From a bacterium (GTDB taxonomy: Bacteria; Margulisbacteria; Marinamargulisbacteria; SXXA01), in the NCBI GenBank assembly GCA_010028705.1, contig RHAI01000010.1, positions 5,506 to 37,505 on the forward strand: a DNA stretch of 32,000 nt, written 5' to 3'. Positions within the stretch are counted from its first letter, which is position 1. The number at the start of each line of letters is the position of its first letter. The position numbers were made by a program, and so were the translations under genes. Positions 1-32,000 of the stretch are shown piece after piece. The notes under the pieces were generated by a model. It was not told the origin of the DNA. It worked only from the letters and a program-made list of their open reading frames with translations, and ran no database searches.

Positions 1-186
1 ACATACCGTTCCTAGAATCATGAAGGTAAGAACGCCTTTTGAAAAACATTCTGAACGGTTGGGGCACCTCGCTTCCTGACAAATACTGTTCGGGACCTCG
101 GCTTGCAGGAGTTGAGAAAGTTGTCGGGTAGCTTTTAGTTTTCCGCCTGAGTGACGGAACCACTCTGGTAGTCGTTGTTGTGCCAT
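1..186 (-). CDS. lipA: lipoyl synthase LipA, N-terminal part (gene runs off the left edge)
   Basis: Absent from the ORF track because it is edge-truncated. Reverse-strand reading from ATG at 186 is stop-free to position 1: MAQQRLPEWFRHSGGKLKATRQLSQLLQAEVPNSICQEARCPNRSECFSKGVLTFMILGTVC. It carries the LipA N-terminal CX4CX5C auxiliary-cluster motif (CQEARCPNRSEC) and the FMILG lead-in to the radical-SAM motif. GAGGAGG lies about 10 nt upstream. An in-frame ATG at 216, directly after a TAA, is an alternative start. Confidence 0.8.
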   Translation of the reverse strand, partial: MAQQRLPEWFRHSGGKLKATRQLSQLLQAEVPNSICQEARCPNRSECFSKGVLTFMILGTVC

Positions 187-289
187 CGGTGATGGGCCTC
201 CTCGATCTTCATTCATTTAGGTCTAAAGCTTACCATTTTTTAGGCATTTTGCGACAGCTTGGGTTCCAATGTATATTGTGTGAATAATT

Positions 290-1330
290 ATGAATCACAA
301 AAACCAGCCATTTTTCAAAAAATGGGGTCTACATGTCGTAATAGCTGCGGTCACAATCGTAAGTTTGGGAGGGGTAATGGGGTGTACCGCATATTTGCTC
401 CGACCGCGATCAACGATTGTGAAATTCAAAGTGTTGTATATTCCAAATGGATACAAGGCGAATGACATTGGGGACCTGTTGGTTAAAAATGGAATTATCC
501 GTAGTCAAGCCGCGTTCGTCATTTGGACCAAGATTTCCCGGAAGGACGCGCATTTGTGGGCAGGATATTATAATCTTAGCCCACACTTTTCAGTCCAATT
601 TATTACTCGGATTTTAACGGAGCATACGCCGTATAGCCGTTTAGTGCGCGTGACAATTCCCGAAGGGTATTCCTTACGCCAAATAGCGGGTACCTTGGAG
701 GACCACCAACTCGTTAATGCAGATGACTTTTTGAGGTATGTGCAATACGACGCTAAGCTGGACCTATTAGCGCAGTTTCCCTGGATGATGATGATCCCGA
801 CGCGAAATCTTGAGGGAGTATTGTATCCAGATACCTATTTATTTCCCCCTTCGGCCTCAAAACGTGTTGTTGTTAAGGCAATGTTGTCGGCATTTTCCCG
901 TCAGATTTTGCCTGTCTGGAATGCGTCTAGCTCAAACGCGACGCTTAATTTCTATGATACGTTGATTTTGGCGTCCATGGTCGAAAAGGAGTCGGTAATG
1001 CCGAACGAAATGTCGACGATTTCAGGCGTGTTCTATAATCGGTTAAAAAAAAATATGCCACTGGCATCCGATCCGACGGTGATATATTCGCTTGGACTGG
1101 ATTGGAAAAAGACAGTCTTCTACCGTGATTTGCGCGTCGATTCGCCATATAATACGTATCGAAGGCGAGGGCTTCCGCCGACCCCGATTTCGGCCCCCGG
1201 TTTGAGTTCGTTTAAGGCGGCCATTGCACCCGAATCAACCAACTACTTATTTTTTGTGGCGGATAAAAACAATTCTGGGAGGCATATATTTTCAACGACT
1301 TATTCCGCACATTTGTCGGCTCAACGGTAG
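290..1330 (+). CDS. mltG: endolytic murein transglycosylase MltG (YceG family)
   Basis: 346-aa ORF with an N-terminal TM helix. The C-terminal half has YceG signatures (LASDPTVIYSLG, YNTYRRRGLPPTPISAPG, YLFFVA...G.H.FS.T...H). Confidence 0.9.
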   Translation: MNHKNQPFFKKWGLHVVIAAVTIVSLGGVMGCTAYLLRPRSTIVKFKVLYIPNGYKANDIGDLLVKNGIIRSQAAFVIWTKISRKDAHLWAGYYNLSPHFSVQFITRILTEHTPYSRLVRVTIPEGYSLRQIAGTLEDHQLVNADDFLRYVQYDAKLDLLAQFPWMMMIPTRNLEGVLYPDTYLFPPSASKRVVVKAMLSAFSRQILPVWNASSSNATLNFYDTLILASMVEKESVMPNEMSTISGVFYNRLKKNMPLASDPTVIYSLGLDWKKTVFYRDLRVDSPYNTYRRRGLPPTPISAPGLSSFKAAIAPESTNYLFFVADKNNSGRHIFSTTYSAHLSAQR

Positions 1331-2121
1331 TGGAATTATTGTTTGGCCTCGGTTTCGTCACGTATCTTTTGGTATTTTTAGCCGGAATTGTTGGTGGCTT
1401 AATTAATGCCGCGGCGGGTGGTGGTATGTTCGTTTTATTCCCTATGCTGATTTTTTGTGGGGTGTCATCTGTGTCGGCGAGTGCAACGACATCGATGGCG
1501 GTATTACCGGGGACAATGGCCGCTGCATGGACCTATCGACAGGCGCTGTCGCACTCGAAGCCCGCGGCGGTTTGGGTGGCAGTTTTTAGTGCGCTAGGAG
1601 GAATTATCGGCGGATATTTGCTGTTATGGATCGATAACCATTCGTTTGCACGATTGGCTCCGTTTTTAATGCTATTCGCAACCATTATGTTTACGATTAG
1701 CCCCTGGTTACAGAATTTGACGATGGTCTCAGGTCGACATCCGAGACGAGTGGCCGGTTTGAAAATTGCGGTTCTGTTGTTTTTGTTTGGTAATTTTATT
1801 TATGGTGGTTTTTTCGGTGCGGGAATGGGAATTATGATGTTAGCTGGTTTAACGCTCTATGGAATGACTGATATCCACACAATGAATGCGTTGCGGACGA
1901 TTGCGTCTGTCAGCGCCAATTCAATCGCCGGTATACTGTTCATTCACGCCGGAGTAGTGGATATGAAATTTTTGGCCCCACTGGCATCCGGAACAATTTT
2001 GGGAGGATTGTTCGGTAGTCGTCACTTTAGATCAGTTCGAAATGACTTGATGCGGCGGTCAATTACAATTTTGGCGTGGCTATTAACTGCACTTACCTTT
2101 GCCATGAGGTATTTGCGTTAA
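1330..2121 (+). CDS. TauE/SafE (DUF81) family anion exporter/permease
   Basis: 263-aa polytopic hydrophobic ORF with Gly-rich helices (GGLINAAAGGGMF, GGFFGAGMGIMM) typical of DUF81. GTG start overlaps the mltG stop by 1 nt. Confidence 0.8.
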   Translation: MELLFGLGFVTYLLVFLAGIVGGLINAAAGGGMFVLFPMLIFCGVSSVSASATTSMAVLPGTMAAAWTYRQALSHSKPAAVWVAVFSALGGIIGGYLLLWIDNHSFARLAPFLMLFATIMFTISPWLQNLTMVSGRHPRRVAGLKIAVLLFLFGNFIYGGFFGAGMGIMMLAGLTLYGMTDIHTMNALRTIASVSANSIAGILFIHAGVVDMKFLAPLASGTILGGLFGSRHFRSVRNDLMRRSITILAWLLTALTFAMRYLR

Positions 2122-2330
2122 TCCTGATAATTATCGAGTAAACATGGCTTGGTATTTGTGGTGCAGTTGCCCAGACTGTACCGAATGGTAATTTCATGGG
2201 TTATTGGAAGTGAGATTGAATCCGTAACTGTTATCGATCGGCACTAGGGCTTCTTGACGCAGGACCTGGATCGCTGGAAGGTTGCAGGCGCCGGTCGGAT
2301 TCCTTTTGCTAGTTTCTCAACGTAGTAGTG

Positions 2331-2352
2331 CACCGCGTCCGGTGTTTTATTC
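2331..2352 (+). terminator. candidate intrinsic terminator on the + strand, about 210 nt downstream of the permease stop
   Basis: Hairpin CACCG-cgtc-CGGTG (2331-2344) followed by TTTTATT. The stem is only 5 bp plus a G-U pair. Confidence 0.4.
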
Positions 2353-2588
2353 CAGTGGCATAGCCTTTTGTCATTGCTCGAGATTTTAATCGTACGATTT
2401 TAGCGATGCGTTTGTGACTGTCCCTGGTCATTGGGGAAGTTCAGCGATCCTGGATAGAGGGGGGCACTTTCCTTCTGCACTGAAGGCTACAAAACCATAA
2501 TAGCGGATTTAGTATACGTTGTGGCCATTCGTATGTCCCCGGGATATGTTTTCTGTAAAAACCATCCCGGTGACTAAGGAATATGGCC

Positions 2589-4700
2589 CTATGATTCCGA
2601 TTTGGCGGTGTTTTGTGCAACCGTTGAGTTGGTTTGCTGAGGCGTGGTGCTTTGCGGTTTCTTTTTCTTTTTCCGACGTTTGCGTTTTCGTGACCCTATT
2701 CCTTGAGTATCTTCCGATCGGCGAATATCGAGAACGTTGAGGCGAAGAATATCCTTTGCATAGCGTCCACGACCCTTTTTTACCACTTCGATGAAGAAAA
2801 TAATATCAAAAGTACCGTAAGGATTGGTATTCACTAATTGGGAATATTTTTCCCACAATCCGAAGCCTACCGAATCGAGTCGGCGTTGGTTGGGTTGGTT
2901 TTTCCGTTGAGGACCTTCGGATACAGTAAATTCGACGTGAGGGGTTCGCGCTTCTTGGTATTTATTTCCAAACGCACGGCCACGGCTCAATGAGCAGCCT
3001 TTCAAGTAAAAAATTGGATAATCGAACGCCTGCCCATACGGCACCAACAAGTCTAATTTTTTAACGATTTCAAAGTTAATTTGCCCAAATCGAATCGTAT
3101 CTAGAATTTCATACGAATATTCGAATTGCTCCATCGTTAATTTTGCCATCTCGGTTCGGACTGCCTCAAGAAAGAATGGAACGTTCGACCGGTGGAGTGT
3201 GAACCCACAGGCTTGGGCGTGACCACCGAATGCATTGATGATTCGCTTGCCAAATTGAGTCGATACCTCAGTTTGGAATAATGGTTTCCCGAATTTTGTT
3301 TCGAATTCGTCGCCGACGGAGTCAATGATGTGGTACATGTTAATCGTGGGAATACTTCTAACAGACCCTCGAATGTAATCGCTCCCATCGTACTCGGTTA
3401 AAATCATTGCTGGGCGTAAAAAGCGATCTTTGAGCCGATCGGTGTCAATGCCAATGACGCCGGGATTCCAGTTCTTTCCCTGGACGATGATAATCCGATC
3501 AGTTTGAGGGTCAACTTGATTTTCGATCAATTCATCGATTTCGTCTTCAATTTTACTGGTAATAAATTTCCGTTTTTCATTCACTTCATCGACCACAGCG
3601 GCTTCACCAATGGCATCTCCCGTGGATTGAGTTCGAGCTTTTTTCTCCATGTCGAATACGGAAGTGAATTTTTCTAATATTTTCATTGCCATTTTCGCAT
3701 TTTTTTGGCCCGTTCCGATCAGTAATAGGTCGAGAACGATTCGCGAATCCGGAATGCCTTCATCACGGTCACCAATCCGGCCTGGAGCGTTGAGCCGAGG
3801 AACTATGGTTCGGCCTATCTCACGAGACTTCAATTCTTTGTAGTTGCTACGACTCACTTCTTTGAGTGCACGAAGCCCTTCCATTTGACTTCGATTCAAC
3901 GCATCGACCCCGCGGCTGACCAAGATTCGATTCATTGGATTTAGGAATGACATTCTGTCTGAAATTGTTCCCAGCGCAACGAGTGCCAGTAGGTAGTCAA
4001 GAAACTCCGGGGACGGCGTTTCTCCCATTTGGTCGAATACGGCTAAAACTAATTTGAACGCGACACCCGCTCCGGAAAGCCCTTTGAAGAAACTAGGACC
4101 TTCAAATTTGTGTGGGTTAACCAACGCTAACGATTTTGGGAGATTTCTACCTAAAACGTGGTGATCGCAAATGATGACGTCAAGATCCATCGAGTTTGCG
4201 TAATCGGTGGCTTCAACGTCTTTTGAACCGCAATCGGATGTAATGATGAGTTTGCATCCTAGTTTTTTGGCTTCATCAATAATTCGAGGCTGTAATCCGT
4301 GACCTTCTTTTGCTCGGGTCGGGAAGTCGTAAAAGGCTTCTCCACCCAATTCCCGAATGGACGCGACTAGGATTGTGCCTCCGGAGATTCCGTCAGCGTC
4401 AGGGTCGCCATTCACCATAATTCGCTCGCCATTTTTTAATGCTTCAACAATACGGTTGGTGGCTGCGGTTAGATCGGATTTGGACGTCAAGTCGGCATAG
4501 TCGGTGATCAGTGCCTCGGGCGGGGTGATAAAGTTTAATATTTCGTCATCTAAACCGTCTCCGATATTTCGGACCAATAACAGTCGGGCCAAAAGTGGGT
4601 CGATTTTAAATTTTTCGGCGTATTCCTGAATTTGTTGTTGATCAACCTCAACGATATGCCAACGTTCGCGATGCAAACTTTCTGTGACCTGGTTTTTCAT
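2589..4700 (-). CDS. recJ: single-stranded-DNA-specific exonuclease RecJ (DHH/DHHA1) with a basic C-terminal tail
   Basis: 703 aa. DHH motifs are present (VNGDPDADGISGG, ITSDCG, ICDHHV) along with DHHA1 GGHAQACGF. AAAGGA Shine-Dalgarno lies upstream of ATG 4700. Confidence 0.9.
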   Translation of the reverse strand: MKNQVTESLHRERWHIVEVDQQQIQEYAEKFKIDPLLARLLLVRNIGDGLDDEILNFITPPEALITDYADLTSKSDLTAATNRIVEALKNGERIMVNGDPDADGISGGTILVASIRELGGEAFYDFPTRAKEGHGLQPRIIDEAKKLGCKLIITSDCGSKDVEATDYANSMDLDVIICDHHVLGRNLPKSLALVNPHKFEGPSFFKGLSGAGVAFKLVLAVFDQMGETPSPEFLDYLLALVALGTISDRMSFLNPMNRILVSRGVDALNRSQMEGLRALKEVSRSNYKELKSREIGRTIVPRLNAPGRIGDRDEGIPDSRIVLDLLLIGTGQKNAKMAMKILEKFTSVFDMEKKARTQSTGDAIGEAAVVDEVNEKRKFITSKIEDEIDELIENQVDPQTDRIIIVQGKNWNPGVIGIDTDRLKDRFLRPAMILTEYDGSDYIRGSVRSIPTINMYHIIDSVGDEFETKFGKPLFQTEVSTQFGKRIINAFGGHAQACGFTLHRSNVPFFLEAVRTEMAKLTMEQFEYSYEILDTIRFGQINFEIVKKLDLLVPYGQAFDYPIFYLKGCSLSRGRAFGNKYQEARTPHVEFTVSEGPQRKNQPNQRRLDSVGFGLWEKYSQLVNTNPYGTFDIIFFIEVVKKGRGRYAKDILRLNVLDIRRSEDTQGIGSRKRKRRKKKKKPQSTTPQQTNSTVAQNTAKSES

Positions 4701-4861
4701 AAGTCATTTATTCCTTTAGGTGTTAGATAAATATTAAAAGGTGGACCATTCGGGCAGATTTGCTGAATGTATCATTATCGATGGATTCCCGTTGGTTTGG
4801 GTGGATCCCCACCACCAATACGACATTTTAGCGGAGTAGTGTTTGGTTGCTCTCCGTTACT

Positions 4862-7465
4862 TTACTGGCTTAGATTGTAACTACCTTTAATCTTGCTGAC
4901 AACTTCAAAAAGATTTTTTGATATTCCCGGCGTGTCTAAAATTTCAGTAAGGACGGCATCAATTTTCGTTTGACGGGAGTAGTCGCATCGAGCGGCTCGC
5001 TGGAATGCAAGGGCAACCCGTGCGGCAATTTGTGGATTGTGTGGATCAAGGTCTCGAATCTGTTGACCCACCCACTGATAACCTCGCCCTGACGGGCAGT
5101 GAAAATGGGGTAAATTTTGGGCAAAGCTACCGACTAATGCTCGAAATTGATTGGGGATAAGTCGATCGAATTTGGGATGATTCCGTAACACTTCTACTCG
5201 GGCAGGTGTCGATCCATGACTCGAGCTGGCCTGAACGGTAAACCACTTATTCACCACTAAAGGCTCGTGCTGCCATTGAGCGAAATAGCGCTCAACAGCT
5301 TCAAGAGATTTGTCGGATTCGGCCGGGGTATTTAGGAGTGCGGATAAAGCGGCAAGTTGATCGGTCATATTTGATGCTGTTTGAAACTGTATCCAGGCGG
5401 TGTCAGGCGATAATTCAGATAAAAGACTGAGCAGGGTATTCCTAAGGCGTCTGTTGCCGATTTGTTCCGCGGTCGGTTTGTAATCGTCGACGGGGTGTAA
5501 CAACAGGTAACGGTCGTGGATCAACGTGTGAAATTTTTGAGCCACCCACTGGAACAGTTTGCGACGATTGTCGGTGAGTCGTTCGATATCAAATGTCGGG
5601 GTCAGCTCGAGCAATCGGTTGAGTGTGGGGAATTGCAAACAAGCCGCCGCTAACGCTGGGTCAATCGATGGATCCGCTATTAATCGGGCAATCGCGTTGT
5701 CAAGCGACGGGCTGACCGTCATGTCTCCATCGCTAATGAGTAGTGATTCATATAATTTTTGAGATGAATCGAATCGGTTGACCGGGTCGCAATCGTAACT
5801 AAGTAGATGAGCGAGCTGTTCGGTTGAATACGGGTAGTCATAGGTGACGGGAGCGCTTAAATTTTGGAAAATTGAAGTAGAAAAAATCTCTGATTCTGTA
5901 CTAATCGAGATGCTTTGGGTGGTGGTGGTCAGGATGACGATGGGTTGTGTACTGGGTTCTCCGGAATCAATGGTGACTACGCATGCGGCTCCCGATGGGG
6001 TGTAAAACTGCAACGATATTGGAATGACGAATGGTAATTTTTTAGTGGTTTCTGGGGTGTCACGACAGGTCTGGTCGAATGTCAGCCCCCGAAGTCTCGG
6101 CCCCTCGTATATTGGGGTTACGGTCACGTGGGGTGTCCCCGCTTGGTGGTACCATCGTCGAAATTGTGTGAGATCTATCGATGCGCCTTCTTCAATTGAG
6201 GTCACAAAATCCTCAGTGGTGACAGCTTGGCCGTCGTACCGATCAAAATAAATATCGGTTCCCCGACGGTAACCGGTAGTTCCGGCGATTAATGCCATCA
6301 TGCGGATGATTTCTGCGCCTTTATTGTATACGGTAGATGTGTAGAAATTGTTGATTTCGATGTACGACTTGGGCTGGATAGGATGGGCCATAGGCCCGGC
6401 GTCTTCGGTGAATTGAGCCTCTTTTAATGTGCGGACATCCGCAATTCGTTTTATCCCTCGTGAATTCATGTCGGAGGAAAATTCTTGATCTCGATAGACG
6501 GTGAGTCCTTCTTTGAGGGTTAACTGGAACCAGTTTCGACATGTAATTCGATTGCCCGTCCAGTTATGGAAATATTCATGGGCAACAACGCCCTCGATAT
6601 TCATGTAGTCGGCATCTGTGGCCGTTTTGGGATCGGCTAAAATATAGGCTGAGTTAAATATATTGAGGCCTTTGTTTTCCATAGCGCCCATGTTAAAGGA
6701 ATCGATGGCCACAATCATAAATCGATCCAGATCATATTCCCGTCCGTACTGCTGTTCATCCCAAGCCATGGCACGCTTTAAAGACTCCATTGCATAATGA
6801 CATCGGTCGCCAACCCCACGATCGGAGTAAATCTGGAGTAGAATGTTTCGCCCCGACATCGTCGTAAATTGATCCTCGATGACATCAAAATTTCCGGCCA
6901 CTAACGCAAATAAATACGACGGCTTGGGGAATGGATCCACCCAAGTTACCGAATGACGATTATTGTCCAATTCAGTTGATGCAACGGGATTTCCGTTTGA
7001 CAGCAGATATGGGAATTGAACTTTATCTGCAATGACGGTAGTGGTAAATCGGCTCATATTATCAGGACGATCGTAGAAATAGGTGATTTTCCGAAATCCT
7101 TCGGGCTCATTTTGCGTGCAGTAAGTATTTTTTACGAAATACAGGCCGTCTAATTCAGTATTGGTAATCGGGGAGATAATGGTTTCTACCGTGATCGTTC
7201 GGCGATTTGAAAACGGTGAGATGATTAATTCGTCGTTCACTAACTTCCATTCAATCGAGTCCACGTCACAGCTAATTGAACCGAATGTGATTTGTTCTCC
7301 ATTTAACCTCAGTGGCTGATTGTCCCAATGGGGGGATGGTTCGATTGTCATGCAATTAATCACCCGAGTCTGACTCGGATGAAGATAGACCGTCAGTTTC
7401 GTTTCCGGTATTAAGTAGGGGAGCTCTTTATAATCTTCAATGAGTATTGTCGATGGCGTGCTCAC
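4862..7465 (-). CDS. pepN: aminopeptidase N (M1 family)
   Basis: 867 aa with the GAMEN exopeptidase motif (MGAMENKGLNIF) and the zinc site HEYFHNWTGNRITCRNWFQLTLKEG (HEXXH-X18-E). GTG start at 7465 is preceded by AAAGGAG. Confidence 0.92.
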   Translation of the reverse strand: MSTPSTILIEDYKELPYLIPETKLTVYLHPSQTRVINCMTIEPSPHWDNQPLRLNGEQITFGSISCDVDSIEWKLVNDELIISPFSNRRTITVETIISPITNTELDGLYFVKNTYCTQNEPEGFRKITYFYDRPDNMSRFTTTVIADKVQFPYLLSNGNPVASTELDNNRHSVTWVDPFPKPSYLFALVAGNFDVIEDQFTTMSGRNILLQIYSDRGVGDRCHYAMESLKRAMAWDEQQYGREYDLDRFMIVAIDSFNMGAMENKGLNIFNSAYILADPKTATDADYMNIEGVVAHEYFHNWTGNRITCRNWFQLTLKEGLTVYRDQEFSSDMNSRGIKRIADVRTLKEAQFTEDAGPMAHPIQPKSYIEINNFYTSTVYNKGAEIIRMMALIAGTTGYRRGTDIYFDRYDGQAVTTEDFVTSIEEGASIDLTQFRRWYHQAGTPHVTVTPIYEGPRLRGLTFDQTCRDTPETTKKLPFVIPISLQFYTPSGAACVVTIDSGEPSTQPIVILTTTTQSISISTESEIFSTSIFQNLSAPVTYDYPYSTEQLAHLLSYDCDPVNRFDSSQKLYESLLISDGDMTVSPSLDNAIARLIADPSIDPALAAACLQFPTLNRLLELTPTFDIERLTDNRRKLFQWVAQKFHTLIHDRYLLLHPVDDYKPTAEQIGNRRLRNTLLSLLSELSPDTAWIQFQTASNMTDQLAALSALLNTPAESDKSLEAVERYFAQWQHEPLVVNKWFTVQASSSHGSTPARVEVLRNHPKFDRLIPNQFRALVGSFAQNLPHFHCPSGRGYQWVGQQIRDLDPHNPQIAARVALAFQRAARCDYSRQTKIDAVLTEILDTPGISKNLFEVVSKIKGSYNLSQ

Positions 7466-7616
7466 TAGGGACTCCTTTGATTGCTGGGTGATTGGATTGA
7501 GATTTTATGCGGTTAGCGACGGTGTTTAAATGCCGCAATAGCCAGATAAATAACAGTCCATGGATGGAAAAGTAGGCGATGGCGCCGCCAATTAATACCT
7601 GACGAGGGGATATCAT
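7437..7616 (-). CDS. hypothetical 59-aa single-pass membrane protein (below ORF-track cutoff)
   Basis: Hand translation: MISPRQVLIGGAIAYFSIHGLLFIWLLRHLNTVANRIKSQSNHPAIKGVPSEHAIDNTH, with one hydrophobic helix followed by basic residues. The ATG sits 6 nt downstream of a TATAAT box (leaderless geometry). The 3' end overlaps the pepN start by about 29 nt in another frame. Confidence 0.25.
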   Translation of the reverse strand: MISPRQVLIGGAIAYFSIHGLLFIWLLRHLNTVANRIKSQSNHPAIKGVPSEHAIDNTH

Positions 7617-7622
7617 CGTCGG

Positions 7623-7628
7623 ATTATA
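7623..7628 (-). promoter_or_regulatory. candidate -10 box (TATAAT), promoter for the small ORF and/or pepN
   Basis: Minus strand reads TTAAGA-N17-TATAAT-ccgacg-ATG, a perfect -10 with a 4/6 -35. Confidence 0.3.
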
Positions 7629-7676
7629 CCGGGATGTGGGGCTATTCTTAAAGGGCTCGTCCGAGGTGCGGGGTGG

Positions 7677-8567
7677 TTATGTCGACGATCCGATGAGTCC
7701 GCTTAAGTAGTAGTATTCCTTTAAAAACCACACGGCGAATTGGTGCTTGGCGGGAGTTCTGGATTGCCGCCACGAGTCCATTTGTTTAAGCCACTTACCC
7801 TCGGCCGATGTTAACCGAAAAATAAGCTGCGACAACGGGTTTATTCCTAGAAATGTTTTTAATTCAGGATGTTTTTTGAGCATGATTCGTGCGGATTCAC
7901 CTTTTTTTACGTTTCGGTGAATTTCCTCGATTTCCGACACCACATGATAATGAAAATTAATCGCGTCTTTTAAATACACTAGTGGATGTCCACCTTGGGT
8001 TAACCGGTAGCCTAATTCAAGGTCTTCCCAGCCATAGCCTTGGAAGTCCATATCGAACCCACCATAAGCCTCAAATAAATGTTTTGGAATGGATAGATTG
8101 CCCGTCAAAAAGTAGTACCATCCCAATTTTGATCGGTCTTTAAAATTGCGATGAATATAGGGTGATAGTTTGGTGTCGACTGGGGGCCAATGTAACTCGG
8201 ACATATTTAAGGTGACGCCCTCAAAGCAGGTAGGAATTGTCGTGGCGTTATGGGCGGCTAAATGGGTACTCAGTAAGTGTGGATTGGGGATCATGTCGGC
8301 ATCGGTAATAAATATGTAATCACCTGTTGCTTCGGAAACGCCGCGGTTTCGTGCTCCAGATTTGCCGTTATTTTCTTGAATCACCGATCTAAATGAAAAA
8401 TCGGGATTAAACGTGCGTAATAGGTCATGGGTTCCATCTGTTGAACCTGAATCGACCACGATTAGCTCAAAAAGATGGGGGGAGAGTGTTTGGCTTTTAA
8501 AGCCATTTAAAACGCGAGAGAGTGCATCGCATTGATTTAAGGTGCCGATTACCACGCTAATCATCAT
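7677..8567 (-). CDS. glycosyltransferase family 2
   Basis: 296 aa. The N-terminal GT-A signature is ISVVIGTLNQ...ELIVVDSGSTDGT, followed by a DAD (DXD-like) motif in FITDADM. Confidence 0.85.
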   Translation of the reverse strand: MMISVVIGTLNQCDALSRVLNGFKSQTLSPHLFELIVVDSGSTDGTHDLLRTFNPDFSFRSVIQENNGKSGARNRGVSEATGDYIFITDADMIPNPHLLSTHLAAHNATTIPTCFEGVTLNMSELHWPPVDTKLSPYIHRNFKDRSKLGWYYFLTGNLSIPKHLFEAYGGFDMDFQGYGWEDLELGYRLTQGGHPLVYLKDAINFHYHVVSEIEEIHRNVKKGESARIMLKKHPELKTFLGINPLSQLIFRLTSAEGKWLKQMDSWRQSRTPAKHQFAVWFLKEYYYLSGLIGSST

Positions 8568-8573
8568 CGGGCG

Positions 8574-8582
8574 ATTATACCA
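8574..8582 (-). promoter_or_regulatory. candidate extended -10 promoter (TGgTATAAT) abutting the GT2 start codon
   Basis: Minus strand reads TGGTATAAT-cgcccg-ATGATG, so the -10 ends 6 nt before the ATG at 8567. No Shine-Dalgarno can fit, which implies a leaderless or near-leaderless transcript. Confidence 0.35.
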
Positions 8583-8685
8583 GCATTTACTCTAGAATGA
8601 GTAATCCGATATTATTCTACTGGTTAAAATAAACGGCGTATCATGACCCCATAAATTGCTACCACGAGCTAAAAGGAATATTACA

Positions 8686-10929
8686 ATGAGTCTTTCTCAG
8701 TCGGATTTGGCGGCCATACGAGAGTTATTACAACGGGAACCCACGCCTGTTGAGTATTATATTTTTGACGCGATGTGGTCTGAACATTGCTCGTACAAAT
8801 CGAGTAAAGCGGTGCTTAAGGCTAACTTGCCAACGCAGGGGTCGGAAGTTGCACTTGGAATCGGGGAGGATTCGGGAATTATTCGATTCGTGAGGCATGA
8901 TGGCAAACAGTACTGTCTGGCGATATCACATGAATCGCACAATCATCCGAGTCAAATTTTGCCGATTGAAGGCGCGGCAACCGGTGTGGGAGGGGTGGTT
9001 CGAGATGTGTATTGCATGGGTGCCGATGTTATTGGGGTTCTCAATTCTCTACATTTCGGAATAAGTGACGATCCGCAATCGGTTGTGCATACGATTTCTA
9101 AGAATGTGGTGCTGGGGGTTTCGGACTACGCCAATCCGTTGGGTGTTCCTGTCTTGGGTGGGGAAACGGTGTATCATCCATCCTATAATGACAATTGCTT
9201 GGTAAACGTGGCTGCGATCGGATTGATCGAGGAATCAAAAATTATTCATAGCTACGTTCCCGATAATGCTCAAACAGAGCCATACGACATCATTTTATTT
9301 GGCAAAAGTACGGATGCAACTGGCTTTGGAGGCGCAAGTTTTTCGTCAGCGACCTTGGATAAGGAGAATGATGTTCAAAATGTCGGTGCAGTCCAGGTAC
9401 ATGACCCTTTCCTTAAACGGGTGTTAGTCGAGGCAATTAAAACATTACTTCGGGTGGTTGACGAAAAAAAGGTTCCGATCGGCTTTAAAGACCTTGGTGC
9501 GGGTGGTATTTGTTGTGCGACATCTGAAATTGCAGTCGGGGCGGGAATGGGGGTCGAAATCGACTTAGATAACGTCAACGTTGCATTAACGGACTTGAAA
9601 CCTGAGGTGATTGCATGTTCCGAGACGCAGGAGCGTTTTTGCTTGGCAGTGCCTCGTTGGTTTTCTGGTGAGGTACTTAAAATTTTTAACGACGAGTTTG
9701 CCCTCCCATCGATATACCCCAATGCGGGGGCGGCCGTGATTGGGCAGGTTATTCATGAGAATCGATATCTTGTTCGGCACCGGGGAGCGGTTGTCGCTGA
9801 CTTGCCAGTATCGGCTATTACCACCGAGGTAACTGCCAATCGGGTCGCCGCGCCTCGACCTATTTCTGCCGATGCTGTCGATCCTGCCCCATGGTCTATT
9901 GATCAACATCGTTCAGTTGCCGAGCGGTTAATGGGCCTCCCAAATATGATGTCCAAACGCTTCGTGTTTCGGCATTTTGATAACGCCGTTCGCGGTGATA
10001 CGGTGGTGTATCCCGGCGAGGCTGATTCAGTGTTGGTTACCCCCATTGAGGGGTGTCCGGCTGCGGTTGCCGTGAGTATGGATTCAAATTTATATGGCAA
10101 GTCGGATCCTTATGTGAGCGGCGCCTATGCCGTAGCTGAAGCGGTTCGTAATGTAATTGCGGTGGGCGGCCGACCCTTATGTGTCACCGATTGCTTGAAT
10201 TTTGGAAACCCTGAAAACCCAGATGCATTTTTTGAATTTTGCGAAAGTGTTCGCGGCATTGGAGATGCCTCTCGAGCGTTTGGATTTATACCCAACGAGC
10301 CTCTACCGGTAATATCTGGGAACGTTAGCCTTTATAACGAATCCAAGACGGGAAGCGCGGTTATCCCATCGCCTGTTATTGTCGTCATTGGCCGAGTCGA
10401 TGATTATCGGAAAGCCACGGTGATGTCGTTCCCAGCCTCGGGGCTAAATGTGATTCGAGTGGGTAAAATGTACCCGGAATTTGGTGGTACACAAATTCAA
10501 AATTTGGTCACTGGTTTAAACGACGTTGCTCCCCAGGTTCGGTTTGATCCCGAGTCTCGCTCAAATATGGCGATATTTGCTGCGATCGACCAGTCCCTGG
10601 TGGCTGCGGCACACGATATTTCTGGAGGCGGAACCCTCGGGTGTATTTTTGAGATGTGTTTTGGATTATTAGGTAACGACGCCTTTGGCGCGACTTTATC
10701 TGTCCGGGGTAATGCAGTGACTGAATTGTACGCTGAAAATGGGGGCTATATTGTGGCCGTTCATCCGGACAACCTAGACCAATTTGAACAATTAATGATG
10801 TCTCACGGTGTGGAGTGGACGCATTTAGGAGAAACAACGGATGCCCAATCGGTGGATCTCACAACTGACGACGGCCAGTTTGTTATTAATCTGTCCAGCA
10901 TTCGTGACGTGTGGAATCCTGAACTATGA
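8686..10929 (+). CDS. purL: phosphoribosylformylglycinamidine synthase subunit PurL
   Basis: N-terminal EYYIFDAMWSEHCSYKSSK and SHESHNHPS motifs, duplicated AIR-synthase-like domains, size typical of small-type PurL. The ORF track begins at a TTG (8656). ATG 8686 preceded by AAAGGA is the more likely start. Confidence 0.92.
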   Translation: MSLSQSDLAAIRELLQREPTPVEYYIFDAMWSEHCSYKSSKAVLKANLPTQGSEVALGIGEDSGIIRFVRHDGKQYCLAISHESHNHPSQILPIEGAATGVGGVVRDVYCMGADVIGVLNSLHFGISDDPQSVVHTISKNVVLGVSDYANPLGVPVLGGETVYHPSYNDNCLVNVAAIGLIEESKIIHSYVPDNAQTEPYDIILFGKSTDATGFGGASFSSATLDKENDVQNVGAVQVHDPFLKRVLVEAIKTLLRVVDEKKVPIGFKDLGAGGICCATSEIAVGAGMGVEIDLDNVNVALTDLKPEVIACSETQERFCLAVPRWFSGEVLKIFNDEFALPSIYPNAGAAVIGQVIHENRYLVRHRGAVVADLPVSAITTEVTANRVAAPRPISADAVDPAPWSIDQHRSVAERLMGLPNMMSKRFVFRHFDNAVRGDTVVYPGEADSVLVTPIEGCPAAVAVSMDSNLYGKSDPYVSGAYAVAEAVRNVIAVGGRPLCVTDCLNFGNPENPDAFFEFCESVRGIGDASRAFGFIPNEPLPVISGNVSLYNESKTGSAVIPSPVIVVIGRVDDYRKATVMSFPASGLNVIRVGKMYPEFGGTQIQNLVTGLNDVAPQVRFDPESRSNMAIFAAIDQSLVAAAHDISGGGTLGCIFEMCFGLLGNDAFGATLSVRGNAVTELYAENGGYIVAVHPDNLDQFEQLMMSHGVEWTHLGETTDAQSVDLTTDDGQFVINLSSIRDVWNPEL

Positions 10930-11873
10930 TCGCTGTCCTGCGGGCTGTAGGAATCTTTCTCGTTAGTGCGACACTCTGTGCAGGGCTTTCGGCGGCGGAC
11001 CCGGTGGACGGTCGAAAAATAATTCAGCCGAGAGATGAGCTCGAATTACGCTTTAAAGATGGATTGCAATTGGAACAATCTCGCTTATTTGCTCAGTCAA
11101 AAATTCAGTATTCTGAAATTATTCGGCAGTACATTCGTGCATCGGATGCCGGCCGATCGAAAGAAATCCTAGCATCTCAATTGCCCGTGATTTTAGCCAG
11201 CTCCTATCGATTAGTTATCGTTACGGCACGTGATAATTACTCTAATCCCCATCCATTGGTCGTTCAATTGGATTCATTTCAAGATGCTCAAACCTTAATT
11301 GATCGCGTCTTTACGATTGTAGGGGACCTTCGCAAATTGGGGCTTGTGCATCGGCCGGTATATGAGACGTTATATTTTTCACGAGCCATCAATCGATTGG
11401 CATGGGCCAACAAATTATTACTGGGTGCGGCTTGGAAAAATTACTTAATTTGTCCTCCAGCCGACATTGTCGGAATGGTTTACTTGGCCCAGACTGATTT
11501 GGAACAAGTGCTTACGTTTCAAGATCTGCCGATCAATAGCAAGGCATTAATCGGCGGCAAATCGTCTGACTTGGGGCAGATTCTCTCGGATAGATTTTTA
11601 GAAAAATATAAAGCAATGGGAAAAGATTCCGCCGAAGTGAGGGCGGTGAGGCTGATGAATTCAGAGGATGATTTAGTACTTACATCGCGAGTTATGGCTC
11701 GACGGACCTCATCTCAAATTTACGATACATTGGAATTTTTAGACCTTCCGGACACCCAACGCATACTGGCCGCCGGTAAATCGAGTTATTCGCTGGATCG
11801 ATTGCTATCGAAAGAGTCTGAACCACTATTTAAAACACTGGATCATCTGGTGGGACTGGTCGGTATTTTTTAG
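10926..11873 (+). CDS. hypothetical secreted, mostly helical protein
   Basis: 315 aa with a Sec-type signal peptide (MIAVLRAVGIFLVSATLCAGLSAA/DP). ATGA overlap with the purL stop. I recognise no family motif. Confidence 0.6.
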   Translation: MIAVLRAVGIFLVSATLCAGLSAADPVDGRKIIQPRDELELRFKDGLQLEQSRLFAQSKIQYSEIIRQYIRASDAGRSKEILASQLPVILASSYRLVIVTARDNYSNPHPLVVQLDSFQDAQTLIDRVFTIVGDLRKLGLVHRPVYETLYFSRAINRLAWANKLLLGAAWKNYLICPPADIVGMVYLAQTDLEQVLTFQDLPINSKALIGGKSSDLGQILSDRFLEKYKAMGKDSAEVRAVRLMNSEDDLVLTSRVMARRTSSQIYDTLEFLDLPDTQRILAAGKSSYSLDRLLSKESEPLFKTLDHLVGLVGIF

Positions 11874-11894
11874 GTTGAGGCGCATTCAGGCACG

Positions 11895-13958
11895 ATGAAT
11901 TCTACCTTGGGGGACCCCATTCGAGTGGATGATTATACGCGGCGACAGCTGCTTCGGTTGGGTATCGAACGAGTGTCTGACGCGTTATATTATTTTCCTC
12001 GCTCCTATCAAGATCGGCGCAATATCCCCTTGATTTCGATGCTGGTACCGACACAGTCTCAGTTTGCGACCGGCGCGATTGAGGCCGTCCAAGAAGAAAT
12101 CGCCAAAAATCGATTGTCGATAATCAAAGTACAGATTCGGGATTCGAGTGGTCGACTGGAACTGGTGTTTTTTAATCAGGCATATTTGATTAAGATTCTA
12201 AAAGTGGGTCTATGGGTCGTGGTCTCCGGTAAATTAGATGTACAACCATTCACTGGGACACGGCAATTTATCGTGGCGGAGTTGGATGTCATTCGTAATG
12301 AATCGGATCGGTTAAGCTCGGTGGGTTGTATTGTTCCCATTTACGGCTTAACCCAAGGGGTGTATCAATCGGTTGTTCGGTCGGCAATTGCGAATATCCT
12401 CGCGAAGGTTGACCACCACATCCCAGACCATCTTCCTCAAACCGTACGGGACCGACTTAATCTTATGCCGTTGAGTCAGGCAATAATAGAGCTTCATCGT
12501 CCGTCTCGACCTGAAATGGCGTCAGCTGCCCGTCAACGTATTGTTTTTGATGAATTTTTGAGATTTCAAATGGGTATGGTTGAAAAACGTCAAGTGGCTC
12601 GACGCGAAGTCAGCTCTGTGCATTTGTCGGGCCAGAATGAGTTGACAGCTGCGTATATTAACCAATTGGCGTATCGGTTAACTGACGCGCAATCTCGAGC
12701 TATTCGGGAGTTAGTGAGTGATGTGACGAGCGGATATCGAATGAACCGATTGCTCCAAGGCGATGTCGGAAGTGGGAAAACCGACGTGATTGCGGTCGCT
12801 TTGTTAATGGCGGTTGGCTCGGGCTATCAGGCGGCTGTTATGGTCCCGACGGAAGTTTTGGCTGAGCAGCATTTTCGGCGGTTTTGTGGGCAACTTTCGG
12901 CGATAAATGTTGAGGTCTTTTTGCTGAAGGGGGGGCAGCGAAGTAAAGAACGTCGAAACGTATTGGAGAAATTAGCAACGGGGGATCCATTGGTTGTTGT
13001 TGGCACCCACGCGTTAATCGAAGACGCTGTGGTCATTCCCCGATTGGGGATGGTTGTGGTGGATGAACAGCATCGATTTGGCGTTGTTCAGCGGATGAAA
13101 TTGCAGCAGAAATCAACGGCCCCACATTGTCTGTATACGACCGCTACGCCTATTCCTAGGTCATTTATGTTGAGTGTGTTTGGTGAACTTGAAAAAACAA
13201 TTATTGATGAGATGCCGCCGGGGCGTTTGCCGGCAGACACACAGTATTTCCCGCTCAGTAGTCAGCGAGATGTGTGGAATTTATGTCGATACCAATTACA
13301 ACTTGGTCGGCAAATATATGTCGTTTATCCATTAGTTGATGAATCTGAGAAAACTGATTTGCAGTCGGCGATTCAAGGATTTGAATTGCTAAAAGGTATG
13401 TTTGATGACGTCGAGGTAGGGTTGGTTCATGGTCGAATGACTGGGAACGACAAAAACGATCGCATGACACGCTTTAAGCAAGGTGTAATAAAAATTCTGG
13501 TGTCGACGACAGTCATTGAGGTGGGAATCGACGTTCCCAACGCGTCAGTCATGATTATAGTCAATGCGGAACGTTTTGGATTATCTCAGTTACACCAATT
13601 GAGGGGGCGAGTGGGTCGTGGCGCGTACAAAAGCTATTGTATTCTCCTTGGTGAAAAAACGACAAAAATGGCACGAGAACGAATTAACGCAATGGTGACT
13701 ACACATGATGGGTTTAAGTTAGCCGAGCTGGATTTGAAATTGCGAGGGCCTGGTGAAATATTGGGAACGAAACAATCGGGGTTGCCGGAGTTTAAGCTGG
13801 GAGATCTTGTTAATGACGAGCCATTGTTGCATTTGGCCTATCGTGTCGCTCGGAAAATTTTTGAACAGGATCCGGAATTGTCCGCGTCTGACCATCAGCC
13901 ACTCGCACAGTGGTTTCGCCGGTATCAATCGTTTTCGCCTGAGGAGGTATTAAACTAA
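11895..13958 (+). CDS. recG: ATP-dependent DNA helicase RecG
   Basis: 687 aa with N-terminal YYFPRSYQDRR, Walker A GDVGSGKT, the DEQHRFGV box and QLHQLRGRVGRG motif VI. Confidence 0.92.
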   Translation: MNSTLGDPIRVDDYTRRQLLRLGIERVSDALYYFPRSYQDRRNIPLISMLVPTQSQFATGAIEAVQEEIAKNRLSIIKVQIRDSSGRLELVFFNQAYLIKILKVGLWVVVSGKLDVQPFTGTRQFIVAELDVIRNESDRLSSVGCIVPIYGLTQGVYQSVVRSAIANILAKVDHHIPDHLPQTVRDRLNLMPLSQAIIELHRPSRPEMASAARQRIVFDEFLRFQMGMVEKRQVARREVSSVHLSGQNELTAAYINQLAYRLTDAQSRAIRELVSDVTSGYRMNRLLQGDVGSGKTDVIAVALLMAVGSGYQAAVMVPTEVLAEQHFRRFCGQLSAINVEVFLLKGGQRSKERRNVLEKLATGDPLVVVGTHALIEDAVVIPRLGMVVVDEQHRFGVVQRMKLQQKSTAPHCLYTTATPIPRSFMLSVFGELEKTIIDEMPPGRLPADTQYFPLSSQRDVWNLCRYQLQLGRQIYVVYPLVDESEKTDLQSAIQGFELLKGMFDDVEVGLVHGRMTGNDKNDRMTRFKQGVIKILVSTTVIEVGIDVPNASVMIIVNAERFGLSQLHQLRGRVGRGAYKSYCILLGEKTTKMARERINAMVTTHDGFKLAELDLKLRGPGEILGTKQSGLPEFKLGDLVNDEPLLHLAYRVARKIFEQDPELSASDHQPLAQWFRRYQSFSPEEVLN

Positions 13959-14530
13959 TGCGTATTACATCGGGTTTATTTAAGGGCTACCCGTTGGTCT
14001 ATCCCAAAACAAAATCATTTCGGCCGACTCAGGAAAAAGTGCGGTCTGCGGTATTTGACTCGATTCGTAATGAATTGAATGGCGCTCATTTTTTGGACTT
14101 ATGTTGCGGAACTGGTGCGATAGGATTTGAGGCCCTGTCCCGAGGGGCAAATCATATTACTCTGGTCGATATTGATATCCATTTTGCTGGACGAAATCGC
14201 GATGCCCTACTGGCCCGCGTTCCAGATTCGGACCGTGAGGGTATATCTAAAAAAATTACGTTGATTCGTTCAAACGTTCGGGATTATGCCCGTCGATGGC
14301 GGACCCACTTCGATGTTGTATTTGTTGATCCGCCATGGGACCGTGATGATATCTACAGGGACGTAGTTGATCTTGTCGACGGGTCGGATATGCTACGGCC
14401 TGACGGAATCCTTGTCTGTGAACACCGATGTCGACGTCCGGTCCCAATTCCTGAAACGTTGTCATTAGTGTCTCATTATTCATATGGACAAACTGAAATT
14501 TCGATTATTTCCAGAAAGGAGTCGGTATGA
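13958..14530 (+). CDS. rsmD: 16S rRNA (guanine966-N2)-methyltransferase RsmD
   Basis: 190 aa with MRITSG..KG, RPT..KVR.A.F, the SAM motif LDLCCGTGAIGFEALSRGA, and catalytic VDPPW. TAATG overlap with recG. Confidence 0.85.
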   Translation: MRITSGLFKGYPLVYPKTKSFRPTQEKVRSAVFDSIRNELNGAHFLDLCCGTGAIGFEALSRGANHITLVDIDIHFAGRNRDALLARVPDSDREGISKKITLIRSNVRDYARRWRTHFDVVFVDPPWDRDDIYRDVVDLVDGSDMLRPDGILVCEHRCRRPVPIPETLSLVSHYSYGQTEISIISRKESV

Positions 14531-15006
14531 AAACGGCTATTTACCCGGGGAGTTTTGATCCAATTACCAACGGACATATCGACGTCATTTCTCGGGCCCT
14601 CGCTATTTTTGACCGTGTTGTCGTGGGTGTTATTCATAATCCCTCAAAAGCCCCATTATTTGAGCTCAATGAGCGAATGGCTATGATTCAAGAGTTGTTT
14701 GTTCACGAACCCCGGCTCAGCGTAAATACCTTTAATGGCTTGTTAATTGATTTTGCTAAAGAGCAGAATGTTTTTAATATTATTCGTGGGCTTCGGGCGG
14801 TGTCAGATTTCGATTATGAGTTCCAAATGGCGATTACCAATCGACACTTAAGTCCTCAGTTGGATACTATTTTTTTAATGACCGATGTAACCTATTCTTA
14901 TTTAAGCTCTAGTTTGGTAAAACAAGTTGCAAAATACGGTGGCGATGTATCTACTTTTGTTCCCCTGTTAGTAGAGTCGCATTTGAAGGACAAATTAAAT
15001 GAATGA
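14527..15006 (+). CDS. coaD: phosphopantetheine adenylyltransferase
   Basis: 159 aa. AIYPGSFDPITNGHIDVI is the canonical (T/H)xGH nucleotidyltransferase motif, followed by IIRGLRAVSDFDYE. ATGA overlap with rsmD. Confidence 0.93.
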   Translation: MKTAIYPGSFDPITNGHIDVISRALAIFDRVVVGVIHNPSKAPLFELNERMAMIQELFVHEPRLSVNTFNGLLIDFAKEQNVFNIIRGLRAVSDFDYEFQMAITNRHLSPQLDTIFLMTDVTYSYLSSSLVKQVAKYGGDVSTFVPLLVESHLKDKLNE

Positions 15007-15433
15007 AATATTGGGCATCATCGATTCGATTGAAGCTACGGTTCTCGACGGGAAAAAAGTGCCGTTTTCGGACAAGGTACTAATGGACGAGAAGCGCCTT
15101 CTCAATTTATTGGATAAATTGAGATATGTGATAAAAAACGATCCCGAATCGATTCGGCGGTCGATCGAGACGGGTACAATGACACCATCGACGCCAGCCC
15201 CGACGCCAGTTGTTATTGAGACTCCAGTGGCGATACATCCGGATGTGTTGCGTCAGGCTGATGACGAAAGTCAACGCCTTCGCAGAAATGCCGACGAATA
15301 TGCGGACAATGTACTCGCCCATCTTCAAATGCTTGTAACTCGCGCGCAAAAGAATTTGATCAAGCTGGAGCAAAGTATTGATTCTGGGAGACAAAATCTT
15401 GAAAACCGTCGCGCTGAAAAGGAGCTAGGATGA
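14999..15433 (+). CDS. hypothetical coiled-coil protein with a central Pro/Thr-rich linker
   Basis: 144 aa. Start overlaps the coaD stop by 8 nt and the stop overlaps the rph start (ATGA). The N-terminal pattern (IIDSIEATVLDGKKVPFSDKVLMDEKRLLNLLDKLR) resembles, from memory, a conserved small protein often mislabelled 'ATPase' next to coaD in Firmicutes. Not verified. Confidence 0.6.
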   Translation: MNEILGIIDSIEATVLDGKKVPFSDKVLMDEKRLLNLLDKLRYVIKNDPESIRRSIETGTMTPSTPAPTPVVIETPVAIHPDVLRQADDESQRLRRNADEYADNVLAHLQMLVTRAQKNLIKLEQSIDSGRQNLENRRAEKELG

Positions 15434-16152
15434 CACCACGGTTAGACGGGCGAGCATGTCACGAGGCCCGATCAATTAGTGTCGTCAAACATTTTACCAA
15501 ATACGCGGCCGGTTCAGTTTTGATTTCATGTGGGGATACGAGGGTGCTATGTACCGCATCAATCGAGGAAAAAGTGCCCCATTTTCTAAAGGATTCTGGG
15601 CAGGGGTGGTTAACCGCCGAATATTCCCTATTGCCATCCTCGACATTAACGCGAGTGCCTCGGGAGATTAATAAAGGGAAACCGACAGGGCGTACGAGCG
15701 AAATTCAGCGTATTATTGGGCGTAGTTTACGGGCGGCAGTGGATCTGAAGCGTCTGGGGGAGCGTACGATTCATATCGATTGCGATGTGTTACAAGCCGA
15801 TGGGGGAACTCGGACGACATCCGTTACGGGCGCCATGATTGCATTGTCAGATGCGATTCAGTCCTTGATCGTCAATGGCGATCTGAGGCAAACCCCGATT
15901 GTTGGGATTGTTTCTGCGATTAGTGTTGGCATTGTTAATGGGGATGTGATGTGTGATTTGAACTATTCTGAAGATTCTAGAGCCGATGTGGATATGAATG
16001 TTGTCATGTTGAATGCGGAGACTTTTGTTGAAATCCAGGGAACCGCCGAAAACCGACCGTACACGCGGGCTCAGTTAGACGGTATGCTGGGCGTGGCTCA
16101 GGATGCATTAACAACCACTAACGCCATCATTCAGCCTCTGTTATCGATTTAA
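15430..16152 (+). CDS. rph: ribonuclease PH
   Basis: 240 aa with GSVLISCGDTRVLC, GRTSEIQRIIGRSLRA and DCDVLQADGGTRT. Confidence 0.93.
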   Translation: MTPRLDGRACHEARSISVVKHFTKYAAGSVLISCGDTRVLCTASIEEKVPHFLKDSGQGWLTAEYSLLPSSTLTRVPREINKGKPTGRTSEIQRIIGRSLRAAVDLKRLGERTIHIDCDVLQADGGTRTTSVTGAMIALSDAIQSLIVNGDLRQTPIVGIVSAISVGIVNGDVMCDLNYSEDSRADVDMNVVMLNAETFVEIQGTAENRPYTRAQLDGMLGVAQDALTTTNAIIQPLLSI

Positions 16153-17063
16153 TGCGTCGCCAGTTGTTGTGGGGTGGGGCAGGGGTTGTTTTGGGAATGA
16201 CGATTGTGCTGATCGTGGGATGGGCGCCTGTACATCCCTTCCCCGTGCTAAACCGTATCGATGTGTTGGTCAGAACTGAATATGTCAATCCGTCGATTAA
16301 CCGGGAACGGTTAGAGGCTGGGGCGATTCGTGGATATTTGGACGCGATTAACGATCCGTATACTCGATGGATTGACGCTAATACATTTCGGCATATAAAA
16401 CGTCGAATGTCTGGCCAGGACGATTCGGCGACGCCGACATCGACTGTTACTGCGATGAAATTAATCCATTCTACTGGCTATATACGGATTGGTGCGTTTG
16501 ACAGTATATCTGGGGCCCATGATGTTGAAGTTTCGGTTAAGGCGTTAACGCAGCAGGGAGCCCAAGCGTTAATTGTGGATGTTCGAAACAACTCGGGGGG
16601 GCTTTACATGACGGCAGCAAATGTTGCTCGGTTATTTTTGCAGACTGGAGTGGTTGTGCAAATGATAAATCGGTCCGGAAAAATATCGATTGAGCGGGTA
16701 AGATCTCCTGGAAAATTTGTCACGATTCCAATGGTGGTACTCGTGAATGACCGTTCGGCTTCCGCGGCGGAGATATTTGCGGCGGCAATTCAGGAAAACG
16801 GGCGGGGTAAAATTGTGGGTAATCCAACCTACGGTAAGGCGGCGATGCAACGATTATTTCCACTGCCTGGAGGATCGGCTTTAATGCTGACTACCGCACG
16901 ATATTTGACTCCGGGTGGGAGAGATATTTCCAAAGTGGGGATCATACCGAACAATATGGTAGCTAAATTGGTGGATTCGGATGTCAATGGCGAGGATCCC
17001 CAGTTGGAGATCGCGATTCGCCTATTGGGAGGGATAGGTGACGGCTTGGGGTCGGTTCGTTAA
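16152..17063 (+). CDS. S41 family C-terminal processing peptidase, apparently lacking a PDZ domain
   Basis: 303 aa with an N-terminal TM helix. The S41 core is VDVRNNSGG, then VLVNDRSASAAEIFAAAIQENGRGKIVGNPTYGK (Ser/Lys dyad context). TAATG overlap with rph. Confidence 0.82.
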   Translation: MRRQLLWGGAGVVLGMTIVLIVGWAPVHPFPVLNRIDVLVRTEYVNPSINRERLEAGAIRGYLDAINDPYTRWIDANTFRHIKRRMSGQDDSATPTSTVTAMKLIHSTGYIRIGAFDSISGAHDVEVSVKALTQQGAQALIVDVRNNSGGLYMTAANVARLFLQTGVVVQMINRSGKISIERVRSPGKFVTIPMVVLVNDRSASAAEIFAAAIQENGRGKIVGNPTYGKAAMQRLFPLPGGSALMLTTARYLTPGGRDISKVGIIPNNMVAKLVDSDVNGEDPQLEIAIRLLGGIGDGLGSVR

Positions 17064-17082
17064 CACGGCGTGAGTGTAAACC

Positions 17083-17457
17083 TTATGTGGTGGGTCCGGA
17101 GGGTTTCCCACGTTTAGATTTGGCCATTTTATCGAGCTGATATACAAAAGCTAAAACTTCAGCAACCAACGTGTAAAGCTCGGCAGGTATCTCAGAATTG
17201 AGGTCAAGTTTAGCTAGCAAGTCCGTCAGCGTTTCGTCTTCAAAAAACGGAATTCGATTTTCTTCCGCAAGTTCAAGTATTTTTTCAGCGACAGTTGCTT
17301 TGCCCGTAGCGACAATTTTGGGCGCTTTGTCTTTTCCTACCTGATATTTGATTGCAATCGCTTTGAGGTCTTTTTTCTCGGGAAGTTGCAATTCGTCAAG
17401 GTGACGTTTTAATTTGCGAGCTTTTTTATTTAAAAGGGATTGCGGTATTTTTTTCAT
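17083..17457 (-). CDS. stand-alone FlhB C-terminal-fragment-like protein (YlqH-type, EscU/YscU/HrcU family)
   Basis: 124 aa. AIAIKYQVGKDKAPKIVATGKATVAEKILELAEENRIPFFEDETLTDLL....IPAELYTLVAEVLAFVYQL matches the part of FlhB downstream of the autocleavage site. No NPTH motif and no TM domain are present. Start overlaps the upstream gene stop by 4 nt. Confidence 0.8.
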   Translation of the reverse strand: MKKIPQSLLNKKARKLKRHLDELQLPEKKDLKAIAIKYQVGKDKAPKIVATGKATVAEKILELAEENRIPFFEDETLTDLLAKLDLNSEIPAELYTLVAEVLAFVYQLDKMAKSKRGKPSGPTT

Positions 17458-18743
17458 ACTTCGGTATTGATCCTTGATAAGTTATCTAAATTAAGTTTAG
17501 GAAGTATCAAATTGCGGATAGAAATTGGCTTGTCGGAGGTTTGTAACCCAGCGAGTTCATAGTTTTGTACGGATAATTGTTCTTTGAATTCACCAATCCA
17601 TTGTGTGAGCAACATCCGGCTGTCCGTTTTGGATGTGTTGACTTGCATCCAAACCTTTTTATCCAATACATCAAGCGTGATGCACATTTCGCCTAGATCT
17701 TGAGTTTCAAATTTTATTATGACACGGGTTTTCTGTGGGTTGTATTCAGTTTTCTTTTTCAGAGGATCTTTTCGAATTAGTAATTCGATCGATGATTTTC
17801 CGTTCATCCAGGGATTAGGGAATTGCCAGTATCCAAATCGATCAGTGATTCCTGTTTGGGCGATTTGTTCGGACATTATAGCTTGGCTTGTTAACGCTTC
17901 TAGAAATCCGCTAATGTCATGTTGTAATTGCTGAGATGCTTCGAGGATCCGTTTCGCGGAGGGCGAATCGCCATGATCCAGACCAATTTTTTGACGCAAA
18001 CCGCCTAAAAACTCAAGCATCGATTTGAAGTCATTGATTAATTCGGTCCGCGACGCGGGATTCCAGTTCGCCTTTTCCTTCGAAGATTTTGAGAACTTTT
18101 TAAGCGACTCATCTAAATCGCCGAGAATAGATGTCAGCCCTGTGAGTAGCCCTGTGGTAAATAATTCGCTGCTCCAATTCAAGTTTAATTTAAAGTTTGC
18201 CATCGCGTTTTGGAGTTGTTGAAATTGTTGGCTAATTTCAAGCTGGTTGTTAAGAAAATGGCCGATTATATCCACGCTTCTGGGTGCTTCGGCCAGGCCT
18301 TTTGATACACTGACGACCGACGATTCTAGCGAGTTATTTGCTTTTCTGCCCTTTAATAATGTTTGTACTGTCTCAAAATTTTGGGCAGATGCCTCTAAGC
18401 CAAATTGTAATATCGATGACATTATTTGGATGTTTTCCGAGGTGGGGGGATGTTTAATTTGAACAAGTTGATCCACAATGTCGGATCGTGAAATCGGGCG
18501 AGATACCGTCTCTCTGGGTTGTGTTGGGGACGTCGGATCGTTTTTAGTTGTCGGTTTTGATGCCGCCACTTTGGTGGTAGTTTCAACCGATCCAGGGGCT
18601 CCAATATTTTTGTTTATACCCTGAGCTTCCTCGATTGAAAACGTCTTTTTAATGCCCGATGTGTCATCCGCTTTGGTGGTCGGTTTGACCGAAGATTCAA
18701 AGTAACCGCCGCTTCTTCGAGAACTTGATACACCTAAATCCAT
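17454..18743 (-). CDS. FliK-like (flagellar hook-length control-like) protein
   Basis: 429 aa. The N-terminus is disordered and Thr/Pro/Ser-rich, the middle is helical, and the C-terminal block (RVIIKFETQDLGEMCITLDVLDKKVWMQVNTSKTDSRMLLTQWIGEFKEQLSVQNYEL) follows the FliK C-terminal (Flg_hook/T3S4) pattern. GAGGTG Shine-Dalgarno. Confidence 0.6.
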   Translation of the reverse strand: MDLGVSSSRRSGGYFESSVKPTTKADDTSGIKKTFSIEEAQGINKNIGAPGSVETTTKVAASKPTTKNDPTSPTQPRETVSRPISRSDIVDQLVQIKHPPTSENIQIMSSILQFGLEASAQNFETVQTLLKGRKANNSLESSVVSVSKGLAEAPRSVDIIGHFLNNQLEISQQFQQLQNAMANFKLNLNWSSELFTTGLLTGLTSILGDLDESLKKFSKSSKEKANWNPASRTELINDFKSMLEFLGGLRQKIGLDHGDSPSAKRILEASQQLQHDISGFLEALTSQAIMSEQIAQTGITDRFGYWQFPNPWMNGKSSIELLIRKDPLKKKTEYNPQKTRVIIKFETQDLGEMCITLDVLDKKVWMQVNTSKTDSRMLLTQWIGEFKEQLSVQNYELAGLQTSDKPISIRNLILPKLNLDNLSRINTEV

Positions 18744-18829
18744 CTGTCACCTCGGCACATTTTTTCCCATAACTTCCTCAAGTTAATCATCGATCGGGTG
18801 TATCGTACACACACACGAAAAAGTTGTAT

Positions 18830-19702
18830 CTAAGTCGGTCCATACTTCGGCGCTTTTGGAAGGATTGGAATGTCAAGTGCTAAGTGATATTTCGTCTCGA
18901 TTTCGTCAGTTACTTGGCCGGATTTTAGTGGGTCAAATTTTTCGATTTTGTCGACTTTCACAATACCCTTAAGGGAACTCGTTAAGAATATTTCATCGAA
19001 TCCATTTAAGTCCGCCAGTTTAATTTCGGTGGTCACTGTTGAAAATCCAAAGTCGGTACTTTTTTCCAAAATAAATCCACGTGTGACTCCCGGTAATATA
19101 AAATCTGATTTCGGAGTAAAGAGGGTTCTGCCGCGAACGAAAAAAACATTCGCGGTTGGGGTTTCTAAAATGGCGTGGGTTTCACTGAAGAGGAGCACGT
19201 CGTCGTAAGGATCGCAGAGGGATTTTTCGAGTATGTTTTTGACGTATGACAACATTTTGAACTGATCAAGCTGAATACGTTGAAAGGACTCTTGACGTAT
19301 GCCCAGATGAATTCCGACATTATACTTTGTCCGTGTGTGAGGTCGCATTACAATCAGTACCATTGGCTTTCCCATCACAATTCGGTTGGTGCCAACGGGT
19401 CGATCGCCGGGCGTGATGTAGATATTCAAGATGGCGTGGTCGGAAATGGGATTTCGGTTCATTAATTCATTGGCGATAGCGGCGACCCGGGCGAAATCGA
19501 TTGTCAATTCGATTCCCAAAATAATCGCGGAGGATTCAAGCCGGCTCCAATGCCGATCGAGCAGAATTGGGGTTTTATTGACGACCCGAACTGTCTCAAA
19601 TAATCCATAACCATACAAAAACCCATAATCATCGAATGGAAATGGAATTTTGTTTCCGGGAACGAATGCGTCATTATAGTAGACGATTGGATAGATATTC
19701 AT
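18830..19702 (-). CDS. PLP fold-type IV aminotransferase/lyase (PabC / Dat / IlvE family)
   Basis: 290 aa with GYGLFETVRV....LLDRHWSRLESSA, a Lys context FKMLSYVKNILEK aligning with the catalytic Lys of class IV enzymes, and PGVTRGFIL. Substrate cannot be assigned. Confidence 0.82.
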   Translation of the reverse strand: MNIYPIVYYNDAFVPGNKIPFPFDDYGFLYGYGLFETVRVVNKTPILLDRHWSRLESSAIILGIELTIDFARVAAIANELMNRNPISDHAILNIYITPGDRPVGTNRIVMGKPMVLIVMRPHTRTKYNVGIHLGIRQESFQRIQLDQFKMLSYVKNILEKSLCDPYDDVLLFSETHAILETPTANVFFVRGRTLFTPKSDFILPGVTRGFILEKSTDFGFSTVTTEIKLADLNGFDEIFLTSSLKGIVKVDKIEKFDPLKSGQVTDEIETKYHLALDIPILPKAPKYGPT

Positions 19703-19758
19703 AGTGACTCTTTTAAATTAGAATACACATGAACAGGCTTCAACGAAAGTAGCGGGAA

Positions 19759-21060
19759 ATGGAGAAAATGATGGTTTTGTCTGAACAAATGTTTCAATCT
19801 GCTCGCCGGATATTAGTCGGTGGGGTAAATAGCCCGGTACGAGCATTTAAGAGTGTGGGTGGAACCCCTGTCTTCTTTAAAGAAGGTTACGGGTCTCGGT
19901 TAGTGTCCGTTGATGATCATGAATTTATTGATTACGTACTCTCGTGGGGGCCAATGATTTTGGGTCACGCATTTCCTCCGGTTGTCGAGTCGATTGTATC
20001 TGCGGTTCACCGAGGCCTGTCGTTTGGAGCTCCGACTGAAGCGGAGACAATTTTGGCCGATTTGATTCACGAATTTTTCCCCTCAATGGAGCGAGTGCGT
20101 TTTGTCAATTCCGGAACCGAAGCCTGTATGAGCGCGATTCGTTTAGCTCGGGGTGTTACGGGGCGCCGCCGAATACTAAAATTCGAAGGGTGTTACCATG
20201 GTCACGCCGATGCGTTATTAGTTAAAGCCGGGTCCGGTGGACTGACTCTTGGGTGTCCGGATAGTGCGGGGGTGTTAAGTGAGTGGGCGCAGTGGACATC
20301 GATCGCGCCTTACAACGATTTGGAGTCGGTTCGTAAGTTGTTTGCGAACGTTGGGGATGATATTGCTGCAATTATTGTGGAGCCAGTTGTTGGAAATATG
20401 GGTGTGGTGCCGCCCAACCCAGGATTCTTACAAGGCCTCCGTGACATCGCGAGTGCTCATGGGACTCTGTTAATTTTTGACGAAGTGATGACCGGATTCC
20501 GAGTCGCGCTGAAAGGGGCCCAACATAAGTATGGGGTAGTGCCAGATATTACGTGTTTAGGAAAGGTGGTTGGGGGTGGATTGCCATGTGCTGCATACGG
20601 TGGCCGGGCCGAATTCATGGAATATTTGGCGCCTGTGGGCCCGGTCTATCAGGCTGGAACGTTATCGGGCAATCCCGTCGCAATGGCAGCGGGCATTTCG
20701 ACGCTTACAGCATTAAAGACGAGTAATCACTTTGAACGAGCGGAATCGCATGCATCACATATTGTTGCCGGGATGCGCCAGTGGATAACGGCTCATGGTT
20801 TGCCGTTGACTGTTAGTCAGGTGGGGACGATGTGGACTCTGTTTTTTTCAGATACGACGGTTTTTAATTTAGCCACTGCACAACGGTCGGATACCAGACG
20901 GTTTTCGCTATATTATCGTGCAATGTTAGACCGGGGCGTTTACCTTGCACCCTCACAATTTGAATCTAATTTCACCTCGTCTGCCCACACGCTCACTGAT
21001 GCGGACTTTTTTATTAGTTCATTTGAGAAGAGTTTGGATTTGGAAATATTCGGGAAATAA
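19759..21060 (+). CDS. hemL: glutamate-1-semialdehyde 2,1-aminomutase
   Basis: 433 aa with GGVNSPVRAF, DYVLSWGPMILGH, FDEVMTGFR and the PLP-Lys context CLGKVVGGGLP. ATG 19771, with GGAG 6 nt upstream, is an alternative start. Confidence 0.93.
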   Translation: MEKMMVLSEQMFQSARRILVGGVNSPVRAFKSVGGTPVFFKEGYGSRLVSVDDHEFIDYVLSWGPMILGHAFPPVVESIVSAVHRGLSFGAPTEAETILADLIHEFFPSMERVRFVNSGTEACMSAIRLARGVTGRRRILKFEGCYHGHADALLVKAGSGGLTLGCPDSAGVLSEWAQWTSIAPYNDLESVRKLFANVGDDIAAIIVEPVVGNMGVVPPNPGFLQGLRDIASAHGTLLIFDEVMTGFRVALKGAQHKYGVVPDITCLGKVVGGGLPCAAYGGRAEFMEYLAPVGPVYQAGTLSGNPVAMAAGISTLTALKTSNHFERAESHASHIVAGMRQWITAHGLPLTVSQVGTMWTLFFSDTTVFNLATAQRSDTRRFSLYYRAMLDRGVYLAPSQFESNFTSSAHTLTDADFFISSFEKSLDLEIFGK

Positions 21061-21125
21061 TGGTCCATTCATTCATTTCACATTCGAATGTGTTGATGCC
21101 TATTTCGATATTGCGCTTGCTCGTT

Positions 21126-21131
21126 TATAAT
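21126..21131 (+). promoter_or_regulatory. candidate -10 box (TATAAT) for the TPR/FliG-like/motAB operon
   Basis: A perfect TATAAT lies 28 nt upstream of ATG 21160. Only a weak -35 (TTTCGA at 17-nt spacing) is present. Confidence 0.25.
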
Positions 21132-21159
21132 GAGGCAATCGCGAAGGGAGTTTGAAGTT

Positions 21160-22191
21160 ATGGGTTCTGAAATTAAGGGTAGTTTCAATACCGTTTTGAT
21201 ACTTGCGTGGTCCGTGGGGTTCCTAATCGTGGGTTCTCCATTATTGCTTGCTCAAACGGCGGTTTCGTCTCCTTTGAAGCAATCGCAAGCTGCCGCTGCA
21301 TCATCGCTGAAGAAAGAGGCTCCCCTGACGGATGATGAAATTTTCCAGTTTCAACAAAAATACAAAGACGCCCTGGCCGCCAAACGATTTGACGAGGCCT
21401 TGATTTTGGTCCGTAAGTTGCCTGATTCAAGCCTGTCTCGGCCTCAGCGCAAAGAAATGACATCATTGCTACTGTTTGATTCAGTCGAACAAAAAGTGGC
21501 GAGTTCATCGTCCATGTTTGCCAAAGAAGACGAGTTGGATGATGCGACAAAAAAGATGGTTCAGAAGTTATATAAAGAGGCGGAATCAGCGTTTATTACG
21601 AACCAAACGGAATTGTCCCGTGATATTTTGATTCATATTTTATTCCTGCATCGTCAGAATCTCCGGGCTAAATTTTTGTTAGAAGAAGGGCTTGATTTGA
21701 AAGCAGGGTCATACAAGATTGAAAATATGGAGGCGAAATACTGGAATAAATCCTCTATTAGCTTTTATGGTGGAAATTACCAGCAGTCTGTTGATTGTCT
21801 CCAAGCATTGTCCTTTTTCGACAAGGATAACCCAACTGTTTATGAACGTATGGGCTCGGCGTATTACATGATGGGCGAAAAAGAGCGTGCGATTAGCGCC
21901 TGGAACACGGTGCTTTTCTTGGATCCAGGAAACGCTGAGATTCAAGAGATAATTAAAAAAACTCAAGAGATGATTGCCGAGGATAAGGAAGAAGCTAAGC
22001 GGGACCGAGCCAAGCCAAAGGCGGCGCAAAATGTTAACCTTGCAGATACTCAATTAATGGGGAAGTTTCCGAAGCAGGATCAAGCGTATGAGTTTGCTAA
22101 CTCATTACGTAAGCAAGGGGTCGATGCAATCGTTACGGAAGAAGATGATGGGAAATGGGCCGTTCGGACCCCCAAAAAAGGATCGAAATAG
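21160..22191 (+). CDS. membrane-anchored or secreted TPR-repeat protein with a short SPOR-like C-terminus
   Basis: Hydrophobic N-terminal segment (FNTVLILAWSVGFLIVGSPLLLAQ). TPR units include YGGNYQQSVDCLQALSFFDKDNPTVYERMGSAYYMMGEKERAISAWNTVLFLDPGN. The C-terminal QLMGKFPKQDQAYEFANSLRKQGVDAIVTEEDDGKWAVRT has a beta-alpha-beta-beta pattern like half a SPOR domain. The ORF track starts at 21130, but ATG 21160 has a GGGAG Shine-Dalgarno 9 nt upstream. Confidence 0.7.
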   Translation: MGSEIKGSFNTVLILAWSVGFLIVGSPLLLAQTAVSSPLKQSQAAAASSLKKEAPLTDDEIFQFQQKYKDALAAKRFDEALILVRKLPDSSLSRPQRKEMTSLLLFDSVEQKVASSSSMFAKEDELDDATKKMVQKLYKEAESAFITNQTELSRDILIHILFLHRQNLRAKFLLEEGLDLKAGSYKIENMEAKYWNKSSISFYGGNYQQSVDCLQALSFFDKDNPTVYERMGSAYYMMGEKERAISAWNTVLFLDPGNAEIQEIIKKTQEMIAEDKEEAKRDRAKPKAAQNVNLADTQLMGKFPKQDQAYEFANSLRKQGVDAIVTEEDDGKWAVRTPKKGSK

Positions 22192-22203
22192 AAAGGGATT
22201 ATT

Positions 22204-23664
22204 ATGCTCAAGTGCTTGTCTCGGTTGTTTGTAGTATTGGTTAGTCTAATTCTTGCAATTCCGATTTTTGCGAGTCCAGACCAAATTGCCATTGAAGAGC
22301 AGTTGGCAACACGCTTACAGAGGTCATTAGATTCTATTTATGGACCGAACAACTTTGTTGTCCGAGTTGATGTTTCGTTGTCGGCCCCGAGTTATCAGGT
22401 TCGTTATACGGCTCAATCGAAAGCCGCTGTTTCTGGCGAGTCAAAGACTTCGGCAAAAGTTAACATTATGCCTGGATATCCGGTGATTAGAAATTTAGGT
22501 CCCGAGACGATGAAACAGCTTCCGTTTGATTCGGTTACTACCTATGCGACTCCGGCGTTGCAATCGATTACTGTGCACCTGCTCATTAACAAGTCTTTCC
22601 CCAAAAGTCAGGCTGGTCGGGCCCAAGCTATTGTCAAAGAACTTCTAAATTGGAAAGATGGTCGCGATAAAATTGAGGTTGCCTATAAGCCGTTTATTGA
22701 TCAAGCGGCACCCGTTCAAAAAATCGAAATCGAAAATCAAGGCGACAAATTGTTTTCGACTCAAAATATTTTCTACATGATTTTCGCCGGTTTGGCACTA
22801 GTTTTTATGATGCTTTATGGGTATTTTTCGGGTCGGACATCGAAGACGCTCAATGCTCTGTCCGTGGCCGGGCCGGCTAGTTCTGGCGGTGGAGGTGGCG
22901 CCGCTCCAAGCGTAACCGTCAGCCCGTCGATTGAGCTTCCCAAGGGTTCCGGAGGTGGTGGCGATATTAAAATTTCGAACGCACCCCCCGTTAAGCAATA
23001 TTTCGATTTTATTAGTGACGATACGTTGGATAAGCTCACCTATCTCTTAAAAAAAGAGAATGTTGGTCCTGATAATCTTAGCCTAATCGTTGGTTTTTTA
23101 CGTCCCGATTTGGCGGCTAAGCTATTGACCCAATTTGATGTGAAGATACAGGCCGCAATTGCCTTGAATATTATCGATCAAAAAATGATTAATCGGGCGG
23201 TACTCGATAAATTAGAATCTCAAATAAAAGGAGCAATCGAGTGTCTGAGCGGTGGCGAATTATCATTCAAATCGATTTATTCAACAGTCTCTAGCTCAAA
23301 TAAAAAACAGCTGTTAGCCCTTCTCGAAAAATCCTCACCCGAAGGATTTAAGAAAGTTCGGAATAATATCGTGCTGTTTGATGATTTAGCAGTTCTTGAT
23401 GACGAAGAAATTAAATTATTGTTATCTGAGGTCCGTGCCGAATTGTTTGCTGTAGCTTTGGCCTCATCGGATCCTAATCTGTACGATCGGTTTGATCGCA
23501 ATATGACCCGAAACGCCAAGGAAGTTATATCCCAGTTTTTAGAGATTCGAGGCGCCAATATTGGTGTTGATGAGATTGAAAAAGCACGCACCAATATTTT
23601 AGATATTGCACTGCGGTTGGAGCGAGACGGACGAGTTCAGATCTCCGCTAAATTGCGGAAGTAA
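22204..23664 (+). CDS. membrane protein: periplasmic FliF/YscJ-like ring-building module + TM helix + Gly-rich linker + FliG-like middle and C-terminal domains
   Basis: 486 aa. Signal/anchor is MLKCLSRLFVVLVSLILAIPIFA. RBM-like pattern: IEEQLATRLQRSLDSIYG..FVVRVDVSLS ... ITVHLLINKS....AGRAQAIVKELLN...KIEVAYKPF. TM helix is IFYMIFAGLALVFMMLYGYF followed by R/K. Linker is SSGGGGGAAP...GSGGGG. ARM-like segment is LSLIVGFLRPDLAAKLLTQFDVKIQAAIALNII. The C-terminus (VLFDDLAVLDDEEIKLLLSEVRAELFAVALASSDPNLYDRFDRNMTRNAKEVISQFLEIRGANIGVDEIEKARTNILDIALRLERDGRVQI) is collinear with the FliG C-terminal domain. Confidence 0.65.
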   Translation: MLKCLSRLFVVLVSLILAIPIFASPDQIAIEEQLATRLQRSLDSIYGPNNFVVRVDVSLSAPSYQVRYTAQSKAAVSGESKTSAKVNIMPGYPVIRNLGPETMKQLPFDSVTTYATPALQSITVHLLINKSFPKSQAGRAQAIVKELLNWKDGRDKIEVAYKPFIDQAAPVQKIEIENQGDKLFSTQNIFYMIFAGLALVFMMLYGYFSGRTSKTLNALSVAGPASSGGGGGAAPSVTVSPSIELPKGSGGGGDIKISNAPPVKQYFDFISDDTLDKLTYLLKKENVGPDNLSLIVGFLRPDLAAKLLTQFDVKIQAAIALNIIDQKMINRAVLDKLESQIKGAIECLSGGELSFKSIYSTVSSSNKKQLLALLEKSSPEGFKKVRNNIVLFDDLAVLDDEEIKLLLSEVRAELFAVALASSDPNLYDRFDRNMTRNAKEVISQFLEIRGANIGVDEIEKARTNILDIALRLERDGRVQISAKLRK

Positions 23665-23685
23665 TTTAGAGGAAAGGAGTAGGGC

Positions 23686-24459
23686 ATGATAGGACTGTAT
23701 GTTGGGTTTTTAGTTGTATTATGGATTATGTTTGAGTTAATCGGAGTCGATGCGAACGCCAAGCTGTTTTTGAGTAAAGAAGCCTCGGTTGTCGTTGTGG
23801 GGGGGTTAGTTAGTGCGACGTTAATTAATTTCCCAATTACCCAGGTCAAAAAAATTGGAAGCTGGATGAAGGTCGTATTTAAGGCTCCCAAAAAAGATTT
23901 TTTGGAGGAAATTGCCTTATTGCTTCGCTTATCGCAAAAGATGAGTCGAGAGGGTAGACAATCGTTGGAGCCTGAAATTGAAAAGATAAATGACGGGTTT
24001 TTGAAGGCGGCGATGACTCTAGTCATGAATCGCGTGGAACCCCGTGAAATTAAAAGCTTGCTTAAAGAAATGATTGAACAGTCAGGAAGCCGTCACGAGC
24101 AGGGTATTCATTATTTTGAACAAATGGCCAAGTATTCTCCTGGATTAGCATTGATTGGTACGCTTTCCGGGTTGGTAAAATTATTGGCCAACGTATCTGA
24201 TCCGAAGACAATTGGTCCGAACATGGCTTTGGCACTGGTGTGTACATTTTATGGTGTAACATCGGCTAATTTGATATTTTTACCGATGTCTGGCCGATTA
24301 AAGGTCTCAAGTCACGTTGAAGCGATTCATAAGGAGCAACTTGTTGAGGCGGTTGTCGCAATGGCATCGGATGAACTTCCGATTGTTGTTCAAGAGAAAC
24401 TTTACATGTTGCTAACCTCCAAAGATCGCACCTTGGTAAGTAAAAAGCTAGGAGTTTAA
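23686..24459 (+). CDS. motA: flagellar-type stator protein MotA/PomA
   Basis: 257 aa. It has four TM segments with a large loop between TM2 and TM3. Conserved Pro-containing helices are YSPGLALIGTLSGL and ALALVCTFYGVTSANLIFLPMSGRLK. Strong GGAAAGGAG Shine-Dalgarno. Confidence 0.85.
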   Translation: MIGLYVGFLVVLWIMFELIGVDANAKLFLSKEASVVVVGGLVSATLINFPITQVKKIGSWMKVVFKAPKKDFLEEIALLLRLSQKMSREGRQSLEPEIEKINDGFLKAAMTLVMNRVEPREIKSLLKEMIEQSGSRHEQGIHYFEQMAKYSPGLALIGTLSGLVKLLANVSDPKTIGPNMALALVCTFYGVTSANLIFLPMSGRLKVSSHVEAIHKEQLVEAVVAMASDELPIVVQEKLYMLLTSKDRTLVSKKLGV

Positions 24460-24462
24460 TTC

Positions 24463-25209
24463 ATGGGACAGAAATTCCAAACGGAAGTAGAAAATTTTTA
24501 TGTTTCGTTTTCGGACTTGCTGTCTCTTCTATTAATTTTTTTCGTATATCTGTTTTCGATGTCGTCTATTGATTCCGAAAAGTATACCCAGGCGTCAGAG
24601 TCCATTAGCCAGGAGTTTTCAAGCGAGCAAAAAAATAGTGGTAATATGCCCTATAGTATACCAGTTCCCCCGGGGGGGCAGGCGGATAAACGAATGCGGA
24701 GTGCAGAAGGTATACTGGTGTCTAAGTTAAAAGCCCAGATTGAGAGTGAAAAACTTGACGGCCAGGCCAAATTAGAGATTTCCCCCAAGTCTGTTAAGGT
24801 GGTCTTATCCTCCCCGGTGTTGTTTGCGTCCGGGAGTTCCGATCTTAGTGCTGAAGGTGCTGTATTGCTTGGAAAATTTGGTCCCATTATTAAGCAAGTC
24901 TTGAATCCTGTTGTTATTGAAGGATTCACTGATAACGTTCCTATTCACAATAGTCGCTTCGACAGCAACTGGGAGTTGTCGTTTCAACGGACCTTGTCTG
25001 TAATGAGGTATTTTATCGACAAGTTTTCCTTCAGTCCCGAACAATTGTCCGGGACAGGTTTTGGTCAGTATCGCCCTTTAGTACCCAATACTTCGGACGA
25101 AAACCGAGCCCGAAATCGTAGGATTGAAATATCTATAATTAGAGACTATAACCTTCCGGAGATAGCCCCTGATAAGGTCCTTGAAAAGGATCCTCCCAAA
25201 TCTAAATAA
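24463..25209 (+). CDS. motB: flagellar-type stator protein MotB (OmpA-like peptidoglycan-binding C-terminus)
   Basis: 248 aa. The N-terminal TM carries the conserved channel Asp (YVSFSDLLSLLLIFFV). The OmpA-like domain is VVIEGFTDNVPI....SNWELSFQRTLSVMRYF....GFGQYRPLVPNTSDENRARNRRIEISI. Starts 3 nt after motA. Confidence 0.85.
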   Translation: MGQKFQTEVENFYVSFSDLLSLLLIFFVYLFSMSSIDSEKYTQASESISQEFSSEQKNSGNMPYSIPVPPGGQADKRMRSAEGILVSKLKAQIESEKLDGQAKLEISPKSVKVVLSSPVLFASGSSDLSAEGAVLLGKFGPIIKQVLNPVVIEGFTDNVPIHNSRFDSNWELSFQRTLSVMRYFIDKFSFSPEQLSGTGFGQYRPLVPNTSDENRARNRRIEISIIRDYNLPEIAPDKVLEKDPPKSK

Positions 25210-25216
25210 TTCCCTT

Positions 25217-26542
25217 TTAGTTGAATATTCCCGAGTCTAAGAATTCTTTATTAGACTTGGTGTGCCTCAGTATTTTGATAAGCTCTTCAATCGCACTTTC
25301 GGAGTCGATATTTTTGCGGAGAAGGTATGCTTTTTTAAGCGTTTCTTCGTTAAGGAGGAGCTCTTCTTTTCGAGTTCCGGAATTGATGATGTCAATCGCT
25401 GGAAAAATGCGCCGATTCGCTAGCTTTCGGTCAAGATGGAGTTCCATGTTACCTGTACCTTTAAATTCTTCGTAGATAATGTCATCCATTCGGGACCCTG
25501 TATCTACTAGAGCTGTTGCGATGATTGTCAGACTTCCTTCTTGCTCGATCTTTCGAGCGCCTCCGAAGAATCGTTTTGGTTTATGGAGCGAACTAGGGTC
25601 TAATCCGCCCGATAGTGTTCGTCCCGACGGTGGGACGACCAGGTTGTACGCTCGTGCTAAGCGAGTGATACTGTCGAGTAGGATTACGACATCTTTGCCG
25701 CATTCGACAAGGCGTTTGGCGCTGTCGAGTACTAGTTCTGAAATTCGTACATGTTGTTCCGGGGGTTCATCAAAGGTGGAGTAAATAACTTCTCCTTGGA
25801 CCGACCGCTCCATATCGGTTACCTCTTCGGGGCGCTCGTCGATCAATAGGACTTTGATTATAACTTCGGGATGATTGATTGAAATCGCATTAGCGATCTC
25901 TTTCAGTATTGTTGTTTTTCCCGCTTTCGGTGGGGATACGATTAGTGACCGTTGCCCTTTTCCGATTGGCATCAACATATCCATTAATCGGCCGGATATT
26001 GGCACGCTATCTATTTCAAGCTTTAATTGTTCATAGGGATATACCGGAGTTAGATTGGAAAATAGAGTCCGCTCTTTAATTTTTTCCGGGTCCTCCCAAT
26101 TTATTGCCTCAACTCGTAGCAATGAAAAATATCGTTCACCATCCTTGGGTGGGCGTACCTGCCCCGATATCGTATCTCCGGACGAAAGACCAAACCTGCG
26201 GATCTGAGTTTGTGACACATATATATCTTCCGAGCTTGGTAAGTAATTGTTGGTTCGTAGAAACCCATAACCATCGGCAAGTATTTCCAGAACTCCCCGA
26301 GCGAATATGAGTCCATTGGATTCGGTTTTTGCTTGTAATAATTTAAAGATAAGGTCATTTTTTTTGAGTAGCTTGTGTTCCGGGATATTTAATTTTTGAG
26401 CTAAAGTATGTAGGTCTTTTAAGTGTGACTTCTGAAGTTCGACAATATCGAGTGATCCATCGTTTTCGTGAAGTGCTTTTATCTCTTCGTCGGTTTTCAG
26501 TTTGCGTTTTTCCATAATCTGGATAGCTCTCCTAGGCGCCAC
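25217..26542 (-). CDS. rho: transcription termination factor Rho
   Basis: [15 protein letters not shown] (RNA-binding domain), Walker [27 protein letters not shown], and [31 protein letters not shown]. The longest ORF starts at GTG 26542. ATG 26515 (MEKRKL..) is an alternative start. Confidence 0.92.
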
Positions 26543-26618
26543 TATTAAAGGGTGGATTTTCCATTAAAAATAGCGTGAGTTGTGGGGTAGTGAATCGGGG
26601 TTAGAGCGAGACTATACC

Positions 26619-27596
26619 TTAACTACTTAGTATTCTCAATATATCTCTAGCGGCGTAAGTAATAATTAGGTCGGCGCCGGCACGTTTAAGCGAAATTACG
26701 GATTCCATTATTATGTCGCGATCGTTGGCTAAATTATGTTTAATGGCGAGCTGGAGCATCGAGTATTCTCCTGATACCTGGTAGGCAACAATGGGTGTTT
26801 TTATCTGATCCCGGAGTTCACGTATAATATCAAGGTACATCATACCAGGCTTAACCATGACTAAGTCGGCACCTTCGGAAATATCCTGCACGGTTTCTAG
26901 TATCGCTTCTCGCCGTTGTGTGGGCGCTATTTGGTGGTGCTTTCGGTCGCCTATAAATTGGGTACCCGATCCCGCGGCATCGCGAAACGGACCATATAGT
27001 GAACTTGCATATTTTGCCGAGTAGGCGAGTATTCCAGTGTGATTATGACGGGCGTCGTCCAATGATTGGCGTATCGCCTGGACGGCCCCGTCCATCATGC
27101 CAGATGGTGCAATAAAGTCGGCGCCAGCATTCGCATATGAGAATGCTATTTTTTTCAAGCAATCGAGGGTGGCGTCGTTATCGAGACCTCGGGTGGTTAA
27201 TATTCCGCAATGTCCGTGGTTGGTATACTCGCACAAACAACAATCTGCAAAAATCACGATATTTGGCACCCGTTGTTTAATCCCTTTAATTACTGTTTGG
27301 ACGCCACCCTGCGGATTCCATGCTGAGGTGCCATGCGCGTCTTTTTGCCGAGGAATTCCAAAAATTAATACGCCTCTTAGGCCTGAGCGGTATGCCGTTT
27401 CCACTTCATTAATCGCGATATCGGGCGGGTATTGGAATACTCCAGGCATTGATGGTACTGGGACAGGGGCGGCGATGTCTTCCCGAATAAATAATGGCCA
27501 AATTAGGTCGCTTGGATCGATTCGTGTTTCAGCGAGTAATTCGCGAACGCCGAGGGTTCTGCGGACTGTATGAAATCGTTTAATTTTTTGCTGCAT
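26619..27596 (-). CDS. hemB: porphobilinogen synthase (delta-aminolevulinate dehydratase), Zn-type
   Basis: 325 aa with the Cys-rich metal site DCCLCEYTNHGHCG and the Schiff-base Lys contexts VMVKPGMMYLDII and DFIAPSGMMDG. Confidence 0.93.
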   Translation of the reverse strand: MQQKIKRFHTVRRTLGVRELLAETRIDPSDLIWPLFIREDIAAPVPVPSMPGVFQYPPDIAINEVETAYRSGLRGVLIFGIPRQKDAHGTSAWNPQGGVQTVIKGIKQRVPNIVIFADCCLCEYTNHGHCGILTTRGLDNDATLDCLKKIAFSYANAGADFIAPSGMMDGAVQAIRQSLDDARHNHTGILAYSAKYASSLYGPFRDAAGSGTQFIGDRKHHQIAPTQRREAILETVQDISEGADLVMVKPGMMYLDIIRELRDQIKTPIVAYQVSGEYSMLQLAIKHNLANDRDIIMESVISLKRAGADLIITYAARDILRILSS

Positions 27597-28314
27597 TTTG
27601 TTTTCTATGGTCGATTATTTTTTTAATGATGTCTCGTTGAGTCGGTGTGTCTGATATCAATTTATTTGAGCATTTCAAATAGCGTAACGTTTGTTGGCCA
27701 ATCGCTAGATGAACTTGTTGAGGGAGGTCCGTTGGAAATTGATTGAAAAAACTTCGAGCAACGGAGCCGCTAAAATGAATGACATAATCATACTCAAGCG
27801 GTGAATTAATCGCAATCGTTAGGGGTAGAGTCGTATAAATTGCGATTGGATATACTGAGCGACATGATCCTAGCCAGTCGGTAGTCGATAGCTCTGAGCG
27901 AGGATGAATCCATAGTTCGGATGTCAGTTCAGTTGAGAAGTCCTCCATGATGGCGGCCGAAGTGGGGGTCGATGGAAATCGTATGTTGTGCGCTGGGTAT
28001 CCCGCGTTCAGAAATGGAGCGGCTGTTTTTGGTCCGATGCATATGATTTTTTTGTCGCATATTTTTTGGTAGATTTCTCGAGTTGCCAATACTATTTCAG
28101 TCGCATAGTGACTCGTAAATATGATTCCGTCAGCACGAGTTAATAGTGCATTGGAAATTGACCGTTCCCATTTCGGTAAGGCGATCGTGGTGATCGCGGG
28201 CACAGCGTCAAAGTGTCCGCCTTCGGATTCAATTCCAATCTGTAACTCCCGTACTGTCGCTATGTCGCGAAGAGCGAGAACTCTGGCGCCTAGTAGAGCG
28301 GGTTGAGTTTCCAT
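27580..28314 (-). CDS. hemD: uroporphyrinogen-III synthase
   Basis: 244 aa with a weak but typical HEM4 pattern (IIFTSHYATE, ICIGPKTAAPFLNAGY, VIHFSGSVARSF). It sits between hemC and hemB and overlaps both. Confidence 0.72.
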   Translation of the reverse strand: METQPALLGARVLALRDIATVRELQIGIESEGGHFDAVPAITTIALPKWERSISNALLTRADGIIFTSHYATEIVLATREIYQKICDKKIICIGPKTAAPFLNAGYPAHNIRFPSTPTSAAIMEDFSTELTSELWIHPRSELSTTDWLGSCRSVYPIAIYTTLPLTIAINSPLEYDYVIHFSGSVARSFFNQFPTDLPQQVHLAIGQQTLRYLKCSNKLISDTPTQRDIIKKIIDHRKQNAAKN

Positions 28315-29183
28315 TCAGTCGCTTTTTTTACCAGTTCGCTCGCTGCTAAATCGAGGGATGATCCCACATCTTCGATCTCCAATCTTGAAAAATCAGGACT
28401 GGACCGAAATAGTCGAGTACGGGTGGCGTCCCCCTTAATTTCGGTTAGCATTCCTAACGGTAGTTGACAATCAAATCCTACCGTTCGTAAGAAGCTCAGC
28501 TGCAATGATGAAATGGTATATTGATTGGCGTTACTTATAGATTTCGCCAGCTGCCTAAGCTCAGGATCATTTATCCGTGTTTCAAGGCAAATGACACCCT
28601 GGCCTGGCGCTGGGATGAATTGATGTGGCGGTAGAACCGCGTACGTCGTGTCGAGATGCAATCGCATCATACTCACCTCCGATAGCATAATGGCATCGAG
28701 ATGGTGCAATGCATTTAAACGTGTGCCAATATTCCCACGAATATCCCGGGTAATAATATCCGGCCGAATCATTTTCAAAAGGGCTTTCCTGCGCATCGAT
28801 CCGGTCCCCACGGTGGCATTTCTAGGGAGTGTATCGATGGTGTACTGGAAATTAGATACGAGGCAATCACATATCGATTCTGCCGCTAAAAAACCGGTTA
28901 ATTCAAGCGTATCGGCCGTGTTGGCTGTGACATCTTTCAGCGAATGAACCGCAATGTCGATTTTCTTGTCGATGAGAGCGACTTCCAGTTCTCGAATAAA
29001 AACGCCTTTCCCCCCAATTTCAAAGAGCGGCGATTTTTGGTTAATGTCACCGGTAGTCTCGATACCAATAATTTCAGTCGGTTTTTTGGGAAACGTTGCC
29101 CTTATTTTTTCTTCAACGATCTTCGCTTGTGCCATGGCTAAAGGGGATTTGCGTGATCCTATACGAATGGGTTGGAATGTCAT
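28290..29183 (-). CDS. hemC: hydroxymethylbilane synthase (porphobilinogen deaminase)
   Basis: IRIGSRKSPLAMAQA, VHSLKDV, GTGSMRR and PAPGQGVICLETR. The ORF track extends to GTG 29213. ATG 29183 forms a TAATG overlap with the hemA stop and gives an N-terminus (MTFQPIRIGSRKS) matching family norms. Confidence 0.9.
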   Translation of the reverse strand: MTFQPIRIGSRKSPLAMAQAKIVEEKIRATFPKKPTEIIGIETTGDINQKSPLFEIGGKGVFIRELEVALIDKKIDIAVHSLKDVTANTADTLELTGFLAAESICDCLVSNFQYTIDTLPRNATVGTGSMRRKALLKMIRPDIITRDIRGNIGTRLNALHHLDAIMLSEVSMMRLHLDTTYAVLPPHQFIPAPGQGVICLETRINDPELRQLAKSISNANQYTISSLQLSFLRTVGFDCQLPLGMLTEIKGDATRTRLFRSSPDFSRLEIEDVGSSLDLAASELVKKATEWKLNPLY

Positions 29184-30196
29184 TAGTGGTACACCGACCG
29201 ACGGTCGAGCCACAGATGAAATCGGTTCTGTTCCTCAGTTAATATTCCCGTTACTTTAGCTGATTCTTTTTGACGCTTAAGAACATTCTTGTCGGCAATC
29301 GCCTGGAGCCCACCGACTCCAATAATTCGACACGTGGAGGACTCAATTAATGGGTCCACATTACGGGGCACTGCCAGGTCAATAATTAATTCGGTGACGG
29401 CATGCTTTGTAATGTTCCCTTTTGAAAGGATGAAGTCGGATGATCCGGTGGCAACGATTATTATATGGAAGTTGGATGCGACGCTCCGAATCGTATCAAA
29501 TGGAATGACCTGACAATTTGACTCGGTTCCGACACGCATAGCGGTCATGTGAGTTCGGTTAGAGACGTAAAGATTAGGATGTCCAATGGCGGCGAGTTTT
29601 TTAACGGCTCGGTTCCCAATTTTTCCGGTTCCAATGACTATAATTGACTTATCAAAGTAATCGAAAATAGTCTCCCGAATAGCGTCAACGGCGATGGAGC
29701 TCACTGAGTAGGACCCTCTTGAGATTTCGGTTTCGTGCCGTACTCGTTTTCCCGTCGCGATGGCAATTTGAAATACTTTGTTGAGTATTGGCCCCGTTGA
29801 ATTTAACGACGAAAATTGGTGGTAGGCATCTTTGACTTGAGACAATATTTCATCTTCCCCAAACACCATCGATTCTACACCTGCGGCGACATTTAATAAG
29901 TGGCGGAGAACCGCATCGCCTTCAAGGGTATACCCAATAGAACGGAGTGTTGAGTGCGGGATTTCGCCCCATCGACTGATAAAATTGACGATCCACTGGG
30001 TCGCTTCCGAAGTGTTTTGGCTGACGTAATACATTTCAAAACGGTTGCAGGTCGCAAGGATAACAAGCTCATCAATAGGGCTGTCGTGAACTACGTCGTG
30101 TGTAACCGACGGCCAAGATTCTTTGTTGAGATAAATGAGTTCCATCTCTTGAATCGATGTGCGTTTGTAATCTGTTCCAAAAAATCCTAAATTCAT
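29183..30196 (-). CDS. hemA: glutamyl-tRNA reductase (short form)
   Basis: 337 aa with the catalytic Cys context LATCNRFEMY and the NADPH site VIGTGKIGNRAVKKL. The protein ends soon after the nucleotide-binding domain. Confidence 0.88.
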   Translation of the reverse strand: MNLGFFGTDYKRTSIQEMELIYLNKESWPSVTHDVVHDSPIDELVILATCNRFEMYYVSQNTSEATQWIVNFISRWGEIPHSTLRSIGYTLEGDAVLRHLLNVAAGVESMVFGEDEILSQVKDAYHQFSSLNSTGPILNKVFQIAIATGKRVRHETEISRGSYSVSSIAVDAIRETIFDYFDKSIIVIGTGKIGNRAVKKLAAIGHPNLYVSNRTHMTAMRVGTESNCQVIPFDTIRSVASNFHIIIVATGSSDFILSKGNITKHAVTELIIDLAVPRNVDPLIESSTCRIIGVGGLQAIADKNVLKRQKESAKVTGILTEEQNRFHLWLDRRSVYH

Positions 30197-30268
30197 TTTT
30201 ATTAACTCTGTTCAAAAAATTGTATCGGTACTGTGCCCCGTTTTGCAACGCGATAAATCTGATTTTGG

Positions 30269-31147
30269 TTGAAATATTGGGCGGTTTTCGTTAGTATCCT
30301 CCCCGTGACGCGACCAAAATTTTCAATCCAAACGATTAGTTCGACCCCCATTCCATCCGTTGTCACGGTGTTTCTTTTTTTTGTGATGTTTGTAATTTTG
30401 CTCTCTGGGGAATCATTCGCTGTGTTCAATGAAAATTACCAAGAGTTTCAAGATCCATCGATCCGAACCGTGGTTCAGAGCATGCGTGCTACTCAGATCC
30501 ATTATAACAACGCGTTATTATACACCATGAATGTCGACACGCCCGGTTATATTGAGATCGGTGGATACAACTCCCTCGACCGTGACGGAGTCATCCAAAT
30601 GATCCCGTTTTATCGATGGCGGGCGGGGCCTGTAGTCGAAACGTTGCGCCCACTCGATTTTTATATCGATGCGGTAGGCAAAGGTTTTTTTCAGGTGTCG
30701 TTGCCGACCGGATTGGGCTTTACTCGCGATGGTCGATTTACGTTGGATTCTCGGCGAAAATTAGTTATGTTAGCGGGAAATTTCCCGGTGTTGGGTGAAC
30801 GAGGAGAAATTTTTTTGCCGGAGGGGGACGAGATTGCCGTATCTAAAACCGGCTTGATTTTTGTGGATGGGGCACCCGTTGACAGAATGAAGGTCGTTGT
30901 TTTCACCGAAAAAGGGATCAATCAATTGGACACAGTGAACGGTAGCATTTTTATTTTAAGTGGCGAGGGAGAATTGAACTCGGCCGCCGATTATTCTGTT
31001 CGGCAGGGCTTTATCGAACAGAATAACATTATAAAGGCCTTAATTGGGGATATTTCCTCGGCAAAAAACACCTATGAAGCTTCGGCGAAAGCTGGGAAAG
31101 CGATTATTAAAGAGATGAATTCAGCCATCCAATTGGGTGCGCCTTAG
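30269..31147 (+). CDS. flgF: flagellar basal-body rod protein, FlgF/FlgG family (start uncertain)
   Basis: N-terminal rod motif SMRATQIHYNNALLYTMNVDTPGY, central GFTRDGRFTLDSRRKLV, and a C-terminal rod heptad region VRQGFIEQNNIIKALIGDISSAKNTYEASAKAGKAI. The TTG at 30269 lacks a Shine-Dalgarno. In-frame ATG 30386 or GTG 30422 are more plausible starts. Confidence 0.7.
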   Translation: MKYWAVFVSILPVTRPKFSIQTISSTPIPSVVTVFLFFVMFVILLSGESFAVFNENYQEFQDPSIRTVVQSMRATQIHYNNALLYTMNVDTPGYIEIGGYNSLDRDGVIQMIPFYRWRAGPVVETLRPLDFYIDAVGKGFFQVSLPTGLGFTRDGRFTLDSRRKLVMLAGNFPVLGERGEIFLPEGDEIAVSKTGLIFVDGAPVDRMKVVVFTEKGINQLDTVNGSIFILSGEGELNSAADYSVRQGFIEQNNIIKALIGDISSAKNTYEASAKAGKAIIKEMNSAIQLGAP

Positions 31148-31196
31148 GTTGACATTGAACATACGGATATCGTCTGAAATTACAGGAGGTTAATTA

Positions 31197-32000
31197 ATGA
31201 TTTCACAATTATTTATGGCAAAAAGTGCTTTGATCGCATACCAGCGGAAAATGCAGGTAGTCGTTAATAATATTTCAAACGCTCAAACGGTTGGCTACAA
31301 ACGTCGGTCAGTTGAAATGGAAAGTTTGTTCCCCTTAGTGTTTGAATCGGTAATTAATGATGGCGACGAGAGTACGGCAGGGACATCGCGAAGCCGGAAG
31401 CGTTACCTCGAGTATGGACAAGGTGTGCGGGTGGCGGACATTCGGAAGGATATGAGTCCCGGAAGTATTGAAGTGACCAATCAAGATCTTGATATGGCGA
31501 TTGATGGGGCGGGCTTGTTCCAGCTTCGGTTGAGTGATGGAACTGTAGCTTACGGCCGTGCCGGCAATTTTCATGCTGATCCGGATGGGAATGTAGTGGA
31601 TCCAAATGGTAACCCTCTTGAGCCGAATCTGAAATTGCCCCGGGAGTATTCGGATGTCATTATCAATGAAGAAGGGAAGGTGTTTGTTCAGAGTAATGGC
31701 GATCCAAATCCGAGAGAAATTGGTCAGGTGACCCTTGCAATTTTCCCAAATCCGGCGGGCTTGAAAGATATCGGTCAAAATCTATATGTTCAAACCGCTG
31801 CTTCGGGAGACCCTAGTTTTCAAATTCCTGGACGCGGATTGGCGGGGTCGTTACGGCAACGTGCACTCGAATTTTCGAATGTGAATGTGATTGAAGAGAT
31901 GATGAATATGGTGTTAACCCAGCGCGCGTTTGATTTGACGATTAAGTCAATTAACTCTGGCGATCAAATGTTGAAGAGCGGTAGTGATTTGGGTAAATAG
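31197..32000 (+). CDS. flgG: flagellar basal-body distal rod protein FlgG
   Basis: 267 aa with NNISNAQTVGYKR, LDMAIDGAGLFQL, YGRAGNFHADPDGNVVDPNGNPL and the C-terminal LEFSNVNVIEEMMNMVLTQRAFDLTIKSI. AGGAGG Shine-Dalgarno. The stop codon ends exactly at 32000. Confidence 0.9.
   Translation: MISQLFMAKSALIAYQRKMQVVVNNISNAQTVGYKRRSVEMESLFPLVFESVINDGDESTAGTSRSRKRYLEYGQGVRVADIRKDMSPGSIEVTNQDLDMAIDGAGLFQLRLSDGTVAYGRAGNFHADPDGNVVDPNGNPLEPNLKLPREYSDVIINEEGKVFVQSNGDPNPREIGQVTLAIFPNPAGLKDIGQNLYVQTAASGDPSFQIPGRGLAGSLRQRALEFSNVNVIEEMMNMVLTQRAFDLTIKSINSGDQMLKSGSDLGK

What the first reader, a model, noticed from the sequence alone, without database searches (positions are those of the whole stretch)
21160..25209. 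Compact four-gene operon: TPR/SPOR-like periplasmic protein, FliF::FliG-like fusion, MotA, MotB
All four genes are on the + strand with gaps of 12, 21 and 3 nt, and each has its own Shine-Dalgarno. A TATAAT box lies upstream of the first gene, and the cluster is closed by the convergent rho gene. MotA (4 TM, conserved Pro helices) and MotB (channel Asp, OmpA-like domain) look like an intact ion-driven stator. The operon thus encodes a stator, a dedicated membrane-embedded FliG-like partner and a candidate periplasmic scaffold. It sits away from the other flagellar genes in the window (fliK-like at 17-18.7 kb, flgF/flgG at 30-32 kb). No fliM/fliN/fliF is adjacent. It could be a minimal self-contained rotary or force-transducing module, a stator-parking or clutch device, or a lineage-specific replacement for the MS-ring/C-ring top.
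Basis: inference. Interest (0 to 1): 0.8.

Follow-up and report, generated by a model that had tools for sequence, protein, structure and literature searches.

The report
Membrane-anchored FliF–FliG fusion beside MotAB
An uncultured Margulisbacteria genome encodes, next to its flagellar stator genes, a protein that joins a piece of the flagellar membrane ring (FliF) to the torque-receiving half of the rotor protein FliG; relatives' normal fliG gene lacks that half, so this fusion may be how these bacteria turn their flagella, which would be a new design for a well-studied motor.

Summary
They are a secreted TPR protein (21160-22191), a 486-aa fusion protein here called FUS (22204-23664), MotA and MotB. 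FUS consists of a signal peptide, a FliF RBM3/S-ring-like periplasmic domain, one TM helix, a Gly-rich linker and FliG middle plus C-terminal domains.

The cluster is not a self-contained unit. TPR and FUS were adjacent in every related Margulisbacteria locus that held FUS. motAB follows only in some, and it comes in two types about 28% identical to each other. Other loci have rho or housekeeping genes downstream.

An exhaustive HMMER search shows FUS belongs to a large unnamed family (211 representatives at E<=1e-30). In two more distant contigs of unidentified lineage, family members again sit beside motAB.

Key finding: a relative carries FUS and a canonical fliF on one contig. In four related contigs the gene after fliF encodes only FliG_N plus part of FliG_M. 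FliG_C occurs only in FUS proteins across about 0.5 Mb of fetched loci.

Best reading (about 0.5): FliG is split, and FUS supplies a membrane-anchored torque ring driven by MotAB. This has not been shown for whole genomes. FUS also lacks the canonical torque-helix charges.

The parts
21126..21131 (+). TATAAT string upstream of gene 1 (candidate -10 box, unsupported)
   Evidence: The sequence is read. The promoter scan reports no -35/-10 pair here, and the region has fewer promoter-like sites than shuffles.
21160..22191 (+). Secreted TPR partner protein (343 aa). It has an N-terminal signal-like hydrophobic segment, helical TPR-like repeats, a charged linker, and a C-terminal ~40-aa beta-alpha-beta-beta unit with weak similarity to half a SPOR domain.
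   Evidence: Pfam TPR_2/TPR_11. SPOR is sub-threshold. The AF2 single-sequence model is, and Foldseek returns only generic TPR matches. It lies directly upstream of the fusion gene in every Margulisbacteria locus that held FUS.
22204..23664 (+). FUS: a 486-aa FliF(RBM3)-TM-FliG(MC) fusion protein
22204..22272 (+). FUS aa 1-23: signal peptide-like helix that ends in a small residue (..IFA|SPD)
   Evidence: Alignment A1 shows a conserved -1 Ala/Gly/Ser before the conserved E31 block. The model has a helix at aa 2-17. Cleavage is inferred, not tested.
22276..22713 (+). FUS aa 25-170: periplasmic FliF RBM3/S-ring-like domain. The order of elements is alpha-beta-beta, then an insertion, then beta-beta-alpha-beta. 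The conserved insertion reads NILPGYPVIKNL..LPFDSVT and lies where FliF carries its beta-collar.
   Evidence: PF08345 hits occur in 12/32 members, with P0033 aa 85-135 matching profile 88-142 and P0021 aa 40-69 matching profile 1-30. P0155 matches the full profile 1-147 at 2.7e-11. Foldseek matches FliF S-ring chains at 1e-5 to 1e-4. hhalign to the lineage's own FliF aligns in register but weakly.
22759..22839 (+). FUS aa 186-212: the single transmembrane helix
   Evidence: The AF2 model has a helix at aa 186-216, and this is a hydrophobic block in A1.
22840..22974 (+). FUS aa 213-257: Gly-rich disordered cytoplasmic linker
   Evidence: pLDDT is below 50 for aa 213-257. The region has low complexity in A1.
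22993..23238 (+). FUS aa 264-345: FliG middle (ARM_M)-like domain in which the EHPQ motif has degraded to E-N-V-G
   Evidence: Pfam FliG_M. The PDB profile alignment to T. maritima FliG is, and the residue table is.
23251..23256 (+). Invariant Gly350-Gly351, corresponding to the FliG M-C Gly-Gly hinge
   Evidence: These are invariant columns in A1. They align to the GG of T. maritima FliG.
23323..23643 (+). FUS aa 374-480: FliG C-terminal (torque) domain fold. The five canonical charged residues are replaced: K264->A, R281->N, D288->Q444 (nearly invariant in the family; Glu in two loci), D289->F, R297->G.
   Evidence: Pfam FliG_C 1.3e-18. Foldseek matches 1qc7 with target-normalised TM 0.85-0.94 and rmsd about 1 A.
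23686..24459 (+). MotA, 'type 1' flagellar-type stator A subunit (257 aa)
   Evidence: Pfam MotA_ExbB. NCBIfam MotP/MotA models score below their cut-offs. The best PDB match is Clostridium sporogenes MotA at 2.7e-40. The E98 equivalent is kept and the R90 equivalent is Ser.
24463..25209 (+). MotB (248 aa) with plug, TM Asp (..SFSDLL..) and OmpA-like peptidoglycan-binding domain
   Evidence: Pfam MotB_plug 3.7e-13 and OmpA 3.3e-16. NCBIfam MotS/MotB-type models are the best hits.
17083..18743 (-). FliK-like (429 aa) and FlhB C-domain-only (124 aa) genes. In relatives L011/L012 these directly follow FUS or motAB.
   Evidence: Pfam Flg_hook and Bac_export_2, and TIGR00789.
30422..32000 (+). flgF and flgG, the start of the rod/ring gene block. 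In relatives this block continues to fliE-fliF and the truncated fliG.
   Evidence: Pfam. L030, a second assembly of the same species, continues with flgA-flgH-flgI. L012, L033, L034, L037 and L038 continue to fliF and the FliG_NM gene.

Best explanation
The cluster encodes the torque-generating interface of an unusual flagellar motor in which FliG is split between two genes.

The gene in the normal fliG position, after fliF, keeps only two parts: the FliF-binding N domain, and an ARM_M-like segment with a QKPQ(I/V)xAF motif in place of EHPQTIA.

The rest of FliG, a middle-like domain, the Gly-Gly hinge and the C-terminal torque domain, is carried by FUS. FUS holds these under the inner membrane by its own TM helix and by a periplasmic domain derived from the ring-building RBM3 module of FliF.

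In this model FUS assembles as a ring, or co-assembles with the FliF S-ring. It presents its FliG_C domains to the cytoplasmic face of MotA5B2 units encoded immediately downstream. Ion flow through MotAB then turns this ring and, with it, the MS ring and rod.

The secreted TPR protein is always encoded just upstream. It is proposed to bind the periplasmic part of FUS, as an assembly factor or as a scaffold that positions the stators.

Shown here:
- the domain architecture of FUS;
- the constant TPR-FUS pairing;
- the recurrent FUS-motAB linkage, including in two more distant contigs;
- FUS and a canonical fliF on the same contig in one relative;
- truncated fliG in four related contigs;
- absence of any other FliG_C domain in all fetched loci.

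Inferred: that FUS is the only FliG_C source in these genomes, that it forms a ring, that it rotates, that it contacts MotA, and the role of the TPR protein.
For: (1) Architecture. FUS combines FliG_M and FliG_C with a FliF RBM3-like domain and one TM helix. This is the natural counterpart of engineered FliF-FliG fusions reported not to impair flagellum assembly and rotation (PMC4768692).

(2) Flagellar context. In L011 and L012 the pair heads the flagellar supercluster. L012 carries FUS and a canonical FliF N-terminus (TM1 + RBM1) on the same contig. A 95%-identical database protein carries PF01514.

(3) Truncated fliG. In L033, L034, L037 and L038 the gene order is the same as in L012 and the window. 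The gene after fliF encodes FliG_N (33.9 and 29 bits, above the cut-off of 25) plus profile positions 1-43 of FliG_M. It then stops or runs into an acidic low-complexity tail. The products are 204, 227, 338 and 210 aa, with a similar Phe-containing C-terminus. The FliF C-terminus looks canonical (..NPELIAQVMQQWL..) by my reading, recalled rather than tested.

(4) FliG_C distribution. HMM and phmmer searches of all six-frame ORFs of at least 40 aa in every fetched locus (about 0.5 Mb) find FliG_C only in FUS proteins.

(5) Link to motAB. motAB lies directly downstream of FUS in several Margulisbacteria lineages, as two MotA/MotB types about 28% identical to each other. The link recurs in two more distant contigs: L029 has FUS-X-flbD-motA-motB-motB, and L032 has FUS-motA-motB-motB.

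(6) Matching losses at the interface. The canonical contact pairs are MotA R90 with FliG D288/D289, and MotA E98 with FliG R281 (PMC12505986). Margulisbacteria FUS has Q-F/Y at 288/289 and N/S at 281. The adjacent MotAs have S/T/H or Q at the R90 position. Type 2 MotA also lacks E98. In L029 both sides keep the canonical residues.

(7) Rosetta-stone fusion. In Riflemargulisbacteria one 911-aa protein joins a TPR module to a FUS-type protein, which places TPR and the RBM3-like domain together in the periplasm.
Against: - No whole genome could be scanned, so a full-length fliG elsewhere is not excluded.
- The truncated fliG was seen in relatives, not in the window's own genome. Those four contigs do not themselves show FUS within 10 kb.
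- FUS lacks all five conserved torque-helix charges and the FliM-binding EHPQ motif. A non-torque role is therefore plausible.
- motAB adjacency is not constant.
- The 911-aa fused form carries an N-terminal SLH-like motif (one repeat, 26.7 bits). If that motif binds the wall, the protein would be stationary.
- The MotA/FUS residue co-variation rests on three lineages, and L032 does not fit it (MotA has K, FUS has Q-M).
- Distant family members sit beside giant proteins and OMP-TPR proteins rather than flagellar genes.
Confidence: 0.5

Rival explanations
1. FUS, its TPR partner and MotAB form an autonomous, non-flagellar envelope machine powered by ion flow. MotA5B2 would push on the FliG_C domains of a membrane ring or transducer. 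The force would pass through the TM helix and the RBM3-like domain to periplasmic or outer-membrane partners, for example to move or export a very large surface protein. This would be analogous to Ton/Tol or to the GldLM gliding motor. In the window it merely lies among flagellar genes.
For: - The family is large, and full-length members reach well beyond the close Margulisbacteria homologues (211 representatives at E<=1e-30).
- In L028 and L029 the upstream partner is an outer-membrane-barrel-like (UPF0164) + TPR protein. The neighbours are giant proteins (14,454 aa and more than 3,521 aa) and long coiled-coil proteins.
- L031 has a giant protein of at least 4,104 aa next to an SLH-TPR-FUS gene.
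- L032 has a PD40/Tricorn beta-propeller, a CHU_C-domain protein, and FUS-motA-motB-motB, with no flagellar gene within 10 kb.
- Margulisbacteria FUS lacks the FliM-binding and torque-helix motifs of a true rotor protein.
Against: - In Margulisbacteria the pair is embedded in, or heads, the flagellar gene cluster.
- The fliF-adjacent fliG lacks FliG_C in four related contigs, so some other source of FliG_C is needed.
- L029 has flbD, a flagellar gene, immediately before motA.
- The MotA search returned mainly one continuous orthologue series from 100% down to 50% identity. It gave no clear separate series for a dedicated stator alongside a flagellar one, although it would have missed the type 2 MotA.
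- No giant protein or OMP-TPR gene lies near the window cluster.
Confidence: 0.2
2. FUS and the TPR protein are stationary accessories of an otherwise canonical flagellar motor. They would form a lineage-specific scaffold, docking ring, brake or parking site for MotAB units, comparable to the TPR-containing stator scaffolds of other motors. The FliG_C-like domain would bind MotA without transmitting torque. A normal full-length FliG would be encoded elsewhere.
For: - FUS has lost all five torque-helix charges and the EHPQ motif, yet keeps the fold.
- Its constant partner is a secreted TPR protein with a weak SPOR-like end.
- A fused relative carries an SLH-like motif, which suggests wall attachment and hence immobility.
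- From established knowledge, not tested here: periplasmic TPR/Sel1 proteins scaffold stators in Campylobacter (PflA/PflB), Vibrio (MotX) and spirochetes (FlcA).
Against: - The only fliG-position genes seen in the lineage lack FliG_C, and no second FliG_C was found in any locus.
- The adjacent MotAs have themselves lost the R90-position charge. That is unexpected if they still drive a canonical FliG.
- RBM3 homology points to the rotor-side ring of FliF, not to any known stator scaffold.
Confidence: 0.2
3. The juxtaposition of motAB with TPR-FUS has no functional meaning. motAB is a mobile two-gene unit that landed there in some lineages, and FUS acts without MotAB.
For: - motAB stands alone among housekeeping genes in L007 and L008.
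- motAB is absent downstream of FUS in about half of the loci.
- Relatives with 80%-identical FUS differ in whether motAB is present.
Against: - FUS-motAB adjacency recurs with two MotA/MotB types within Margulisbacteria, and in two further distant contigs.
- From established knowledge, FliG_C has no known partner other than MotA/PomA.
- The intergenic gaps of 21 and 3 nt indicate co-transcription.
Confidence: 0.05

Closest known systems
Engineered FliF-FliG fusion proteins of Salmonella (full-length and deletion fusions) and Vibrio alginolyticus (PDB 8z4d/8z4g)
   Same: One polypeptide joins the MS-ring protein, through its C-terminal TM helix, to FliG. [quoted passage not shown] From my own recollection, not checked here, the deletion-fusion also lacks the FliF C-terminal peptide and FliG_N, as FUS does. 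The Vibrio fusion chain was hit by the FUS profile (8z4d_1, 4e-16) and by Foldseek.
   Different: Those fusions are laboratory constructs. They keep TM1, RBM1 and RBM2 and replace the cell's only FliF and FliG. FUS has only a signal peptide plus an RBM3-like domain. It coexists with a separate canonical FliF and has non-canonical torque-helix and EHPQ residues.
Chlamydiaceae natural FliF-FliG fusion (~330 aa; Bergeron 2016, PMC4768692)
   Same: It is a naturally occurring single protein with a FliF-type periplasmic ring domain, a TM helix and a cytoplasmic FliG-derived domain.
   Different: The Chlamydia protein has the SctJ-like RBM1/RBM2 region and only a FliG_M-like domain. It has no RBM3, no FliG_C and no MotAB, and it occurs in a non-flagellated organism. 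FUS has RBM3 + FliG_M + FliG_C and sits next to motAB in a flagellated lineage.
Canonical FliG (Pfam FliG_N/FliG_M/FliG_C; TIGR00207)
   Same: FUS has the FliG_M and FliG_C folds and the Gly-Gly hinge. The profile E-value to T. maritima FliG_MC is 3e-29, and the target-normalised TM-score to the 1qc7 C domain is 0.85-0.94.
   Different: FUS has no FliG_N and is membrane-anchored. EHPQ is reduced to a lone Glu, and all five torque-helix charges are replaced. The TIGR00207 score is 70.8 bits against a cut-off of 226.7.
Periplasmic TPR/Sel1 stator scaffolds of complex flagellar motors (Campylobacter PflA/PflB, Vibrio MotX/MotY, spirochete FlcA). These are recalled from established knowledge and were not tested here.
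   Same: Each is a secreted or periplasmic TPR-type protein encoded with motAB in a flagellated diderm, with a possible wall-binding end.
   Different: No sequence relationship was detected (only generic TPR hits). None of those systems includes a FliG-like membrane protein as partner.
Other 5:2 ion-driven motors with dedicated partners (ExbBD-TonB, TolQR-TolA, GldLM, AglRQS, ZorAB)
   Same: The idea is the same: a MotAB-family motor coupled to a dedicated membrane-anchored transducer that reaches into the periplasm (background in PMC12505986).
   Different: The stators here are flagellar-type, with MotB plug and OmpA domains, and the best PDB match is flagellar MotA. The partner is FliG/FliF-derived, which none of those systems has.

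Membership tests
FliG (flagellar rotor/switch protein) | FliG_C domain fold (ARM_C + six-helix torque domain) | tested here: met
   Pfam FliG_C 1.3e-18, aa 374-480. Foldseek to 1qc7 gives target-normalised TM 0.85-0.94 and rmsd 0.9-1.2 A.
FliG (flagellar rotor/switch protein) | FliG_M domain with the EHPQR FliM-binding motif | tested here: not met
   The FliG_M fold is present (5.8e-6), but EHPQ aligns to E-N-V-G. Only Glu285 is conserved in the family.
FliG (flagellar rotor/switch protein) | FliG_N domain that binds the FliF C-terminus | tested here: not met
   There is no FliG_N in the window protein. The N-terminal 260 aa are signal peptide, RBM3-like domain, TM helix and linker.
FliG (flagellar rotor/switch protein) | Conserved charged torque-helix residues (E. 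coli K264, R281, D288, D289, R297) | tested here: not met
   These map to A, N, Q444, F and G in the window protein and are uncharged across most of the Margulisbacteria clade. The contact pairs are as stated in PMC12505986.
FliG (flagellar rotor/switch protein) | Gly-Gly hinge between the M and C domains | tested here: met
   G350-G351 are invariant in 32 sequences and align to the GG of T. maritima FliG.
FliG (flagellar rotor/switch protein) | Score above the curated equivalog cut-off (TIGR00207) | tested here: not met
   70.8 bits against a cut-off of 226.7.
FliF (MS-ring protein) | RBM3 / S-ring domain (Pfam YscJ_FliF_C) | tested here: met
   The window protein itself is below Pfam detection. 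However, 12/32 family members hit PF08345 (best 7.9e-7). Distant members match the whole profile (P0155 positions 1-147, 2.7e-11). Foldseek matches FliF RBM3 rings at 1e-5.
FliF (MS-ring protein) | YscJ/FliF domain (RBM1-RBM2) and N-terminal TM1 | tested here: not met
   No PF01514 hit in any member. Only about 145 periplasmic residues are present. The lineage's true FliF does carry PF01514 (8.5e-44).
FliF (MS-ring protein) | C-terminal cytoplasmic peptide that binds FliG_N | tested here: not met
   The TM helix is followed by a Gly-rich linker and then directly by FliG_M.
Flagellar stator MotA/PomA | MotA_ExbB channel domain and close similarity to solved flagellar MotA | tested here: met
   Pfam 8.4e-24. 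Match to C. sporogenes MotA at 2.7e-40 over aa 2-253. The Pro173 and Pro222 equivalents are present (..YSPGLA....FLPMSG..).
Flagellar stator MotA/PomA | Cytoplasmic-loop charges R90 and E98 | tested here: inconclusive
   The E98 equivalent is kept. The R90 position is Ser, with Arg at the next residue. In type 1 orthologues this position is S/T/H, and in type 2 it is Q with E98 also lost.
Flagellar stator MotB | Plug + TM Asp + OmpA-like peptidoglycan-binding domain | tested here: met
   MotB_plug 3.7e-13 (aa 10-52) and OmpA 3.3e-16 (aa 120-219). The Asp lies in ..SFSDLLSLL...
SPOR domain (gene 1 C-terminus) | Match to Pfam SPOR at the gathering threshold; full double beta-alpha-beta-beta fold of about 70 aa | tested here: not met
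   E=0.42 and 11.4 bits (cut-off 21), covering profile positions 10-47 only. The best among 19 homologues is 0.0034. The model shows a single beta-alpha-beta-beta unit of about 40 aa.
TPR repeat proteins (gene 1) | TPR motifs above Pfam thresholds | tested here: met
   TPR_2 at 29.8-30 bits (cut-off 27) and TPR_11 at 29.6-29.7 bits (cut-off 26.8). Foldseek returns only generic TPR matches such as MamA.
Chlamydia-type FliF-FliG fusion | SctJ-like RBM1/2 + TM + FliG_M only, about 330 aa, no stator genes | tested here: not met
   FUS has an RBM3-like rather than an RBM1/2 domain, plus FliG_C, and motAB lies next to it. The description of the Chlamydia protein comes from PMC4768692.

The most novel reading that the evidence does not exclude
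The FUS family (FliF-RBM3 + TM + FliG_MC) would be the rotor or transducer of an ancient, widespread MotAB-driven envelope machine that is not a flagellum.

It often has a TPR or OMP-TPR partner. It sits beside motAB in two distant contigs of unidentified lineage, and beside giant surface-type proteins in three others.

This would be the first use of the FliG_C-MotA torque interface outside flagella. In Margulisbacteria the flagellum would have secondarily come to depend on it, or to share it, after losing its own FliG_C.
Probability: 0.2. Interest if true: 0.95.

Novelty: new variant of a known kind. Interest (0 to 1): 0.85.

Why it matters
FliG is one of the most conserved core proteins of the bacterial flagellum. 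Its three-domain layout is FliG_N on FliF, FliG_M on FliM, and FliG_C facing MotA, and it is generally treated as a constant feature of flagellar motors.

A lineage with the following features would be a new rotor architecture:
- the fliG gene has lost the torque domain;
- that domain sits instead on a membrane-anchored protein built from FliF's ring module;
- the classic electrostatic residues are replaced on both the rotor and the stator side.

It would give natural test cases for three questions. How is torque passed from the C-ring top to the MS ring? Are the conserved charges needed? How did the FliF-FliG interface evolve? It would also be the natural counterpart of the long-known engineered FliF-FliG fusions.

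Separately, the search exposes a large unnamed protein family (211 representatives at 50% clustering with E<=1e-30) that links FliG-type domains to MotAB in uncultured organisms. This opens the question of whether MotA-FliG coupling is used outside flagella.

Tried and rejected
- Promoter and terminator scan of 20900-25400. It found nothing above shuffled expectation, so it gives no support for the TATAAT box or for a terminator before rho.
- Looking for a canonical FliG near FUS. hmmsearch and phmmer over all loci found none.
It was repeated with 11 sequences.
The single-sequence model is mediocre (pLDDT 61), and Foldseek gave only generic TPR hits.
- Searching for full-length Margulisbacteria FliF with the L012 fragment gave only four short fragments.
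- A neighbour-joining tree of MotA sequences. FUS-adjacent MotAs do not form one clade, so I rejected the idea of a single dedicated FUS-associated stator lineage.
- hhalign of the FUS N-domain against the lineage's own FliF gave an in-register but statistically weak match (E 0.026). It is used only as consistency, not as evidence.
- Literature searches for FliG-like + MotA, FliG paralogues, Margulisbacteria flagella and Marinamargulisbacteria found no description of this family. The only natural FliF-FliG fusion found was the Chlamydia one.
- I considered and rejected the idea that FUS replaces FliF, because a canonical fliF is present.
- I considered that the truncated fliG could be a frameshift artefact. 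I rejected this because four independent contigs share the same architecture and a similar Phe-containing C-terminus.

Full report
1. THE OBSERVATION

The window contains four tightly packed + strand ORFs at the stated coordinates, with gaps of 12, 21 and 3 nt. The ATG at 21160 is the likely start of gene 1. It has AAGGGAG 9 nt upstream, and homologues are about 345 aa. Each of the other genes has a Shine-Dalgarno-like motif.

rho converges on motB, with 7 nt between the stops. A TATAAT string exists at 21126-21131. The promoter/terminator scan gives nothing above shuffled expectation.

Pfam and NCBIfam confirm the following:
- TPR in gene 1;
- FliG_M + FliG_C in gene 2 (aa 280-344 and 374-480);
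- MotA_ExbB in gene 3;
- MotB_plug + OmpA in gene 4.

The neighbours are hemL upstream, and a FliK-like and an FlhB-C-domain-only gene at 17083-18743 (-). Downstream lie hemB/D/C/A, followed by flgF and flgG at the window's end. The rest of the window is housekeeping.

2. ANATOMY OF GENE 2 (FUS)

A search of 5.8 billion proteins gave 35 full-length homologues of 460-500 aa. The named ones are Margulisbacteria. Their alignment (A1) shows five parts:
- a signal-peptide-like N-terminus ending in a small residue;
- a conserved block of about 145 aa;
- a hydrophobic helix;
- a Gly-rich linker;
- the FliG-like half.

The AF2 model (pLDDT 74.5) gives helix 25-46, strands 51-59 and 63-68, a low-confidence but highly conserved insertion (aa 72-107, NILPGYPVIKNL..LPFDSVT), strands 110-115 and 119-128, helix 134-147 and strand 155-161. 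A TM helix follows at 186-216, then a disordered linker at 213-257 and an all-helical FliG_MC.

Foldseek against the PDB matches the C-terminal half to FliG (1lkv at 1.5e-9; 1qc7 with target-normalised TM 0.85-0.94). It matches the N-terminal domain to the FliF S-ring/RBM3-collar (7cg7_A 1.4e-5, 6sd3_Q 2.8e-5, 8zdt_A 5.3e-5, Vibrio 8z4g 3.6e-5). Weaker hits go to PrgK and SpoIIIAG.

Pfam YscJ_FliF_C (PF08345) is hit in 12 of 32 family members (best 7.9e-7). More precisely, FUS is FliF RBM3 + TM2 + FliG_M + FliG_C. It has no RBM1/2, no FliF C-terminal peptide and no FliG_N.

3. NON-CANONICAL RESIDUES

The profile alignment to T. maritima FliG and an hmmalign table show three things:
- The FliM-binding EHPQ motif is E-N-V-G, with only Glu285 conserved.
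- The Gly-Gly hinge is invariant (G350, G351).
- The five torque-helix charges (E. coli K264, R281, D288, D289, R297) are A, N, Q444 (Gln in most of the clade, Glu in two loci), F/Y and G/S.

The canonical contact pairs are MotA R90 with FliG D288/D289, and MotA E98 with FliG R281 (PMC12505986).

The window MotA is a good flagellar-type MotA (2.7e-40 to C. sporogenes MotA). It keeps the E98 position but has Ser at the R90 position. Its orthologues have S/T/H there.

4. SYNTENY IN RELATIVES

Contexts of FUS homologues came and from a scan of GTDB species genomes (19 loci, all Margulisbacteria-type MAGs). They were mapped with tblastn and ORF inspection.

TPR-FUS adjacency held in every Margulisbacteria locus that held FUS, and hemL is usually upstream. 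The downstream gene varies:
- Window-type motAB ('type 1') follows in the window, L001/2/9/10, L005 and L025.
- A different motAB ('type 2', about 28% identical MotA) follows in L011, L016, L023 and L024.
- Convergent rho follows in L003/4/6/14/17/18/20.
- Other genes follow in L013, L015, L019 and L021.

In GCA_050250935.1 FUS (L019) and type 1 motAB (L007) lie on different contigs. L011 and L012 have 80%-identical FUS, yet only L011 has motAB after it.

So the conserved core is two genes. The motAB link is recurrent rather than fixed.

5. A MUCH LARGER FAMILY

An exhaustive HMMER search with A1 found 211 cluster representatives at E<=1e-30. Most of the best 150 match over the whole profile, in proteins of 460-890 aa.

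Examples:
- P0155 has YscJ_FliF_C (full profile, 2.7e-11) + FliG_M + FliG_C.
- P0161 and P0163 have the same domains plus C-terminal TPRs.
- P0245 (Ca. Margulisbacteria GWD2_39_127, 911 aa) has an SLH-like motif + TPR + RBM3-like domain + TM + FliG_MC. This Rosetta-stone fusion places the TPR module and the FUS ectodomain together.

Contexts of distant members:
- L029: a 14,454-aa protein, then an OMP-like+TPR protein, FUS, an 800-aa coiled-coil protein, then flbD-motA-motB-motB.
- L028: a protein of more than 3,521 aa, then an OMP-like+TPR protein, FUS, and a coiled-coil protein.
- L032: a beta-propeller protein, then FUS-motA-motB-motB.
- L031: SLH-TPR-FUS, then a protein of at least 4,104 aa.

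FUS-motAB linkage therefore recurs in at least two further, more distant contigs. Some of these distant FUS proteins keep Arg/Lys at position 264 and Glu-Glu at 288/289. The L029 MotA keeps R90 and E98. FUS-adjacent MotAs do not form one clade.

6. THE DECISIVE CONTEXT

In L012 the gene order is ilvE-hemL-TPR-FUS-(1 kb)-fliK-flhB'-flgF-flgG-flgA-flgH-flgI-X-sigma-flgB?-flgC-fliE. The locus ends with the first 186 aa of a canonical FliF (TM1 + RBM1). A 95%-identical database fragment carries PF01514. FUS therefore coexists with a true fliF and does not replace it.

A second assembly of the window species shows the same flgG-flgA-flgH-flgI-X order (L030).

I used the FliF fragment to scan metagenome contigs. 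This returned L033, L034, L037 and L038, which have the same gene order through fliE-fliF.

In all four, the gene after fliF encodes the following (Pfam: L033 FliG_N 5e-8 and FliG_M 5e-7, L037 1.7e-6 and 6.5e-6; sequences and alignment for all four):
- FliG_N;
- a low-complexity linker;
- an ARM_M-like segment (Pfam FliG_M positions 1-43 of 76, motif QKPQ(I/V)xAF);
- then a stop or an acidic disordered tail.

The products are 204, 227, 338 and 210 aa, with a similar Phe-containing C-terminus. What follows is nuo genes or opposite-strand genes, not fliH/fliI. By my reading, recalled rather than tested, the FliF C-termini look canonical (..NPELIAQVMQQWL..).

I searched every six-frame ORF of at least 40 aa in all fetched loci (about 0.5 Mb). 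I used a FUS FliG_C HMM and T. maritima FliG_C. FliG_C was found only in FUS proteins.

7. INTERPRETATION

A flagellar motor needs FliG_C to receive torque. This lineage keeps rod, ring, hook-control and stator genes. The gene at the fliG locus lacks the C domain. The only FliG_C seen is on FUS, which is encoded next to motAB or at the head of the flagellar cluster.

The simplest reading is a split FliG. FliG_NM would stay on FliF, and perhaps on FliM. FUS would supply a membrane-anchored torque ring, tethered through an RBM3-like domain that could co-assemble with or dock onto the FliF S-ring. The interface with MotA would have been re-engineered, since charges are lost on both sides.

I put this reading at about 0.5 because:
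- no whole genome could be scanned;
- the truncated fliG was seen in relatives, not in the window's genome;
- FUS lacks the canonical functional residues;
- an SLH-bearing fused relative hints at a stationary protein;
- distant members sit in non-flagellar-looking neighbourhoods.

The rivals are an autonomous MotAB-driven envelope machine (0.2), a stationary stator scaffold or brake with a normal FliG elsewhere (0.2), and a meaningless juxtaposition (0.05).

8. GENE 1

The TPR protein family (alignment of 19-22 loci sequences) has a signal peptide, helical repeats, a charged linker and a conserved C-terminal block of about 40 aa (QLMGxF..AYxFAxxLKxQG..VEE.DNGKWxVKVPK).

SPOR similarity is sub-threshold. 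A single-sequence model gives a beta-alpha-beta-beta unit with pLDDT 86-90. Foldseek shows only generic TPR folds.

Its role as a periplasmic partner or scaffold is inferred from three things: constant adjacency, the Rosetta-stone fusion, and analogy (from established knowledge) to TPR stator scaffolds in other motors.

9. NOVELTY

In the searchable literature I found no description of this family or of Margulisbacteria flagellar genes. The only natural FliF-FliG fusion found is the Chlamydiaceae protein of about 330 aa, with RBM1/2 + FliG_M and no FliG_C or MotAB.

I rate this a new variant of a known kind (the flagellar rotor), of high specialist interest. There is a smaller chance that the family marks a non-flagellar use of the FliG-MotA interface.

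Noticed in passing
L033:11588-12202, L034:6153-6833, L037:11305-12321, L038:8975-9607: The gene in the fliG position after fliF encodes only FliG_N plus part of FliG_M (204-338 aa). It has a QKPQ(I/V)xAF motif and a similar Phe-containing C-terminus, and there is no FliG_C. fliH/fliI do not follow.
   Followed up: yes
L011:2715-4140, L016:4013-5468, L023:11493-12947, compared with window 23686-25209: Two MotA/MotB types about 28% identical to each other both occur directly after FUS in different Margulisbacteria lineages. Type 2 MotA lacks the equivalents of both R90 and E98. Whether one genome carries both types is unknown.
   Followed up: partly
L029:1-7823, L028:1-6182, L031:12778-22673: Giant ORFs (14,454 aa, more than 3,521 aa, and at least 4,104 aa) lie immediately next to distant FUS-family genes in three unrelated contigs. 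In L028 and L029 the TPR partner carries an outer-membrane-barrel-like (UPF0164-type) N-terminal domain, and a long coiled-coil protein follows FUS.
   Followed up: partly
L029:15680-17051 and L032:12293-13630: Tandem duplicated MotB-like genes follow the FUS-adjacent motA in two distant contigs. In L029 flbD precedes motA.
   Followed up: no
window 17083-17457 (-): A stand-alone 124-aa protein consists only of the FlhB C-terminal domain (TIGR00789 'flhB_rel', 8.6e-28). Its start overlaps the fliK-like stop by 4 nt. The fliK-flhB' pair is conserved in all related flagellar clusters.
   Followed up: partly
window 19759-21060 and relatives: hemL lies immediately upstream of TPR-FUS in nearly all Margulisbacteria loci, with a 99-nt gap in the window. 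In the window, the rest of the heme pathway genes (hemB/D/C/A at 26619-30196, - strand) separate rho from flgF. The reason for this persistent hem-flagellar intermixing is unknown.
   Followed up: no
L012:9638-10589: About 1 kb with no ORF of at least 90 aa and no motAB remnant lies between FUS and fliK. The 80%-identical relative L011 has motA2-motB2 at this position, which suggests recent loss or replacement.
   Followed up: partly
P0203 (367 aa, Ca. Margulisiibacteriota) and P0245 (911 aa, Ca. Margulisbacteria GWD2_39_127): Two further architectures occur in the same phylum: TM + FliG_MC without the RBM3-like domain, and SLH-like + TPR + RBM3-like + TM + FliG_MC in one chain.
   Followed up: partly
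window 10926-11873 (+) and 14999-15433 (+): Two conserved-looking ORFs (315 aa and 144 aa) have no Pfam match. The 144-aa gene is syntenic in L001, between coaD and RNase PH.
   Followed up: no

What the first reader, a model, noticed from the sequence alone, without database searches (positions are those of the whole stretch)
22204..23664. Single polypeptide combining a FliF-like ring-building module with FliG-like rotor domains, but lacking canonical FliG contact motifs
Topology read from the sequence is: N-terminal signal/anchor, a periplasmic domain of about 165 aa, one TM helix followed by Arg/Lys, a Gly-rich linker (GGGGG...GGGG), then about 230 aa that follow FliG middle (ARM-like) and C-terminal domains almost residue for residue. 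The periplasmic part follows the alpha-beta-beta-alpha-beta ring-building-motif pattern of FliF/SctJ, with ARVHL-type and ASVxL-type strands. About 60 residues are inserted between the first two strands, reminiscent of the insertions that form beta-collars in FliF RBM3 and SpoIIIAG. In canonical motors FliF and FliG are separate proteins joined by the FliF C-terminus/FliG N-domain contact, and here a covalent TM link appears to replace that contact. No HPQ string occurs where the FliM-binding EHPQ(R) motif should be (ENVGPDN instead). When I align the torque helix from memory to the E. coli/T. maritima pattern (...RAA..L..DL...GPVRL..V..AQ), this protein reads ...RNAKEVISQFLEIRGANIGVDEIEKAR. 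The acidic pair and the Arg of the charge ridge are therefore replaced by Q-F and I. This points to a rotor-like ring that does not bind a FliM/FliN switch and meets its stator through a non-canonical interface. I do not know of a described protein with this architecture.
Basis: partly seen in the sequence, partly recalled or inferred. Interest (0 to 1): 0.85.

Follow-up and report, generated by a model that had tools for sequence, protein, structure and literature searches.

The report
Membrane-anchored FliF–FliG fusion rotor protein
This gene encodes a natural fusion of the ring-forming part of the flagellar MS-ring protein (FliF) with the torque-receiving part of the rotor protein (FliG), in a bacterium whose ordinary FliG has lost that part, so its flagellar motor may be built in a way not described before.

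Summary
ORF 22204-23664 (486 aa) has five parts in order: a signal-like N-terminus, a FliF RBM3-type ring domain with a roughly 60-aa collar-like insert, one TM helix, a Gly-rich linker, and FliG middle plus C-terminal domains. It has no FliG N domain and no EHPQ. None of the five charged FliG residues that face the stator is kept (K264, R281, D288, D289, R297).

It lies in a tight operon: TPR protein, fusion, MotA, MotB. The TPR-fusion pair is conserved in 22 of 22 Margulisbacteria loci examined.

The same genome continues about 7 kb past the window end into flgB-flgC-fliE-fliF-fliG. There FliG is only about 228 aa (N plus M domains, with an E(K/R)PQ motif and no C domain). FliF there lacks the beta-collar. 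These losses complement what the fusion retains.

The fusion residue at the D288 position covaries with the neighbouring MotA residue at the R90 position.

My best reading (about 0.5) is that FliG is split in this lineage and the fusion supplies the torque domain to the flagellar motor.

The main rival (about 0.3) is an independent MotAB-driven ring. Distant relatives in Elusimicrobiota and Saganbacteria sit in non-flagellar-looking cassettes with giant proteins.

I found no published description. I could not exclude a second, full-length FliG elsewhere in the genome.

The parts
21130..22191 (+). TPR protein with an N-terminal signal-like segment and a weak SPOR-like C-terminal end. It is the invariant upstream partner of the fusion gene.
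   Evidence: Pfam TPR_2 4.9e-7, TPR_11 5.5e-7, and SPOR only 0.43. It lies immediately upstream of the fusion in 22 of 22 Margulisbacteria loci. A TPR gene also lies upstream in most loci of the distant subfamily. In Riflemargulisbacteria, SLH and TPR are fused to TM plus FliG_MC in one chain, P0166/P0228.
22204..23664 (+). The fusion protein (486 aa): signal/anchor, RBM3-like ring domain, TM helix, Gly-rich linker, FliG_M, FliG_C.
22204..22272 (+). N-terminal hydrophobic segment (aa 1-23). It is probably a cleavable signal peptide (IFA|SPD).
   Evidence: Hydropathy. Ala23 is nearly invariant in alignment A5. Cleavage is inferred, not tested.
22273..22698 (+). Periplasmic FliF RBM3-type ring-building domain (aa 24-165), ending in the FliF-like 'GRD...PF' motif (R154, D155, F164).
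   Evidence: AF2 secondary structure. Foldseek to FliF RBM3/collar rings at E of about 1e-5. PF08345 in 13 of 33 members. D155 and P90 are invariant even in the 60-sequence broad alignment.
22381..22557 (+). Insert of about 59 aa between RBM3 strands 1 and 2 (aa 60-118). It sits at the position of the FliF beta-collar and carries the invariant P90-G91 (LPGYP) and LPFDSVT motifs.
   Evidence: pLDDT is below 50 for aa 71-107 in the monomer model. The position matches the E. coli FliF collar. Homology of the insert to the collar is inferred.
22759..22836 (+). Single transmembrane helix (about aa 186-211), followed by SGRTSK.
   Evidence: AF2 helix 186-219. Hydropathy and sequence.
22837..22989 (+). 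Gly-rich, low-confidence cytoplasmic linker (aa 212-262).
   Evidence: pLDDT is below 50 for aa 216-257. Sequence.
22990..23244 (+). FliG middle (ARM_M-like) domain without EHPQ or R160. E285 is kept.
   Evidence: Pfam FliG_M over aa 280-344. The profile match to T. maritima FliG begins at 'FDF', aligned to 'FSF'. Motif alignment.
23251..23256 (+). Gly350-Gly351, at the position of the FliG Gly-Gly hinge.
   Evidence: Invariant in A1 and in the broad alignment A4.
23323..23643 (+). FliG C-terminal domain (aa 374-480). It has IVLFDD at the MFXF position (F392 and D394 invariant).
   Evidence: Pfam FliG_C 1.3e-18. Foldseek 1qc7 TMt 0.85-0.93, rmsd 1.0-1.2.
23503..23559 (+). Torque-helix equivalent (aa 434-452, MTRNAKEVISQFLEIRGAN). 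N437 aligns to R281, Q444 to D288 and F445 to D289.
   Evidence: Q444 is invariant in the family.
23686..24459 (+). MotA/PomA-type stator A subunit (257 aa).
   Evidence: Pfam MotA_ExbB 8.4e-24. NCBIfam MotP/MotA models score 159-176 bits, below their cut-offs. Ser sits at the E. coli R90 position and Glu at the E98 position.
24463..25209 (+). MotB-type stator B subunit with plug and OmpA-like peptidoglycan-binding domain.
   Evidence: Pfam MotB_plug 3.7e-13 and OmpA 3.3e-16.
17083..18743 (-). FliK-like (429 aa) and stand-alone FlhB C-terminal-domain (124 aa) genes. They show that the genome carries flagellar genes.
   Evidence: Pfam Flg_hook 5.7e-7 (29.7 bits against a cut-off of 29.8) and Bac_export_2 2.6e-19. 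In other genomes this pair lies directly after motB.
30269..32000 (+). FlgF-like and FlgG rod genes. This is the start of the cluster that continues beyond the window to flgA-H-I, fliA, flgB-C, fliE, fliF and the truncated fliG.
   Evidence: L010 overlaps window 28727-32000 at 99.85% identity and carries the continuation. Pfam labels.

Best explanation
In this Margulisbacteria lineage the inner rotor of the flagellar motor is divided between two gene sets.

Set 1 lies about 7 kb downstream of the window.
- FliF keeps RBM1-2, a collar-less RBM3 and the C-terminal FliG-binding helix.
- A short FliG keeps only the N domain, which docks on FliF, and the M domain with an E(K/R)PQ...R motif, which would dock on FliM.

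Set 2 is the protein studied here.
- It keeps an RBM3 ring domain with a collar-like insert, a TM helix, an M-like domain without the FliM motif, and the only FliG C-terminal (torque) domain seen in this genome.

Proposed mechanism.
- The protein is exported and anchored as a single-pass membrane protein.
- Its periplasmic RBM3 domains oligomerise into a ring at or around the MS-ring.
- The roughly 50-residue Gly-rich linker lets the FliG_MC part reach the C-ring radius.
- There the FliG_C torque helix is pushed by the cytoplasmic domain of the MotA pentamer encoded next to it.
- The contact surface is remodelled. The acidic and basic pairs are replaced, for example by Gln444/Phe445 facing Ser in MotA.
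- The periplasmic TPR protein encoded just upstream probably acts as a scaffold for the ring or for the stators.

Shown here: the domain composition, the motif losses, operon and neighbourhood conservation, the truncated FliG and collar-less FliF in the same genome, and the MotA/fusion covariation.

Inferred: ring formation, physical coupling to FliF or the short FliG, the role in torque, and the absence of any other full-length FliG.
For: 1. Domains.

2. Same genome. L010 overlaps window 28727-32000 at 99.85% and continues FlgF-FlgG-FlgA-FlgH-FlgI-x-FliA-FlgB-FlgC-FliE-FliF(516 aa)-FliG(228 aa). P0256 (EB093_03605) shares its locus-tag prefix with the window protein P0001 (EB093_02625).

3. 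The short FliG.
- Pfam FliG_N 2e-4 plus FliG_M 9e-4, in order.
- The family profile hits only FliG chains in the PDB. It matches Salmonella FliG residues 4-158 at E=9e-5.
- All 31 homologues are 155-253 aa long. None is near the 330 aa of a full-length FliG.
- It follows fliF in four genomes.
- E(K/R)PQ and the FliF C-terminal helix (EPEVLAQIMEDWL) are conserved.

4. FliF lacks the collar.
- About 12 residues separate RBM3 strands 1 and 2, against about 115 in E. coli.
- TIGR00206 matches only profile positions 46-226 of 555.
- There is no PF08345 hit.

5. Neighbourhood. In L006/L007 one co-directional cluster runs TPR, fusion, MotA, MotB, FliK, FlhB_C, FlgF ... FliF, short FliG. The arrangement is similar in L014 and L015.

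6. Covariation at the canonical contact (R90/D288-D289; PMC12505986). Q pairs with S, T or Q in 7 loci. E pairs with H or R in 2 loci.

7. The stator is of flagellar type, with plug and OmpA domains.
Against: - I could not scan a whole genome, so a second full-length FliG and a second motAB elsewhere are not excluded.
- About half of the Margulisbacteria loci have no motAB next to the fusion.
- Distant family members in Elusimicrobiota and Saganbacteria sit in cassettes with giant proteins, TPR, FlbD-MotA-MotB and no flagellar structural genes within 10 kb. The module can therefore probably work without a flagellum.
- A Riflemargulisbacteria relative has an SLH cell-wall-binding domain fused to the same chain. 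That fits poorly with a freely rotating part.
- The covariation rests on 9 related loci and few independent changes.
- Evidence for the short FliG is individually weak. Pfam scores fall below the gathering thresholds and Foldseek E-values are 0.02-0.1.
- No oligomer or complex prediction could be run.
Confidence: 0.5

Rival explanations
1. The TPR protein, the fusion and MotAB form a self-contained, non-flagellar rotary or energising machine. The fusion oligomerises into its own small rotor ring. MotAB turns it, and the output passes through the periplasmic ring and the TPR partner to envelope or surface components. The flagellum of this organism would use other proteins not seen here, and the nearness of flagellar genes would be only ancestral linkage.
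For: - The TPR-fusion pair is a conserved module in every context.
- In 40 metagenome loci and in L031, L033 and L034, the distant subfamily lies in a conserved cassette. The order is giant ORF (14,454 and 16,931 aa in two cases), TPR (with or without a FadL/UPF0164-like barrel), the fusion, an 800-1600 aa protein, FlbD, MotA and MotB. My searches found no flagellar structural genes there.
- L033 is from Elusimicrobiota.
- Those relatives keep near-canonical FliG motifs.
- The fusion contains everything needed for a ring plus a torque domain. It lacks FliG_N, so it has no canonical way to dock on FliF.
Against: - It leaves the conserved C-domain-less FliG and the collar-less FliF of the same genomes without a torque domain or collar.
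- In several Margulisbacteria genomes the operon is contiguous and co-directional with flagellar genes.
- The Margulisbacteria loci have no giant gene or 800-aa gene next to the module.
- Only 10 kb on each side was examined in the distant loci, and my flagellar queries were few.
Confidence: 0.3
2. The fusion is an accessory or regulatory ring of the flagellar motor rather than the torque receiver. It could be a membrane-anchored FliG_C 'decoy' or docking ring. With the peptidoglycan-associated TPR protein, it would recruit, park or brake MotAB units around the motor. This would be analogous in role to stator scaffolds such as MotX/MotY or PflA/PflB, or to brakes that bind the MotA-FliG interface.
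For: - The upstream partner is a secreted TPR protein with a weak SPOR-like end (alignment). TPR and peptidoglycan-binding scaffolds of stators are known in Vibrio and Campylobacter (my own knowledge).
- An SLH domain is fused to a relative.
- The canonical charge residues are lost on both sides of the interface.
Against: - It does not explain where the motor's own FliG_C comes from.
- The Gly-Gly hinge, F392/D394 and the whole C-domain fold are strictly conserved, as expected for a working torque domain.
- The SPOR hit is not significant (E=0.43).
Confidence: 0.1
3. The protein is simply this organism's FliG or FliF, mis-split or mis-assembled. That is, the fusion would be an artefact of assembly or gene calling.
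For: The source is a metagenome-assembled genome. FliF and FliG genes are normally adjacent, so a chimeric join could in principle produce such a reading frame.
Against: - The same full-length architecture recurs in 131 of 176 related sequences from many independent assemblies. Conservation is continuous across the junction.
- The genome has a separate fliF that passes the TIGR00206 cut-off.
- The gene lies in a conserved operon far from fliF.
Confidence: 0.02

Closest known systems
FliG, the flagellar rotor/switch protein (Pfam FliG_N PF14842, FliG_M PF14841, FliG_C PF01706; TIGR00207)
   Same: - Residues 263-486 are collinear with FliG_M and FliG_C. The profile E-value to T. maritima FliG_MC is 2.2e-29, with about 24% identity.
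- The Gly-Gly hinge is kept.
- The second Phe of MFXF is kept.
- The C-terminal helical bundle superposes on 1qc7 at about 1 Angstrom.
   Different: - There is no N domain.
- The protein is membrane-anchored and has a periplasmic domain.
- EHPQ and R160 are lost.
- K264, R281, D288, D289 and R297 are all replaced.
- The TIGR00207 score is 70.8 against a cut-off of 226.7.
FliF, the MS-ring protein (PF01514 RBM1-2; PF08345 RBM3/collar; TIGR00206)
   Same: - The periplasmic domain has the RBM3 alpha-beta-beta-alpha-beta fold with an insert at the collar position.
- It carries the 'PG' and 'R(G)D...F' motifs.
- It is followed by a TM helix, as RBM3 is followed by TM2 in FliF.
   Different: - There is no TM1-RBM1-RBM2.
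- The insert is about 60 aa instead of about 115.
- There is no C-terminal FliG-binding helix.
- The genome has its own, separate FliF.
Engineered or mutant FliF-FliG fusion proteins of Salmonella and Vibrio (PMC6079021, PMC11481574, PMC10941966; PDB 8z4d/8z4g)
   Same: FliF and FliG are joined covalently in one chain. Such fusions assemble rings.
   Different: - Those are laboratory constructs or mutants of full-length proteins in a normal motor.
- This one is natural and lacks RBM1-2, the FliF tail and FliG_N.
- It coexists with a separate FliF and a truncated FliG.
Second FliG paralogues of spirochetes (FliG1/FliG2; my own knowledge, and mentioned in PMC7225975)
   Same: There is more than one FliG-related protein in a flagellated bacterium.
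   Different: Those paralogues are soluble, full-length FliG proteins. None has a periplasmic ring domain or a TM helix.
Ring-building-motif proteins SctJ and SpoIIIAG
   Same: They share the RBM fold. SpoIIIAG also has a beta insert that forms a collar-like barrel (Foldseek E=0.013).
   Different: - They have no cytoplasmic FliG part.
- They are not associated with MotAB.
- The match is much weaker than to FliF RBM3.
Non-flagellar 5:2 motor systems (GldLM gliding/T9SS, ExbBD-TonB, TolQR-TolA, Zorya ZorAB; my own knowledge, overview in PMC12505986)
   Same: A MotAB-type ion-driven unit is coupled to a dedicated partner that transmits work into the envelope. The Elusimicrobiota cassettes, with a giant protein and a FadL-like barrel, recall the gliding and adhesin arrangement.
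   Different: Here the stator is of the flagellar type (plug plus OmpA) and the partner is a FliG_C torque domain on a FliF-type ring. That combination is unknown in those systems.

Membership tests
FliG (TIGR00207 equivalog) | Whole-protein score above the curated cut-off | tested here: not met
   70.8 bits against a cut-off of 226.7.
FliG | N-terminal domain that binds the FliF C-terminus | tested here: not met
   There is no FliG_N hit in the window protein. The N-terminal 210 aa are signal, RBM3 and TM. Weak FliG_N hits in 8 of 33 members are not located here. In the relatives where coordinates were printed such hits fall over the M region.
FliG | Middle domain with the EHPQR FliM-binding motif | tested here: not met
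   The domain is present (PF14841, 26.9 bits against 25). The motif reads ENVGPDN, and R160 is N.
FliG | Gly-Gly hinge and MFXF motif | tested here: inconclusive
   G350-G351 are invariant. The MFXF position reads I-V-L-F, and only the last Phe (F392) is conserved.
FliG | C-terminal domain fold | tested here: met
   PF01706 at 67.7 bits. 1qc7 gives TMt 0.85-0.93 and rmsd 1.0-1.2.
FliG | Conserved charged residues facing MotA (K264, R281, D288, D289, R297) | tested here: not met
   They read A, N, Q, F and G/I. Q444 is invariant in the family.
FliF (TIGR00206 / PF01514 + PF08345) | RBM1-RBM2 region (PF01514) | tested here: not met
   No hit.
FliF | RBM3 with beta-collar (PF08345) | tested here: inconclusive
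   The window protein itself has no Pfam hit. 13 of 33 family members do, with a best E-value of 7.9e-7. The distant member P0139 matches the full model at 2.7e-11. Foldseek to FliF RBM3 rings gives E of about 1e-5. The insert is half the usual length.
FliF | C-terminal cytoplasmic helix that binds FliG_N | tested here: not met
   After the TM comes a Gly-rich linker and then FliG_M. The genome's true FliF does have the helix.
Flagellar stator MotA/MotB (the neighbouring genes) | MotA_ExbB channel domain, MotB plug, and OmpA-like peptidoglycan-binding domain | tested here: met
   The equivalog cut-offs of the NCBIfam MotA/MotP/PomA models are not reached.
Flagellar stator MotA | Conserved R90 and E98 facing FliG | tested here: not met
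   The window MotA has S at the R90 position and E at the E98 position. Relatives have S, T, Q or H at the first and E, V or L at the second.
Ring formation (any RBM family) | Assembly into a high-order ring | not testable with these tools
   Only single-chain prediction was available. The collar-like insert has low confidence in the monomer model.

The most novel reading that the evidence does not exclude
The fusion family is the rotor of a previously unrecognised class of MotAB-driven envelope machines, built from a FliF RBM3 ring and a FliG torque domain in one polypeptide.

In Elusimicrobiota and Saganbacteria it would work without a flagellum. Its partners there would be a TPR or FadL-like outer-membrane protein and a giant surface protein, which suggests a new surface-motility or surface-remodelling device.

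In Margulisbacteria the same module would have been merged with the flagellum and taken over torque reception. That would have allowed the canonical FliG to lose its C domain and FliF its collar. [quoted passage not shown]
Probability: 0.3. Interest if true: 0.92.

Novelty: new variant of a known kind. Interest (0 to 1): 0.8.

Why it matters
The FliF/FliG core is regarded as the invariant heart of the bacterial flagellar motor. FliG always carries the N, M and C domains in one soluble chain, and it docks non-covalently on FliF.

A lineage that moves the torque domain onto a separate membrane-anchored ring protein would be an exception to that rule. Here it also leaves a C-domain-less FliG at the FliF/FliM interface and remodels both sides of the stator contact. 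Such a lineage would give a natural experiment on several open questions:
- how torque and switching are transmitted through FliG;
- how much of the charge ridge is really needed;
- how the MS-ring collar contributes to the motor.

Relatives in apparently non-flagellar cassettes with giant proteins matter for a second reason. They would extend the list of machines driven by flagellar-type stators, and they bear on how the flagellar rotor evolved.

Tried and rejected
- A sequence profile of the N-terminal domain against the PDB gave only spurious weak hits to GLIC channels. Fold comparison and Pfam on relatives were needed instead.
- Alignments A4 and A1 were too diverse for the locus finder. 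Narrower alignments worked.
- The AlphaFold-database fold library was not available.
- Seven literature searches found no description of a natural FliF-FliG fusion, a truncated or split FliG, or Margulisbacteria motor composition. The main Margulisbacteria genome paper does not mention flagella.
- The promoter and terminator scan of the operon region gave no more hits than shuffled sequence. By eye I saw no convincing sigma-28 promoter, so I make no regulatory claim.
- I considered that the short FliG might be a gene-calling fragment and rejected it. All 31 homologues are 155-253 aa long, each gene ends within its contig, and all share a conserved C-terminal aromatic motif.
- I considered an assembly chimera for the fusion and rejected it, because it recurs in independent assemblies.
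- I could not determine whether fliM, fliN, a full-length fliG or other motAB genes exist elsewhere in the genome. The tools give only 10 kb around a named protein.
Full report
**1. The observation**

The window contains an ORF at 22204-23664 (+) of 486 aa. It sits in a tight co-directional group. A 353-aa TPR protein ends 12 bp upstream. A MotA homologue starts 21 bp downstream, and a MotB homologue follows 3 bp after that.

The protein has two hydrophobic segments, at about aa 1-30 and about aa 183-211. A Gly-rich stretch follows the second one.

The FliG part is well supported:
- Pfam finds FliG_C (1.3e-18, aa 374-480) and FliG_M (5.8e-6, above the gathering score).
- A profile of 33 family members matches T. 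maritima FliG_MC in a single collinear stretch at E=2.2e-29.

The AlphaFold2 model (mean pLDDT 75.8) shows, in order:
- a helix-strand unit;
- a low-confidence insert;
- a strand-helix-strand unit in the periplasmic part;
- a long TM helix;
- a disordered linker;
- the helical FliG_MC part.

Foldseek against the PDB returns FliG structures at E of about 1e-10. It then returns about 17 FliF RBM3/collar ring structures at E of about 1e-5, and SpoIIIAG at 0.013.

Pfam's FliF RBM3 model (PF08345) matches 13 of 33 family members, and it matches a distant member end to end at 2.7e-11.

The ring module is specifically RBM3. RBM1-2 are absent.

**2. Motifs**

Aligned with E. coli FliG, the protein compares as follows:

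| E. coli FliG feature | This protein |
|---|---|
| EHPQ | (E)NVGPDN |
| R160 | N |
| K264 | A |
| R281 | N437 |
| D288 | Q444 |
| D289 | F445 |
| R297 | G or I |

Q444, the Gly-Gly hinge (G350, G351), F392 and D394 are invariant in the family. The protein fails the FliG equivalog model, at 70.8 bits against 226.7.

**3. Organism and family**

The identical protein is EB093_02625 of an unnamed MAG. Relatives are named Candidatus Margulisbacteria or Marinamargulisbacteria.

A scan of one genome per species found 19 species with the gene, all in that group.

An exhaustive profile search found 212 representative proteins at E<=1e-30. Most match over the full length. Of 176 related sequences, 131 have both the N-domain and FliG_MC.

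Named distant members come from Saganbacteria and Elusimicrobiota.

**4. Neighbourhood**

The TPR gene lies immediately upstream in 22 of 22 Margulisbacteria loci. hemL is usually upstream of that. motA-motB follow directly in about half of the loci.

The window itself carries four flagellar genes:
- a FliK-like gene and a stand-alone FlhB C-domain gene;
- FlgF-like and FlgG at its 3' end.

In the contig of homologue P0017, one co-directional cluster runs as follows:
TPR, fusion, MotA, MotB, FliK, FlhB_C, FlgF, FlgG, FlgA, FlgH, FlgI, x, FliA, FlgB, FlgC, FliE, FliF, then a 215-aa protein.

**5. A truncated FliG and a collar-less FliF in the same genome**

The 215-aa protein after fliF has FliG_N followed by FliG_M. 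The Pfam E-values are 2e-4 and 9e-4, both below threshold. It carries an E(K/R)PQ motif, usually with the downstream Arg, and it has no room for a C domain.

Further support for its identity:
- Its family profile hits only FliG chains in the PDB. It matches Salmonella FliG residues 4-158 at E=9e-5.
- The top Foldseek hits of its model are all FliG, but they are weak, at E=0.02-0.1.

All 31 homologues found are 155-253 aa long. One of them, P0256, is EB093_03605, from the same MAG as the window protein.

The contig carrying P0256 overlaps window 28727-32000 at 99.85% identity. It continues through flgA, flgH, flgI, fliA, flgB, flgC and fliE to FliF (516 aa) and then this short FliG (228 aa). 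The same arrangement occurs in three further genomes.

The FliF of these genomes has these properties:
- It passes the TIGR00206 cut-off, but it matches only profile positions 46-226 of 555.
- It has no PF08345 hit.
- In alignment with E. coli FliF it has about 12 residues where the roughly 115-residue beta-collar lies.
- It keeps the C-terminal FliG-binding helix.

The features of a canonical FliF/FliG pair are thus divided in a complementary way:

| Feature | FliF plus short FliG | Fusion |
|---|---|---|
| RBM1-2 | present | absent |
| FliF tail | present | absent |
| FliG_N | present | absent |
| FliM-binding motif | present | absent |
| Collar-like insert | absent | present |
| FliG_C | absent | present |

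**6. Contact with the stator**

MotA next to the fusion is of the flagellar type, and its partner MotB carries the plug and the OmpA domain. It does not keep R90, and E98 is kept only in some genomes.

Across nine fusion/MotA gene pairs the two sides covary:
- The fusion residue at the D288 position is Q where MotA has S, T or Q at the R90 position (seven pairs).
- It is E where MotA has H or R (two pairs).

R90/D288-D289 is an established contact pair (PMC12505986). This supports a direct interaction in the canonical geometry with altered chemistry. The sample is small and the sequences are related.

**7. Distant relatives point to a second context**

The following contexts lack recognisable flagellar structural genes within 10 kb:
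- three contigs holding distant members, one of them from Elusimicrobiota and one from Saganbacteria;
- 40 metagenome loci.

They carry a conserved cassette in this order:
- a giant ORF (14,454 and 16,931 aa in two cases), or a small ORF resembling its C-terminal Ig-like domain;
- a TPR protein, sometimes with a FadL/UPF0164-like barrel;
- the fusion;
- an unknown protein of 800-1600 aa;
- often FlbD;
- MotA and MotB.

These relatives keep near-canonical FliG motifs: E-x-P-E, IFxFEDI, K264 and E-E at positions 288/289.

A Riflemargulisbacteria relative fuses SLH and TPR domains to TM plus FliG_MC in one chain.

**8. Interpretation**

The most economical reading for the window genome is a split rotor. 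The short FliG links FliF to the switch. The fusion supplies the torque domain, and perhaps the collar, and it is driven by the MotAB encoded beside it.

I give this about 0.5. The discount reflects three gaps:
- I could not search whole genomes for a second FliG or a second stator.
- I could not model complexes.
- The wider family shows that the module can probably act on its own.

The alternatives are:
- an independent non-flagellar machine, at about 0.3;
- an accessory docking or braking ring, at about 0.1;
- an assembly artefact, which is effectively excluded by recurrence in many assemblies.

**9. Novelty**

Seven full-text literature searches found only engineered FliF-FliG fusions (PMC6079021, PMC11481574, PMC10941966). 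They found no natural membrane-anchored FliG, no split FliG, and no account of Margulisbacteria motors.

The parts are known families, so I class this as a new variant of a known kind. The cassette in non-flagellar contexts could turn out to be a new kind of machine.

Noticed in passing
L010:8448-9998 (same genome, about 5.2-6.7 kb past the window end); also L007:11137-12741, L008:11153-12727, L009:11124-12746: The FliF of these genomes lacks the beta-collar. About 12 residues separate RBM3 strands 1 and 2, against about 115 in E. coli. Only RBM1-2 match the FliF models.
   Followed up: partly
L010:10001-10687; L007:12738-13385; L008:12729-13391; L009:12746-13393: The FliG after fliF is truncated (191-253 aa: N domain, acidic low-complexity linker, M domain with E(K/R)PQ). 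It ends in a conserved aromatic C-terminal motif (VFFF, LFGF or LFSF) that looks like a docking peptide.
   Followed up: partly
L010:7274-7723 and L007:10001-10447 (FlgC); L007:9572-9991 (FlgB-like): The rod proteins FlgC and the FlgB-like protein carry a conserved N-terminal hydrophobic, signal-peptide-like extension of about 25 residues. The FlgC model matches only from residue 26. This is odd for proteins normally exported by the flagellar type III system.
   Followed up: no
L010:7733-8419; L007:10455-11096: FliE is 213-228 aa, about twice the usual length. The FliE domain occupies only the last 60-85 residues.
   Followed up: no
L031:1-8090, L033:1-7823, L035, L036, L039, L043 and others: Giant ORFs (14,454 and 16,931 aa where the full length is on record) lie two genes upstream of the distant fusion relatives. 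They end in an Ig-like (FlgD_ig-type) domain. In many loci a small ORF resembling only that end domain takes the same position.
   Followed up: partly
P0166 / P0228 (Candidatus Margulisbacteria GWD2_39_127): This 890-911 aa relative has SLH and TPR domains in place of the RBM3 domain, ahead of TM plus FliG_MC. It is a gene fusion of the TPR partner with the FliG part.
   Followed up: no
window 17083-17457 (-): A stand-alone 124-aa protein consists only of the FlhB/SctU C-terminal domain. It overlaps the end of the FliK-like gene by 4 bp. The pair is conserved across the relatives.
   Followed up: no
window 19759-21060 and 26619-30196: Haem-biosynthesis genes flank the operon on both sides: hemL upstream, and hemB, hemD, hemC and hemA downstream on the other strand. 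The hemL-TPR-fusion order is conserved across Margulisbacteria, with no obvious functional reason.
   Followed up: no
L015:9640-10590: In this one genome the motAB position between the fusion and fliK holds about 950 bp with only short ORFs. One of them looks like a transposase remnant. This suggests a local loss or replacement of motAB.
   Followed up: no
window 10926-11873 (+) and 14999-15433 (+): Two conserved ORFs (315 and 144 aa) have no Pfam match. The 144-aa one is also present, unannotated, in the relatives' contigs.
   Followed up: no
L031:18684-19481: A 265-aa PilZ-domain protein lies near the fusion-MotAB cassette of a distant relative. It could be a c-di-GMP brake of the YcgR type.
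   Followed up: no
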